Source of the DNA: an uncultured archaeon
GTDB taxonomy: Archaea; Asgardarchaeota; Thorarchaeia; Thorarchaeales; Thorarchaeaceae
Assembly: GCA_964458565.1 (NCBI GenBank)
Contig: CAYWJO010000010.1
Span: forward strand, 20,473-84,472
Length of the DNA stretch: 64,000 bases
Direction of reading: 5' to 3'
The translations under genes and the position numbers were made by a program. The notes beneath the pieces were generated by a model. It did no database searches, was not told where the DNA came from, and saw only the letters and a list, made by a program, of their open reading frames with translations. Positions 1 to 64,000 of this stretch are shown here, one piece after another (position 1 is the stretch's first letter; each line of letters opens with the position of its first letter).

Positions 1-983
1 ACCTGGTAGGGATGATCGTGAATGACCTCAATTGCATCATTGAAATTATTCTTACTATTAATAGCTAGAATGACTCCTCGATTGTACAAGCTTAAGAGAA
101 CTCTCTGAAAGTCAAGATATTCAACACCGGGAGATGTAGTACCAAGTTTAATTCCGTCCATGCCATCCTCACCAATGACACCACCCCATAGTGTATTATC
201 CAAATCAAGCACTATGCATTTCTTCGTGAGCCCTTTCAGAGCACGGATGTAGCGCATATATTCATCAGCTAGTTGCAGTGTGAAATCCTCGCTGAATGAA
301 ACAGATCCTCGATAGTAAGTATTCCAGTTCACCATCTTCGATTTTCCAAATGAGGAGGCTACTGTATCTACATCAACAACTTGCACTCTATCTGACTTGA
401 GGAATGTATCTTCAAGAAATTGATTTGCTGTTCTAAAGAACTCCCTTATGCCTAAACTCTGTTTTCCGTCAACAATACCAAACGGACTGAAATGAGGTAT
501 CACAAAATTATTCACAAGAATCAATGCCTTGGATTCTTTCTCAAGATTCTTCACCACTGATACTACTTCATTTACCATGTGTTTTAGCTTCGCCTCGCGC
601 TCCTTTTCGTTCATTCTAGGATAATTTGAAATGAATGAGTCTTCAAGGACTGACCAACCATCAACTGAGAGTATAACAATATCAGGTGCAAATCTGAAGA
701 GTTCTGAGTTCTTGTCAAGTCCTTCTTGTCGAAATGTATTGAACCCACCAATCCAAGTTTCAGGAGATAAATTCTCCAAACGGGACTTGATTGAAATACA
801 GGCAGCAAGGGGCTCAAGAGTTGATGAACCAATGACAGCTAAACGCATACTCTGTTTCTCATCCGTGGAGGCGGCAGGGGATAACTGCTCAATCTTCTTG
901 AAGGCACTCCAATGGCTAAGATATGTAGGATTCTCTCGTACAGCCGCTAGTATCCTCTGAAGTTTGGAATCAATCTCTTCCAT
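1..983 (-). CDS. FkbH-like HAD-IIIC phosphatase/glyceryl transferase (runs off the window edge; not in ORF track)
   Basis: Manual translation from ATG at 983: MEEIDSKLQ...RLAVIGSSTLEPL...KKCIVLDLDNTLWGGVIGEDG...RGVILAINSKNN, the FkbH signature. Confidence 0.9.
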   Translation of the reverse strand, partial: MEEIDSKLQRILAAVRENPTYLSHWSAFKKIEQLSPAASTDEKQSMRLAVIGSSTLEPLAACISIKSRLENLSPETWIGGFNTFRQEGLDKNSELFRFAPDIVILSVDGWSVLEDSFISNYPRMNEKEREAKLKHMVNEVVSVVKNLEKESKALILVNNFVIPHFSPFGIVDGKQSLGIREFFRTANQFLEDTFLKSDRVQVVDVDTVASSFGKSKMVNWNTYYRGSVSFSEDFTLQLADEYMRYIRALKGLTKKCIVLDLDNTLWGGVIGEDGMDGIKLGTTSPGVEYLDFQRVLLSLYNRGVILAINSKNNFNDAIEVIHDHPYQ

Positions 984-988
984 AACGC

Positions 989-1444
989 TCACTCGTCTGG
1001 CAGTATTTCACGCACAACTTCGTTTAGTAGTTTCTGTGTTGACATTGAAACATCCAAATCATTCTCATCAAATATGAGAACTACTGCTGCTGCATATTCA
1101 GAGGTGTGGGAAAGACTAAGTGATATTTTAAGTTTGGACGAATCTGGTAGGTGAATCTGAGGTGCTCCTATTTCATCACGAAGCACCTCAATCATCTGCA
1201 TTCCGAGTGGCGTTTCTGCGTTCAAAGCTTTAACTACTGCTTCTTTACCAGCGAAAGTCACGGCAAGATGAGGTGCAGGATCACTATATCTGTAACAATA
1301 GTCTATTTCACGTTCGGAGAAGACCCGCGTAACGAATTGTGAACCTTTAGATAATCCTCTAAATCGCTTTATTTCGGTAAGGTCTGCACCAATACTGAAT
1401 TTTGGATGAGATGGGATTTCATTCACCTGTTGTCGGGATATCAC
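989..1444 (-). CDS. acpS: Holo-ACP synthase (AcpS-type 4'-phosphopantetheinyl transferase)
   Basis: IGADLTEIKRF, VFSEREIDYC, FAGKEAVVKAL, GAP, ISLSLSHTSEYAAAVV motifs. Confidence 0.9.
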   Translation of the reverse strand: MISRQQVNEIPSHPKFSIGADLTEIKRFRGLSKGSQFVTRVFSEREIDYCYRYSDPAPHLAVTFAGKEAVVKALNAETPLGMQMIEVLRDEIGAPQIHLPDSSKLKISLSLSHTSEYAAAVVLIFDENDLDVSMSTQKLLNEVVREILPDE

Positions 1445-1473
1445 AGTGGAGCTCTTCTTATAATGCTAGTGAA

Positions 1474-2808
1474 TCATCGCCAAGTTTGTTTAACATTGGA
1501 CTTGACTAGGTAGAAAATGACTCCGACAATAATTATGAGCGAACCAATTCCACTGATGATAATCATAGTACTTTCCATTACATAGATTGGAGCATTAATA
1601 CTATCGACCGTTTGAATTGATGTGGTACCATAGTTACCAAATTCATCAATCGCGACAACCAGATATTGCACAGACGTATTGTACCCAGGCCATGGAATTA
1701 CTGCTTGCCAAAGAGTGTCTGAAAGGTAAGTCATGGATTTATTGAAGGGGGTCGTTGCCCATTCATCGAATGAATAGAATAGTAAAACTTCCTGAATCGC
1801 ACTTTCATCCTCAATTGTGGCACTGACAGTAATGGAACCCCCAGCTTGAAGTGGACTATTCTGTGCAGTAATAACTGGTGCATTAGATTCATGAATATGA
1901 GAAAATCCAAATTCAATAACATTTGCTACATAGTTCATTCCATCGAGCGTAACATCATAGTATTCTTCTGTACACATCGGCATATAGTCAGCATAAGGTG
2001 AAGCACCTGAAACCACGAGAACACTGTCGCCATCTAAACCCATTCCAAATTCAATAGTACAACCAACAAATGCGCCTTCATCGCCATCATCGTGCGCAAA
2101 AGGAGGAAGAAAATCAGAGTCTAAAATTGCCGCAGACTGGTTATAATATAGAATCGGATAGACATTGGATATTGTTGTAGTTTCGAGAGGGACTGCATTT
2201 GCATTCTCTCCAGGAGAGGCACTATTACTACCATAAAGAAGTGTGGGTCCATGAAGTAGTATTTTGTTTACACCTTCTCCGATTTGAACCACCACAGGAT
2301 TCGAACTAGTACCGGTTGCAACAACACGATATGAGGCTACGCAGTTTGATATTGGATCATATACAGAGGTTGGTTCCCCATAGACATGTGAACCGATTGT
2401 TTCAAGAATCGTTGTCATGTTATCATTGATGTAAGTATAACCACCATAGTCCGAGTCATACCCTATCCACATGAATTTTCCACCAAAATTATACCATACA
2501 GATATAGCAGCAATCTCATCTAAAGTAAACCCATTCTCAATACCATAGATGGAGCCTATGATTAAACCATCAGCAACTGAGAGTATACTAGTATTAAGTC
2601 CACCTTTCGCGAAGATCACGGTATGGCCAAGAGAGGTGAGCTGATCGGCAAGCTGAGCATCAAGATTGGCTACATAGGAGCTATATTGGCCATGAGAATA
2701 ATCAAAGACAATAGTTTTCTGTTCAATATCAGGAGCTATCACGCATTCTGGAAGAATCCCAATTATCAAAAGTGAACCAATTAATATCAGGCTAAGACGG
2801 TACCGCAA
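1474..2808 (-). CDS. Secreted, C-terminally anchored surface protein (GATase-like/DUF4350-type domain plus Ig-like domain); paralog of 2897-4285
   Basis: Signal peptide, IVFDYSHGQ motif, C-terminal TM helix plus basic tail; strong similarity to neighbouring ORF. Confidence 0.65.
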   Translation of the reverse strand: MRYRLSLILIGSLLIIGILPECVIAPDIEQKTIVFDYSHGQYSSYVANLDAQLADQLTSLGHTVIFAKGGLNTSILSVADGLIIGSIYGIENGFTLDEIAAISVWYNFGGKFMWIGYDSDYGGYTYINDNMTTILETIGSHVYGEPTSVYDPISNCVASYRVVATGTSSNPVVVQIGEGVNKILLHGPTLLYGSNSASPGENANAVPLETTTISNVYPILYYNQSAAILDSDFLPPFAHDDGDEGAFVGCTIEFGMGLDGDSVLVVSGASPYADYMPMCTEEYYDVTLDGMNYVANVIEFGFSHIHESNAPVITAQNSPLQAGGSITVSATIEDESAIQEVLLFYSFDEWATTPFNKSMTYLSDTLWQAVIPWPGYNTSVQYLVVAIDEFGNYGTTSIQTVDSINAPIYVMESTMIIISGIGSLIIIVGVIFYLVKSNVKQTWR

Positions 2809-2896
2809 CAGCCCACCTCAATCTAACTTTTCTGCTTTTCTTAATATATTAATTGTACTATTTATGAGTACATAAAGTAATGCTCTTGGAGAGAAT

Positions 2897-4285
2897 TTAT
2901 CCTCCTCGTGATCTACCACGGATATATACCACAACTGCAACTATAACAATTGCTACAACAATTCCACCTATGATCAATACTAAACTCAAATCGAATGGAG
3001 GTGGTGGTGTTGAAGATGTTTCAGATGTTGTTGTAGTAGATGTCGAAGTCGTCGTAGTCGCTTCAATACCCATCACTGTGTATATTTCAGATATACCAAA
3101 ATTCCCATACAAATCAAAGGCGTAGACAACATAAGTAATTGGAGTTTCAAATCCGGGCCAGGGGATTGTTCCGGTCCACAAATCTGGTCCAAACTGAGTC
3201 ATATTGATCATACTCGGAGCAACCAATGTATCATTGTAAGAATACAATAGTACAACCATGGAAAGACTATTCTCATCCATAACTGTTGCATTCACAAAGA
3301 AGGCAGTATTTGCAATTAATGAGCTACTCTCAAGTGTAACTGACGGAGGATTGGTTTCATGTGCAGATTTGATACCTAAGTCGATTGTCTGCGAAACGAA
3401 GGTATTTCCTTGAAGTACCTTATCATAATACAAATCATCACACATCGGTCTGTAGTCACCATAAGGACTTGCACCTGAAACTACCAATACACTAGAGTTA
3501 TCATCACAGAGACCAAATTCGATCGTTGCGGCAACAAATGCACCCGTATCATCGATGTCATGAGCTATTGGGGGGTCCGGTTCATTGTCAGTTATGACTG
3601 CAGACTCATTATAGTATAGTATCGGATAAACATTCTCAAGAGTAGTATCTTCCATTGCAATCGGATTCACACCTTCACCAGGACTATTTGAAGAACTACC
3701 GTAAAGAAGAGTTCCAGCATGCATTAGAATGGCTTCAACATTCATCCCCGTACCAGATACTAACGGATTGCTGCTTGTCCCTGTAGCGATAGTGCGATAT
3801 GCTGCACCTGCATTTGAAATTGGATCCAGAATAGATGCGGACTCTGGATAAACATGTGAGCCAACACCTTCCAGTATTCGACTCATATTCCCGTTGATAA
3901 ATGGTCCATCATAATCATTATCGCAGCCTATCCACATGAACTTACTACCATTATTGAACCATTCAGTTATTGCATCAATCTCAGATTGATCGAATGCATT
4001 AGTCGCAGGATAAACCGAACTTACAATCAGTGCTTTTGCATCTGAAAGGATTGATGAGTTCAACCCACCTCGTGCCCAAACGACTTGGTATCCCAAATTA
4101 ATGAGAGTTGTTTCTAGAGCTAAATCAATATCACTAACTAAATCGTTCTTCTGACCATGAGAGTAATCAAACACAATAATGTTTGATTCTGGTTCATCAG
4201 CAAGTGCTAAACCTACAGACGTGGATAAGAATAAACCAAAGAGTAAGATTCCTAGAACTGAGATTCGCCTCATATTAACCACCAC
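2897..4285 (-). CDS. Secreted, C-terminally anchored surface protein with Thr/Ser/Pro linker; paralog of 1474-2808
   Basis: Signal peptide, IVFDYSHGQ, shared blocks (GGLNSSILS, KFMWIG, VLVVSGASPY), TTTTSTSTTTT linker, TM plus RGRSRGG. Confidence 0.65.
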   Translation of the reverse strand: MVVNMRRISVLGILLFGLFLSTSVGLALADEPESNIIVFDYSHGQKNDLVSDIDLALETTLINLGYQVVWARGGLNSSILSDAKALIVSSVYPATNAFDQSEIDAITEWFNNGSKFMWIGCDNDYDGPFINGNMSRILEGVGSHVYPESASILDPISNAGAAYRTIATGTSSNPLVSGTGMNVEAILMHAGTLLYGSSSNSPGEGVNPIAMEDTTLENVYPILYYNESAVITDNEPDPPIAHDIDDTGAFVAATIEFGLCDDNSSVLVVSGASPYGDYRPMCDDLYYDKVLQGNTFVSQTIDLGIKSAHETNPPSVTLESSSLIANTAFFVNATVMDENSLSMVVLLYSYNDTLVAPSMINMTQFGPDLWTGTIPWPGFETPITYVVYAFDLYGNFGISEIYTVMGIEATTTTSTSTTTTSETSSTPPPPFDLSLVLIIGGIVVAIVIVAVVVYIRGRSRGG

Positions 4286-4335
4286 TAGGCAATAAAATTC
4301 AACAAGCCACTATAAAAACCTAGTCGAATCAGTAA

Positions 4336-5769
4336 CTAGCCCATCTTTTCAGATGGCTCAAGAACTGCAGTGGACCATGAGTAACGTTCAAGAATTCTAT
4401 TCAATAGACGCTTAACCTTGAACTGTTCAGATGTACCAGAATAAGCTAATAATAAAACCAATCCCCCGCGAGTTCGTTTAAATTTCTGATACATAGTCTT
4501 GGTCGTGTTAATAGTATCGCATACAACCATTACTTCAGCTTGTGGTATATCGAGGTCTCTCTCACCAACAGGTGACATCACTAAGACCCGCTTATCTGAG
4601 TCTTCTCGGAATTGTCTCAAGATATCCCCTTTGTCTTGTGTCTGTCCGGTTATTTCAAGAGTTGCAAGACCTGCTTTTTCCAAAAGAGACTTGATTTGTG
4701 ATACCATTTCTAAATATGATGTGAGGACAAGTGTTTTCTCATGCCTTACTGCAATGTCTAACACCTTAACAGCCTTTGATGAAATGTCAGGTAACACTCG
4801 ACGTAGTTCACTTACATTGAAGTAATGTTTGAGATAATCATTATAAAACATCTTCAGAAACTGTTTTGGGGGCATTGCGTATACATATTTTCGAATCATC
4901 AAGAGACCTGAGTACTGCCCTTTTAGCTCGTCATCAACAGGTAGTCGCTCTAAAAGCAAGTGAATTCTTCTTGTATCACCTTCTATAATGTCAAGATTGT
5001 CACTTTCTTTTAATTCTCTAACGATTTCACTTCGAACATTTCTGATGAGTTCATCTATTACTTTGGATATTGACTGTATCTTGGCATCAAAAACTGTTTC
5101 AATCGAGAGGAATGTAGGCTCAAGGTAATCGTCAACATCTGTATCGTACAAATCCTCCATCGATAGCACTTGGGAACCTGGGATGAATCTCTGAAGAGTC
5201 TTGATTTCTTTGCGAATCTCTAGTTGTTCATTAGAGAAGACTGCATGGTCATCCCGTAGTGTCCCACTCATTCCAATAAGCCACTTCCCTGACAGAAGTG
5301 TCAACAGGGTAGACCAAGGAAATACCAGAGCAGTTCTAACACTCGTCCTTTTAATTAGAGTGTCCACTTCGTTGATGAGTATAGCATCAATATGCTCAAT
5401 TAATTCGGGATTTTTCTGCAAAACGCGTTCCAAAGTTTGTGAAGTCGCAACTATGACTCTTTTTTCTTGGAGCATGACTTTCCTGTAACCAGATGGAATG
5501 CGAGAGGATATCTCACCAAGATCATCATCGAGACCTCCATATTCCCCTTTCAAGTAATCGACAGTTTCTGCAAGTGATGATGATGAATGAACCACAATGA
5601 TGAATCGAGCTTCAGGAAACTTCTCTGTAACCAGCTGATGAGTGATGAATCGTTTTCCAAGCCCACAATCCAATTCGATGAGAAGGTTGGTTCCTTTTAG
5701 TGATGCAACTTTATCCAGGATATACTCTTGGTATCCACGTGGAGTATATTTGGGATTTGCTTCAGTCAT
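4336..5769 (-). CDS. Hef/ERCC4-like SF2 helicase homolog with degenerate motifs
   Basis: PRGYQ Q-motif, LDCGLGKR (Walker A-like), INEVD in place of DEAH, MSGT, ERDLDIP; no nuclease domain. Confidence 0.7.
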   Translation of the reverse strand: MTEANPKYTPRGYQEYILDKVASLKGTNLLIELDCGLGKRFITHQLVTEKFPEARFIIVVHSSSSLAETVDYLKGEYGGLDDDLGEISSRIPSGYRKVMLQEKRVIVATSQTLERVLQKNPELIEHIDAILINEVDTLIKRTSVRTALVFPWSTLLTLLSGKWLIGMSGTLRDDHAVFSNEQLEIRKEIKTLQRFIPGSQVLSMEDLYDTDVDDYLEPTFLSIETVFDAKIQSISKVIDELIRNVRSEIVRELKESDNLDIIEGDTRRIHLLLERLPVDDELKGQYSGLLMIRKYVYAMPPKQFLKMFYNDYLKHYFNVSELRRVLPDISSKAVKVLDIAVRHEKTLVLTSYLEMVSQIKSLLEKAGLATLEITGQTQDKGDILRQFREDSDKRVLVMSPVGERDLDIPQAEVMVVCDTINTTKTMYQKFKRTRGGLVLLLAYSGTSEQFKVKRLLNRILERYSWSTAVLEPSEKMG

Positions 5770-5806
5770 CTTATCAGCTCGTTAGGATTGCACTATAATA
5801 ACACAT

Positions 5807-6208
5807 CTAGAATGCCTTGAAAACCTTAGCTAAAGAGGGCCCTTTAACATGCATCTTAAACTCGTTGAACATGCCGAATGGTACGATGTGTACATCAAAA
5901 TCACGGTCTCTTAACCTTTGAGCGGTCTCTTCGATTATCGAGTCGGCAAACTCAGAATCCGCCTTGCTGTCACCAAGATGCGCAAAAGAGTGGAGAATTA
6001 TCGAATTGCAGCCCACCTTCTTGCTCATCCACTTTATGTTCTTTACCATCTTTCGTAACACAGCAATCTCGTCTGTTTCGTCCTTCTTCTCTGACTGAAT
6101 CCAAACGAGAATGGATTCGCTGAATTTCCTAGACTTCGGACTCTTCTCTGAGTCATCGAGATGAGGTTGGAACCAGAATTCCTCAACATGGAACATCAGG
6201 AGCCGCAA
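5807..6208 (-). CDS. Free-standing archaeal threonyl-tRNA synthetase editing domain
   Basis: MRLLMFH N-terminus, LHSFAHL, PFG..EFKMHVKGPSLA motifs. Confidence 0.85.
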   Translation of the reverse strand: MRLLMFHVEEFWFQPHLDDSEKSPKSRKFSESILVWIQSEKKDETDEIAVLRKMVKNIKWMSKKVGCNSIILHSFAHLGDSKADSEFADSIIEETAQRLRDRDFDVHIVPFGMFNEFKMHVKGPSLAKVFKAF

Positions 6209-6356
6209 TTGATATCCTCCAATTCAATTCATCATCTCAGTTGTGCCTTTTAAGTCTGGACCAAGTCATAGAACGTTCGCTTTAGAAACAGATATAGAGG
6301 CTTGATGATGGCTAACGCCAGACATTGATTGAAAGCACGTGCAAGGAGTCCATTTT

Positions 6357-7586
6357 ATGAACTATGACCTTATTATAGCGGGTACAGGCCCAGCCGGATT
6401 GATGACAGCAGAACGCGCTGCAGCAAAGGGATTGAAGACATTAGTTTTAGAAAAGAGAGCATCAGTTACAGATTCCCTTATGGGGGAACTTGTCACTGAT
6501 AAAGCACTTAGATTCTTGCGAGTGCAACCTACTTCAGAATACGTTGGAAACAAATACACATCTATTGTTGGAGAGAGTCTCGATACTGGCGCAAGTATTT
6601 CTGTAGGAAAAGGACTTCTTGGAAATTCATACATTCTTGGCGAAGATAAATGTCAAGAGCTGATGCGTGATAGAGCACTTGCAGATGGTGCGGAGATCAG
6701 GTACAAATCCCGTGTTAAATCAGTAATAAAAGACGACGGTGTTGTTGTAGGTGTAAAGTACAATAATGATGAAGCTGTAAGAGCAGGACTTACTGTAGGA
6801 GCGGATGGCTCGTTCAGCAGGGTTTCAGAAACTTCAGGCTTCACACATCCTAAGTGGTTACTGAGTTATGGTATTCGTTGGAAGCTTGAAGGATGCAAAG
6901 ATATTGATCCGGGAGTGGCGTATTTCTATGTAGGAAAAGATGTCGGCCTCGGTTATCTCTGGCTGTACCCGAGGAGTGAAACTGAAGTAAATCTAGGAAT
7001 TGGCCGTGTACCATCCTCTAGAGAGATATGGGAAAAACTTCCACCGATGAAAGACGTTCTTGCAAAGTATAAGGAGATATTACCTGGTTTAAAAAATTCC
7101 AAGATTGCTTCAATAAATGGGGGTGTTGTTCCCTGTGCAGGATTGATTCCCAGGTTCAGTGACGCAGGAGTTGCATTATGTGGTAATTCTGCGGGGCAGG
7201 TCTCAAGTATTGTTGGCGGTGGTGTTACTACATGCTTCCATGCAGGAACTGTTCTAGCGAAACACGCCGCACGAGCAGCTGATGAGAATGACTACTCGAA
7301 GAAAAGTATCCAGATGTACGAAAAGGACTACAGAAAGAGCAAACTTGCTCACAACATTGTGAATACGGGGAAAGGATTCTGGAGCATCTCCAAGTATGCA
7401 ATGTTCAATGATCCAATGGAAGCTGCGGAGATTGTGCTGGACCAATTAGATGCTAGAACATTGAATGCTCTTATTCAAGGTGAAGCAGGGGTGTCTGACA
7501 TCATGACACTGCTAACTGACTTTTTACCAATGGTTCTGAGAATCGGTAAGGGCTATCTGAAGAGTCTCGCAGTGAGTGGACTGTAG
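6357..7586 (+). CDS. Geranylgeranyl reductase family FAD oxidoreductase
   Basis: YDLIIAGTGPAG, GADG, GYLWLYP, GGVVP, GNSAGQV..GGG; ATG at 6357 preferred over GTG at 6339. Confidence 0.85.
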   Translation: MNYDLIIAGTGPAGLMTAERAAAKGLKTLVLEKRASVTDSLMGELVTDKALRFLRVQPTSEYVGNKYTSIVGESLDTGASISVGKGLLGNSYILGEDKCQELMRDRALADGAEIRYKSRVKSVIKDDGVVVGVKYNNDEAVRAGLTVGADGSFSRVSETSGFTHPKWLLSYGIRWKLEGCKDIDPGVAYFYVGKDVGLGYLWLYPRSETEVNLGIGRVPSSREIWEKLPPMKDVLAKYKEILPGLKNSKIASINGGVVPCAGLIPRFSDAGVALCGNSAGQVSSIVGGGVTTCFHAGTVLAKHAARAADENDYSKKSIQMYEKDYRKSKLAHNIVNTGKGFWSISKYAMFNDPMEAAEIVLDQLDARTLNALIQGEAGVSDIMTLLTDFLPMVLRIGKGYLKSLAVSGL

Positions 7587-7597
7587 AAGTGAGTATG

Positions 7598-7648
7598 TGT
7601 ATGAAGCAAGGAATAGGGTCCGCCCCCACCCTATTCCTGCTTCGTGCA
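7598..7648 (+). terminator. Long stem-loop 3' of the GGR gene
   Basis: tgtatgaagcaaggaatagggt / accctattcctgcttcgtgca with one bulge; G-U pairs favour the + strand. Confidence 0.55.
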
Positions 7649-7927
7649 TCTATATTCGATGCATATGCCCGGCTGTCTTCGTAGAAACGTTCAGAACGTT
7701 ATCACGAATAAGCCCCTCAGGATAGAAGGGCAAGTATACAGTTGACACAAAGCATATAAAAATATGTCATATCGTGAAGTGATATAAAGTTAGTATGTTG
7801 GAAGTGAGTTATCAAGTTTGGTTATCTCAATTCCGCATTCATACATTTCAAGTAAACTTGTGTAAGGCGATGAATTTATCTATCTTGAAAGTACTGCGAA
7901 CTTGGAGCTATTGAGGGTGATAGTAAA

Positions 7928-8941
7928 ATGACCGATGACCAAGATGCGGCTGTTAGCCTAGCTAGTATAGGTTTACCTTACGACTCTAGAGCATTGAATG
8001 TTCTCGGAGTGATTCTCAGACTAGCTGAAGAAACCTCACAACCGGCAACGTCGACACAGATTCATGAAGCCATAATTACAGAACAAACAGATACCGAGAT
8101 TACAAAGACATGGGTTCATCGGGTTATCAAGAGCCTTCTCGAAACGCATCTTATTCGCAGTGATTCAGAAAAAGCATATAGGAAGAGGTACATGACAGAT
8201 ATCGGTACCATTGTGGTGGGACTTGAACATTTGAAATCTCAAGCCATCATTAAAGCAAGTGAAGAGCAAAAGGATATAGCTGAAAGAATAAGGAAAATCG
8301 AAAGCATTGACACAGAACTTATTGGAGAAAAGATGATAGAAAGTATTACTGGAGTCAAGCAAAGACTGAATTCTAGATTCATCAGAGGATTGGATGAATT
8401 TCATCGAGTCACCAATTATTCAATTTACCAGATTGCGAAAAAGGGAGATGTAATCAGAAATTGTATGCTTTGGGTGGAGCCATTTCTGACTGAAGATCTA
8501 CCTCAAAGAATTCAGAGACTAATGGAAGCCGCTGAAAAAGGTGTAGAAGTGAGATATTTTGTCACAGAGGAATTCACATCAGCGGAACCGTCGATTCTCC
8601 AGACGCTGAGCCCAGAAGCGATTCGTCACTTCGTAGCTACATTTCTCGATCTGGCAAAATCAGGTAAGAAAATAGAGTTCCGGCTATACAGGGGACCAAA
8701 AAACACATACCAATTTGCGAGCCTGAATCAAGACCGTATTGCTTTCTTCCTGACATATGACCCCTTAACTGCAGTTTATTTCACTCAAGACTTCAATCCG
8801 GATCTCATACGTAATTGTGTATCTACATTCGATGAATATTGGGAAGATGCCCCATTGTTCTTTGAATGGATAGCTAGTCATTCCAAAGATGAGAGAGGAG
8901 GAGATTTTGCTAGGATAATTGCATCGGTGATGGAAAAATGA
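7928..8941 (+). CDS. TrmB-like regulator (wHTH, coiled coil, PLD-like effector domain), copy 1
   Basis: N-terminal HTH (TKTWVHRVIKSLLETHLI), coiled coil, GVEVRYFV, YQFASLN, FDEYWEDA. Confidence 0.7.
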   Translation: MTDDQDAAVSLASIGLPYDSRALNVLGVILRLAEETSQPATSTQIHEAIITEQTDTEITKTWVHRVIKSLLETHLIRSDSEKAYRKRYMTDIGTIVVGLEHLKSQAIIKASEEQKDIAERIRKIESIDTELIGEKMIESITGVKQRLNSRFIRGLDEFHRVTNYSIYQIAKKGDVIRNCMLWVEPFLTEDLPQRIQRLMEAAEKGVEVRYFVTEEFTSAEPSILQTLSPEAIRHFVATFLDLAKSGKKIEFRLYRGPKNTYQFASLNQDRIAFFLTYDPLTAVYFTQDFNPDLIRNCVSTFDEYWEDAPLFFEWIASHSKDERGGDFARIIASVMEK

Positions 8942-8961
8942 ATCATCTTGAATTGGAGTGA

Positions 8962-9894
8962 GTGATATTGACCCAAGTAGGAAAAGCAGAGAGTATTTTC
9001 GACAAACTAGGGATTGATATTTCGGATAAACGAATGAGAGTACTGGCTTCCATTCTTGTTCTTGAAGAAGAAGTTGGGACTATGTTTAGCTTTGAAGAAA
9101 TTTACAAGAAACTTAGAGAGATTGAAGGTAAGCACCCTGGAAAAAAACCCCTGATATACAGATATCTAACAACCTTGGAAGAGAGCGGTTTTATCGAAAT
9201 AAACAGATATGGATACCGCCATGAGTATCGAAGTGATTTTCACAGAATCCAAAGAGCATTTGAGAATATCAAAAAAACAAGAATCAGAGATTTGGAAGAA
9301 AAAAGAAACGGATTGAGAGATCTAAAAGATTTCCTTTTAAAGATTGATTTGAACGATTTGTCCTCAACTTTGATCCAGGATTTGACAGGCTCAAAACCTC
9401 AGATGAAACCTAGATATGCATTGGGGCCGGAGAATGTTTATTGGTTAATAGATAGAGAGATTTATGCTAAAGCCGGAAGTGGAGATATAATCCGTTTTGT
9501 ACTTGATTGGGTCAATCCCGAAATGGAAGCCAAGTTAAATCGTCAGGAATGGGGAGATCAGCTTCTTAGTAAGAACATAGAAATCAAAACACTATTGCAA
9601 AAGGAATCCCTGATGGATGATAGCGTATATGCACGTCGAGCAACACCTTATAGAGAATGGAAGAAGAAGGGATGGAAAATTGGTGTACGAATAAGACTTG
9701 ATTCAAGCAAATCGTATCAGTTTGCATCCTTGAATGAGGACGGTATAGTGCTTATCGTCGCAGAGAATCCGCTAACAGCTACATGGATTCCAAGAGAAAC
9801 AAATCCCTCCCTCGTACAGGATGCAATAGAGAGATTTGATCTGGATTTTGAGAATTCTTTCGACCCCGAAAGCATATTTTCTGATAGGGGGTAA
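8962..9894 (+). CDS. TrmB-like regulator, copy 2
   Basis: KKPLIYRYLTTLEESGFI HTH, coiled coil, YQFASLN...PLTATW. Confidence 0.7.
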   Translation: MILTQVGKAESIFDKLGIDISDKRMRVLASILVLEEEVGTMFSFEEIYKKLREIEGKHPGKKPLIYRYLTTLEESGFIEINRYGYRHEYRSDFHRIQRAFENIKKTRIRDLEEKRNGLRDLKDFLLKIDLNDLSSTLIQDLTGSKPQMKPRYALGPENVYWLIDREIYAKAGSGDIIRFVLDWVNPEMEAKLNRQEWGDQLLSKNIEIKTLLQKESLMDDSVYARRATPYREWKKKGWKIGVRIRLDSSKSYQFASLNEDGIVLIVAENPLTATWIPRETNPSLVQDAIERFDLDFENSFDPESIFSDRG

Positions 9895-9895
9895 G

Positions 9896-10864
9896 ATGGT
9901 GCTGCTTGATAATCTACCAAGAAATCAGCTCGATGCATTAGAAATTGTTCTTTCATCGAGTGACATGCAAATTCTAAAAGCCCTCTTCAATGCACAGTCT
10001 TCTATTCATAAATATCTAACCTGTGATGAATTGAATGCATACATATCGGATAAGGACGAAAAAGAAGTTACAAAAACTTGGATTTACCAATGCTTGAATA
10101 GTCTTGAGAATCGAGGTTTCATCCATGTTGACATTTTAGCAAACCCAAGAAAATACATGGCTTCAGCTGAAACTGTAAGTGTAGGACTTGATAAAGCTTT
10201 AAGAAAAAGAATGCGAGAAATAGATTACGAACTGGAAACCCTTGAGCAGAGTATCACAGAGCTGAAATCTTTAGATAGTACACTCGTAACATCCCGTTTC
10301 AAAAACATATTAACTGGACGGAGTGAGATAAAGGAGTATACAATTATTGTAACCTCAGACGATTTCCGAAAAGCTATTACCACACAACTTCTTGCGAATA
10401 CCAAGAAAGGTGATGTGCTTCATATTATTGATAGACCTGCACTTCTGAGAGATAGCATTGGTCAGAGTGGAATTGCTGAAAAAATGATAGTTGAGTTTGT
10501 GAATAAAGGAGGGATATTGAAAACCTTACTCCTTGTCAAAGATATACAATCTGAACTCGAAATGTTGTTGAATTTTTTGGGGAATATTAGAGATTCGTTT
10601 TTGGAGGGTCTGGCATCAAATAGAATGGAAATCAAGATATTGAATCACAGAGCCAACACGTACCGATTTCTATCCTTGAATAACGAGAAGATGATTTTGA
10701 TCCTCACAGACTCGATTTGTCCAGATAAAGCGATTCTATTTGATAGAGAGGACAATTCCATTTTATTCGATGATGCGTTAAAGAATTTTAATGAGCTGTT
10801 TGAGAAGGGCAAGAATATCTCAGAAATGATGATGAAAATGGACCAGGAGCCCTCATTGCCTTAG
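9896..10864 (+). CDS. TrmB-like regulator, copy 3
   Basis: TKTWIYQCLNSLENRGFI..NPRKY HTH, YRFLSLN; ATG at 9896 follows a GGGGG RBS and lies 1 nt after the upstream stop. Confidence 0.7.
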   Translation: MVLLDNLPRNQLDALEIVLSSSDMQILKALFNAQSSIHKYLTCDELNAYISDKDEKEVTKTWIYQCLNSLENRGFIHVDILANPRKYMASAETVSVGLDKALRKRMREIDYELETLEQSITELKSLDSTLVTSRFKNILTGRSEIKEYTIIVTSDDFRKAITTQLLANTKKGDVLHIIDRPALLRDSIGQSGIAEKMIVEFVNKGGILKTLLLVKDIQSELEMLLNFLGNIRDSFLEGLASNRMEIKILNHRANTYRFLSLNNEKMILILTDSICPDKAILFDREDNSILFDDALKNFNELFEKGKNISEMMMKMDQEPSLP

Positions 10865-11932
10865 TTATTGGTCGATTATCCAATCCTTAACTTTGGATAA
10901 ACTTAGAAAGATATCACTACATACTGCTTCAAAGTCTTCATAAGAGCCATATTCCCCTCCAGCGGCATACGGATGGCCCCCTCCATTGAACTGTTTTGCC
11001 ACAATGTTACAGAGAACCGTATCCTTACCTCTCCTTAGACCTAACATTCCACCCTGACTCAGAGTTATAACCAAATCAGCAACCGGTAATATGGTATCAT
11101 CGTCTAGCCTCAAATTTGATTCATCCGATAGAAATGTCCCTAAGTCAGTTGTTGTCACGCCATGTGGAAGTTCAACAATGCGAACTAAGCGATCGTGGAT
11201 GATTTCGTCACAATGTCCGCTCAAAGCTTTCCTCATTTTCTTCGATTTTTCTTTCCGATAATACTTGACTCTCTGATCTAGCAAACTATCTTTGAACCGT
11301 TTCGTTTCAGTATCCCAAAGACCAGACATTCCATCATCAGCGAGTTTGAATAGAAGGGGTTTGAGAATCTCAGTGAGGTCCTCTTTTCTATCCATGGCAT
11401 TGAATCGAAGAACAGAAAGAGCATCTGTCAAGGCACTTGCGGAATCAATTTCTCTGAGATTAAAATCAGTATCGTGAGCGATTGATGCAAGTTCAGAAGA
11501 TATTTCATCATTCGCCATGAGAACCTTATGTGATATTTCAGCTGCACAATGATCGTGATTCACCTTAAGGATAGGTTTGTTTCCTAGTGATTGAATTGCT
11601 GCTACTGCTTTCTTGGACCATTGATGATGATCTAGCCATACAATACGACATCCCTGAGAGATCGCTCGTTCCAAGGAGCTGATAATGAAATCAAGAACTA
11701 AATCATCCATTCCCAAATCTGTGATTATTATGAGCGTGTTTCGTCTCAAAGCAACTGCAGCGAATACATCTTGAAAATTCCCATAATCTGTCAGAATAAC
11801 ATCAAATTCGAGGCTTCGTGAGAGAGCGTAACGTCTTACAATAGCTGATGAAGCCAGGCCATCAACGTCTTTGTCATGGGAGATTGAAAGAAGAGAATCC
11901 ATCTTCCGTTTCAATGTTTTCTCAGTACTCAT
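10865..11932 (-). CDS. DHH/DHHA1 family phosphoesterase
   Basis: SHDKDVDGLASS, ITDLG, WLDHH, GGGHPYAAG. Confidence 0.9.
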   Translation of the reverse strand: MSTEKTLKRKMDSLLSISHDKDVDGLASSAIVRRYALSRSLEFDVILTDYGNFQDVFAAVALRRNTLIIITDLGMDDLVLDFIISSLERAISQGCRIVWLDHHQWSKKAVAAIQSLGNKPILKVNHDHCAAEISHKVLMANDEISSELASIAHDTDFNLREIDSASALTDALSVLRFNAMDRKEDLTEILKPLLFKLADDGMSGLWDTETKRFKDSLLDQRVKYYRKEKSKKMRKALSGHCDEIIHDRLVRIVELPHGVTTTDLGTFLSDESNLRLDDDTILPVADLVITLSQGGMLGLRRGKDTVLCNIVAKQFNGGGHPYAAGGEYGSYEDFEAVCSDIFLSLSKVKDWIIDQ

Positions 11933-12028
11933 TGTAGAAATTTCATGAAACAGCCCCTTTTTTTGTCTTGTCCTTAAGTACTATGTTTCGAAAGTGTTTT
12001 CTGGAAGGACATACGGCAATGACTTAGC

Positions 12029-13927
12029 ATGAATCCTCAGAGTAAAAGAGAAGAAAATGCTAAACTTCTCAGCGGAAATGAAGCTATCGCTTATGGAGCA
12101 ATGGAAGCTGGAGTAGCGTTTTGTACATCATACCCAGGAACACCTTCAACTGAAATCATGGAAACTCTAATGGTAAATGCGGAAGCTTTTGCTCTTTACA
12201 CAGAGTGGAGCACGAATGAAAAAGTAGCCCTCGAAGCATCAGCAGGTGCAAGTTGGATGGGTATACCAAGTATCTGTTCTATGAAATCACTTGGGCTTAA
12301 TGTTGCTGCAGATTTTCTATTAAATCTCAACCTATCTGGTTCCGGACCTGGTGGACTTGTAATAGTCGTATGTGATGATCCAAGGGGTCATAGTTCAAGC
12401 AATGAACAAGATTCGAGATTCTATGCAAAAGCAGCCAAACTACCCCTAATCGAACCCACTGATTGTCAAGAAGCAAAAGATGTCATGCCATTTGCATTCG
12501 AATTATCACGAAGACATCAGATTCCAATAATTGTCAGAAGCACTACGAGATTGAGTCATTCAAGAGGATTAGTACGTTTAGGGGATATCGAGAAACATAA
12601 AATCCAAGCAAATCCATCAATTCCGGATAATCTGTTCAACGTACCCAATCCGCACATCAAACACAAGGATTTAGATGAGAAACTCGGTGATGTTCTTCGT
12701 GAGTTTGAGAACTCAGAATTCAACTCATGCTCGGAGGAGGATGGTAGTAATTTAATCATCATTGCATCAGGTATTGGGTACAGGTATGCCATGGAAGCAA
12801 TTGAGATACTTGGTATTAACTCAACGAGAGTCGTTAAAATTGTAACAACATATCCGTTACCTGAGAAGATAATACAAGATTGGTGGAATGGTAATAAGAA
12901 AATACTCTTCATAGAAGAGATTGACCCATTCGTAGAAGAACAGGTTCTCGCGATCTTCGCTGAATTTGAGTGGTTAAATTCTGTAAAGGAGCCAGTTGAA
13001 TTCTATGGGAAGAGAAATGGTTTCGTGCCTTTCTATGGGGAATTGAATACGGATATAGTCGTCGACTCCATAGCTAAGGTCTTAGATATCCAAATGCCAT
13101 TCAGAGATGATGTTGGGAATGCACGGAAAGAAGCTAAAGACCTTTTGATTGAAAGACCACTTACGTTCTGTGCTGGTTGTACACATCGAAATGTCTACTA
13201 TGCAATCAAGAGAGTAAAACACAGATTGAAAGACAAAATCATAGTTGCCGGAGATATCGGATGTTATTCATTGGGAGTGTTTTATGATCAAACGATGGAT
13301 ACGATGCAAGCAATGGGATCAGGTATTGGAGTCGCAACAGGGTTGGGTCAACTTCAACGATTTGATCAAGATAACAAGATTCTCGCTGTGGCAGGTGATT
13401 CAACATTCTATCATTCCTGCATCCCGGGTCTTATCAATGCGAGACATAAGAATGCAGACCTCACCTTCTTGATACTTGATAACTCGACTACAGCCATGAC
13501 GGGTTTTCAAGAGCATCCAGGTTCAGCCACACAAAGTAAGAATTCCAAAATAGTAAGTATTGCTAAGATCGTGAAGGCAATCGAGCCGGATTTGTTTGAA
13601 GAGGTTAACAGTGAGGAAATAGATTCCTTAATTGACTCAATTCATAGGGCAGTAGATCAACCAGGGTTAAAGGTTTTACATCTGAAAGGAATTTGCAGAC
13701 TCGAAGCTGCTAGAAGTGAATCTATCATTAGGAAGGTAGAAATTGATACTGGTAATTGTAAAGGGTCAACATGCAAGATATGTGTGAGTGACTTTGGATG
13801 TACAGGATTACGATGGATAAATGAAGATGACAGGCCTGAAATCGTTGATCATATCTGCATCCATTGTGGAGCATGTATCTCAGTTTGTCCAAATAATGCA
13901 ATAAGACGAGAGGAGGGTATTCGTTGA
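12029..13927 (+). CDS. iorA: Indolepyruvate:ferredoxin oxidoreductase alpha subunit
   Basis: LSGNEAIA, YPGTPSTEI, NEKVALE, FCAGCTHR, GDIGCY, GDSTF, LDN..TAMTG, C-terminal ferredoxin Cys clusters. Confidence 0.92.
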   Translation: MNPQSKREENAKLLSGNEAIAYGAMEAGVAFCTSYPGTPSTEIMETLMVNAEAFALYTEWSTNEKVALEASAGASWMGIPSICSMKSLGLNVAADFLLNLNLSGSGPGGLVIVVCDDPRGHSSSNEQDSRFYAKAAKLPLIEPTDCQEAKDVMPFAFELSRRHQIPIIVRSTTRLSHSRGLVRLGDIEKHKIQANPSIPDNLFNVPNPHIKHKDLDEKLGDVLREFENSEFNSCSEEDGSNLIIIASGIGYRYAMEAIEILGINSTRVVKIVTTYPLPEKIIQDWWNGNKKILFIEEIDPFVEEQVLAIFAEFEWLNSVKEPVEFYGKRNGFVPFYGELNTDIVVDSIAKVLDIQMPFRDDVGNARKEAKDLLIERPLTFCAGCTHRNVYYAIKRVKHRLKDKIIVAGDIGCYSLGVFYDQTMDTMQAMGSGIGVATGLGQLQRFDQDNKILAVAGDSTFYHSCIPGLINARHKNADLTFLILDNSTTAMTGFQEHPGSATQSKNSKIVSIAKIVKAIEPDLFEEVNSEEIDSLIDSIHRAVDQPGLKVLHLKGICRLEAARSESIIRKVEIDTGNCKGSTCKICVSDFGCTGLRWINEDDRPEIVDHICIHCGACISVCPNNAIRREEGIR

Positions 13928-14526
13928 GTGAATACAACATTCTTATTGCAGGTGTAGGAGGTCAAGGAAACCTCCTTCTCGGGAGAGTCTTAGCAGATGC
14001 TGCTGCAGATGATGGATATCGCCCTGTTATCGGTGAAACCTTTGGTGCAAGCAGAAGAGGAGGAACAGTCTATACTCATCTACGAATTGCGAAAAGCGAT
14101 TTAGGACCTCTGATACCTAGAGGGCGTCTGGATTTGCTAGTAGGGCTTGAACCTTTGGAAGCATTGAGAGCGAGTGTGAAATTCGCAGGACTAAATACAA
14201 CTGCAATTGTTGCAATTGAACCGGTTCAGAGCACAATCAGTCAATCAGGGGAAGTCGACTACCCAGATGTGAAGACCATCATTGATCACCTGAGGAAATT
14301 GTGCGGGAGAGTGGAACCTATTAACACCAAGGAAATTCTACAAACAATTGGAACCTATAGGGTGTTAAACACTCTCATTCTTGGCATAATTTCTGAGATG
14401 GAAATTACGCCGCTAAGAAGGGAAACAATTCAGTCATCCCTGGATAAAACCATTGGATTTCGAGGATTGAACAAAGAAGCATTTCTCGCTGGTGTTGAAG
14501 TAGTTGTAAAATCCAATAAAATTTGA
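13924..14526 (+). CDS. iorB: Indolepyruvate:ferredoxin oxidoreductase beta subunit
   Basis: ILIAGVGGQG, ETFGASRRGGTV, GLEPLEALR; overlaps iorA stop. Confidence 0.9.
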   Translation: MSEYNILIAGVGGQGNLLLGRVLADAAADDGYRPVIGETFGASRRGGTVYTHLRIAKSDLGPLIPRGRLDLLVGLEPLEALRASVKFAGLNTTAIVAIEPVQSTISQSGEVDYPDVKTIIDHLRKLCGRVEPINTKEILQTIGTYRVLNTLILGIISEMEITPLRRETIQSSLDKTIGFRGLNKEAFLAGVEVVVKSNKI

Positions 14527-14531
14527 TGTTT

Positions 14532-15521
14532 TTACATCCATGTTTCAAGTGTATCCTGAACGATGAAGAACTGTTTCCAGAGCCCAACAAGGGTATCTAG
14601 TGTTGATTCTGTACGCGTATCACCTAAAACAGGAGCCAATAATCGACTCACTCTTGATGGAACTGGGGAATTCAATGATGTATCGATGTGACTAACAGTC
14701 AGGTAGTTACCGTAATCAAAGACCGCTCTGGCTGCTAGGAATTCAGATCGTTCCGAATACGAAAAGCCTCGAGCTTTCAAAAGTCCCTCAAGACCCCCGA
14801 ATCTTCTCAGGAGAACTACTCCTTTTCGGGGACCAATACCTGGCACGCCTTTTTTATGAAAATCACATCCGCATACTATTGCCAAATCTCGAAGCTCCTC
14901 GAGCTCTAAATCAATGACTTCCTGAATTCCTTGAAGAGTGACTTGCTCCATCTGGTTCTTTGACAATTGCAAACTGCGGATGACATGGGGACTTCCAAAG
15001 AGTATCGCATCCATGTCATTGGACGCCACAGAACCAACAAGCCCCTCACGGCACATAACAGCACACATCAACTCTGCTTCAGAGGATGCTGATACTACAG
15101 GAACACCAATTGAAGAGCATATATCCTTGAGATGTTGTGCCGCAAAGTAGGTTCTCAATGCAGGACTATTATTCAGAGGTTCAGCAATCTCTTGATTAAA
15201 TGGATCACCTTCTTTTTTGTACCAACGATAGAGACTGTTAGCGATATGAATCAGTTCTGGGTCTGCATCCCGCTTCAATGTTTCAGGCGGACCATCGAAT
15301 ACAAAGATAGGAATGATATGTTTCTTCAGAGACGTACGTATAAGACTTAACCCAATGGATACATGAGTCAGAGGTATACGTTCTCTAACACGTGTAACTC
15401 TGTTGATTGTTGACATTCTACGAATCATATAGTTGAACGCATCTATAGCAATTTTATTCATTGTCAATTCTGAAATATCAACCCAACGCCAAGGAATGAA
15501 GTCCCAACCCTTCACTCCCAA
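14532..15521 (-). CDS. FEN1/XPG-family 5' nuclease (divergent) with C-terminal PIP box
   Basis: MGVKG, IAIDA, FVFDG, SEAE, SNDMDAILFG, CGCDF, GVPGIGP; C-terminal QDTLETWM. Confidence 0.88.
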   Translation of the reverse strand: MGVKGWDFIPWRWVDISELTMNKIAIDAFNYMIRRMSTINRVTRVRERIPLTHVSIGLSLIRTSLKKHIIPIFVFDGPPETLKRDADPELIHIANSLYRWYKKEGDPFNQEIAEPLNNSPALRTYFAAQHLKDICSSIGVPVVSASSEAELMCAVMCREGLVGSVASNDMDAILFGSPHVIRSLQLSKNQMEQVTLQGIQEVIDLELEELRDLAIVCGCDFHKKGVPGIGPRKGVVLLRRFGGLEGLLKARGFSYSERSEFLAARAVFDYGNYLTVSHIDTSLNSPVPSRVSRLLAPVLGDTRTESTLDTLVGLWKQFFIVQDTLETWM

Positions 15522-15523
15522 TA

Positions 15524-16240
15524 CTAGAACCTCCGTAATGGTCGGATGCCAAACTCACCCATTCTTACCATGAGACTCTCAGGTTTTTTCAAAGTTGGTG
15601 ATCTTTCAATCTTAATCTGGAAAGTGTAACCGTGATTTTCAAAAGCGGTTATTCGAATCATGGAATCAATTGAGTGCTCCAGAACATTTCCCCCTACAGG
15701 TCGTGATGCACCAGTTATAGGATCTCGGGATGAATGGTCAGTGATTACAAGATGACTTGGAGAATCAATCATTGTTTCTCTTAGAGTTTCAAGCATGGAA
15801 AACAGGCGACGTTGCCTTTTCTTACTACTAGGAGGCAAATTGAGATTGAGAGCACCTGTAAGACTATCAAGCACAATTATCGAGTAATTTGTAGCAACAG
15901 ATGCAATAATTTCCTCAATATCATCCAAACCCATGACATTTGCTACCATCAATTTCTGTAATGCATCTTCATTAGCATCACCCATAAGGCGTCTTGCAAG
16001 TGTTGGTTTGAAGTTGGTTCCTGAATCAAGATACACAGTCAGTTTACCGGAACGAATACATCCAACTGCAATCTCATGAGAGAGAATTGTCATTGGTGAT
16101 CTCATTGGACCGTGAATAAGTGATATTTGTCCCGGGATGAGAACTGAACTAAACAAATCGTTTAGCTGCGGCGGGTAGAGTATTATTTCTGATTGCAAGT
16201 CAATTGAAAATTCATCAAGTGTCGTCATTTTGCTCTTCAA
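15524..16240 (-). CDS. RecA/RadA-fold paralog lacking Walker A Lys (probably inactive)
   Basis: PGQISLIHGPMRSPMT (degenerate P-loop), VYLDSGTNF, IIVLDSLT, PVGGNVLEHSID. Confidence 0.8.
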   Translation of the reverse strand: MKSKMTTLDEFSIDLQSEIILYPPQLNDLFSSVLIPGQISLIHGPMRSPMTILSHEIAVGCIRSGKLTVYLDSGTNFKPTLARRLMGDANEDALQKLMVANVMGLDDIEEIIASVATNYSIIVLDSLTGALNLNLPPSSKKRQRRLFSMLETLRETMIDSPSHLVITDHSSRDPITGASRPVGGNVLEHSIDSMIRITAFENHGYTFQIKIERSPTLKKPESLMVRMGEFGIRPLRRF

Positions 16241-17180
16241 CTCGTTTTATTGGTAATTTCCGCTCTAGGATGAGGCTTCGTAGTTCATTCGAATGCAAAC
16301 TTGCGGAGGTCAACCCTGTTGCAAGTTCCTTTGGGACAAGTGCAGAAATCCCAGGTTTTGATGGAAAAATGGTTGTTCCAGGAGCCCATGAATCAATCAA
16401 CAGACTGACTGAATTTGGATCTGTCATATATTCATAATCAGTGAAAGTTATGCCAAAACGGGCATCTATGAAAGGTAATGCAAGAATTGCTTTCGTAAGT
16501 GTATGTGAGCATACTTTCGGACAATGCGTTTCAGGTAATTCAAGAATGTTCACAACATCTTCGATTGGAACCAGACTTGTATCAACGACAAGAGCGTCCA
16601 TATCATTAAGATGAGTTAGAGAAACAGACCACTCAACTCGTTGCTGAAATATCTCAATGATGCTATTATGGGCCCCCAAGGGAATGTGTAGTGCCTTTAG
16701 TTTGCTCGCAAGTTGGTCTACATACACCCATAACTCATCATCACTGATAGAATCAATGCCTCTTGCGGCCATGGAAGTATCTAATGATAACTTGTGATTG
16801 AACCCCTCATTTAAGCGGACCACAATTTGGTTAGGGTTCCGTACAACTGCACACAAGATAGTTACAGACGCTGTACCGACAATCGAAAAAAGCAATCCAT
16901 TTTCTAAGCCTATGATGAAAACTGTTACACTCAAAAAAATAGTTGCAGTCCAACCAAGAACATTGGTAATCATTTTCACAGGTTCATTGAACATTGATGA
17001 TCCTGCAATTCGAAGTACACCGAGAGTGACTAGAAAGACTAGTATCAATGGTATATTATTTCCTAGTCTATAAGCAATTACAATAGAGTTTACAGAAGTG
17101 ATTAGCTGTGTCCCCAATGTGAGTGTAATTGCCCCAATTACTGCATACTTGGCTATACGAAAGATTGTTCCTCCGAACAT
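16215..17180 (-). CDS. Membrane protein, about 4 N-terminal TM helices plus soluble domain, unknown function
   Basis: Four hydrophobic segments in the first 112 aa; overlaps both neighbours. Confidence 0.75.
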   Translation of the reverse strand: MFGGTIFRIAKYAVIGAITLTLGTQLITSVNSIVIAYRLGNNIPLILVFLVTLGVLRIAGSSMFNEPVKMITNVLGWTATIFLSVTVFIIGLENGLLFSIVGTASVTILCAVVRNPNQIVVRLNEGFNHKLSLDTSMAARGIDSISDDELWVYVDQLASKLKALHIPLGAHNSIIEIFQQRVEWSVSLTHLNDMDALVVDTSLVPIEDVVNILELPETHCPKVCSHTLTKAILALPFIDARFGITFTDYEYMTDPNSVSLLIDSWAPGTTIFPSKPGISALVPKELATGLTSASLHSNELRSLILERKLPIKRVEEQNDDT

Positions 17181-17869
17181 TTCGAAACCCCCTTGATTGA
17201 TTCGCTGATAGCGAGGCGAGTGACTTTCGGTAGTCCGTCGCTTTTCAGAACCTGAATCGCTATCTGTGTATTATTTATTGTATCATTAATTTCAGTGCGA
17301 TAGCTTCCATGTGGACGAAGAAGTTGAAGGTCGATGTCAACCCATTTTCTAAGAGCATCATGGAAAACCGGTTTGGGCCCTTCAGAATCAAGAGTTCGAC
17401 ATTCACTAGTGCACAGAATTGATATTTTTCTTGAGGTGACAAGTCCAGCTAAATATGGAAGGACATCTTCAACCATCTCTCGTCCCCAGAGCAGAGGGTC
17501 ACGTCGAGCCATATCAAGGACTCGAGTAATTGTGTCAATTATTACAAGAGATGTCGTATCATCTATCTCGCTCTTGAGGTTAGTTATGGCATCATACGTT
17601 TCTGAACTTCCCTTTGTGAGAATTATCACGATGTTTGAAGAATTACCATTATATAGTGCAACTAAATCCCTTAAGCGCTGAATGAAGTTTACTTTGAAAT
17701 CAGTGCATATCCAGATTACATGCGAGTTTCTACTTTTTATTGCAGCTGCTTGCATGGCTAACAAAGTTTTTCCTGAACCTGAAGCACCCCATAGATGAAT
17801 AAATCCTTGAACACCTAAATATTTCAATAAATCTGATTCTTGAGATAGAGAAGAATCAGAGTTTCGCAT
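17153..17869 (-). CDS. RadB-like RecA-family ATPase
   Basis: IHLWGASGSGKT, VIWICTD, LVIIDTIT; no N-terminal HhH domain. Confidence 0.85.
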   Translation of the reverse strand: MRNSDSSLSQESDLLKYLGVQGFIHLWGASGSGKTLLAMQAAAIKSRNSHVIWICTDFKVNFIQRLRDLVALYNGNSSNIVIILTKGSSETYDAITNLKSEIDDTTSLVIIDTITRVLDMARRDPLLWGREMVEDVLPYLAGLVTSRKISILCTSECRTLDSEGPKPVFHDALRKWVDIDLQLLRPHGSYRTEINDTINNTQIAIQVLKSDGLPKVTRLAISESIKGVSKCSEEQSFV

Positions 17870-17875
17870 CAGAAT

Positions 17876-19555
17876 CTATTCCTCCTCTGATTTCTCAACC
17901 TTGTCTTTAATCTCTTGCAGATGGATCTCGGTTTTCATCTTTATAACATCATCAGCAATCAAATCAGTTTGAATAGTTTCTCTTGCTTTACGATGGCGTC
18001 GCGGAATAGTTTCTGGTTCCCTAGGAGTTGATTCTGAAGTCGTGTCTTCTGAAGTTCTGACGACATCTTGTGTTGAGTCTGCTATAATTGAAATTTCTTC
18101 TAATCCATCTTCTTCATTTGAATCAGTCAAATCCTGAAGAACAGAATCATATTCTCCCTTGATTTCCTCGTCGGACTCGGGGTCAGGTTCTTCTACCGTT
18201 GGGGAATATTCCGCTTCAGGAATTGACTCGGCTAAAGCATCAGTGAGCTCTTCACTAACATGGTGCATACTCCAATTATTGAGCACATCATCAACTGTGT
18301 CCTTGACTTGGGGGCTTAGAACCCCCGAGTTAAAGAGGACTAGGCTTAAACTAGTCAGATGTGTCACTACCTCATCTCCAGAAAGTGCCGCTTCAGTGTG
18401 TCCAGTCAGGGCAGAGTATGCTAGAGCAAGAGATTCTTCCTCACCATCCTCGAAATTCACTTCTAGGAACTGGAACAACCCTAGAAATTTGGACAACCCC
18501 TTATCAGCTGTGAAAGGAGTATCTTTAGGTGGATGTAGTCCAGGGGAGAGACGAACACATTCATCTAAAACAATAGAAGCATAATGTACTGATTCGTTTA
18601 CATCTCCGTTAGAGATAGACTCTACCGAAGCCCCAAAAAGTGTTGGAATAACGAAATTCAATTCATTGATAACATTTAGTTGCTCCTTGTTTTGATGTAC
18701 GGTTTCCTCAATCCGTTTCAAATCACCGATACCAGACAACTGCATAGATTCAGCTTCTCTTGATTCTTTGAAAATCTCAATTTGTCTCTTGGATATATAC
18801 GAAAAATATGCTGTAAGTATAACTGATGCGAGAAGTGTAATTCCAGCAATTGGAATTAGCCATGATTGTTCCAAGATTGCAAATAATATGGAAATAGTAG
18901 CGAGTAAAGTTAGAGAGATTCCTAGTAGTGAATAAAAGCTCATCAGCGTGGCTTTCTGAAGTGAGTCCCATTTCTCTGTATCAATCCCTTGTTTTAATTC
19001 AGGAAGTCTAGAACGAGCATCACTTGAACGAGCAATTGCGAATTCATTTATTGAGAGAATACGGTTCCCCTCGGTAATCCAAGAAAGGTCGTATGATGGA
19101 CGGACATCATTTGTAACAACATATACTGTACGGGTTTCATGAATCAAAGAGGTCTTGTTCTTTTTTAGAGCTGCTTTGCTGGGAGCTAACAGGCGTAATG
19201 GAATTTTACCCCATACGGTCCGAATTGATTTCTCAACGAGTTGATCGTTTAATGATAGCTCATTCATGATTGACTCCAAAGGTCGATTAATGACATCCAG
19301 GACATGGGATTTCATACCTGCAGGACTTTTCCCAAATTTGGCACTTCTAAGATCTAGTACATGTACAACCTCAACATGAACTCCTCTTGTATCAGGAATT
19401 CCAGAGAATCTTATACCTATGCTAATTCCATTCTCCTTTTTTAATGTGTGATGACCACTTCGGTCTAGGATTCGTATGATATCATAGTCCTTGGCAGTTG
19501 TTGTGTCTGTATCTTCTATTTCAGTATGAGTTGTTTTTTCCTCACTCGCAACCAT
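17876..19555 (-). CDS. Membrane protein with central TM hairpin and acidic disordered C-terminus, unknown function
   Basis: Two TM segments at about aa 203-253; E/D-rich tail. Confidence 0.75.
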   Translation of the reverse strand: MVASEEKTTHTEIEDTDTTTAKDYDIIRILDRSGHHTLKKENGISIGIRFSGIPDTRGVHVEVVHVLDLRSAKFGKSPAGMKSHVLDVINRPLESIMNELSLNDQLVEKSIRTVWGKIPLRLLAPSKAALKKNKTSLIHETRTVYVVTNDVRPSYDLSWITEGNRILSINEFAIARSSDARSRLPELKQGIDTEKWDSLQKATLMSFYSLLGISLTLLATISILFAILEQSWLIPIAGITLLASVILTAYFSYISKRQIEIFKESREAESMQLSGIGDLKRIEETVHQNKEQLNVINELNFVIPTLFGASVESISNGDVNESVHYASIVLDECVRLSPGLHPPKDTPFTADKGLSKFLGLFQFLEVNFEDGEEESLALAYSALTGHTEAALSGDEVVTHLTSLSLVLFNSGVLSPQVKDTVDDVLNNWSMHHVSEELTDALAESIPEAEYSPTVEEPDPESDEEIKGEYDSVLQDLTDSNEEDGLEEISIIADSTQDVVRTSEDTTSESTPREPETIPRRHRKARETIQTDLIADDVIKMKTEIHLQEIKDKVEKSEEE

Positions 19556-29449: not shown

Positions 29450-30168
29450 ATCATAACCTCCTGTATCTCCAGGTTTCTTTGATATCCCACAATATACGGG
29501 AGTGGTTCGAGAGATTCGAGCCATTCAATGAATTCACGCACTACTTTCCTTGAGTACTGCCTTGTAGAGAGTAGAGACCTGAGAACAGATGTTGACACTC
29601 CAATCAGGTGATTTAGTGCTACATACCGCGCCTCATCTGGAATTGACTGATACCAGTCCATGGTCACATAACCGGATTCACCCGCAAGATACTCAGGCCA
29701 CTCAAATGACCACTCACCATCTATTGGTTCATGATTTAGAGCATCTAGCATTATTTCCAACCATGAGTTCCACTTTAAGATGGCAGAACATACCTTCCTT
29801 GATAGTTCCCCCATGGTCTCAGACTCAAAGATCAAGGTAATCCTACCTGGACCACAGTCTGAGACCGCTCCATCAACTATACCCAGTTTCTTCCCAGATG
29901 TAAGAAGCGACAATCCAGTCACAAACCCTGGAATATCACAGGGCATATGTGATGATACATCGAAGTCTACGAATCTCTCGAAGGACTCCAGAATACTACT
30001 TCTTAGCCCTACCACAAGCTTCAATCTCGGACCGATATCCAATTCCGCGGACAATAAAATCCGGTCCGAATTAGTAACTAGGCTCTGGAGATAAAATGTA
30101 ACTTCCTTCGGTTCACACTGAAGGTCAGATTCGATCCAATCAGGCCAGAGCTTTGACTGTTTGTGCAC
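29446..30168 (-). CDS. Hypothetical protein, first gene of the operon
   Basis: 240-aa ORF with AGGTGA RBS before the GTG start. Confidence 0.7.
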   Translation of the reverse strand: MHKQSKLWPDWIESDLQCEPKEVTFYLQSLVTNSDRILLSAELDIGPRLKLVVGLRSSILESFERFVDFDVSSHMPCDIPGFVTGLSLLTSGKKLGIVDGAVSDCGPGRITLIFESETMGELSRKVCSAILKWNSWLEIMLDALNHEPIDGEWSFEWPEYLAGESGYVTMDWYQSIPDEARYVALNHLIGVSTSVLRSLLSTRQYSRKVVREFIEWLESLEPLPYIVGYQRNLEIQEVMI

Positions 30169-30294
30169 TCAGTTTCACCTTGGCTAGTACCACCTCGTTC
30201 AGGGGTTTAGCCTTGTCTAGAAGTGGGGATAATAGATATAACCGATATAAAATGAAAAATTGATGCTAATAGAACCCCCTAAACACTTTATGAA

Positions 30295-30324
30295 GGTTAT
30301 AAATCCCTTTGATTTGTTATAACA
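30295..30324 (-). promoter_or_regulatory. Putative BRE/TATA promoter of the recombination operon with adjacent palindrome
   Basis: Minus strand AAAGGGA-TTTATAA; perfect palindrome TGTTATAACA at 30315-30324. Confidence 0.4.
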
Positions 30325-30401
30325 TTATCATAGACGAGTTATGATTTGTTTTTTGTTCAGGAAGCAAACCCCTTTACCATGAGAGAATGCAAATTTCTCT
30401 C

Positions 30402-32753
30402 CTAGACCCCGCCTCGCTTCTTTAACATTATATCTCTTGCTTCACTATACATGAGATCTGAGAGAACCGTGAACATATCAGCGACACCCTCACCTGTCTT
30501 TGCACTGCTCTCCATATAGAGAAAGCCATTGCTCTCTGCCCAATCACGAGCTTCCTGCGCGGAAATCATACGGTCTGGTAAATCGGTTTTATTACCTACA
30601 ACAATTATTGGGACACGATGGCCAACAGATTCATCAGCTTCTTCAACCCACTTAACCAGTTCAGCAAATGACCTTCGTCGTGTAACATCAAATACCAGAA
30701 TAACACCTGCGGCTCCAGAATAGTACATCTTTCTCACAGCCTGGAAACGAGCCTGACCTGCTACGTCCCAAACTTGGAGTTTTATCCCGACTGAGTTATC
30801 CTGATCTTCGGGGGATATATGAGTAAGCTTGACTGCGAATTGAGAGCCAATAGTAGTCTTATAATCACGCTCGAAAGTTCCAGTGACATATCGATTTACA
30901 AGCGTGGTCTTCCCAACTGCACCCTCTCCCGTGATCATGCACTTGAATAAGAACATGTAGGCATCATCACTAAGATCAGGATGTTTAGGCTTCTTAGGAC
31001 GACTACGAATCTCTTCAATTTTGGCACTCTCAACACTCTCATGCTCATAGACTGGAGGTTCAATAACTGCAGAATCTAATGAAACATCAGAAACAGAATC
31101 TGGAATAATATCAGTAGCTGGTGGTGCTGTTACCATTGGTGCAATATCTTCCTCCTCAGGGAGTGTATGATGACTAATGATTTCACTTGAACTAAAGAGG
31201 TCATCCAGAAGTCTTTCAGCTTCACGTAGAGTTTCGGTTGTCTTATCATCAGTCGGAGCGGCAACTTGTTCAGTCGAAGAGGAGAGTGTTGAAGTTGCAT
31301 CAACTGAAGTTTCCTTTGCTGGAGCAAATAGCGGGGCTACGGTGTCCTCTTGGTCATCCGCCCTGAAGCTTACTGGAGCAAGATGTGCAGGTGCAGCAGT
31401 GGTATGGCCCTCTTGCACGAGTATCGCAGTCTCAGGAGTTGTGACTTGTTTAACAATTCCTTCTTCATCAGTCCACATCAATACAATGGGGCGAATAATG
31501 ACTGTACCCTCTTCCTTTGGTGTAAGCTCAATCTCTATACTCTTCTGTTCACTAGGTCCCAAGTCAAATTTAATCTGCTCTGGTACAACATTCATGTTGT
31601 CCTTCGGAAACCAGTATATCTTCCCGGTCACTCCAGAAACTGGTTCCTCAGTCACGTTTCTGAGTGTGAGCCTTCCTCGGAGATTGGACCCTGCTTTAGC
31701 TTCTTGGCTAACATCAAATTTAGGAATGACATGGTAGAGCCCTTGGATTACCTTGAGGGGACCTCCAGAGACACCGACGAGAACCTCCTTGCGGTCATCG
31801 CCGCCAGCGTCACCTACACTTATCGAGAGAATCTTCGATCCTACATCGACAGTTGCAAGTTGCTTCAAGTCAGCCATATACATATTGTAGTAGATTACCT
31901 TATAATCTGATGTGGCAACGATGATCTCGTCCATGTGATCCGCATTGACTTCTGCCATTCGTACAAACTGCGCATTAATTCCTTCAATCTTCGTGAAAAG
32001 GTCAAGTCTGCTTTCTTCATTCCTGAAGATTCGAACAGTCCCATCATTGGTTACTACTGCCAGCTCAGACTTACGGTCTCCAAGAACATCACCAGCACCA
32101 ATAGAGATGACTGGACTTGGCAACGTGATTACTTGAACTTCGTCAACGCTGGAGTTCTTAACTTTGAAAACTCTAAGTGTCTTGTCGCGGTTTCCTGTAA
32201 CTATCTCGTCTACTTCATCACCAATTGTGTCACATGTACCGATAGTTATTGGCATGTCATCAAGTTTGTGCCTGATATACTCTGTAATCGTGTTTTGGTT
32301 ATCCATTTTGAAAATCCGGAGTGTAGAGTCACTTCCACCAGCAAGAATCTCGTTTTTCCCATCACCTGTGATATCAGTCACCTGTACCGTTGTGACGAAT
32401 CTGTCAACGGGGTATTCACCAAGTAATTCAAACCGCCCACTCATAGCGTAGCGATACACCTGGAGTGTGCCATCAACGCCTGGAGATTCACTTCCTCCAA
32501 GACTGCGCCCAACGATTATTTCCATTTGACCGTCATTGTTAGCATCTTCGATTCTTATAGAAAGAATACTTCCCTCAAGTATACATTGTGCAAGCAAACG
32601 AATCTCGGCTTGATTGGCATCGTAAAGGCGTAGCACGCCATCCCTTCCACCTGTACACAATTCGGAGAGACCTGAACCAGTTACGTCGCCTACTGCAATC
32701 GCACTTGTGTTTAGGTCATCATCGACCTCAAAGAGTATTTTTGGTTTTACCAA
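30402..32753 (-). CDS. FG-GAP-repeat beta-propeller, beta-sandwich, acidic linker and Rab-like small GTPase fusion
   Basis: Seven (G)DxxGDxxxE-type repeats; GEGAVGKTT, YKTTIGSQF, KLQVWDVAGQ, YYSGA, NKTD, SAKTG. Confidence 0.9.
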   Translation of the reverse strand: MVKPKILFEVDDDLNTSAIAVGDVTGSGLSELCTGGRDGVLRLYDANQAEIRLLAQCILEGSILSIRIEDANNDGQMEIIVGRSLGGSESPGVDGTLQVYRYAMSGRFELLGEYPVDRFVTTVQVTDITGDGKNEILAGGSDSTLRIFKMDNQNTITEYIRHKLDDMPITIGTCDTIGDEVDEIVTGNRDKTLRVFKVKNSSVDEVQVITLPSPVISIGAGDVLGDRKSELAVVTNDGTVRIFRNEESRLDLFTKIEGINAQFVRMAEVNADHMDEIIVATSDYKVIYYNMYMADLKQLATVDVGSKILSISVGDAGGDDRKEVLVGVSGGPLKVIQGLYHVIPKFDVSQEAKAGSNLRGRLTLRNVTEEPVSGVTGKIYWFPKDNMNVVPEQIKFDLGPSEQKSIEIELTPKEEGTVIIRPIVLMWTDEEGIVKQVTTPETAILVQEGHTTAAPAHLAPVSFRADDQEDTVAPLFAPAKETSVDATSTLSSSTEQVAAPTDDKTTETLREAERLLDDLFSSSEIISHHTLPEEEDIAPMVTAPPATDIIPDSVSDVSLDSAVIEPPVYEHESVESAKIEEIRSRPKKPKHPDLSDDAYMFLFKCMITGEGAVGKTTLVNRYVTGTFERDYKTTIGSQFAVKLTHISPEDQDNSVGIKLQVWDVAGQARFQAVRKMYYSGAAGVILVFDVTRRRSFAELVKWVEEADESVGHRVPIIVVGNKTDLPDRMISAQEARDWAESNGFLYMESSAKTGEGVADMFTVLSDLMYSEARDIMLKKRGGV

Positions 32754-32934
32754 TTCAAGCTACCTTCCGTAAGCGATAGATTCACAGGTTGTTTTAGGAA
32801 TTTCAAGGTTCTTATACGCCTGTGTTATAGGAATAAATGAAAAAACTCTTTTTGAGTCTTATGCGCTCAATATCCTATGGTCTAAATGGCACATTATTTA
32901 ACATGAACTTTCGTGTGATATCGTAGGTGTCACA

Positions 32935-33714
32935 ATGTCCAAGCTTTCTGTTCGTAATCTCGTGAAATCCTTTGATAATGGAGAGGGTGCCAGGACAAAG
33001 GTGTTGGAAGGGATATCTTTTGATGTTCAGGAGGGCGAATTTCTGAGCATTTTAGGACCTTCTGGTTGTGGAAAAACCACACTCCTAAAAATCATAGCGG
33101 GTCTACTCGAACCTGATTCCGGAGAAATTCTGATTGATGACAAAAAAGTAGATGTTGGTCATAACAAAGTCGGATACATATTTCAACAAGAGTCATTGTT
33201 TCCCTGGAGAAGTGTAAGACAGAATATTGAATTTGGACTGCAGGTACAGCACACACCTCCTGAAACAAGAAAGAAGCTAGTTGACTCCATTTTAGAGCTT
33301 GTAGGGATGACAGATCTACAAGATAATCTACCCCATGAGATTTCCGGAGGTCAAGCAAGAAAAACTGAGATGGCTCGAAGTCTAGTCACATCACCAGAGA
33401 TACTAGTAGCAGATGAAGGCTTTTCAAATCTGGACGCACAGACAAGGAACTATCTCCAAGAAGAATTTCTCAGAGTGTGGAAAGAAACAGGATCTACAGT
33501 GGTCTTTGTTTCCCACAACGTTGATGAAACTGTGTTCATGTCAGATAGGATACTCGTACTTAGCAATATTCCAGCAAAAATCATTTCAGAATATGAGATT
33601 GATGTCTCGAGGCCAAGGGAGCGGGCTAGTGAGTCATGTCTTTCTTACCGAGCCAAGATTCTAGATGTTTTGAAAGTTGAACAAAGGAAAGCAATGGGAA
33701 CATATCAGGTTTAG
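32935..33714 (+). CDS. NitT/TauT-family ABC transporter ATP-binding protein
   Basis: GPSGCGKTT, YIFQQESLFPW, ISGGQ, ADEGFSNLD, VSHNVDE. Confidence 0.92.
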   Translation: MSKLSVRNLVKSFDNGEGARTKVLEGISFDVQEGEFLSILGPSGCGKTTLLKIIAGLLEPDSGEILIDDKKVDVGHNKVGYIFQQESLFPWRSVRQNIEFGLQVQHTPPETRKKLVDSILELVGMTDLQDNLPHEISGGQARKTEMARSLVTSPEILVADEGFSNLDAQTRNYLQEEFLRVWKETGSTVVFVSHNVDETVFMSDRILVLSNIPAKIISEYEIDVSRPRERASESCLSYRAKILDVLKVEQRKAMGTYQV

Positions 33715-34562
33715 ATCGATACAGCTTGTCTCCAATCAGTGAGTGAGCGTTCGATGAGCAGAAAGATGTAGCTTACAACAAATCCGACTACACCAATGAT
33801 TAGCATGGCACAGATTGTTTCCGCAGTTCGTCCCAATTGTTCCGTAACAAGAACGAGGTGACCTAGTCCTAAACCACCACCAATCATCTCAGCTGCAACC
33901 AAACACATCCAGCCTATTCCAAAACCTACTCGAAGGCCAACAAAAATTTCAGGACTGGCGGAGGGAATAACGATAGAGGCCAGGATTTGCCGCTCATTGG
34001 CTCCAAAAGTATGTGCTACATCGATGTGTACAGGCTCAGTTCGCTTTACACCAGCTGTTGTATTGATTAGAATAGGAAAGAACGCACCGATCCAGATGAT
34101 GAAAACCTGCGAACCCAAAAAATTAGCTTGGAACATTAGAATTGAAATTGGTATCCAAGCAATTGGAGGTATTGGCCGCATAGCTTCAACAACTGGTCCT
34201 AAGATTCCATCAACTAACCTGTAACGTCCTATTGCAATACCAAGGGGGATAGCTGTAATAGCGGCGATCACAAAACCAAGTGTTACTCGAAACATACTCA
34301 ATGAAGTATGTTCTAGTAAGGTCCGTCCTTCTGTATCACCCTCGATAGCTAGCTTGGCAAAAGCCTCAGCTATATCGAAAATGGTTATCGGTGATTGTAG
34401 GTGACGACTTGCAACATAAGCAATTAACTGCCACAATGTAATCAATATAATGACTGGCAGAATATATCGAGTGATAATTCGCTTGAGACGTTCAGTATCT
34501 CTTTCTCGGTTGTGAGACTCTTTTTGGGTACTAGGTTCTTCAGTCATTATCATGGACTTCAA
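33711..34562 (-). CDS. NitT/TauT-family ABC transporter permease
   Basis: RPIPPIAWIP, FFPILINT..GV, EAA-like loop, WMCLVAAEM. Confidence 0.92.
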   Translation of the reverse strand: MKSMIMTEEPSTQKESHNRERDTERLKRIITRYILPVIILITLWQLIAYVASRHLQSPITIFDIAEAFAKLAIEGDTEGRTLLEHTSLSMFRVTLGFVIAAITAIPLGIAIGRYRLVDGILGPVVEAMRPIPPIAWIPISILMFQANFLGSQVFIIWIGAFFPILINTTAGVKRTEPVHIDVAHTFGANERQILASIVIPSASPEIFVGLRVGFGIGWMCLVAAEMIGGGLGLGHLVLVTEQLGRTAETICAMLIIGVVGFVVSYIFLLIERSLTDWRQAVSI

Positions 34563-34606
34563 CTGAGCCCTCGTAAACTTACTTTTGTCTTTTTTCGTCT
34601 ATGTGA

Positions 34607-35599
34607 TTAGCATGAACATGTTGCGATAAGATAGGTTTCATCTAAGAAAACATCAAGAAAAGCATCCATGTCGGAAAGCTCCATTTCAACAAGCTCTTCT
34701 TCAATCAAGAATTGAAGATACATCCGAATGCCTGTTCGGTTTAAAATAGGATTGTAGATAATCCGGTTGAAAGCTGTTTCTACGGTGCTTTCATCCATGC
34801 CTAGCCAATCAGTAGCAATCTGAATTGATTCATTGGGGTGTGTTACAATCCATTCCTCTGCTCGCTGATGAATCTGCATTACCTTTTGAACCGTAACTGG
34901 TTTAGACTCAAGAAATGCATTTGATGAAGCTACAACACAACAAGGATGCCCAGGCCATATTTCACCAGAAAGGAGTAAAGGAACAGCTAACCCTTCAGCT
35001 TCAGCTCTTGAGGGAAATGGTTCCCAGGCGATGAATGCTGGTGCATTATCTGTGAGTGATATAGCCATGTTTTGAGGGCTTCTTTGTTCAGGATTTACAT
35101 CTTCAATGGTCAATCCCGCTTGATTGAGTGCAAGGCGAAGTAGGAAATTCTGTACTGTGGATGGACCAGGGTGATAGATAGTCTTGCCAACCAAATCGGA
35201 TACATCAGTTATGATTCCGTCATCAAAGAGGTCTTTCTTCACCATTAATGCGGACCCTTCAAAATTTACAGCTGCAAGAATAGTGACAGGTATTTCGGAA
35301 TTGATACCCAATGTCAAAGCAGGCGCAGCTCCAAGATACCCCATATCAATTTGATTAGCCTGGAAACCCCGCATTTCTTCAGCACCGTTGCCATATTCGA
35401 TCAATTGGACACTTAGGTTAACATCATCGAACCAGCCTTTATCTTTAGCAACCTTCAAAGCCAATTGATGAAGGTCCTGTGAGAGATATCCTATTCTAAC
35501 ATCAGGCGGCTCTGTATTGAAAGCAATAAAACCTGCAACAGCAAATGCCGCTACTCCCATAACAAGGACCAAGACGATGGCAGTACTTCTACGATCCAA
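34607..35599 (-). CDS. NitT/TauT (SsuA/NMT1-like) ABC substrate-binding protein
   Basis: N-terminal TM, VRIGYL, IDMGYLGAAPA, AWEPF, HPCCVV. Confidence 0.9.
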   Translation of the reverse strand: MDRRSTAIVLVLVMGVAAFAVAGFIAFNTEPPDVRIGYLSQDLHQLALKVAKDKGWFDDVNLSVQLIEYGNGAEEMRGFQANQIDMGYLGAAPALTLGINSEIPVTILAAVNFEGSALMVKKDLFDDGIITDVSDLVGKTIYHPGPSTVQNFLLRLALNQAGLTIEDVNPEQRSPQNMAISLTDNAPAFIAWEPFPSRAEAEGLAVPLLLSGEIWPGHPCCVVASSNAFLESKPVTVQKVMQIHQRAEEWIVTHPNESIQIATDWLGMDESTVETAFNRIIYNPILNRTGIRMYLQFLIEEELVEMELSDMDAFLDVFLDETYLIATCSC

Positions 35600-35705
35600 A
35601 GCTAAGCTCTCCTTAATTATCGTTTATTCTAGGTCACATATGAGCTTTCACATAGGACCAACTTAAAACATAGCATTGAAAAGACAGAAAGAGAAAATTG
35701 TAAGT

Positions 35706-36080
35706 ATGTCGCTTCGTGATAGAATACCAGACCAACTTAGACTTACAGATGCGATAATTAGCTTCACTATGGATGAGGACGTTGCCGTCTATCAGACAGG
35801 TGATTATATCCTTGTCGAAGTTTCACCAAAAGTAGGTAGAATCAATATACCAAAAATAGCAGAAACAATAATGGGACTAGTAAAGAAGGATAGAAGAATG
35901 GTTGCACTTCGCGGGTATGGATTCAAAGGTATAGGTCTCTCAGTTCGAATAGCACACGAAATGAAAAAGAGAGAAGAAAGATTCGTCTATCAGATGACGT
36001 TTGATACTTTTGAAGCTACAGATAGTACTGATGAGCGTCCTCAAACGAGTGTGCAAATAATTGTAATGCCACCAGAATAG
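35706..36080 (+). CDS. Divergent Alba-fold nucleic-acid-binding protein
   Basis: MVALRGYGFKGIGLSVRIAHEMKKR and TSVQIIV align by eye with the Alba motifs IVIKARGRAISKAVD and VSTIEI. Confidence 0.55.
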   Translation: MSLRDRIPDQLRLTDAIISFTMDEDVAVYQTGDYILVEVSPKVGRINIPKIAETIMGLVKKDRRMVALRGYGFKGIGLSVRIAHEMKKREERFVYQMTFDTFEATDSTDERPQTSVQIIVMPPE

Positions 36081-36094
36081 AACCCCACAACAAC

Positions 36095-36688
36095 ATGCGG
36101 GATAAAAGAATGACATCATATACTAGAATTCAAACAAAAATATCAAAAACAAAGTTTCCAGAAATTTGTCCAGTATGCCTTCAGGAAGTAGAAGACATAG
36201 TTTCTGTAACAATTCAAGATGAAAAATGGAGTGGATCACATATCTATGGCTTTTGGGGAAGAGCTCCAGCAGGAGGTTTAGCCATTCCTGTACAAGAAGG
36301 GAAAGCTGTAACATTCTGGATACCAACATGTCTGCTTCATGGTAGTGACACTGTCAGAACGAGTAAGACGCGATTGGTGACTGTGATTGCTTTTTTTCTA
36401 TTGTTCTATCCTTTATTGTACATGGCACTACAAATCAATGTGGAATTGTCCTACGGCAGGTCAATTAATGATGAAATCACGTGGTTAATCATCCTCGTAA
36501 GTGGTCTAATCATCTCCATTCTGTATGGATATTTTCCAAGAGCCCTTGAAAGAGCAGTATCATTTGAGAATGTCGATCTTGTCAGGGATGTAGTTGTACT
36601 TAGATTTAGCAATCACGAATATGCCAAACTTTTTCTTCAATTGAATGAAATGTATACATCTGACTTAGATAATGTCGAGAAACGCTGA
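36095..36688 (+). CDS. Two-TM membrane protein with probable Zn site
   Basis: FPEICPVC...IPTCLLH followed by two TM helices. Confidence 0.7.
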   Translation: MRDKRMTSYTRIQTKISKTKFPEICPVCLQEVEDIVSVTIQDEKWSGSHIYGFWGRAPAGGLAIPVQEGKAVTFWIPTCLLHGSDTVRTSKTRLVTVIAFFLLFYPLLYMALQINVELSYGRSINDEITWLIILVSGLIISILYGYFPRALERAVSFENVDLVRDVVVLRFSNHEYAKLFLQLNEMYTSDLDNVEKR

Positions 36689-36777
36689 TGAGAATCGATA
36701 TGCTTGATTCATAAAGTATTAAGTGATATTAAGAAACTTAATTTTACGACTCAAAACTCAAGGCAGGTTTAACCGGA

Positions 36778-37986
36778 TTGAAGAAAATTGCGAGTGTCTT
36801 CATAGGACTTATGTTCATCATTATCTTGATTCCTTCAAATAATGTCGCAGCTCAAAGTACTCAAGATATTTTTCCTGTTCAACCTCAATCCGTGTATACA
36901 GATAGCGAACCTATTGTAATCTCCAATAATTTGGATTTCGTCACTCAAAATTGGACTGGTAGTGGAACCCAAGTAGATCCCTATACAATTTCAGGACTGA
37001 ACATCTCAAATACCCAATTTTGCATAACTGTTTCAGATACAACTGATTGGTTTGTAATCCGAGATTGCTATCTTAAGTCGAATAGCAGTTCTGGAGCCAC
37101 GGTCTATCTAAACAATGTCACACATGGCAGAATTCAAGATTCATTCGTTGGAGGAGAAATGACTGGGTTCTACCTTTACAACACGGACACATGCTTCCTT
37201 CGCAGGAATAGCGTTCGTGGGTTAATGGTGGGTGTACTCCTCCAGAGTGCAATTAGATGCAATGTCAGAGAGAGTCTTGTTTATCGTTGCGAAGTAGGTA
37301 TTAGACTTGATAATTCATTCGAGTGCAACATTATTGAAAACAGAGTTTATGCTAATTCAGAAACAGGAATTGTTGCAACAAGATTCACTAGGGAAAACGT
37401 GTTCTATGAAAATTATATTGGCTTTAATGCCGTAAAGTATGTTCAAGGTCAGTATGTGGAGGGGAATGCGATCGACCAAGGTATTCTGAATGCGTGGGAT
37501 GATGGTAGTGGGAGAGGAAATAATTGGTCAGATTATGTTACTAATCAGACATATCAAATACCTGGTTTAACCGAGTCTTTGGATCAATATCCCTCATTGC
37601 TGGATGTAAGAAAAAATCCCTCTTTGTCAGGCACCTCAAATCTTGTTTTTATTACAGGCTCAATCGGGCATCTTGTCCAATGGAATGCTTCAGATTTTCT
37701 ACCGGTATCCTATCAGATGTACCTCAATAATCGGTTGATCAAACAGGGGTGGTGGGAGAACTCACAGTATACATTCAATGCAAGTTTGCTAATCACAGGG
37801 GTATACAACCTAACACTAGCAATATACAATGGCGCAGGAAATGTTTCACGAGATCAGGTCTTCATCAATGTACTTGAGGATGTCTTTAGTGAGATTGGTA
37901 CCGAATATGTGGTGTTAGCCTCTGGTCTTAGCCTGATTCTTGTATTCCTAGCCCTATACGTCATAAAGAGAGCCAAATTCGAATGA
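36778..37986 (+). CDS. NosD/CASH right-handed beta-helix surface protein with Ig-like domain and C-terminal anchor
   Basis: Signal peptide, GSGTQVDPYTISGL, G-I-x-L repeats, GNNWSDY, C-terminal TM. Confidence 0.8.
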   Translation: MKKIASVFIGLMFIIILIPSNNVAAQSTQDIFPVQPQSVYTDSEPIVISNNLDFVTQNWTGSGTQVDPYTISGLNISNTQFCITVSDTTDWFVIRDCYLKSNSSSGATVYLNNVTHGRIQDSFVGGEMTGFYLYNTDTCFLRRNSVRGLMVGVLLQSAIRCNVRESLVYRCEVGIRLDNSFECNIIENRVYANSETGIVATRFTRENVFYENYIGFNAVKYVQGQYVEGNAIDQGILNAWDDGSGRGNNWSDYVTNQTYQIPGLTESLDQYPSLLDVRKNPSLSGTSNLVFITGSIGHLVQWNASDFLPVSYQMYLNNRLIKQGWWENSQYTFNASLLITGVYNLTLAIYNGAGNVSRDQVFINVLEDVFSEIGTEYVVLASGLSLILVFLALYVIKRAKFE

Positions 37987-38096
37987 GAGCACAATAACGG
38001 ATTTCAACCTCTGAATTAGATGTGGGTCATGCCATTAAATACATAAGTCATAATCCAAGTGCTTCGCATGTTTCACCACGATAGGTGATAGTAACT

Positions 38097-38672
38097 ATGA
38101 CATTAGATTTCTCAAAGGGAATAACAGAATTCCGTTGGCATGGAAGAGGTGGCCAAGGAGTGGTTACGTCTAACCAAATGCTCGGAAAGGCAGCCCTAGA
38201 AGAAGGTTTCTACATCCAAGCATTTCCGGAGTTTGGGCCTGAGCGTACTGGAGCACCAGTACGTGCTTTTCTTAGAATGAGCAAAGAGCCCATCCAGATT
38301 TATGCACAGGTCTATCAACCAGATGTTGTGGTATGTATAGATCCGACACTATTGGATGTTGTCAACCCCGCAGAAGGTCTGAAAAAGGATGGAACGATGG
38401 TGCTCAATACACCGAAGAGCCCAAGCGATATCCGTAAGAAATTCGGATTTGAAACCGGTAAGGTCGTAACAGTGGATGCCACATCAATTGCACTGGAAGT
38501 ACTGGGCAGACCCTTCTATAATATGCCCACTCTTGCCGCAGCTGTAAAGGCAACTGAAGTTGTTAAGATTGATACCGTGATCAATGAAGTATTGACCAGA
38601 TATCCCGGAAAGGTTGGAAACCTCAACAAGGCAGCAATGGAAAGAGCCGTAAAGGAGGCAGTAATTGGATGA
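38097..38672 (+). CDS. porC: Pyruvate/2-ketoisovalerate:ferredoxin oxidoreductase gamma subunit
   Basis: EFRWHGRGGQGVVT, QAFPEFGPERTGAPV; AGGTGA RBS before ATG 38097. Confidence 0.92.
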   Translation: MTLDFSKGITEFRWHGRGGQGVVTSNQMLGKAALEEGFYIQAFPEFGPERTGAPVRAFLRMSKEPIQIYAQVYQPDVVVCIDPTLLDVVNPAEGLKKDGTMVLNTPKSPSDIRKKFGFETGKVVTVDATSIALEVLGRPFYNMPTLAAAVKATEVVKIDTVINEVLTRYPGKVGNLNKAAMERAVKEAVIG

Positions 38673-38965
38673 GCGAAAAATTCGATGAAATCCCAATGGC
38701 GGGTAATATTATCAAACCAGGTAATGCTACTGATTACAAGACTGGTGGATGGCGTGCACAACGCCCGATACATAATGATGATACTTGTCTTTGGGTCAAG
38801 AATGGAACATGTGGTCTTTGTTGGATATATTGTCCAGACAATTCAGTGATACTCAAAGAAGAAAATGGTAAGTACATCTATGAGTACGACTATGATTTTT
38901 GTAAGGGGTGCGGCATTTGTGCCAATCAATGCCCAACAAACAGTATCAGAATGGAGAGTGAGTAA
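38669..38965 (+). CDS. porD: POR delta subunit (ferredoxin-like)
   Basis: YKTGGWR..RP, CGLCWIYCP, YDFCKGCGICANQCP. Confidence 0.92.
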   Translation: MSEKFDEIPMAGNIIKPGNATDYKTGGWRAQRPIHNDDTCLWVKNGTCGLCWIYCPDNSVILKEENGKYIYEYDYDFCKGCGICANQCPTNSIRMESE

Positions 38966-38966
38966 T

Positions 38967-40160
38967 GTGACAGTATCAAAAGATAAGATTCATGTTGAAG
39001 GGCTCACAGGTGATGCTGCTATTGCTCACGCATTGAAGCAGTGCGATTTAGATGTACTCGCTGCGTATCCTATTACACCACAGACAATTATCGTGGAAGA
39101 TTTTCAGAAGTTTGCTGCAAATGGAGAAGTACAAACAAAGGTCATTCCTGTTGAGTCTGAACACAGTGCCATGTCGGCTTGTATTGGAGCATCTGCAGTA
39201 GGAGCTCGCGTAGCAACAGCATCAGCATCCGCTGGTCTGGCGCTTATGTGGGAGATTCTTTATTGTGCAGCCTCAATGCGAATGCCAATCGTTTTCACCG
39301 TTGCAAATCGTGCACTCTCTGCGCCTATCAACATCCATAATGATTGGTCAGACACATATGGAGCCCGTGATAGTGGTTTCATTCAGATTTATTGCCAGAG
39401 CGGTCAAGAAGCGTATGACACTACGATAATGGCGTTCAGAATTGCGGAGGATCATAAAGTACTCCTTCCAATTATTGTTGCCATTGATGGATTCATTTTG
39501 AGCCACAATGTTGAACGGATTGAGATGCTACCTGATGATGAAGTTCTAAAATTCGTAGGAGTACGAGACCCCTTCATTTCTTTGGATCCAGATAATCCGA
39601 TAACTATGGGGCCATTAGCTCTAACAGATTACTATTTCGAATTCAAAGAACAGCAGGACAGAGCCATGTATGAAGTGCCTGAAGTCTTTGCGAAAGTCGA
39701 GAAAGAGTTCGAGAAGCTGACTGGTCGCAAATACGGAATGTTTGAGGCCTATAGGACAGAAGACGCTGATATAATTCTCTTCACTCATAGCACACCAGGC
39801 GGTACAGCGAAAGCAGTTGTTGATGTACTGAGAGAGCAGGGAGAAAAAGTCGGTGTTCTACGACTGAGAATGTTTAGACCATTCCCAACCAAGGAGATTG
39901 CTGAAGCTCTGAAGAGTGCCAAGGCAGTGGCTGTGTTTGAAAAGTGCCGTTCATTCGGTGCACCCTCAAATCCGCTTGCTATAGAACTAAGGACCGCACT
40001 CTATGATCTGAAAGAGAAACCAATGATTACGGACTTTGTTATTGGCCTAGGCGGTCGCGACGTCCCACCAACAACACTCGTTGAGGGTTATGAGAAGACA
40101 AAGGAGTACCTGAAGAAAGGAGAATCTCCACTCTACGAAACACTGGGGGTAAGAAAATAA
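38967..40160 (+). CDS. porA: POR alpha subunit
   Basis: AAYPITPQT, VESEHSAMS, ANRALSAPINIH, RMFRPFP; GTG start at 38967. Confidence 0.92.
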   Translation: MTVSKDKIHVEGLTGDAAIAHALKQCDLDVLAAYPITPQTIIVEDFQKFAANGEVQTKVIPVESEHSAMSACIGASAVGARVATASASAGLALMWEILYCAASMRMPIVFTVANRALSAPINIHNDWSDTYGARDSGFIQIYCQSGQEAYDTTIMAFRIAEDHKVLLPIIVAIDGFILSHNVERIEMLPDDEVLKFVGVRDPFISLDPDNPITMGPLALTDYYFEFKEQQDRAMYEVPEVFAKVEKEFEKLTGRKYGMFEAYRTEDADIILFTHSTPGGTAKAVVDVLREQGEKVGVLRLRMFRPFPTKEIAEALKSAKAVAVFEKCRSFGAPSNPLAIELRTALYDLKEKPMITDFVIGLGGRDVPPTTLVEGYEKTKEYLKKGESPLYETLGVRK

Positions 40161-41110
40161 TGGAACCAGCAGCATTCAAACTAACAGAAATGCTTCAGAA
40201 ACAGAAGATACTCTCATCTGGACATCGCATGTGCGCAGGTTGTGCAGCCCCAACAATTGTGAAACTTATGGGAATGGCACTCAGAGGACCTACAATGGTA
40301 TGTGAAGCCACAGGATGTCTTGAGGTTGCTACCACAATCTACCCCTACACAGCATGGGAAATCCCATGGATACATGTCGCTTTCGAGAACGCAGCAGCAG
40401 TTGCTTCAGGTGTCATCGAAGGCATTGAAGCCATGAAGATGAAGGGACGCTACAAGCATGACCACGTCGATGTGATTGCTATCGGAGGCGATGGAGCATC
40501 ATTTGACATTGGACTCGGTGCAATCAGCGGAATGCTTGAGCGAGGACACGATGTCGTATACATGTGTTATGACAATGGTGCCTATCAGAATACTGGAATC
40601 CAGCGCTCAGGTGGTACATTACCGGGCCAAGAAACAACCACTTCCTGGGCGGGTAAATTAGAGCCTGGAAAGAGAGAGCGAAAGAAGCCATTAGCTGAAA
40701 TCGCCGCTGCTCACAGGATACCATATGTAGCAACTGTAGACCCATACCATCATCGAGACTTCATCACTAAGTTCAGAAAGGCACTCGAGGTTGATGGACC
40801 TGCATTCATCCATGCATACTCTCCATGTCCACGTGGATGGAGATCAGACACCTCAAAGAGTATTGAGCTTGCAAAGATGGCTGTTGAATGTGGTATTCAC
40901 CCACTCTACGAAGTCATCGATGGTGAGGAATGGATCATGTCAGGCCCCAGTAAACGTCTAAAAGAGTTGATTCCTCTTGAGGAGTACTGGAAGACACAGG
41001 GTCAGTTCAAGCACCTCTTCAAGCCAGAATGGGAAGAGTTCCGCAAAGGTGTTCAAGAGCAGCTTAACCATGATTGGGAACTTTTGAAGAAGCGTTGTGG
41101 TGTTGAATAA
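40160..41110 (+). CDS. porB: POR beta subunit
   Basis: GHRMCAGC, ATGCLEV, FENAAAVASG, GGDG, YDNGAYQNTG, PCPRGW. Confidence 0.92.
   Translation: MEPAAFKLTEMLQKQKILSSGHRMCAGCAAPTIVKLMGMALRGPTMVCEATGCLEVATTIYPYTAWEIPWIHVAFENAAAVASGVIEGIEAMKMKGRYKHDHVDVIAIGGDGASFDIGLGAISGMLERGHDVVYMCYDNGAYQNTGIQRSGGTLPGQETTTSWAGKLEPGKRERKKPLAEIAAAHRIPYVATVDPYHHRDFITKFRKALEVDGPAFIHAYSPCPRGWRSDTSKSIELAKMAVECGIHPLYEVIDGEEWIMSGPSKRLKELIPLEEYWKTQGQFKHLFKPEWEEFRKGVQEQLNHDWELLKKRCGVE
41045..41110 (+). repeat. Direct repeat copy A (3' end of porB)
   Basis: 52/66 nt identical to 43068-43133. Confidence 0.85.
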
Positions 41111-41122
41111 ATCCACAAACAG

Positions 41123-41159
41123 ACTGAAGCCAAGGTGCTTCAGTTTTTCTTCTTTTTTT
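41123..41159 (+). terminator. Hairpin plus T-rich terminator after the por operon
   Basis: actgaagc-caaggt-gcttcagt followed by ttttcttcttttttt. Confidence 0.7.
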
Positions 41160-41381
41160 ATAAGAACTGTGTCTTAGTATATCATTTGTCAGACATTCAT
41201 ATCGCATTTTTCTCTCAACAAAATAATTAAAAAATTGAAGAAACACTACGTTGGCATTCAACGATTTCTTATTCGCTGGAAGTGTAAGTGTTTTCGTCCG
41301 TTTTCTTCTTTTATTTACAAGATACACATTATCAGCAAGAGTCATATGAAACAATCAAGCACATCACGTGGAGATGCATAT

Positions 41382-42971
41382 ATGATATCAACCCGATTCA
41401 GACTACTGATTGTGGTGGTATTCATACTATTCTCATTTATTGCTTGTCCCCTTAATATTCAAACTGTGAGTTCTTATCAGGTTACACAGGATTGGGACAT
41501 TACAACAGAGTTCAATGGCGCTGAGGTGGTCATCATGAAACAGGATGGCATCTTCGATGGATATAATCTGTTTATGCTTCTGAAAACCAACAGGATCTCA
41601 CTAGAGCGCTATTTCTATCTAATGATTGTTGATATGGAAGGTAACATTGTCCTCAACGAACATGTGGGTGATGGAATATTCATCGCTGACTGCCCTGCTG
41701 AGTTCATCGACCCAAGCACAATTCTAACAGCAACTCCAGATGGTGCAGTTCTCTACAATCTTGTTGATGGAAGCAAGACTCTTCTGAATTTTGAGGGACA
41801 TCATGAACTTGAGTTCAATCCTAATGACAATACCTTCTTTACTTTCCACTACAATCCTGTTGAGATAAATGGAACTGAGTATCTGTATGACCTGATTCAG
41901 GAATTTGACCACAATGGAAATCTTGTCTGGTCCTTTGACACCTCAAACCTAGTTCCCCCGAGTCAATACTGTCCATACGAAGACACACTCATGGAATTAC
42001 CAGACATTACGCACTCCAACACCATATTCTATGACCCTGATAAAGACACAATCCTCTATAATGCACGAAACGTAAATACATTCTATCTCATAGACCATTC
42101 ATCAGGTGATATCATATGGAGTCTAGGGGAATATGGCGATTTCACACTCATCGATCAATATGGTAATGAAAAGGAAACGCTCTTCTATCATGCACACACA
42201 GTCGAACAGGTCGATGAAAATGTCTTCATTCTCTTTGATAATGATCTTCACAACAAGACGGATGAATTCAACTTCATATCACGTGTCATGGAGATTACGG
42301 TAGACACGGATTCAATGACTGCCCACACAAGCTGGGTATATGCTGCTCCACGAGAGTACTACTCATTCATCTTCGGAGATGCAGACCGACTCCCTAATGA
42401 TAATCGTCTAGGTGTCTTTGGATTTCATAATAACGAGCTTCCTTATGGCCCTAGAGTTGTTGAAGTCAATAATGCGGGTGAGAGAGTATGGGAGATGTCA
42501 CTCCTCAATAATGATGACTTCTTCTATGGAATCTATCGTATTGAGAGATTTCGTTACTCGCCAACACTCAACTCCCTTGAGGATATTACTACCACTAGTA
42601 ATCAGAATGTAATATTGGAATGGTCTGCGTGGTATTACTATAGGCCAAAAAGGAACATTATCGGTAATTACACGTTATATCTAGAGGGGGCTCGTTATTC
42701 AACAGGAATGGTGACCTATGACAAGTATTGGCGTTCAGTTGACCTCCAATTTGACTTAGGCATGCTCAGTGAAGGTATACATAATGCTACATTGGTTCTT
42801 GAAGATGCGGTTGGGAAAAAACTCACCAGAAATTCGTTATCAATTGTGGTACAAAATACCCAGTTGCCAACATCTTCCCTGGAGATCCTTTTCTTGGGTC
42901 TGGGAGTTGCCGGAGTTGTAATAATCATTACTTTGTTTCTGCTAACAAGATGGAAATCTATCAAGGATTAG
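41382..42971 (+). CDS. Aryl-sulfate sulfotransferase (ASST)-like secreted, membrane-anchored protein
   Basis: Signal peptide from ATG 41382; GHHEL, DITHSNTI, ARNVN, HAH, LFDN, GDADRLPN; C-terminal TM. Confidence 0.8.
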   Translation: MISTRFRLLIVVVFILFSFIACPLNIQTVSSYQVTQDWDITTEFNGAEVVIMKQDGIFDGYNLFMLLKTNRISLERYFYLMIVDMEGNIVLNEHVGDGIFIADCPAEFIDPSTILTATPDGAVLYNLVDGSKTLLNFEGHHELEFNPNDNTFFTFHYNPVEINGTEYLYDLIQEFDHNGNLVWSFDTSNLVPPSQYCPYEDTLMELPDITHSNTIFYDPDKDTILYNARNVNTFYLIDHSSGDIIWSLGEYGDFTLIDQYGNEKETLFYHAHTVEQVDENVFILFDNDLHNKTDEFNFISRVMEITVDTDSMTAHTSWVYAAPREYYSFIFGDADRLPNDNRLGVFGFHNNELPYGPRVVEVNNAGERVWEMSLLNNDDFFYGIYRIERFRYSPTLNSLEDITTTSNQNVILEWSAWYYYRPKRNIIGNYTLYLEGARYSTGMVTYDKYWRSVDLQFDLGMLSEGIHNATLVLEDAVGKKLTRNSLSIVVQNTQLPTSSLEILFLGLGVAGVVIIITLFLLTRWKSIKD

Positions 42972-43050
42972 TCTTTCTCCGAAATAGAACCAAAGCTACA
43001 ACCAATACAAATCCACCAAGATGTATAACCAACTCAAACTGAATTGATGC
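42961..43050 (-). pseudogene. Remnant C-terminal membrane anchor of a lost surface-protein gene
   Basis: ASIQFELVIHLGGFVLVVALVLFRRKTNP* preceded directly by an in-frame stop. Confidence 0.4.
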
Positions 43051-43067
43051 TCATCTCGCTCTACAGT

Positions 43068-43133
43068 AAAAGTATTCAAGAGCAGCTAAATCACGATTGG
43101 CAACTCTTGAGAAAACGCTGTGGACTCGAATAA
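43068..43133 (+). pseudogene. Orphan diverged copy of the porB 3' end (repeat copy B)
   Basis: KSIQEQLNHDWQLLRKRCGLE* versus porB KGVQEQLNHDWELLKKRCGVE*. Confidence 0.85.
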
Positions 43134-43252
43134 TTCAAGATAAGAATAATAAATGAACATATGCGTGATATCGGAATTAGTGCAATCAACGCAAATGAAT
43201 TAGCAATGAAAATATATCACAGCCGATTTTAAAAGTAGTCCTCTACGCAGAG

Positions 43253-44707
43253 TCATAAAATTGGGAGAAGACTGTGAAGGGCAGAAATCAACCATTCGTA
43301 CGCTGATTGCCCGAAAAGCATTAGAAGTATAAAAGCAGCCCATCCAAAGACTGCATATACGGAAGCAACCCATTTTGAATGTGTCTTAGAGAAGTGCTTT
43401 GCTACGTTCTTTAACTCATCTACCCGGTTCTTATAGTAGAGAATTAAACCATTGTTGGTGATGGATATTATATCATTAGATTCAACAATCAATCCACTTC
43501 TCTTGGCAATCTGCAAATGCTTCCAGATTCCCTTGGACTCAAGATCTTTGAATCCGATAATTGCGTGAACATCAAAGTATCTGAAACCAATGGAAACCCC
43601 TTGAAGAAAGCTCTCATTCAATGCTTCAGGTGTTTTCTCTCCTCTTGCTAGCTGAGCTAATATCCAACTTGTAATAAGATCTTCATACTGAGCTGCAGCA
43701 GCAAGATGAATAGTGTCAACACTGAGGTCATCTCCTGCTTCAATCAGCTCTCTGAGAGCCTCAATACCCTCCAAGATGATTACAGCTGAGATTAGGAGGG
43801 CGACAATCGAGTCAATAATATAAATTCCAAACTCTGCAAAGATAAATCCGATTATGATCCCTAAAGCGATTCGAACATGTGTGCCATCTTCTTTCGCATC
43901 ACTTACAAGGGCGAGATTCCCAGTCATGCGACCTACTGTTGTCTTATACCAGATGAGCAGGTAGTTGAAGCCTATTGATAGTAGTGCTACAAAGTAACCC
44001 CAGAAACTAGGCTCAACTAAAGCAGGGGACACATTAATCACAGTGTTATATAGACTCACAAATGCATTGTATCCAAGCGTGGTTCCAGAAAAGAGCATGA
44101 AGACCATTATAGCAATGGCACCTAATCGGTCTCGCTTATATCTCAGACTTAGAGCGATAATCCCTACAACTATTAGATCGGTGAGATTCTCGAGACCATC
44201 AGTCATCATCGCATGACTCCCAATCGAGGTTCCAATCCAGATTTTCAGGATAATCAAGAAGATAAGGGTAAGGCCAGATGCTATCACTACACTGCGCTCT
44301 GTAAGAAATCGCTTCATCCAATAACCCTCATGCATGATAATCCGACGTCCTTCTCGAAGCATATATCTGCCTCTAGCCGTTACGGATAGGACACCTCCAG
44401 ACTCGTCAAGTAGGGATTCATTCAATCCATGTTGGATGGACTCATCTAAATCAATCGGAGAGATGACCAATCGTCTTAACCTCGTAGCAAACATAGCACC
44501 AAAATGGGAATATAATTCAAGACGTGTTATTATGCCATCATAGACTGCACATAGTATTGCGTATAGAATTGTTTCAGCAGGATCCGCCCGTAGTACCCTG
44601 CTGATTATCTTTGCATGACGAGTTTGTCGTATTTCGGATTCTTGGAATTCAAAGAGTTCATCAAGTGTATCCGGTCTCTCTGTGAAGTAGTCAGATGTCA
44701 TTATCAA
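43253..44707 (-). CDS. Cation diffusion facilitator (CDF) membrane domain flanked by winged-helix-like domains
   Basis: GSHAMMTDGLENLTD, GNLALVSDAKE, IDSIVALLIS; wHTH-like ends LSVTARGR and ISITNNG. Confidence 0.75.
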   Translation of the reverse strand: MIMTSDYFTERPDTLDELFEFQESEIRQTRHAKIISRVLRADPAETILYAILCAVYDGIITRLELYSHFGAMFATRLRRLVISPIDLDESIQHGLNESLLDESGGVLSVTARGRYMLREGRRIIMHEGYWMKRFLTERSVVIASGLTLIFLIILKIWIGTSIGSHAMMTDGLENLTDLIVVGIIALSLRYKRDRLGAIAIMVFMLFSGTTLGYNAFVSLYNTVINVSPALVEPSFWGYFVALLSIGFNYLLIWYKTTVGRMTGNLALVSDAKEDGTHVRIALGIIIGFIFAEFGIYIIDSIVALLISAVIILEGIEALRELIEAGDDLSVDTIHLAAAAQYEDLITSWILAQLARGEKTPEALNESFLQGVSIGFRYFDVHAIIGFKDLESKGIWKHLQIAKRSGLIVESNDIISITNNGLILYYKNRVDELKNVAKHFSKTHSKWVASVYAVFGWAAFILLMLFGQSAYEWLISALHSLLPIL

Positions 44708-44872
44708 CCGTCCCTGTTTATTAGAGATGCTTTCACAAACAAAATGTTAGTCTTGTCTAACTTAGATGTGTCTAACTTTTCCTTTTAACGTTTTTTACTT
44801 CTTCATTATAAGTGATGACCCTAGGTTTGCATTCCTTTTTATCAGAATAAAGGCTTCAAAGGATACTAGGGA

Positions 44873-45721
44873 ATGCAGATGACTGAGGAGAGATTCGAGA
44901 TTACTGTAGAATCAACAATGATTGGTCCCTTGTTTGCAAGAGCATATTATGGAAGATTATACCCCGATATACTTGATGTTCCAGAAGCGGACATTCTTAT
45001 TTCAAAAATAAAGGACATCCATGCTGATTCAAAGAAAGAGTTTATGGCACTTGAAGAGGTTATAGATGAGTTTCTGGGTCTTACTTTGTTGATACGTGCA
45101 AGAATATTTGATGATGCTGTAAGGAAATTTATAGCAACGAACCCAAAATCCACCGTTGTCAATCTTGGATGTGGACTTGAAACTTCATTTTACAGAGTTG
45201 ATAATGGAGAAATTAAATGGTATGATCTTGATTTACCAGATGCCATAGATTACAGACTGGGGTTGATTCCAGAAGGAGAAAGAAATAGATGCATTGCCAA
45301 GTCCGTTTTTGATAGAAGTTGGTTTAACGAAATTGAACATATAGTTGAGTACGGCATCATCTTCATTGTAGGAGGTCTGTTTGTATATTTCGATGAGAAA
45401 GATGTAGCAAATCTCTTGAATGATATGGCAAATTATTTTGCAGGGGGAGAATTGATGTTTGATGCCAGTTCGAAAATTGGTAATGCGATTGTAAACAGAA
45501 GATTGGATGACGTGGGAACAGAAGGAGTCCGTTTCAAACTGGCAATTGGAAATCCAAGAAAACAACTTTCTACATGGTCTACGAGAATCGAGGTGATTGA
45601 ATCATTCCCGATGTTCTCGAGGCTTCCACGAAATCCGAAATGGAGAAGGAAAACACGATATCTCATGAAAATCTCAGATCTGATATCTGCAGCAAAAGTC
45701 ATTCATCTTAGATTTGGTTAG
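44873..45721 (+). CDS. Class I SAM-dependent methyltransferase (LCM/TcmP-like)
   Basis: PLFARA, RARIFDD, VVNLGCGLET, WYDLDLPD, GGLFVYF. Confidence 0.88.
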   Translation: MQMTEERFEITVESTMIGPLFARAYYGRLYPDILDVPEADILISKIKDIHADSKKEFMALEEVIDEFLGLTLLIRARIFDDAVRKFIATNPKSTVVNLGCGLETSFYRVDNGEIKWYDLDLPDAIDYRLGLIPEGERNRCIAKSVFDRSWFNEIEHIVEYGIIFIVGGLFVYFDEKDVANLLNDMANYFAGGELMFDASSKIGNAIVNRRLDDVGTEGVRFKLAIGNPRKQLSTWSTRIEVIESFPMFSRLPRNPKWRRKTRYLMKISDLISAAKVIHLRFG

Positions 45722-45825
45722 GTAATAATTTGCCATGATACAGAAATAAACTGAATCATAGTCAAATATCCACAAAGTATAGAATAAATAGTTGAGAAAT
45801 AACGGAATTTTGGGATTGAGTATAT

Positions 45826-47160
45826 ATGGAACTTGGCAATGGAGAACGCGACACGCCATTAACTCCCTTCGCAATTATGTGGGGAGGTCAAGCAGTTTCC
45901 CTTCTAGGTACAAGAATTGTAAGATTTGCTTTAGTTTGGTATATTACAATTCAAACAGGCTCTGCTACAGTTCTAGCCATTGCGACAATAATGGCACTTT
46001 TACCTCAGGTTCTAGTAGCTCCATTTGCTGGATCTTATGTCGACCGTTGGAATCGAAAACGGACTATGATAATTGCGGACTTTCTAATTGCATGTTCTAT
46101 TTTTGCACTTGCTCTGATGTTCTCAATCGGATTGGCTGAATTATGGCATATCTTTCTGATTATGCTCATTGGATCCACTCTTAGTGCGTTTCATTGGCCT
46201 GCTATGCAAGCATCAACAACACTAATGGTTCCAAGGAAACACCTCTCTAGGGTGGGAGGGATGAATCAGGCACTAAATGGAATGGCTAATATCTTAGCAC
46301 CTCCCCTTGGAGCAGTTCTTTATGCTCTACTACCTATGTCGAGTATTTTACTTGTAGATGTGAGTTCAGCAGCAATCGCGATTCTAGCTGTTTCTGCAAT
46401 AAAAATTCCACAACCTGAACGTAAAGTAGCCATTGAAGAAACATCAGTTCTAGGTGATATGAAAGAGGGATTTATCTACCTGAAGGGATGGAGAGGTGGT
46501 TTCATACTAGTTATAGCAGCGATGATTCTGAATCTTATTTCAACACCTGCATTCGCTCTAATTCCGATACTAGTGAGTAATCACTTCTTGGGGACTGAAA
46601 ATGACCTAGCAATCCTTCAATCTATTGGGGCGGGAGGACTGGTTATAGGAGCAATAGTTTTGATTACTTGGGGAGGAACAGAACGGAGGATACATACTGC
46701 TTTTGGTAGTCTTGTACTTGAAGGAATTGGCATTTTTCTAATGGGATTAGTACAACCTGATGGATTCATCTATGTGATTCTGTTTTACGCCATTGTTAGC
46801 TTTCTAAACCCAATAGTAAATGGTGCGTTGATAGCTATCTTTCAAGAGACAATACCACCCGAAATGCAAGGACGCGTTTTAGCGTTGATCGTTGCAGGAG
46901 CCTCTGCAATGAGTCCTATAGGACTTGCCTTTGCAGGACCTATTGCAGATTTTGCAGGTGTGCCATTCTGGTTTCTTGTTTCAGGAATAGTAACTACATT
47001 CATGGCGATTGTAGCATTCTTTATTCCAGATTTAATGCGTATTGAAGATCGAATGCTAGCTTCAGTAAATACACATATTGAGTTGGATGGTGAAATTTCA
47101 TCTGTTGTGCCTGAAGAAGGTAATCATGAAATTAGAATATATGATGAGTATGATTCGTAA
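45826..47160 (+). CDS. MFS transporter (DHA3/MefA-like)
   Basis: GQAVSLLG, AGSYVDRWNRK, FHWPAMQAS, MQGRV; multiple TM helices. Confidence 0.9.
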   Translation: MELGNGERDTPLTPFAIMWGGQAVSLLGTRIVRFALVWYITIQTGSATVLAIATIMALLPQVLVAPFAGSYVDRWNRKRTMIIADFLIACSIFALALMFSIGLAELWHIFLIMLIGSTLSAFHWPAMQASTTLMVPRKHLSRVGGMNQALNGMANILAPPLGAVLYALLPMSSILLVDVSSAAIAILAVSAIKIPQPERKVAIEETSVLGDMKEGFIYLKGWRGGFILVIAAMILNLISTPAFALIPILVSNHFLGTENDLAILQSIGAGGLVIGAIVLITWGGTERRIHTAFGSLVLEGIGIFLMGLVQPDGFIYVILFYAIVSFLNPIVNGALIAIFQETIPPEMQGRVLALIVAGASAMSPIGLAFAGPIADFAGVPFWFLVSGIVTTFMAIVAFFIPDLMRIEDRMLASVNTHIELDGEISSVVPEEGNHEIRIYDEYDS

Positions 47161-47239
47161 AAAACCGAAGGCATTAATTCTATCGATTCACTCTTAAGAC
47201 CGAACCGCCTATCGTTGCATCTTGGGCTGGTGCATTCAG

Positions 47240-48496
47240 ATGAAGGGAATTATGTACAATCTGAGCATTCCACGAGTCATTCTGAAACGACTCCATCTCG
47301 CACCGAAGTTTGCCATGATTAGGTATCGAGAGGATTGGCCAATTCCATCTATTGAGTTTCCTCGTCAGGTTAAAGTCAAGTCGATAATGACGGGGATTTG
47401 TACTTCAGACTTACATCAAATCAATGTAAATGTTTCAAACTCGATGAGCATCATCGCAAAGAAACAGAAACTCTTTCCATTGGGTCATGAAGCTCTTGGT
47501 GAGATTGTAGAAACAGGAGATGAAATGGACAATCTACAGGTCAATGACAGAGTCGTACATTCACCTGTTGTCAGTTGTAGGTCTTATGGCTTCAAGCTTT
47601 GCCCGAGTTGCCAGAATGGAAACCCACAGACATGTTATGCAATTATTGGTCAAGGAGATGGTTCGCCCTTGGAAACATTTTACGGTGGGCGTGGAAATTT
47701 TGGGGGATTTGGAAGTGGAGGATTCAATGAATACTTTGTTGGCTTCGAACATCAATTCACAAGAGTCCCAGATGGAGTACCTGATCGAATTGCAGTGTTA
47801 TCAGAACCTCTTGCAGTAGCACTTCATGGTGTGGTTAGGAATATGCCTAATGATGATGATGATGTGTTAGTCATAGGAGCTGGCATCATTGGATTGATGA
47901 CCATAGCATCACTAAGAGGAATAGGTTCGAAAGCCAGAATTATCTCCGCAGTGAAATATCCGTTTCAGAGAGATTTTGCGAAAGCAATGGGAGCAGATGA
48001 TGTTGTATTCACAACAAATACAAAAGAGTTCTACAGCCAAATAGCTGAATTGACTGAGGGAGGTCTATTCAAACCCATTCTAGGTAAGAATCTCATTTAT
48101 GGAGATAAAGGTGTTGACATCATCTTCGATACAGTAAGCACGGATTCAACTTTGGATGATGCAATTCGTCTTGTAAGAACGAATGGAAAGATAGTGATTG
48201 TTGGCATGGGCTATGGTGTAACAAAGAAGACAGAGTGGGTACTTCAGGTAATGAAGGAAGTTGAGATTGTTGGCTCTATGATGCACGGTCTCGAAAAAAT
48301 TGGTGACACTCATGTGGATACAATGGAATTAGCACTAAATATTATGAAAAAAGATTCTCGGCCTTTTATTGACTTGGTCACACATGAATATCGCATTGAA
48401 GACTATCAACAGGCATTCATTGATAGTATGAATAAAGGGTCAAATGGTATGGTGAAAGGAGTATTCAATTTTATAGGCTACTCGTTTGATGATTAG
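47240..48496 (+). CDS. Zn-dependent alcohol/polyol dehydrogenase (MDR family)
   Basis: GICTSDLH, LGHE, structural Zn Cys cluster, EPLAVALH, IGAGIIG. Confidence 0.88.
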   Translation: MKGIMYNLSIPRVILKRLHLAPKFAMIRYREDWPIPSIEFPRQVKVKSIMTGICTSDLHQINVNVSNSMSIIAKKQKLFPLGHEALGEIVETGDEMDNLQVNDRVVHSPVVSCRSYGFKLCPSCQNGNPQTCYAIIGQGDGSPLETFYGGRGNFGGFGSGGFNEYFVGFEHQFTRVPDGVPDRIAVLSEPLAVALHGVVRNMPNDDDDVLVIGAGIIGLMTIASLRGIGSKARIISAVKYPFQRDFAKAMGADDVVFTTNTKEFYSQIAELTEGGLFKPILGKNLIYGDKGVDIIFDTVSTDSTLDDAIRLVRTNGKIVIVGMGYGVTKKTEWVLQVMKEVEIVGSMMHGLEKIGDTHVDTMELALNIMKKDSRPFIDLVTHEYRIEDYQQAFIDSMNKGSNGMVKGVFNFIGYSFDD

Positions 48497-48508
48497 TTCA
48501 ATAATCAC

Positions 48509-48748
48509 TCAACATTCCTGAAACATACATGTAGGAAACAGGGCCACTTCTACTATTTGACTTGGTGTTCGTTGGAATGTGTTATATCCGTGAGTGACGA
48601 TAATCAAGACAGCAACAACTATGTACAAAATCATATTGTAATAAACCCCAAAATCAGTCTGGGCGAAGGGAAATATGCTCGGCGATATATTGGTCACTAT
48701 ATGAAATGCAACAGTGGTGAATATGGAACCATTATAACACCACGCCAA
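48509..48748 (-). pseudogene. 3' fragment of a CPBP (CAAX protease-like) membrane metalloprotease gene
   Basis: W.YN.GSIFTTVAFHxxxN motif 4 plus the last TM helix; EExxxR motifs absent. Confidence 0.55.
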
Positions 48749-48870
48749 AATGGGTTACATCCCGTGATACTAATCTAATTCTTAGATTTAACAGAAATTG
48801 TAGTAATACTTCAAAGTGTATAAAGAAACAGGATAGCATTTAAGGGGTAGTTTGACCTAAGAAACTCGCA

Positions 48871-49683
48871 ATGTCAGCTTCAAGGATATTTCAAATGGGT
48901 AGGCCATTGATAATGGCGCATAGGGGAGACCCTCAAGCTGGCCCAGAGAATTCGATAGCAGCATTGAGAAATGCTGTAGAGGTGGGTTGTGATGTCCTAG
49001 AAACAGATCTAAGACTCACGAGGGATCATCATTTCATATTGTTCCACGATGAAACTCTTGATAGGTGCACAGGATACGAAGGTCTAGTTTCAAACCATGA
49101 TCTTGATGAGCTATTACAGATGGATTTAGGCTATAGCTATACTCCCGATGATGGTGAAACATTTCCGTTCCGATACAGTGGAGAAAAAATGATAACCCTT
49201 GAGGAAGCTTTTACCGAGTTTCCCAATATGCACTTCAATCTAGATATTAAAGATAAAGCTCCAGAAGCACCTAAGCTCCTAGCATCTGTTTTGGAAAGAC
49301 ACGAAATGGGTAGAAATGTAGTTGTAGGCTCGTTTCATGAGACGCAGCTTGAACGATTTAGAATACTTGCACCCAATGTTGCAACAGCTGCTCATCCTGG
49401 TGAAGTCAGTCGTTTTGTGTTTGCAGTAAAGATGTTCATGGTACCAGTCATTGCGAGGAAATGCAATTACGAGGCATTTCAAGTACCATTAAACTATGGA
49501 AGAATTAACATCATTAATGAGAGATTCATCAAAGCAGCACACAAAAAGGATGTCGCCATCCATGTCTGGACAATCAATGAGAAGGAAAAAATGGAATGGT
49601 TAATCGATCTTGGAGTCGATGGTATCTTTACAGATGATCCCAAGTTATTGAGAGAGGTATTGCAAGAAAAGGGATACCTATAG
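48871..49683 (+). CDS. Glycerophosphodiester phosphodiesterase
   Basis: AHRG, PENS, LETD, FHD.TLDR, NLDIK, VWTIN, GVDGIFTD. Confidence 0.92.
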   Translation: MSASRIFQMGRPLIMAHRGDPQAGPENSIAALRNAVEVGCDVLETDLRLTRDHHFILFHDETLDRCTGYEGLVSNHDLDELLQMDLGYSYTPDDGETFPFRYSGEKMITLEEAFTEFPNMHFNLDIKDKAPEAPKLLASVLERHEMGRNVVVGSFHETQLERFRILAPNVATAAHPGEVSRFVFAVKMFMVPVIARKCNYEAFQVPLNYGRINIINERFIKAAHKKDVAIHVWTINEKEKMEWLIDLGVDGIFTDDPKLLREVLQEKGYL

Positions 49684-49818
49684 AATCCCCAGTTTCTAGT
49701 AAAACTAGACGCAAGCGAACAAGGTTAATATGCTACAAAAAGACAAGTTCACTAGTGTCTAACCCATCCGTATAACGGAAGCGGCCAAGACTGTTTAAGA
49801 CCAATGCAGGTGTAAGAA

Positions 49819-49953
49819 ATGACATGTCCAGAGTATAACTCCGCAGATAACACATGTGGTGTAGACGGGTTCAAATTCTATCAGGGTATGCAGAAGCCTT
49901 GTGAAAGCCCAGGGATTAACAAGGAAAAATGCCCTAGATTTGCGATGAAGTAG
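49819..49953 (+). CDS. Small four-Cys protein (44 aa), probably metal-binding; not in ORF track
   Basis: AGGTG RBS then MTCPEYNSADNTCGVDGFKFYQGMQKPCESPGINKEKCPRFAMK*; TATA-like TTAATAT at 49725-49731. Confidence 0.7.
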   Translation: MTCPEYNSADNTCGVDGFKFYQGMQKPCESPGINKEKCPRFAMK

Positions 49954-49985
49954 AGTCCGGTCGTAACATCTCGTGTTTTAATACG

Positions 49986-50019
49986 ATGGGAGGGAAGATA
50001 CTAAATTCTTCCTCCCCAT
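49986..50019 (+). terminator. Imperfect stem-loop after the small four-Cys ORF
   Basis: atgggagggaaga-tactaaat-tcttcctccccat followed by a pyrimidine-rich tract. Confidence 0.5.
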
Positions 50020-50120
50020 TCATTCGTTTCTTCTCAACTGAATTTAATTGAATCATAGAAAGGACAACAGTTATCTATACAGCAATTACTCCTGACTGAT
50101 TGCATGCGGTGGTTTTGTAT

Positions 50121-50387
50121 ATGGTAAAAGCATACGTGTTGATTAAGACGGAGAGTGGTAAGGAAGACCAAGTACTGAAGGAGATTCTCGGACTCACAGT
50201 CACTGAAGAAGCTCACGAAGTATTCGGACCCTATGATATCATCGCAGAAGTAAGAGCACGTGATATGGATAGTATCGTTGACGTTGTTGTGACAAGAATC
50301 CGTAAAATCCAGGGTATAACAGATACACATTCATTAATCGCTATCGATGCAGAATTAGATGTTACCTCTACAAGTCTCGCAACTTAG
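50121..50387 (+). CDS. Stand-alone Lrp/AsnC ligand-binding (RAM) domain protein
   Basis: MVKAYVLI..ESGKE, AHEVFGPYDIIAEV, IRKIQGI..T. Confidence 0.88.
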   Translation: MVKAYVLIKTESGKEDQVLKEILGLTVTEEAHEVFGPYDIIAEVRARDMDSIVDVVVTRIRKIQGITDTHSLIAIDAELDVTSTSLAT

Positions 50388-50426
50388 GCATGGGTAGTCT
50401 ATCTGAATATTTGTTAAAAAGGATGA

Positions 50427-51269
50427 ATGACAAAGGACAATTGGACCTACAAATATTTGGAGGCTACAAGGATTTCTCCAGCTAAAACATTGTCAAGAAA
50501 ACCATTTATGTTAATGCTCCGGGACGATTCAGGAGACTTGTTTCCAGTAAAACTGGACGCAGGACTCGCGATGAGTGATAATGCAATCATCGTTCTCGAT
50601 GAATACCGTGATACTACATGGGTATGGATTGGACGTAATGTCAATATGCCTACTCGTATGCATGCACTACGAATGGGTAAATCAGTTCAGAAATCGGGAT
50701 TCAAAATTGGTGTCACAACAATCGGGATGGCTTCCACTCATCTTATTGAGATGTTGGAAAAGGATAGTGGCGATTCCGAAGTTGCTTCGAACATTGATGC
50801 ATTTCGTGAAGCAATTGGAGTGCAATGGAAATTCGAAGATCAATTTCTTGCTTTTGATCCGAGACTCTTCGATTCTGTTTCAACATCACCTATACCCGGC
50901 TCACCAGAAGCAACGGGGTATAAACCATCTGGTGCTCCTAAGCCGGTCTTTGCGGAAGCAAAACCCGAACCTACAATATCACCCTCAAAACCCGAACCTG
51001 TAATCACTCCAAAGATAACAGTCACGCGAGGGGGTGTTGAGGAGAAGGCTGCGTTTCTATTATATTCCATAGTTAAGCACGCGGATCTCGTATATACTGA
51101 ACGTTTTGAGAAGAGCGGTAAACTCGGGTTCAAAATCGAAGCACCTGGAACGATGGTTCTCGAAATAATTATGGATGGTGACAACCTCAAAATAGATCCA
51201 CCTGATTTTGGAGACTCGGATGCAGCAAAAATGATCAAATCTGAGTTCGAAGCTTGGCTACACAAGTAG
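50427..51269 (+). CDS. Gelsolin-like domain protein with Pro-rich linker and unknown C-terminal domain
   Basis: SDNAIIVLDE...TWVWIGRNVN..TRMHA resembles the gelsolin-repeat core. Confidence 0.6.
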   Translation: MTKDNWTYKYLEATRISPAKTLSRKPFMLMLRDDSGDLFPVKLDAGLAMSDNAIIVLDEYRDTTWVWIGRNVNMPTRMHALRMGKSVQKSGFKIGVTTIGMASTHLIEMLEKDSGDSEVASNIDAFREAIGVQWKFEDQFLAFDPRLFDSVSTSPIPGSPEATGYKPSGAPKPVFAEAKPEPTISPSKPEPVITPKITVTRGGVEEKAAFLLYSIVKHADLVYTERFEKSGKLGFKIEAPGTMVLEIIMDGDNLKIDPPDFGDSDAAKMIKSEFEAWLHK

Positions 51270-51288
51270 ATCTAAAAATCAATTCCTC

Positions 51289-51314
51289 TAAGGCTCTCTC
51301 ATGAGAGAGCCTTA
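51289..51314. terminator. Perfect 26-bp palindrome between convergent genes
   Basis: taaggctctctcatgagagagcctta equals its reverse complement. Confidence 0.7.
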
Positions 51315-51317
51315 ATC

Positions 51318-52076
51318 TTATTCTATAGAATAATCGCGATACCAGTAGTCGTAAATCGTTTCAAAGCCAATCTTTGAGTAGAGGGATATTGCTGGTGTAT
51401 TTAGTACTTCAGCCTGAAGGTAGACTGAATTAGACCCATAATCCCTAGCCCATATGCCAATTGCCTTGTTAACCGAGGTAGCTACTCCTTGACGTCTATA
51501 CTTCTCATTTGTAGCTAGACCAAACAACCCAACCCATTCATCCTCAATGACACCAAGTCCGACACCTGCATACTCGTCATTTAAAACACACAAAGCGAAT
51601 ACTTTCTTTCCGGGTATACGTGACATTATACCCTTTCGAATATTAACGGAAAAATCATCATGGCCTGTGCACAACTTGTATGCATCCATCCAGGAATCAG
51701 TGGGTGAGTCAGTAAGTTGAGGCATGAAGCGCGCCTCACAATTTACAATACTATCGATTTTCGCAACTTGAATGGCAACTCTAAGACCGATTTCAAAACC
51801 AGATTCTTCTAATACATCATCAATGCATTCTGGTTGGCTTGCAGGAGTAACTTGAAATCTCGGTTGAAGCGAACGTGATTGATAGAACTCGATGGATTTG
51901 TCAATAGCCTCGTGAACATCAATTAAAGGGTCACCAGCAGGATAAACACTATTTGCTCTCCTAGTCACTCCATCATTAGCTCTAAGAACCCAGTTTCCTA
52001 ATTTTACCTGCTCTTTTGCAGGCCATGCTCTCGCAGCCATAGCTTCCAAGTTCGAGATAACTTTTATGTCAGTCAA
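51318..52076 (-). CDS. GNAT acetyltransferase
   Basis: AWPA, WVLRA..GVTRRANSV, YRRQGVA, VYLQ..N.PAISLYSKIGF. Confidence 0.88.
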   Translation of the reverse strand: MTDIKVISNLEAMAARAWPAKEQVKLGNWVLRANDGVTRRANSVYPAGDPLIDVHEAIDKSIEFYQSRSLQPRFQVTPASQPECIDDVLEESGFEIGLRVAIQVAKIDSIVNCEARFMPQLTDSPTDSWMDAYKLCTGHDDFSVNIRKGIMSRIPGKKVFALCVLNDEYAGVGLGVIEDEWVGLFGLATNEKYRRQGVATSVNKAIGIWARDYGSNSVYLQAEVLNTPAISLYSKIGFETIYDYWYRDYSIE

Positions 52077-52196
52077 TGTTATGCCACATTTCCGATTTCT
52101 GCTTTTATTTCATTGGGATTCCATATCGAATGGCAAAAGCGTTTCAGTCTTAAGTAAGAGGGTAATTTCAATATTGGATTTAGAAGAGGTGAAGTA

Positions 52197-53141
52197 ATGG
52201 GTACGCTTCGCTGGAATCAAATGCTTGGAGAATGGGTAATTATTACTCCTAAACGTGCATCACGACCATTTCAGGACAAGGAGCAGATATGTCCGTTCTG
52301 TCCAGCAGGAGATGAAACAAATGGAGAGTGGGATGTACTAACAATTGATAATCGGTTTCCATCTCTGAAACTGGAGGATGGACCAATTCCATTGGATAGT
52401 GACATTGTGCTAGAAGCACCAGGATATGGGTCCTGCAAAATCATAATTCTGACACCAGAGCACGGAACGCAGATAGAATTGATGAGCAATGAGCAGATAT
52501 TGAAAGTTTTCCAAGAGTATCTCAGAGTATTTTCAGAGCTGGATTCAAAAACAGCAATTGAATACGTCTTTCAATTTGAGAATCGTGGAAACAGTATTGG
52601 GGTTAGTTTGAACCATCCACACGCACAAGTATATGCACTCCCTTACATACCTCCACGCATTCGGAGGGAATTACAGCAAGCGAAAAAAGTTTGGGATTCT
52701 GAGAATCAATGTCTGATATGTCATTCAATTAAAAAGGAACTTGAAGTAGGTGTGAGAATAATCAAAGAGTCAGATAATTTTGTAAGCATTCTCCCCTTCG
52801 CTGCAAGATTGCCTTATGAAGTTCATATCTATCCGAAAGAGCATGTAGGAAGTTTGGTTGAACTAGAGAGCTCGCTTTTGGAACTAGGACAAATGGCGAG
52901 GGACGTTATACAAAGATATTCCAAGATTTTCGATGAAACAGCCTATGTCATGGCATTTCATACACGACCTTCAATCGGAAATTACCCCTATTGGCATTTC
53001 CATATAGAATTCTATCCTCCTTGGAGAGATAGTAAAAGAATCAAGTACCTCGCTGGATTAGAAACGGGAACTTGGACATATACGAATGATTCAACTCCTG
53101 AAGAAAAAGCAATTGAGATGAGAGAGGCATTAGCAGAATGA
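52197..53141 (+). CDS. galT: Galactose-1-phosphate uridylyltransferase
   Basis: LRWN...EWV, CPFCP, NRFP, FENRG..IGVSLNHPHAQ. Confidence 0.92.
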   Translation: MGTLRWNQMLGEWVIITPKRASRPFQDKEQICPFCPAGDETNGEWDVLTIDNRFPSLKLEDGPIPLDSDIVLEAPGYGSCKIIILTPEHGTQIELMSNEQILKVFQEYLRVFSELDSKTAIEYVFQFENRGNSIGVSLNHPHAQVYALPYIPPRIRRELQQAKKVWDSENQCLICHSIKKELEVGVRIIKESDNFVSILPFAARLPYEVHIYPKEHVGSLVELESSLLELGQMARDVIQRYSKIFDETAYVMAFHTRPSIGNYPYWHFHIEFYPPWRDSKRIKYLAGLETGTWTYTNDSTPEEKAIEMREALAE

Positions 53142-54301
53142 ATGTGCCACAGAATCTCACATCTAGGTTGTATGATATCTTTGAACGAGCAAATCTACCC
53201 ATTACAGTTGCAAGAGCACCTGGTAGAATTGAAGTCCTAGGAAACCACACAGATTACAATGGTGGACTTGTATTAGCGACAACAATTAATCGCTTTATTT
53301 GGGCAGCAGGACTTTCTTCTGATGAAGTAAACCTACATTCCTTAAATCTCAATGAGTCAACAGCATTTGACCCAAAGGATCCGTATCCTCAGGTCCAATC
53401 ATCATGGAAAAATTACGCACGGGGTGTATACTGGGCACTTCGTCGAAGAGGGCATGATGTTAATGGAATCAAAGGGGCAGTGTATGGTGATATTCCAATG
53501 GAATCGGGTCTAAGTTCTTCAGCAGCATTTCAGGTGGCATTGGTGAATCTTGCTCTAACACTATCTGATAAGGAGGTGCACCCGAAAGCCAAAGCAATGA
53601 TAGCCTTTGAATCAGAGAGGCTTTTCTGTGGGATTTCATGTGGTATAATGGATCAATTCACATCACAGTTGGGTCAACCAGCCTCACTGCTCAGGATTGA
53701 GTGTCGTAGTTTGCAGACCCAAAATGTACCGTTTGATAACAAACTGCGATTCGTGGTTGTTGATTCGATGATACGTCGTGCTGCAAGTGAAGCTCTGAAT
53801 GAACGTAGAATGGAATGTCTTACAGCACTGAGCCAACTCCAAGAAGCAGGTTGGACGATTCAGAGCATCTCGGAGATAAGAGAAGAAGATTTACCCTCAT
53901 TGAAGGATCTGCTTGATGATATATTAGTAAGACGCGTAAGCCACATCGTAAATGAAAATAAACGTGTTAGAAAAGCCTCAGAAACACTTGAGCTGAAAGA
54001 ATTGGAAGAATTTGGTAAGTTAATGGTTGATTCACATAATAGTTCACGAGATCTCTATGAAGTATCACATCCCATGCTTGATTTCCTTGTTGAAACATCG
54101 CTGCGATATGATGGAGTTTTTGGTGCTCGAATGACAGGGGCTGGATTGGGGGGTAGTATAATTAGTCTTATGAAGGCAGAAAAAGTTCAAGACTATTCGG
54201 ACATGATAAGCCAAGTTTATGAGAAGGAAATTGGAGAAACACCTGAAATTATCGCATGTGAGATTCCCGGGGGTGTAATCACAGACACGGTTATTCTCTA
54301 G
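53138..54301 (+). CDS. galK: Galactokinase
   Basis: APGRIEVLGNHTDYNGG, GLSSSAA, CGIMDQ, GARMTGAGLGG. Confidence 0.92.
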   Translation: MNVPQNLTSRLYDIFERANLPITVARAPGRIEVLGNHTDYNGGLVLATTINRFIWAAGLSSDEVNLHSLNLNESTAFDPKDPYPQVQSSWKNYARGVYWALRRRGHDVNGIKGAVYGDIPMESGLSSSAAFQVALVNLALTLSDKEVHPKAKAMIAFESERLFCGISCGIMDQFTSQLGQPASLLRIECRSLQTQNVPFDNKLRFVVVDSMIRRAASEALNERRMECLTALSQLQEAGWTIQSISEIREEDLPSLKDLLDDILVRRVSHIVNENKRVRKASETLELKELEEFGKLMVDSHNSSRDLYEVSHPMLDFLVETSLRYDGVFGARMTGAGLGGSIISLMKAEKVQDYSDMISQVYEKEIGETPEIIACEIPGGVITDTVIL

Positions 54302-57120
54302 GATGTAAGAAAGCACATTTTAATCGCTCTTGGTTTGAACTGTAAGCTTGCCATAGAATCCTGTAAGCGATATGATTCCAATGTGGATCCATCAATCCGT
54401 ATCTCATCGAGTCGGCAGAATCTTTCGTTGAATCTGATCGATGTGTCAGATGATGAGTGACTCTGATTGTACAACGTTATCAGAAGACCATCTTTCCGTG
54501 ATCTTATTGAGGATATTCGAATTGCGGGGTTATCTATTTGTATCACAGGATCAAGAACCTCTTTGGGTGTTCTTGCATTCCTAAGCGATATAGAAACAGT
54601 GTCAATAGTACCTGCTTCTGCTTGATTTGCACTATATTCCATCGATTTCGTCTTTGGATGAATGACGAATCCATATCTAAATTCGTAGTTGGCCTCCATA
54701 TCCTGAGCGCCAGGAGTTTCCTCACCTGGTCCAGCGTGCATAGGTCTTTCCGGATAATCAGATCGTGACAGCCATCCAATAGACCGTAACAGGGTTAAAG
54801 AAATAGTTTGATGACTCACTACCTCAACCTCAGGTAATCCTTTGTTGAACACGGTAATTGCTTCATCGGATAATCGATTATCAATCCGGATGTAGCGTTT
54901 TTGTGGTTGAATGCCAGAAGGCAGTTCTGGGTATGTGGATTTTGTTTTTTCAAGGGTGACTGAATCTGGAATATCCTCAGGATCTGTTTTTCTCTCAATA
55001 TAACCGAAGTGTGTTTCTGTTTTGCATATCTCTGTATGAAATGATAGTTTGAAATTAATTCGTAATCTATGATCCTTTGCAGTGTTAGTTAAACGTGTTC
55101 TGATTTCGATTCGGGGTGAGTCCCGATAGAAGTGAAAATCTGATTCTACGGGAAGTTGTACTTTGCCAATTCGCTTTTCTCTAGAGGAATCTAGCTCCTG
55201 AAAAACCTCTAAAATCATATTTTGTCGAATGATTCCTATTACCGGCCCATTGGCAAGGATCTCTCGTTTTACATTTCTAATTTTTATCTTCGAAGGTTCT
55301 ACACGACCAAAGGTGTACTCATCACCCCTATCGCCTAGATCTTCAAACTCATGAAGTGAGTCATATATCTGACCTGATTTTTTATTTTCGTAGGTCAGCG
55401 TTCCATCCTTATTGAAGGTGACAGTGTAGTACTTAGTCATGACCTGGTCTCTTAGAATTGAGAGAGCTTGCCTTTCATCAGATTCCTCGAGGGATGGAAT
55501 GAATTCAGTAAATGCAAAGGCTTGTAGGGGAGCTAAAACAGCATAGCGGGTCTGGGTTGGGCGTGCAGCAAGCAAATGTATCTTCTTATAACGACCGCTG
55601 TTGAATATCTCAACTGCCTGTTGTTTTAGGTCCTTCATATCAAACTCTCCAATAGGATGAATATCAGCATTGAATCTGATTTCAAGTAGTCCAGGTTCTT
55701 CGCCATCGAAATATTCTACACCGTTGATATAGAAGCCCATCAGTTTTCTCCCAGGAATTAATTTGAGACCCATTTTTGCAGTTCTCAACCCAACGGTTGT
55801 ATCTAGAAAGACATCCTCTTTGGAATCCAGACGTTGAACATCAAAGATATCCCCACTAGATGTGGATTTAACACAATTCACAGACTCTTCTTTTGGAAAA
55901 GTGAATGTGAAGAAGAGTGGAGAGCTGTTATCATTAGTAGGGTTGAACACGGTAATCGAATTGCTATTGCTTGGTGACGTGTTCTCTTGTATCTTGTTTA
56001 ACCCATCTGAAATAATTCTCTCTGCAATTGATTCCGCCCATGAGAATCGGGATTTCATTTCTTCGTGAGTTTGATCTATGGAGCAACCACATATTGAATC
56101 ATGAGGGTGATTTCTCAGCAACCACTTCCATGCAAGTTCGATGAAACCAGTTGGATAGGTATGATTGTAGTTCAGCCAAAGATAAACACTCAGAGGTTCT
56201 GCAATGTGTATTAGAGTGTCCTCAATTTTCTGGTTCCAAATCTTAATCCACATCCTGGCGGAATATGTATTCTGAAGTAACGGAGCTCTTGAAGGGGATC
56301 TAAACTCACCATTATATTCAGGAGGCTCATAATTCGCGTTCTCAATTGCTCTACAGGTAGCATCAATATAGTCAGTGAGAACACCAAGTGAAATGTCTGT
56401 ACCATCCTTTTTCATCAAATCGATGTGATTTTTTACAAAAGGTTGAGGAAGTAGATGGTCAGAGCCATTCATCAGGAGGTATAGTGGAAATGGAGAGAAG
56501 GGTTCAAGCTCTGTAATTGCATCATTAACCATATCTTTGAAGTCTTCATAGTTTTCACTGAAACGAGATGTATTCCCGTAGCCTCCGGGCATGTAGATTC
56601 CAAGTATCGAGGTCATTGCGTTACTATGAGATTTCCACGTGAACGGAACTGTCATGATATCGGGAGGAACACCTCGCCAGAGGACTGCTGCTTTGAACTG
56701 AGTTAAATCACCAATGATTTGTGGAATAGCACTCGAATGTCCGAATTGGTCAGGGAGGTAACCTACAGGCATAAGGGGGATATTCAGAAGGGTTGCTAGA
56801 TCAAAGCTATATTCAAGATTGCGAAGTAAACTTTCAGCACCAACCAACCACTCGTCAGGAAGTAGATACCAAGGTCCAACGAAAATACGATTTTTCCTTA
56901 TTTGATTCAGAAGTTCATCCTTCCTTTCAGGACGCACTTCGAAGTAATCTTCCAATACGATGGTCTGTCCATCGAGCATAAAGATGTAATCTTGTTCCTT
57001 GAGGATATTAAGCAGGTTGTCAATCAGTTTAACTAAGTCGTATCTGAATTTTTGAAAAGGAAGATACCATTCTCGATCCCAGTGTGTATGCGGAACAACA
57101 ATTATCTTTAGCGGATTCAT
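54298..57120 (-). CDS. GH38 alpha-mannosidase / mannosylglycerate hydrolase-like
   Basis: HTHWDREWY, FMLDGQ, GPWY, YLPDQFGH, NGSDH, HPHDSICGCS, GDRGDEY. Confidence 0.9.
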   Translation of the reverse strand: MNPLKIIVVPHTHWDREWYLPFQKFRYDLVKLIDNLLNILKEQDYIFMLDGQTIVLEDYFEVRPERKDELLNQIRKNRIFVGPWYLLPDEWLVGAESLLRNLEYSFDLATLLNIPLMPVGYLPDQFGHSSAIPQIIGDLTQFKAAVLWRGVPPDIMTVPFTWKSHSNAMTSILGIYMPGGYGNTSRFSENYEDFKDMVNDAITELEPFSPFPLYLLMNGSDHLLPQPFVKNHIDLMKKDGTDISLGVLTDYIDATCRAIENANYEPPEYNGEFRSPSRAPLLQNTYSARMWIKIWNQKIEDTLIHIAEPLSVYLWLNYNHTYPTGFIELAWKWLLRNHPHDSICGCSIDQTHEEMKSRFSWAESIAERIISDGLNKIQENTSPSNSNSITVFNPTNDNSSPLFFTFTFPKEESVNCVKSTSSGDIFDVQRLDSKEDVFLDTTVGLRTAKMGLKLIPGRKLMGFYINGVEYFDGEEPGLLEIRFNADIHPIGEFDMKDLKQQAVEIFNSGRYKKIHLLAARPTQTRYAVLAPLQAFAFTEFIPSLEESDERQALSILRDQVMTKYYTVTFNKDGTLTYENKKSGQIYDSLHEFEDLGDRGDEYTFGRVEPSKIKIRNVKREILANGPVIGIIRQNMILEVFQELDSSREKRIGKVQLPVESDFHFYRDSPRIEIRTRLTNTAKDHRLRINFKLSFHTEICKTETHFGYIERKTDPEDIPDSVTLEKTKSTYPELPSGIQPQKRYIRIDNRLSDEAITVFNKGLPEVEVVSHQTISLTLLRSIGWLSRSDYPERPMHAGPGEETPGAQDMEANYEFRYGFVIHPKTKSMEYSANQAEAGTIDTVSISLRNARTPKEVLDPVIQIDNPAIRISSIRSRKDGLLITLYNQSHSSSDTSIRFNERFCRLDEIRIDGSTLESYRLQDSMASLQFKPRAIKMCFLTS

Positions 57121-57191
57121 GCTTGAACACCTAATTCTTAACATACACCGCAAGATATGTTTCTAACCATTAGTCACAAAGAATATGTGGG

Positions 57192-57938
57192 ATGTGTTTC
57201 ATGAACGAGAAGATTGAAACAATCATTGAACAATTCGCTCCGATATTGCATTTTCATCCAGATGAAGGTAAGTTCTGTTGCTATCCTTCAGATGCGAGCT
57301 TGATATACAAACAATTCTCTGATGATTGGTCGAAATTTGATGTCGATATGACTCCTACACAATTGGATACATCTGCTCCGTGCTATTACGAGTACTGGAT
57401 TGCTGAAGAGTTCATACAACTTCGATATTGGATCTGGTACAATTATAACCGGTTTCCGGGGGTGATGTTTGGGAAAGGAAGTCATCTCGGGGACTGGGAG
57501 CATATTGAAGTACGCGTCTATACAGATTTGGAAGAAAGTGAACATACCGGGATATGGTTATTATCTAATCATTTGACTGCTCGATTGACATCACGTCCCA
57601 ACCACTATACATTTGGTGAATTCATTCCTGAACAGCCCGTTCTCACTCAGAATCACATTCATGCATGAGTAGCTTTGGGGTCTCATGCACATTATCCATC
57701 ACCAAATAGTAAACCAAATTGTTTTGCTAGAATATTCTGTGACAAGATAGCAGATGAAGGGGAAATTTGGAACACTCAGCAGAATCTCGTTCTACTTAGT
57801 GATACAAACTTCTTCCTCATCAGAGGCAGATGGGGCGATGAAAAATCACCACGAAGTCCAACAAACAAGTACAACAATAGATGGAGAAATACCAGAGAGA
57901 GGCGACTGCAGTTATTCAAAGCTGTTCCGAAAGACTAG
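57192..57938 (+). pseudogene. Vps62-like protein interrupted by an in-frame TGA at 57666-57668
   Basis: The two ORF-track ORFs share one frame: FAPILHFHPDE..YP, YWIWYNYN, HLGDWEHI, HIHA*VALGSHAHY, GRWG..SPRSP. Confidence 0.75.
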
Positions 57939-58577
57939 GCAATAGCTATGGTCATAGCCATATTCATAGACACCATGACCAGGATCTGCACCTTCCCAGC
58001 AAATCACAATCTCGCGTTCAAATAGCAAATCACGTGACAATGCTCGACAGACATCCCAGGCGAATGTAGTAACAACTTCGGATTTGAGATTTGCCACTTC
58101 TACAACTATGTGACAGCCAACCTTGACAATGGTCTTTAGTTTAGAGAAAATCTCCTGCAATTCGTCAAGATATCCAAAATAAGTTCCAGGAGTCCGATCA
58201 TCTGTAAGGGGACTCATATTCCAGTTCTTGTTCATATAAACAGGAGAGCACAAAGCAAAGTCCATTTTGGGTAATTTGTATTCATCAATGAATCTAGCAT
58301 CACCTTGGATAAGATTCTCCTTATTCTTGAGTTGAGACCAAGCATAACTACATCGATCTGAATTGTGTTCAACACCATATCCTATTCGATTCATCTTTTC
58401 AGCAACGACAAGAGTTGTCCCAAACCCTGCAAAGATATCTAGTACCTTATCACCAGGCTGTGTGTATTCTTCAAGAAATACCTCTACTAAGCAGTTTGGA
58501 AAACGAATTTCACCATCTTTGAACTTGTCAGGTAGTTCATCATCAAATGTTAATGGTAGGAAAACATATGATTTCAT
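57912..58577 (-). CDS. Solitary N4/N6 amino-methyltransferase family protein
   Basis: PGDKVLDIFAGFGTT (motif I), GDAR, SPVY (motif IV). Confidence 0.75.
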   Translation of the reverse strand: MKSYVFLPLTFDDELPDKFKDGEIRFPNCLVEVFLEEYTQPGDKVLDIFAGFGTTLVVAEKMNRIGYGVEHNSDRCSYAWSQLKNKENLIQGDARFIDEYKLPKMDFALCSPVYMNKNWNMSPLTDDRTPGTYFGYLDELQEIFSKLKTIVKVGCHIVVEVANLKSEVVTTFAWDVCRALSRDLLFEREIVICWEGADPGHGVYEYGYDHSYCLVFRNSFE

Positions 58578-58666
58578 TTTTTAACAACTCTTGTGACATC
58601 TCCTTAATTTCATAAATCTACCTGTGTAAAGTTCATTGCTTGTTTTCGAGATGAGCATATGGAGAA

Positions 58667-59209
58667 TCAAGTATCTATGGTGCCATCCATTTCAGGCGAA
58701 GGACTCCAAGGTGACGTCCGAGGAATCCAACGAGGAACATTTCTCATATATTCAATATACTCATCGCCAAATCGATCAATCAATCCAAGTTCTTCAGAAA
58801 ATACAAAGTAGACATGATTTCCAGTCATGAAGAATAAACACCATAGAAATATACCCCAAGAACCAAACATAATCGCCTCACCCAACAGAATTGTCAAAAC
58901 ACCAGCAATCATTGGGTTTCTCATATATGCATAAACGCCTTGTATAACGAGTTTTGAGGTTGGAGCCCAAGGAGCCAACGTGCCTTCACCTATAGTAGCA
59001 ATGAGTCGATTTGTGATGACGAGTAGTGACAATCCGGCAGAAGTAATTACCAATCCAATGATTATGACAACCGGAATTAAAAAGAAGGGCAGCTGAAACC
59101 ACCAATCAAGGAAGAACACATCTGAGGAAAGAAGGATTATTGCAGGTATGATGATAGTTACAACCGTTGGTAATGCAAGTATTGCAAACGCATGTTGACG
59201 TGTGTTCAA
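58667..59209 (-). CDS. Isoprenylcysteine carboxylmethyltransferase/PEMT family membrane protein
   Basis: GEGTLAPW.P..LVIQG.YAYMRNPM, EE..L..RFG.EY..Y...VPRW. Confidence 0.88.
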   Translation of the reverse strand: MNTRQHAFAILALPTVVTIIIPAIILLSSDVFFLDWWFQLPFFLIPVVIIIGLVITSAGLSLLVITNRLIATIGEGTLAPWAPTSKLVIQGVYAYMRNPMIAGVLTILLGEAIMFGSWGIFLWCLFFMTGNHVYFVFSEELGLIDRFGDEYIEYMRNVPRWIPRTSPWSPSPEMDGTIDT

Positions 59210-59233
59210 TACTGACTAACCTCGCTCTTAATG

Positions 59234-60820
59234 TCAAATTGTCGCGTATCCCTTCTTCATAACAGTGTCAACGACCTGATTTGATTTCTCAGGATGGTCG
59301 CGATTGTAATGTGCGCCGCGACTTTCCTTACGCATCCTAGCCATCCGTACAATTAGTTCTGCAACTTGAGCAATGTTTCTCAATTCCACTAAATCTGGAG
59401 TGAGTTTGAAATCCCAATAAAATGCGTTTATTTCTTTGTTCAAGAATTCTAGTCTATCTCTTGCACGCATGAGACGTTTGTCAGAACGTACGATTCCAAC
59501 GTAATTTACCATAAGACGACGTACTTCGTCCCAAAGATGCGAGATAACAACCAACTCATCCGGATCAGTTGCGTGTCCAGGATCCCAAGGAGGAATCAGA
59601 CATTCAATATTATTCAAACTCAAGTATTCTGCCACAGCAATTGATGCATTATGTGCTAATACAGCACCTTCGAGGAGAGAGTTTGATGCCAACCTATTTG
59701 CACCATGAAGCCCAGTACAAGCGGTTTCTCCGATTGCAAATAATCCCTTCATGTCAGTTCTACCATCTATATCAACCTTAATCCCACCACAAGTATAATG
59801 AACAGCAGGAACAACTGGAATCGGTTCTTCTGCAATGTCTATTCCTGCATTGAAACACGTTTCATAAATCACTGGAAATCTATCCTTGATGAATTCGGAA
59901 CCCTTGAATGAGATGTCAAGATGCACATAGTCTGCACCTGTACGCTTGAGTTCACTATCAATTGCACGAGCGACAACATCACGAGGTGCAAGTTCTGCAT
60001 CCGGATGATATGTATCCATGAATCTTTTCCCATCATGACCCAGAAGTACAGCACCTTCACCTCTTAGCGCCTCAGAAATCAAGAAAGAACGAACACGAGG
60101 ATGATATAGCAAAGTTGGGTGCCACTGAATGAATTCTAAGTTGGATATGGTTGCTCCTGCACGATACGCCATTGCAATACCATCTCCAGTTGCAATATCG
60201 GGATTACTTGTGTAAAGGAAGACTCTACCAGCGCCGCCGGTTGCAAGCATTGTTACTTTTGCAGCATATCGTTTGACTTCATTTGTAGTCGAGTCTAGAA
60301 TATACGCACCCAGAACCTGATTGTTTTTACTGTAAAGATTGACAGCTACATGATTCTCATAGACAGAGATATTCGGGTTTTCGCTCGTTCGTTTTACCAG
60401 AGCTCGCTCGATGTCTGCACCTGTATGGTCTTTCACGTGTAGGACTCTTCGATGACTATGACCACCCTCAAGACCTAAATCAAAATCATCACACGCCTCC
60501 TCCTTACAGAATTCAACGCCTATATCTATGAGCTCATGAATTCGACTTGGTCCATCACGAACAATGCTTTCAACAACATCACGATGGCATAAGCCATCTC
60601 CAACACGTAATGTGTCCTCAATATGTGATTCAAACGAGTCATCGTCTGACATCACTGCTGCAATGCCACCCTGTGCTTTACTTGTGGCTGTATCAGCAAT
60701 CCCTTCCTTTGTAACTAGTGCAACTTTAGCTGATTGTGCTGCCTTCAATGAGAAGAAGAGACCAGAGATACCGCTACCAATGACTAGAATATCTGAAGTT
60801 ATGAGGTCAGAAGAGCCCAT
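59234..60820 (-). CDS. nadB: L-aspartate oxidase
   Basis: GSGISG, AQGGIAAV, EGGHSHRRVLH, QWHPT, LISEALRGEGA, LAPRDVVARAI, GLHGANRLASNSLLE, ESRGAH. Confidence 0.93.
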   Translation of the reverse strand: MGSSDLITSDILVIGSGISGLFFSLKAAQSAKVALVTKEGIADTATSKAQGGIAAVMSDDDSFESHIEDTLRVGDGLCHRDVVESIVRDGPSRIHELIDIGVEFCKEEACDDFDLGLEGGHSHRRVLHVKDHTGADIERALVKRTSENPNISVYENHVAVNLYSKNNQVLGAYILDSTTNEVKRYAAKVTMLATGGAGRVFLYTSNPDIATGDGIAMAYRAGATISNLEFIQWHPTLLYHPRVRSFLISEALRGEGAVLLGHDGKRFMDTYHPDAELAPRDVVARAIDSELKRTGADYVHLDISFKGSEFIKDRFPVIYETCFNAGIDIAEEPIPVVPAVHYTCGGIKVDIDGRTDMKGLFAIGETACTGLHGANRLASNSLLEGAVLAHNASIAVAEYLSLNNIECLIPPWDPGHATDPDELVVISHLWDEVRRLMVNYVGIVRSDKRLMRARDRLEFLNKEINAFYWDFKLTPDLVELRNIAQVAELIVRMARMRKESRGAHYNRDHPEKSNQVVDTVMKKGYATI

Positions 60821-61072
60821 ATAGTTGACCATCCTAGAGAAACTAGATAACATCGCACATAAACAAGTTGTGCTAAGGTGGAGAATCTTGAAATCGATAG
60901 TACCGATTTCACGTGGTGACTAAATTGGATAAGAAACAGAGAGAAAACCCGGACGAGGAAGTGAAAATCGGATACACTTTGAACCATTTAGTCCTTTATT
61001 GATTTGATTGCATCTAAAGTACTGTTAAAAAGGAGTTTGTTTTGATGCACCCCGACGCGGGTGCAAGCGACC

Positions 61073-61969
61073 ATGGGAACCAGTGATGAGACTATCGATG
61101 GAATAATAGTTCTTGATAAGAAATCCGGGATTCCAATGTTTTCCAGTCTTCAAGATGATAGCATTGATGATTCCTTGTTCGCAGCATTTGTTGCCGCAGT
61201 AAGTCATTTCGCGTCTGAACTCTCTATTGGTGGACTCACCTCATTTACGACTAATGACAAGACCGTTTTTGTGGCATCTAGAGAGAAAACTATCACAGCT
61301 TTAGTTATTCCTAGAAGCATTGAATTCCAAGAGAAGTTTTCATTGGCTCATGAGATTGGGGAAACCTTCGAATCGAGATATTCAATTCCTACACGACCAC
61401 AGCCGGAAGATTATCATGATTTTTCATTCGTTGTCGAAGATAGACTAAGCAGAAGAAGAAATCCATTCCTGAGGAGAGTTGCGGCATTTGCTCGTTCAGA
61501 ATATAATGGGGCGGTTTCAATTGGTCCACAACTTATGAAACGAGATGGAACTGATGCGATTATTGACATTCTTGTTGATAATGGATGTAAACAATCCTCT
61601 GAAACAAATGGAAAGCACTCGGTTGTTTTCAATCAGGACGTATCGATTTTCAAAGTAGTTGATGGAACAGTTGACCGTGGAGAAATCCTTGATTTTGTGG
61701 ACTTGGCAGCAAACCTAGGGATGCTCATAGTAAAGAAGGACGAGATGGAAATAATCCCATATGCACCACATCGCGCAATAATTGTTGGAAGAGACTTTGC
61801 TAGCTCAGGCCTCAAAGAAGTCATGTCAATGCCCTATGTTGACGAGAGAATAGATCTTGATTTCAGTCACATCTACAAAGGAATCAAAGGCGCACCCAAA
61901 GAAGCGATTTGCCATTTTGAACTATGGAAATGGAACGACGAGAGAGAGCCCGATAAAATCATTGTTTAG
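61073..61969 (+). CDS. Longin-like domain fused to a possible PD-(D/E)XK-like domain
   Basis: IIVLDKKSGIPMFS...DDSLFAAFVAAVSHFASEL (Asgard-type longin pattern); C-terminal IDILV...FK...V.RGEILDF...AIIVG..F. Confidence 0.6.
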   Translation: MGTSDETIDGIIVLDKKSGIPMFSSLQDDSIDDSLFAAFVAAVSHFASELSIGGLTSFTTNDKTVFVASREKTITALVIPRSIEFQEKFSLAHEIGETFESRYSIPTRPQPEDYHDFSFVVEDRLSRRRNPFLRRVAAFARSEYNGAVSIGPQLMKRDGTDAIIDILVDNGCKQSSETNGKHSVVFNQDVSIFKVVDGTVDRGEILDFVDLAANLGMLIVKKDEMEIIPYAPHRAIIVGRDFASSGLKEVMSMPYVDERIDLDFSHIYKGIKGAPKEAICHFELWKWNDEREPDKIIV

Positions 61970-61995
61970 TGCTTCGATTGTTGTTTCCTGATTTA

Positions 61996-62174
61996 TCAGA
62001 TCTTGGTATTCCAATGAATTATTGTAAGTGAGATAACTAAAAACCCAATTGAAGTTAATACAGGAACGAGATAAGCCATTTCGGGAGTTACCTGACTTAA
62101 TAGAATTGAGAGTACAAGCACTAACAAAAAAAAACGCTAAGTGTATTTCTTACGTACGCCCTCTTTTCAATCAA
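61996..62174 (-). pseudogene. Small two-TM protein frameshifted at a T9 tract (or a short TTG-started ORF)
   Basis: TTG-IEKRAYVRNTLSVFF, frameshift at 62126-62134, then LVLVLSILLSQVTPEMAYLVPVLTSIGFLVISLTIIHWNTKI*. Confidence 0.4.
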
Positions 62175-62284
62175 TGTTATCCTATAGGATTATGACAATA
62201 CTGATACTTCTATCCTATTGTGTAGTGGAATGCATATACAATGATGCGCATTTTTGTACATTGATGTTGCGTTCCGCACAAACC

Positions 62285-62572
62285 TTATAAATAAATGATA
62301 ATTCGCAGAGTCAAACCCTCACGAGGAAAGATGAAATGGCGAGTGTGCGTTACGGCCAATGGTATATGGGTCCTTTGAGGCCCGTTTAGCTAATTCTCTA
62401 ACAAGCACACTCCTACATCTTTCACACAGTATCACTATTTTCGGAGTTCAAGATTGTATAGTCCATCGTGATATACTTCTGGCACAATTTGATACAACTA
62501 GTGCAAACTCCAAATGGTATCACTGGTGGTAGGGTGTTCGATGACCTGAAAAGGTCAGAGGAGAAAATTGTA
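62285..62572 (+). promoter_or_regulatory. TATA box and long structured trpB2 leader with Trp-containing uORFs
   Basis: TTATAAATA at 62285; uORFs 62331-62378 and 62336-62389; several long stems; GAAA-tetraloop hairpin next to the RBS. Confidence 0.55.
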
Positions 62573-63925
62573 ATGAATAGAATACTATTAGACATTGATG
62601 AAATGCCAAAAAATTTCGTGAATATACTGCCATATTTGAAGGAACCACTTCCACCACCTATAGATCCGGTTACAAATGAACCTGTGAGTGCTGAGAAGCT
62701 CACAGCAATTTTTCCTGTGGAATGCGTCAAGCAGGAAGTTTCTATGGAAAAACGAATTCGGATACCGGATGAGGTTAGAGAGGCCCTGATGAGATTTGGC
62801 AGACCAACACCTCTACAGAGAGCAGTAGGTCTTGAGAAATTTCTGAAGACACCAGCTCGTATCTATTACAAGCGTGAAGATGTATCACCAACAGGTAGTC
62901 ATAAGCTGAATACTGCATTAACTCAGACATACTATGCTTCAAAAGAGGGTACCAAAAGACTTGCTACTGAAACTGGTGCTGGACAATGGGGTAGCGCTGT
63001 GGCGCTTTCATGTGCACACTTTGATATGCAGGCAATGATCTACATGGTAAGGATTTCATACGAGCAGAAGAAGTATCGGGGAACGCTCATGAGAGTGTAT
63101 GGTGCTGATGTAGTTTCAAGCCCATCAGATAGAACAAAGTATGGAAGACAAATCAAAAAAGAGAATCCGGATCATCCAGGAACACTTGGAATTGCTATCA
63201 GTGAGGCGCTGGAAGACACACTAAGTCATGAGGACACCAAGTATACACTTGGTTCGGTTCTCAACCATGTACTTCTACACCAATCGATAATTGGACAGGA
63301 AACAATGCTACAACTTCAGAAGGTCGATGAAACCCCTGATACAATCATAGGATGTGTAGGAGGAGGCAGTAACTTTGGGGGAATTATTTACCCGTTTATA
63401 GCAGATGGGGGATACAGTGATACTGAGTTCATTGCAGTAGAACCAGAAGCATGCCCAAGTCTAAACAAGGGAACCTATCGCTATGATTTCGGTGATGCGG
63501 CTGGTTTAACTCCAAAGCTCAAGATGTACACGCTTGGAACAGACTTTATTCCACCAAAAATCCATGCGGGAGGCCTTAGGTATCATGGTGTGGCTCCAAG
63601 TATAAGTGCACTTGTAAACGAAGGTCGGATTAAACCAGTTTGTTACCATCAATTAGAGGTGCTTGAATCAGGGATGCAGTTTGCTCGCGCAGAGGGAATC
63701 ATCCCAGCTCCAGAATCTGCGCATGCTATCAAGAGTGTTATTGATCTAGCTTTGGAAGCAAAACGCAATAATCAAGAGAGAGTCATTGTTTTCAATCTTT
63801 CAGGACACGGGCACTTCGATATGATGGCCTATGAATCTCTGATGGATGGAACATTGAATGGAGATACAGCTGTCTTAGAACAGAAACCGACTCCTACTAG
63901 TATATCTCACTTAGAAACTGCATGA
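62573..63925 (+). CDS. trpB2: Tryptophan synthase beta chain type 2 (TrpB2)
   Basis: [62 protein letters not shown]. Confidence 0.93.
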
Positions 63926-63934
63926 GTTCAACAA

Positions 63935-63965
63935 GGAGAGGTCTCTTGGATTCAAGAGGCTCTCC
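63935..63965 (+). terminator. Stem-loop after trpB2
   Basis: ggagaggtctcttg-gatt-caagaggctctcc, then atttttcc. Confidence 0.6.
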
Positions 63966-64000
63966 AAGATATTTTTCCAGAGAAAGCCAAGAAACTCTAA

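Follow-up and report, generated by a model that had tools for sequence, protein, structure and literature searches.

Asgard genomes contain dozens of GTPases resembling Rab, Arf and Rag, and one Rab-like member from Thorarchaeota, Thor-Rab, is represented in the PDB (7EZB, 7EZD and 7EZE; Tran et al., 2024, PMC10933270). According to that paper, the prenylated cysteine tail found in eukaryotic Rabs is missing from Thor-Rab, and Asgard archaea have, as far as is known, a cell membrane only; a term search of the same text returned no propeller, and longin or roadblock as the only GTPase fusions. The text of an ESP-catalogue paper (PMC12962969) contains nothing on BBS, ITFG2 or propellers, whereas a preprint refers in passing, with one phrase, to a structural cluster 'BBS7/ITFG2' common to Asgard archaea and eukaryotes. 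Among publications on Asgard, Thorarchaeota or archaeal BBSome, ITFG2, FG-GAP and propeller-GTPase proteins, we found none describing the fusion reported here.

This fusion is encoded in a 64,000-nucleotide stretch of DNA (the window) from an uncultured archaeon of the family Thorarchaeaceae. The gene occupies exactly positions 30402..32753, as in a preliminary description made from the sequence alone, and lies on the minus strand, as shown by the list of open reading frames and the translation. It starts with TTG at position 32753, with GGAAGGT approximately 8 nucleotides upstream, and stops at 30402-30404. The 783-residue product comprises a propeller (residues 1-340), an Ig-like sandwich (341-452), a linker (453-598) and a Rab-like GTPase (599-783). 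This succession of propeller, beta-sandwich, acidic and proline-rich linker and GTPase had been proposed previously, and it is borne out by the translation, by Pfam and by an AF2 model; every motif quoted at that time is present in the translation. Pfam matches above the cut-off include Ras (160 bits, residues 604-766), FG-GAP_3 (62.9 bits), Beta-prop_BBS7 (57.5 bits), BBS2_Mid (51.2 bits) and Itfg2 (38.7 bits), and FG-GAP scores 29.9 bits. Neither a signal peptide nor a transmembrane segment was found in the translation or by a hydropathy scan: the N-terminus (MVKPKILFEVDDD) lacks hydrophobic character, and over 19-residue spans the Kyte-Doolittle mean peaks at 1.39. Because an N-terminal hydrophobic segment is absent and a G domain requires GTP, the protein is cytoplasmic.

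Of 76 genomes sampled in the same GTDB family, 75 carry the fusion, and one 45%-identical ortholog occurs in a sister family. It was not found in the other Asgard families sampled, and thus is restricted to Thorarchaeia-type genomes in this collection. Full-length homologs span 757-826 amino acids at 59-81% identity, and an architecture survey that searched proteins of 430-1371 amino acids with the G domain returned the fusion family only. Averaged over 135 family members, column conservation reaches 0.82 in the propeller, 0.76 in the sandwich and 0.90 in the GTPase, against 0.54 in the linker. The preliminary description had raised the prospect of an assembly artefact, which is contradicted by these data. 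Such a chimera is ruled out by the 75 genomes, by the occurrence of the same architecture on more than 120 independent contigs (megabase-scale ones included), and by a 781-residue, 43%-identical ortholog that retains the Ras domain and the architecture. The fusion is a real, strongly conserved, single-copy and lineage-specific gene of Thorarchaeia.

The GTPase domain (30405..30959, minus strand; residues 599-783) was delimited by its Pfam Ras match, PDB sequence matches and motifs. It carries G1 (GEGAVGKT), the switch I threonines T633/T634, G3 (DVAGQ, with the catalytic Q667), G4 (NKTD) and G5 (SAK), and all G1-G5 motifs plus the catalytic switch-II glutamine are invariant in the family. Judged by its motifs, the domain is catalytically complete and is predicted to bind and hydrolyze GTP. 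The translation also includes the RabF-like motifs IGSQF, KLQVW, RFQAV (RFQAVR), YYSGA and LVFDVT, for which the RabF1-F5 consensus reportedly reads IGVDF, KLQIW, RFRSIT, YYRGA and LVYDIT. The YxYLFK motif of the Rab N-terminus appears here as AYMFLFK, and as SYxYLFK in the family consensus. Among the best 60 of 773 PDB sequence matches of the G domain, the Thorarchaeota Rab 7EZB ranks first (E 2.4e-46), followed by 59 eukaryotic Rabs (Rab14, 30, 25, 2, 5, 1, 4, 35, 11 and others). The protein ends in a basic tail, KKRGGV, that has no cysteine, and a C-terminal cysteine for geranylgeranylation is likewise absent from the tails of the family. We call the domain 'Rab-like' instead of a canonical Rab because this prenylation cysteine is missing; the earlier reading of intact G1-G5 and RabF-like motifs and a cysteine-free end agrees with the translation. 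The same genome yields 32 Ras-family matches, and the nearest in-genome paralog of the G domain is a free-standing 182-residue GTPase. When compared with in-genome paralogs only, the fused G domains constitute their own slowly evolving group.

An AF2 model of residues 1-455 (pLDDT 91.5, pTM 0.87) is all-beta, with 28 strands arranged as seven four-stranded blades (residues 6-336) followed by a beta-sandwich (342-454). The propeller (31734..32753, minus strand; residues 1-340) is a member of the FG-GAP/VCBS-type superfamily, as demonstrated by this blade arrangement, by its FG-GAP Pfam matches and by an exhaustive HMMER search in which the closest proteins outside the family are FG-GAP proteins (E 1e-30 to 1e-20). 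A representative FG-GAP-like blade sequence is DITGDGKNEILAGGSDSTLRIF at residues 127-148. A motif scan located DANNDGQME (32520..32546, minus strand; residues 70-78), a putative 'calcium-blade' motif and the sole canonical instance in the propeller of the Dx[DN]xDG pattern (as defined by Rigden et al., 2011, PMC3123361). It resides in blade 2, one of the seven blades, and D70, N73, D74, G75 and E78 are invariant across the family, which is consistent with possible Ca2+ binding at this site. The sandwich (31398..31733, minus strand; residues 341-452) adopts a generic Ig fold that resembles CARDB and MG domains, with the GAE domain of BBS1 tied among many structural matches, and the Pfam models GAE_BBS1 and BBS2_GAE have no match in the protein.

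Composition and column conservation define the linker (30960..31397, minus strand; residues 453-598) as a 146-residue acidic segment rich in proline, serine and threonine (32 D+E, 15 P, net charge -21). It varies in sequence and length among family members and presumably is disordered or flexible. Two conserved islands stand out in the conservation track. One (ETLREAERLLDDLFS; 31191..31235, minus strand; residues 507-521) has the consensus ESLKAAExLLDQLFG with invariant A512, E513, L515, L516, L519 and F520, and is predicted to be a functional amphipathic helix. The other is a basic, PKP-rich island (SAKIEEIRSRPKKPKHP; 30978..31028, minus strand; residues 576-592) directly before the G domain, with the consensus ES..V.EIRxRxPKPPRPG and invariant S576, I582 and R585.

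We think it probable, with some reservation, that the fusion acts in the cytoplasm of Thorarchaeia as a multidomain Rab-like GTPase specific to this lineage, encoded by a single-copy gene with its own transcript, and that its propeller-Ig module anchors the switch. This module would stand in for the prenylated hypervariable tail of eukaryotic Rabs, holding the switch at one partner or location by contacts between proteins or by a peptide bound in a groove. Cycling between GTP and GDP, the tethered G domain would in turn recruit effectors to its vicinity or release them; these may contact the surface that it conserves for Rab-type effectors (F639, W662, Y677), and the conserved helix of the linker is a candidate docking element, in cis or in trans. 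The transcript of the gene would not include the neighboring recombination operon. A complex prediction for the N-terminal module and the G domain with GTP and Mg (score 0.00, mark 0.32) is uninformative either way.

The location of the gene invites a different reading, since the preliminary description had placed it co-directional with, and immediately upstream of, this recombination operon. The next gene (29446-30168), the first of the operon, indeed points in the same direction beyond a 233-bp AT-rich spacer (30169..30401, minus strand), as might be expected if the fusion were the functional head gene of a recombination or DNA-handling operon. We regard this as very unlikely. The spacer has its own TATA-like box (TTTATAA), and in other Thorarchaeota (loci L011 and L008) the neighbors of the fusion gene are kept on both sides and the operon is missing. 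In those loci a divergent ABC transporter lies upstream, and at its 3′ end the fusion gene meets a POR gene in convergent orientation. L011 retains, and L008 largely retains, the order SBP-permease-ABC, fusion, PORgamma-PORalpha/beta, DHH, three unknowns and GGR, and two genes from the ends of the operon had no match in either locus. In the window, the POR-DHH-GGR block resumes at 6339-14526, just beyond the operon. Because other Thorarchaeota retain the flanking genes without it, the operon (14532..30168, minus strand) represents 15.6 kb inserted between the fusion gene and the gene for POR gamma, and is not part of the fusion feature. Its adjacency is an accident of insertion, and of the earlier claim the shared direction holds but the functional linkage is refuted by synteny. 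The fusion gene has no operon partner to hint at a binding partner, membrane element or effector. Scans with sigma-70 and terminator consensus sequences were uninformative, as such consensus sequences are not suited to an archaeon. Another proposal concerns the propeller-Ig module, which could be an input domain that controls the G domain in cis, in the style of Roco or large Rab proteins, by sensing Ca2+ through the DANNDG blade, a ligand or a peptide, and not a localization anchor. The invariant motif of blade 2 favors such a sensor-regulated signaling GTPase, autoinhibition through the conserved islands of the linker is conceivable, and the same genome encodes other multidomain Ras/Roc-like GTPases (e.g. 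a 699-residue Roc+Schlafen-AlbA_2 protein). However, just one of seven blades has the canonical motif, and a COR-like dimerization domain or kinase-type output domain is absent, making this a possible but rather unlikely explanation.

The remaining explanations turn on the kinship of the propeller. Prokaryotic FG-GAP/VCBS proteins with Ig domains (ASH, DUF11, TIG, FlgD-Ig) share the propeller class and the propeller-then-Ig order with the fusion, and they fit its model with TM scores of 0.66-0.73 over residues 1-440/455. Several carry secreted or surface-type domains (dockerin, flagellin, polysaccharide-export) and many are multi-repeat giants, whereas the fusion is cytoplasmic; none of those examined has a GTPase, whereas the fusion does. 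A search of a PLM-feature atlas gave only sub-0.9 leads in a mixture of VCBS, BBS2 and BBS1 clusters, the closest being bacterial VCBS/FG-GAP fragments (scores 0.88, leads only). Even with these leads and the CARDB- and MG-like sandwich, it is exceedingly improbable that the protein is an extracellular FG-GAP/CARDB adhesin or a chimera, given the fused GTPase, the lack of any export or membrane segment and the many contigs with identical architecture. More credible, though still improbable, is that the fusion is a true relative of BBSome and KICSTOR scaffolds, a proto-adaptor with its recruiting small GTPase still in cis, and that eukaryotes inherited a cytosolic FG-GAP-class propeller-Ig module and split off the GTPase (as in BBS1-ARL6). 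The top Foldseek PDB matches of the N-terminal module are BBS2, BBS9, BBS7, ITFG2 and BBS1 (E 1e-17 to 1e-13), and the family profile matches ITFG2 collinearly over approximately 150 residues (E 1.7e-8) without retrieving integrins. The structural affinity anticipated earlier is seen in the ranking, with BBS2 and ITFG2 first, but they exceed ordinary seven-bladed propellers by only 1-2 Z units, and the margin over the propellers of CIAO1, COPI and RACK1 is only 1-3 units. Beyond the family, the best HMMER matches are for the most part large FG-GAP proteins with multiple repeats (of four checked with Pfam, two were giants, and the sole one with a source name was from Asgard archaea). Moreover, generic giant FG-GAP proteins exceed the same Pfam BBS/ITFG2 cut-offs, and for two of three such giants ITFG2 is likewise the best PDB match of FG-GAP type, which weakens the top rank of ITFG2 as a sign of specific kinship. 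The restriction of the fusion to Thorarchaeia-type genomes among the Asgard families sampled also speaks against this kinship. BBS5 (PF07289), GAE_BBS1 and BBS2_GAE have no Pfam match in the 93%-complete genome, in a search run without a positive control. Beyond the sandwich there is only the low-complexity linker and the G domain; coiled-coil, platform and helical C-terminal domains are absent, as is any helical repeat region that would give the propeller-then-alpha-solenoid design of protocoatomers. Because alpha-solenoid, platform and coiled coil are absent, the protein does not have a coat architecture, and the label 'single-chain coat-plus-GTPase' lacks support in its literal sense. A slightly bolder conjecture, which we consider a shade less probable again, is that Asgard cytosolic FG-GAP-class propellers were the stock of BBS1/2/7/9 and ITFG2/KPTN. 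These would include the fusion, a 333-residue cytosolic paralog in the same genome (best PDB matches SF3B3, weak) and a 559-residue type from a different Asgard family. On this view a single chain, the fusion, would still hold the original pair of propeller-Ig adaptor and recruiting small GTPase, and if so it would record, as a molecular fossil, the beginnings of GTPase-controlled membrane adaptors.

This family offers a route to what the many Asgard small GTPases control, since one Rab-like switch is physically tied to a partner-binding module in a protein nearly universal in its lineage. The partner of the propeller-Ig module, once found, would reveal what an archaeal Rab-like switch regulates. 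Large multidomain Rab and Roc GTPases exist in eukaryotes, including Rab44/45/46-CRACR2A and LRRK2 (WD40+Roc). Like the fusion, these place a small-GTPase domain within a long protein that has interaction domains, with the Rab domain at the C-terminus, but the domains that accompany the GTPase are of unrelated kinds (EF-hand or coiled coil; kinase/COR) and homology is not implied. Thor-Rab is from the same lineage and shares with the fused G domain its Rab-like character and the absence of a prenylatable C-terminal cysteine. However, it and the ~182-residue Thorarchaeota Rab-like GTPases are free-standing, whereas the fused domain ends a 783-residue chain and is preceded there by propeller, Ig domain and 146-residue leash. 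ITFG2, a KICSTOR subunit (PDB 9v6e, 9o5a), shows ~15% identity and, unlike the fusion, has no Ig domain or GTPase and acts as a heterodimer with KPTN on SZT2. The BBSome subunits BBS1/2/7/9 (PDB 6vbu, 6voa, 4v0m) possess the coiled-coil, platform and helical C-terminal domains that the fusion lacks, and the GTPase of the BBSome, ARL6, is Arf-like and separate, whereas that of the fusion is Rab-like and in cis. Given the small Z margin, the generic FG-GAP proteins that pass the same Pfam cut-offs, the equally good fit of bacterial FG-GAP+Ig proteins to the model and the generic Ig sandwich, the 'coat-plus-GTPase' comparison is an analogy. A specific relationship of the propeller to BBSome or KICSTOR scaffolds would have implications for how GTPase-recruited membrane adaptors arose. 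At present, common descent with the BBSome and KICSTOR is a conjecture, and what the fusion appears to share with them is the propeller class and the design logic of a propeller scaffold equipped with a small GTPase.

The open reading frame that the preliminary description placed at window positions 30402-32753 is real and lies on the minus strand; it encodes 783 amino acids from a TTG start downstream of a Shine-Dalgarno-like element (GGAAGGT), and every motif quoted in that description occurs in its translation. Pfam detects Ras (160 bits, residues 604-766) as well as Roc, and the propeller exceeds the curated cut-offs of FG-GAP_3 (62.9), Beta-prop_BBS7 (57.5), BBS2_Mid (51.2) and Itfg2 (38.7); ASH matches weakly at residues 354-418. 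The AlphaFold2 model of residues 1-455, computed from a family alignment of 28 sequences, is confident (pLDDT 91.5, pTM 0.87), with 28 strands forming seven blades (6-336), followed by a beta-sandwich (342-454) that reaches a pLDDT of 90.3 when modelled by itself. Nowhere along the protein does hydrophobicity reach the level of a signal peptide or transmembrane helix (maximum KD19 1.39); the fusion protein is therefore cytoplasmic, as required of a GTPase.

The fusion is genuine rather than an artefact: the architecture recurs in a non-redundant set of over 120 full-length proteins (757-826 amino acids, 59-81% identity). Most of the source names that carry a taxon read Thorarchaeota, and many matches carry none; the SMTZ-45 genome of 2016 is among the sources, as are contigs as long as 3.2 Mb. 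Of 301 genomes sampled from the phylum, 76 belong to the same GTDB family, and 75 of these were found to contain the N-terminal module (62-70% identity, in an open reading frame of ~770 amino acids); a sister family within the order yielded one copy at 45% identity. Searched exhaustively with HMMER, 1.84 billion representatives gave only three close clusters, one of which (781 amino acids, 43% identity) retains the Ras domain. The fusion protein is single-copy and nearly universal within its lineage. Over 135 members, mean column conservation is highest in the G domain (0.90), followed by the propeller (0.82) and the sandwich (0.76), and lowest in the linker (0.54); propeller, sandwich and G domain are therefore each under purifying selection.

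The proposed linkage to the neighbouring recombination operon is refuted by gene order. In two loci of other Thorarchaeota genomes (L011 and L008), the fusion gene is flanked on its left by divergent genes for a substrate-binding protein, a permease and an ABC ATPase, and on its right by convergent POR gamma and POR alpha/beta genes that abut its stop codon, beyond which lie DHH, three paralogs and geranylgeranyl reductase (GGR) genes. The window retains the left block (32935-35599) and, in the same order and orientation, the right block from POR to GGR (6339-14526), with protein identities of 25-80% for the individual genes. The 15.6-kb, 15-gene operon (14532-30168) occupies precisely the junction of the fusion gene and POR gamma; both loci keep the syntenic run without it, and neither of its end genes finds a match in the other Thorarchaeota loci compared. 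The operon, which looks like a cassette, is an insertion into the convergent junction, and its adjacency to the fusion gene is accidental. In the genome of a divergent ortholog only DHH is still nearby. The fusion gene therefore stands alone, with no operon partner to hint at its function.

The three tandem paralogs beside DHH (310-342 amino acids; window 7928-10864, L011:13010-15946) belong to no Pfam family and are kept in several Thorarchaeota at 24-37% identity between genomes. A small GTPase gene lies beside DHH, a few kilobases from the fusion gene, at L008:13110-13643 (177 amino acids, Ras-type) and, in a second genome, at L009:10794-11753 (319 amino acids, Arf-type); no such gene was observed there in the window.

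In Foldseek searches of the PDB, the propeller retrieves BBS2, BBS9, BBS7, ITFG2 and BBS1 on top (E 1.4e-17 to 1.4e-13), followed by integrin alpha, CRTAC1 and beta'-COP, but BBS/ITFG2 lead other propellers by no more than 1-3 Z units. In sequence searches of solved structures, ITFG2 comes out best (E 7e-7 with the single sequence; 1.7e-8 with the family profile, where the match runs collinearly over residues 5-151); BBS7 and BBS2 score less well, and these sequence searches retrieve no integrins. Three controls reduce this likeness to that of a propeller class. Large generic metagenomic FG-GAP proteins also exceed the Pfam cut-offs for BBS2_Mid, BBS1, Itfg2 and BBS7; ITFG2 is the best FG-GAP-type PDB match for two of three such proteins; and the ESM Atlas contains bacterial FG-GAP proteins with ASH, DUF11, TIG or FlgD-Ig domains to which the model fits at TM 0.66-0.73, often across propeller and Ig domain together. 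Most of the nearest HMMER matches beyond the family are such multi-repeat FG-GAP proteins (E 1e-30 to 1e-20). A single phrase in a 2026 preprint refers to a 'BBS7/ITFG2' structural cluster made up solely of Asgard and eukaryotic proteins, which is compatible with kinship without establishing it. True descent shared with BBSome/KICSTOR scaffolds seems unlikely.

The nearest ESM Atlas cluster is a 559-amino-acid Asgard family that also matches ITFG2, BBS7 and BBS2 and likewise lacks a signal peptide; Asgard archaea thus contain several cytosolic FG-GAP-class propeller families. A cytosolic propeller protein of this type (556-559 amino acids; L001:2607-4277, plus strand; L002:1952-3631, minus strand) is encoded in a different taxonomic family of Asgard archaea, with a helical C-terminal region, up to 90 bits to Beta-prop_BBS7 and ITFG2 as best PDB match; a DUF11 (Ig-repeat) protein of ~720 amino acids adjoins it in both genomes examined (L001:282-2456, L002:3774-5933). 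The source genome itself encodes a 333-amino-acid cytosolic propeller paralog of the FG-GAP class without a signal peptide (contig C1:114773-115774; L004:2274-3275, plus strand; Beta-prop_BBS7 45 bits), whose best PDB sequence matches, to SF3B3, are weak. Similar proteins of ~340 amino acids accompany the fusion in many sampled Thorarchaeota genomes, and by analogy with ITFG2-KPTN the paralog is a candidate propeller partner.

The sandwich is a generic Ig-like fold. Its top Foldseek match is a TRAP subunit (E 1.7e-6), ahead of complement MG domains, VAP MSP domains and a CARDB domain, and BBS9 appears at rank 27. Pfam GAE models do not match the fusion protein. These results permit a GAE-like reading without pointing to it specifically. 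The linker (453-598; 32 D+E, 15 P, 30 S+T, net charge -21) is variable with conserved islands. These comprise SPFGPVVGTGFG (window 31290-31330, approximately residues 475-488) in most members, with GTG in at least 90%, for which this protein and its nearest relatives have APLFAPAKETSV; an amphipathic helix-like segment (507-521, consensus ESLKAAExLLDQLFG, hydrophobic residues spaced 3, 4, 3); and, immediately before the G domain, a basic segment (576-592, EIRxRxPKPPRPG). With a propeller and an ear-like domain as neighbours, such short motifs suggest peptide-in-groove docking, which might occur in cis or between molecules.

The closest solved sequence relative of the G domain is a Thorarchaeota Rab (7EZB, E 2.4e-46), and matches 2-60, among the best 60 of 773, are all eukaryotic Rabs (e.g. 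Rab14, 30, 25, 2, 5, 1, 4, 35 and 11). G1-G5, the switch-II glutamine (Q667), the RabF-like motifs, the Rab-type YxYLFK lead-in and the effector-binding hydrophobic triad (F639, W662, Y677) are present and invariant. This G-domain type is confined to the fusion family among long proteins. The source genome has 32 Ras-family matches, the nearest paralog being a free-standing 182-amino-acid protein. In a tree with these paralogs, the fused G domains cluster together on short branches, with support of 95/99 for the main family that becomes weak once the divergent ortholog is added.

Other multidomain GTPases of this genome are a 699-amino-acid Roc/Ras protein with a C-terminal Schlafen AlbA_2 domain (C25; L015:1086-3185, minus strand), a 648-amino-acid Arf/Rag-like protein (C18; L014:754-2700, minus strand), a 513-amino-acid protein with a C-terminal Ras domain (C44; L013:1511-3052, plus strand) and a 406-amino-acid Ras protein (C6; L012:2030-3250, plus strand). 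The extra regions of these four have no Pfam match.

Overall, the observation of the preliminary description is confirmed and its interpretation supported in part only: the protein is a Rab-like GTPase in a conserved, so far undescribed architecture, in which a cytoplasmic propeller and Ig module of partner-binding type is tied to a complete Rab-like switch by a long leash with conserved islands. We propose that the N-terminal module would bring the switch to one specific partner or location, where the nucleotide state would then control effector recruitment. The main functional rival is a sensor in which the propeller and Ig module regulates the G domain, perhaps via Ca2+ at the DANNDG blade, a motif that is invariant. 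The Thor-Rab authors point out that Asgard Rab-like proteins have no prenylated tail (PMC10933270), and the published Thor-Rab and the fusion protein are alike in having no C-terminal cysteine. Under the targeting mechanism that we propose, the N-terminal module would stand in for the targeting that eukaryotic Rabs achieve with a prenyl group or hypervariable tail.
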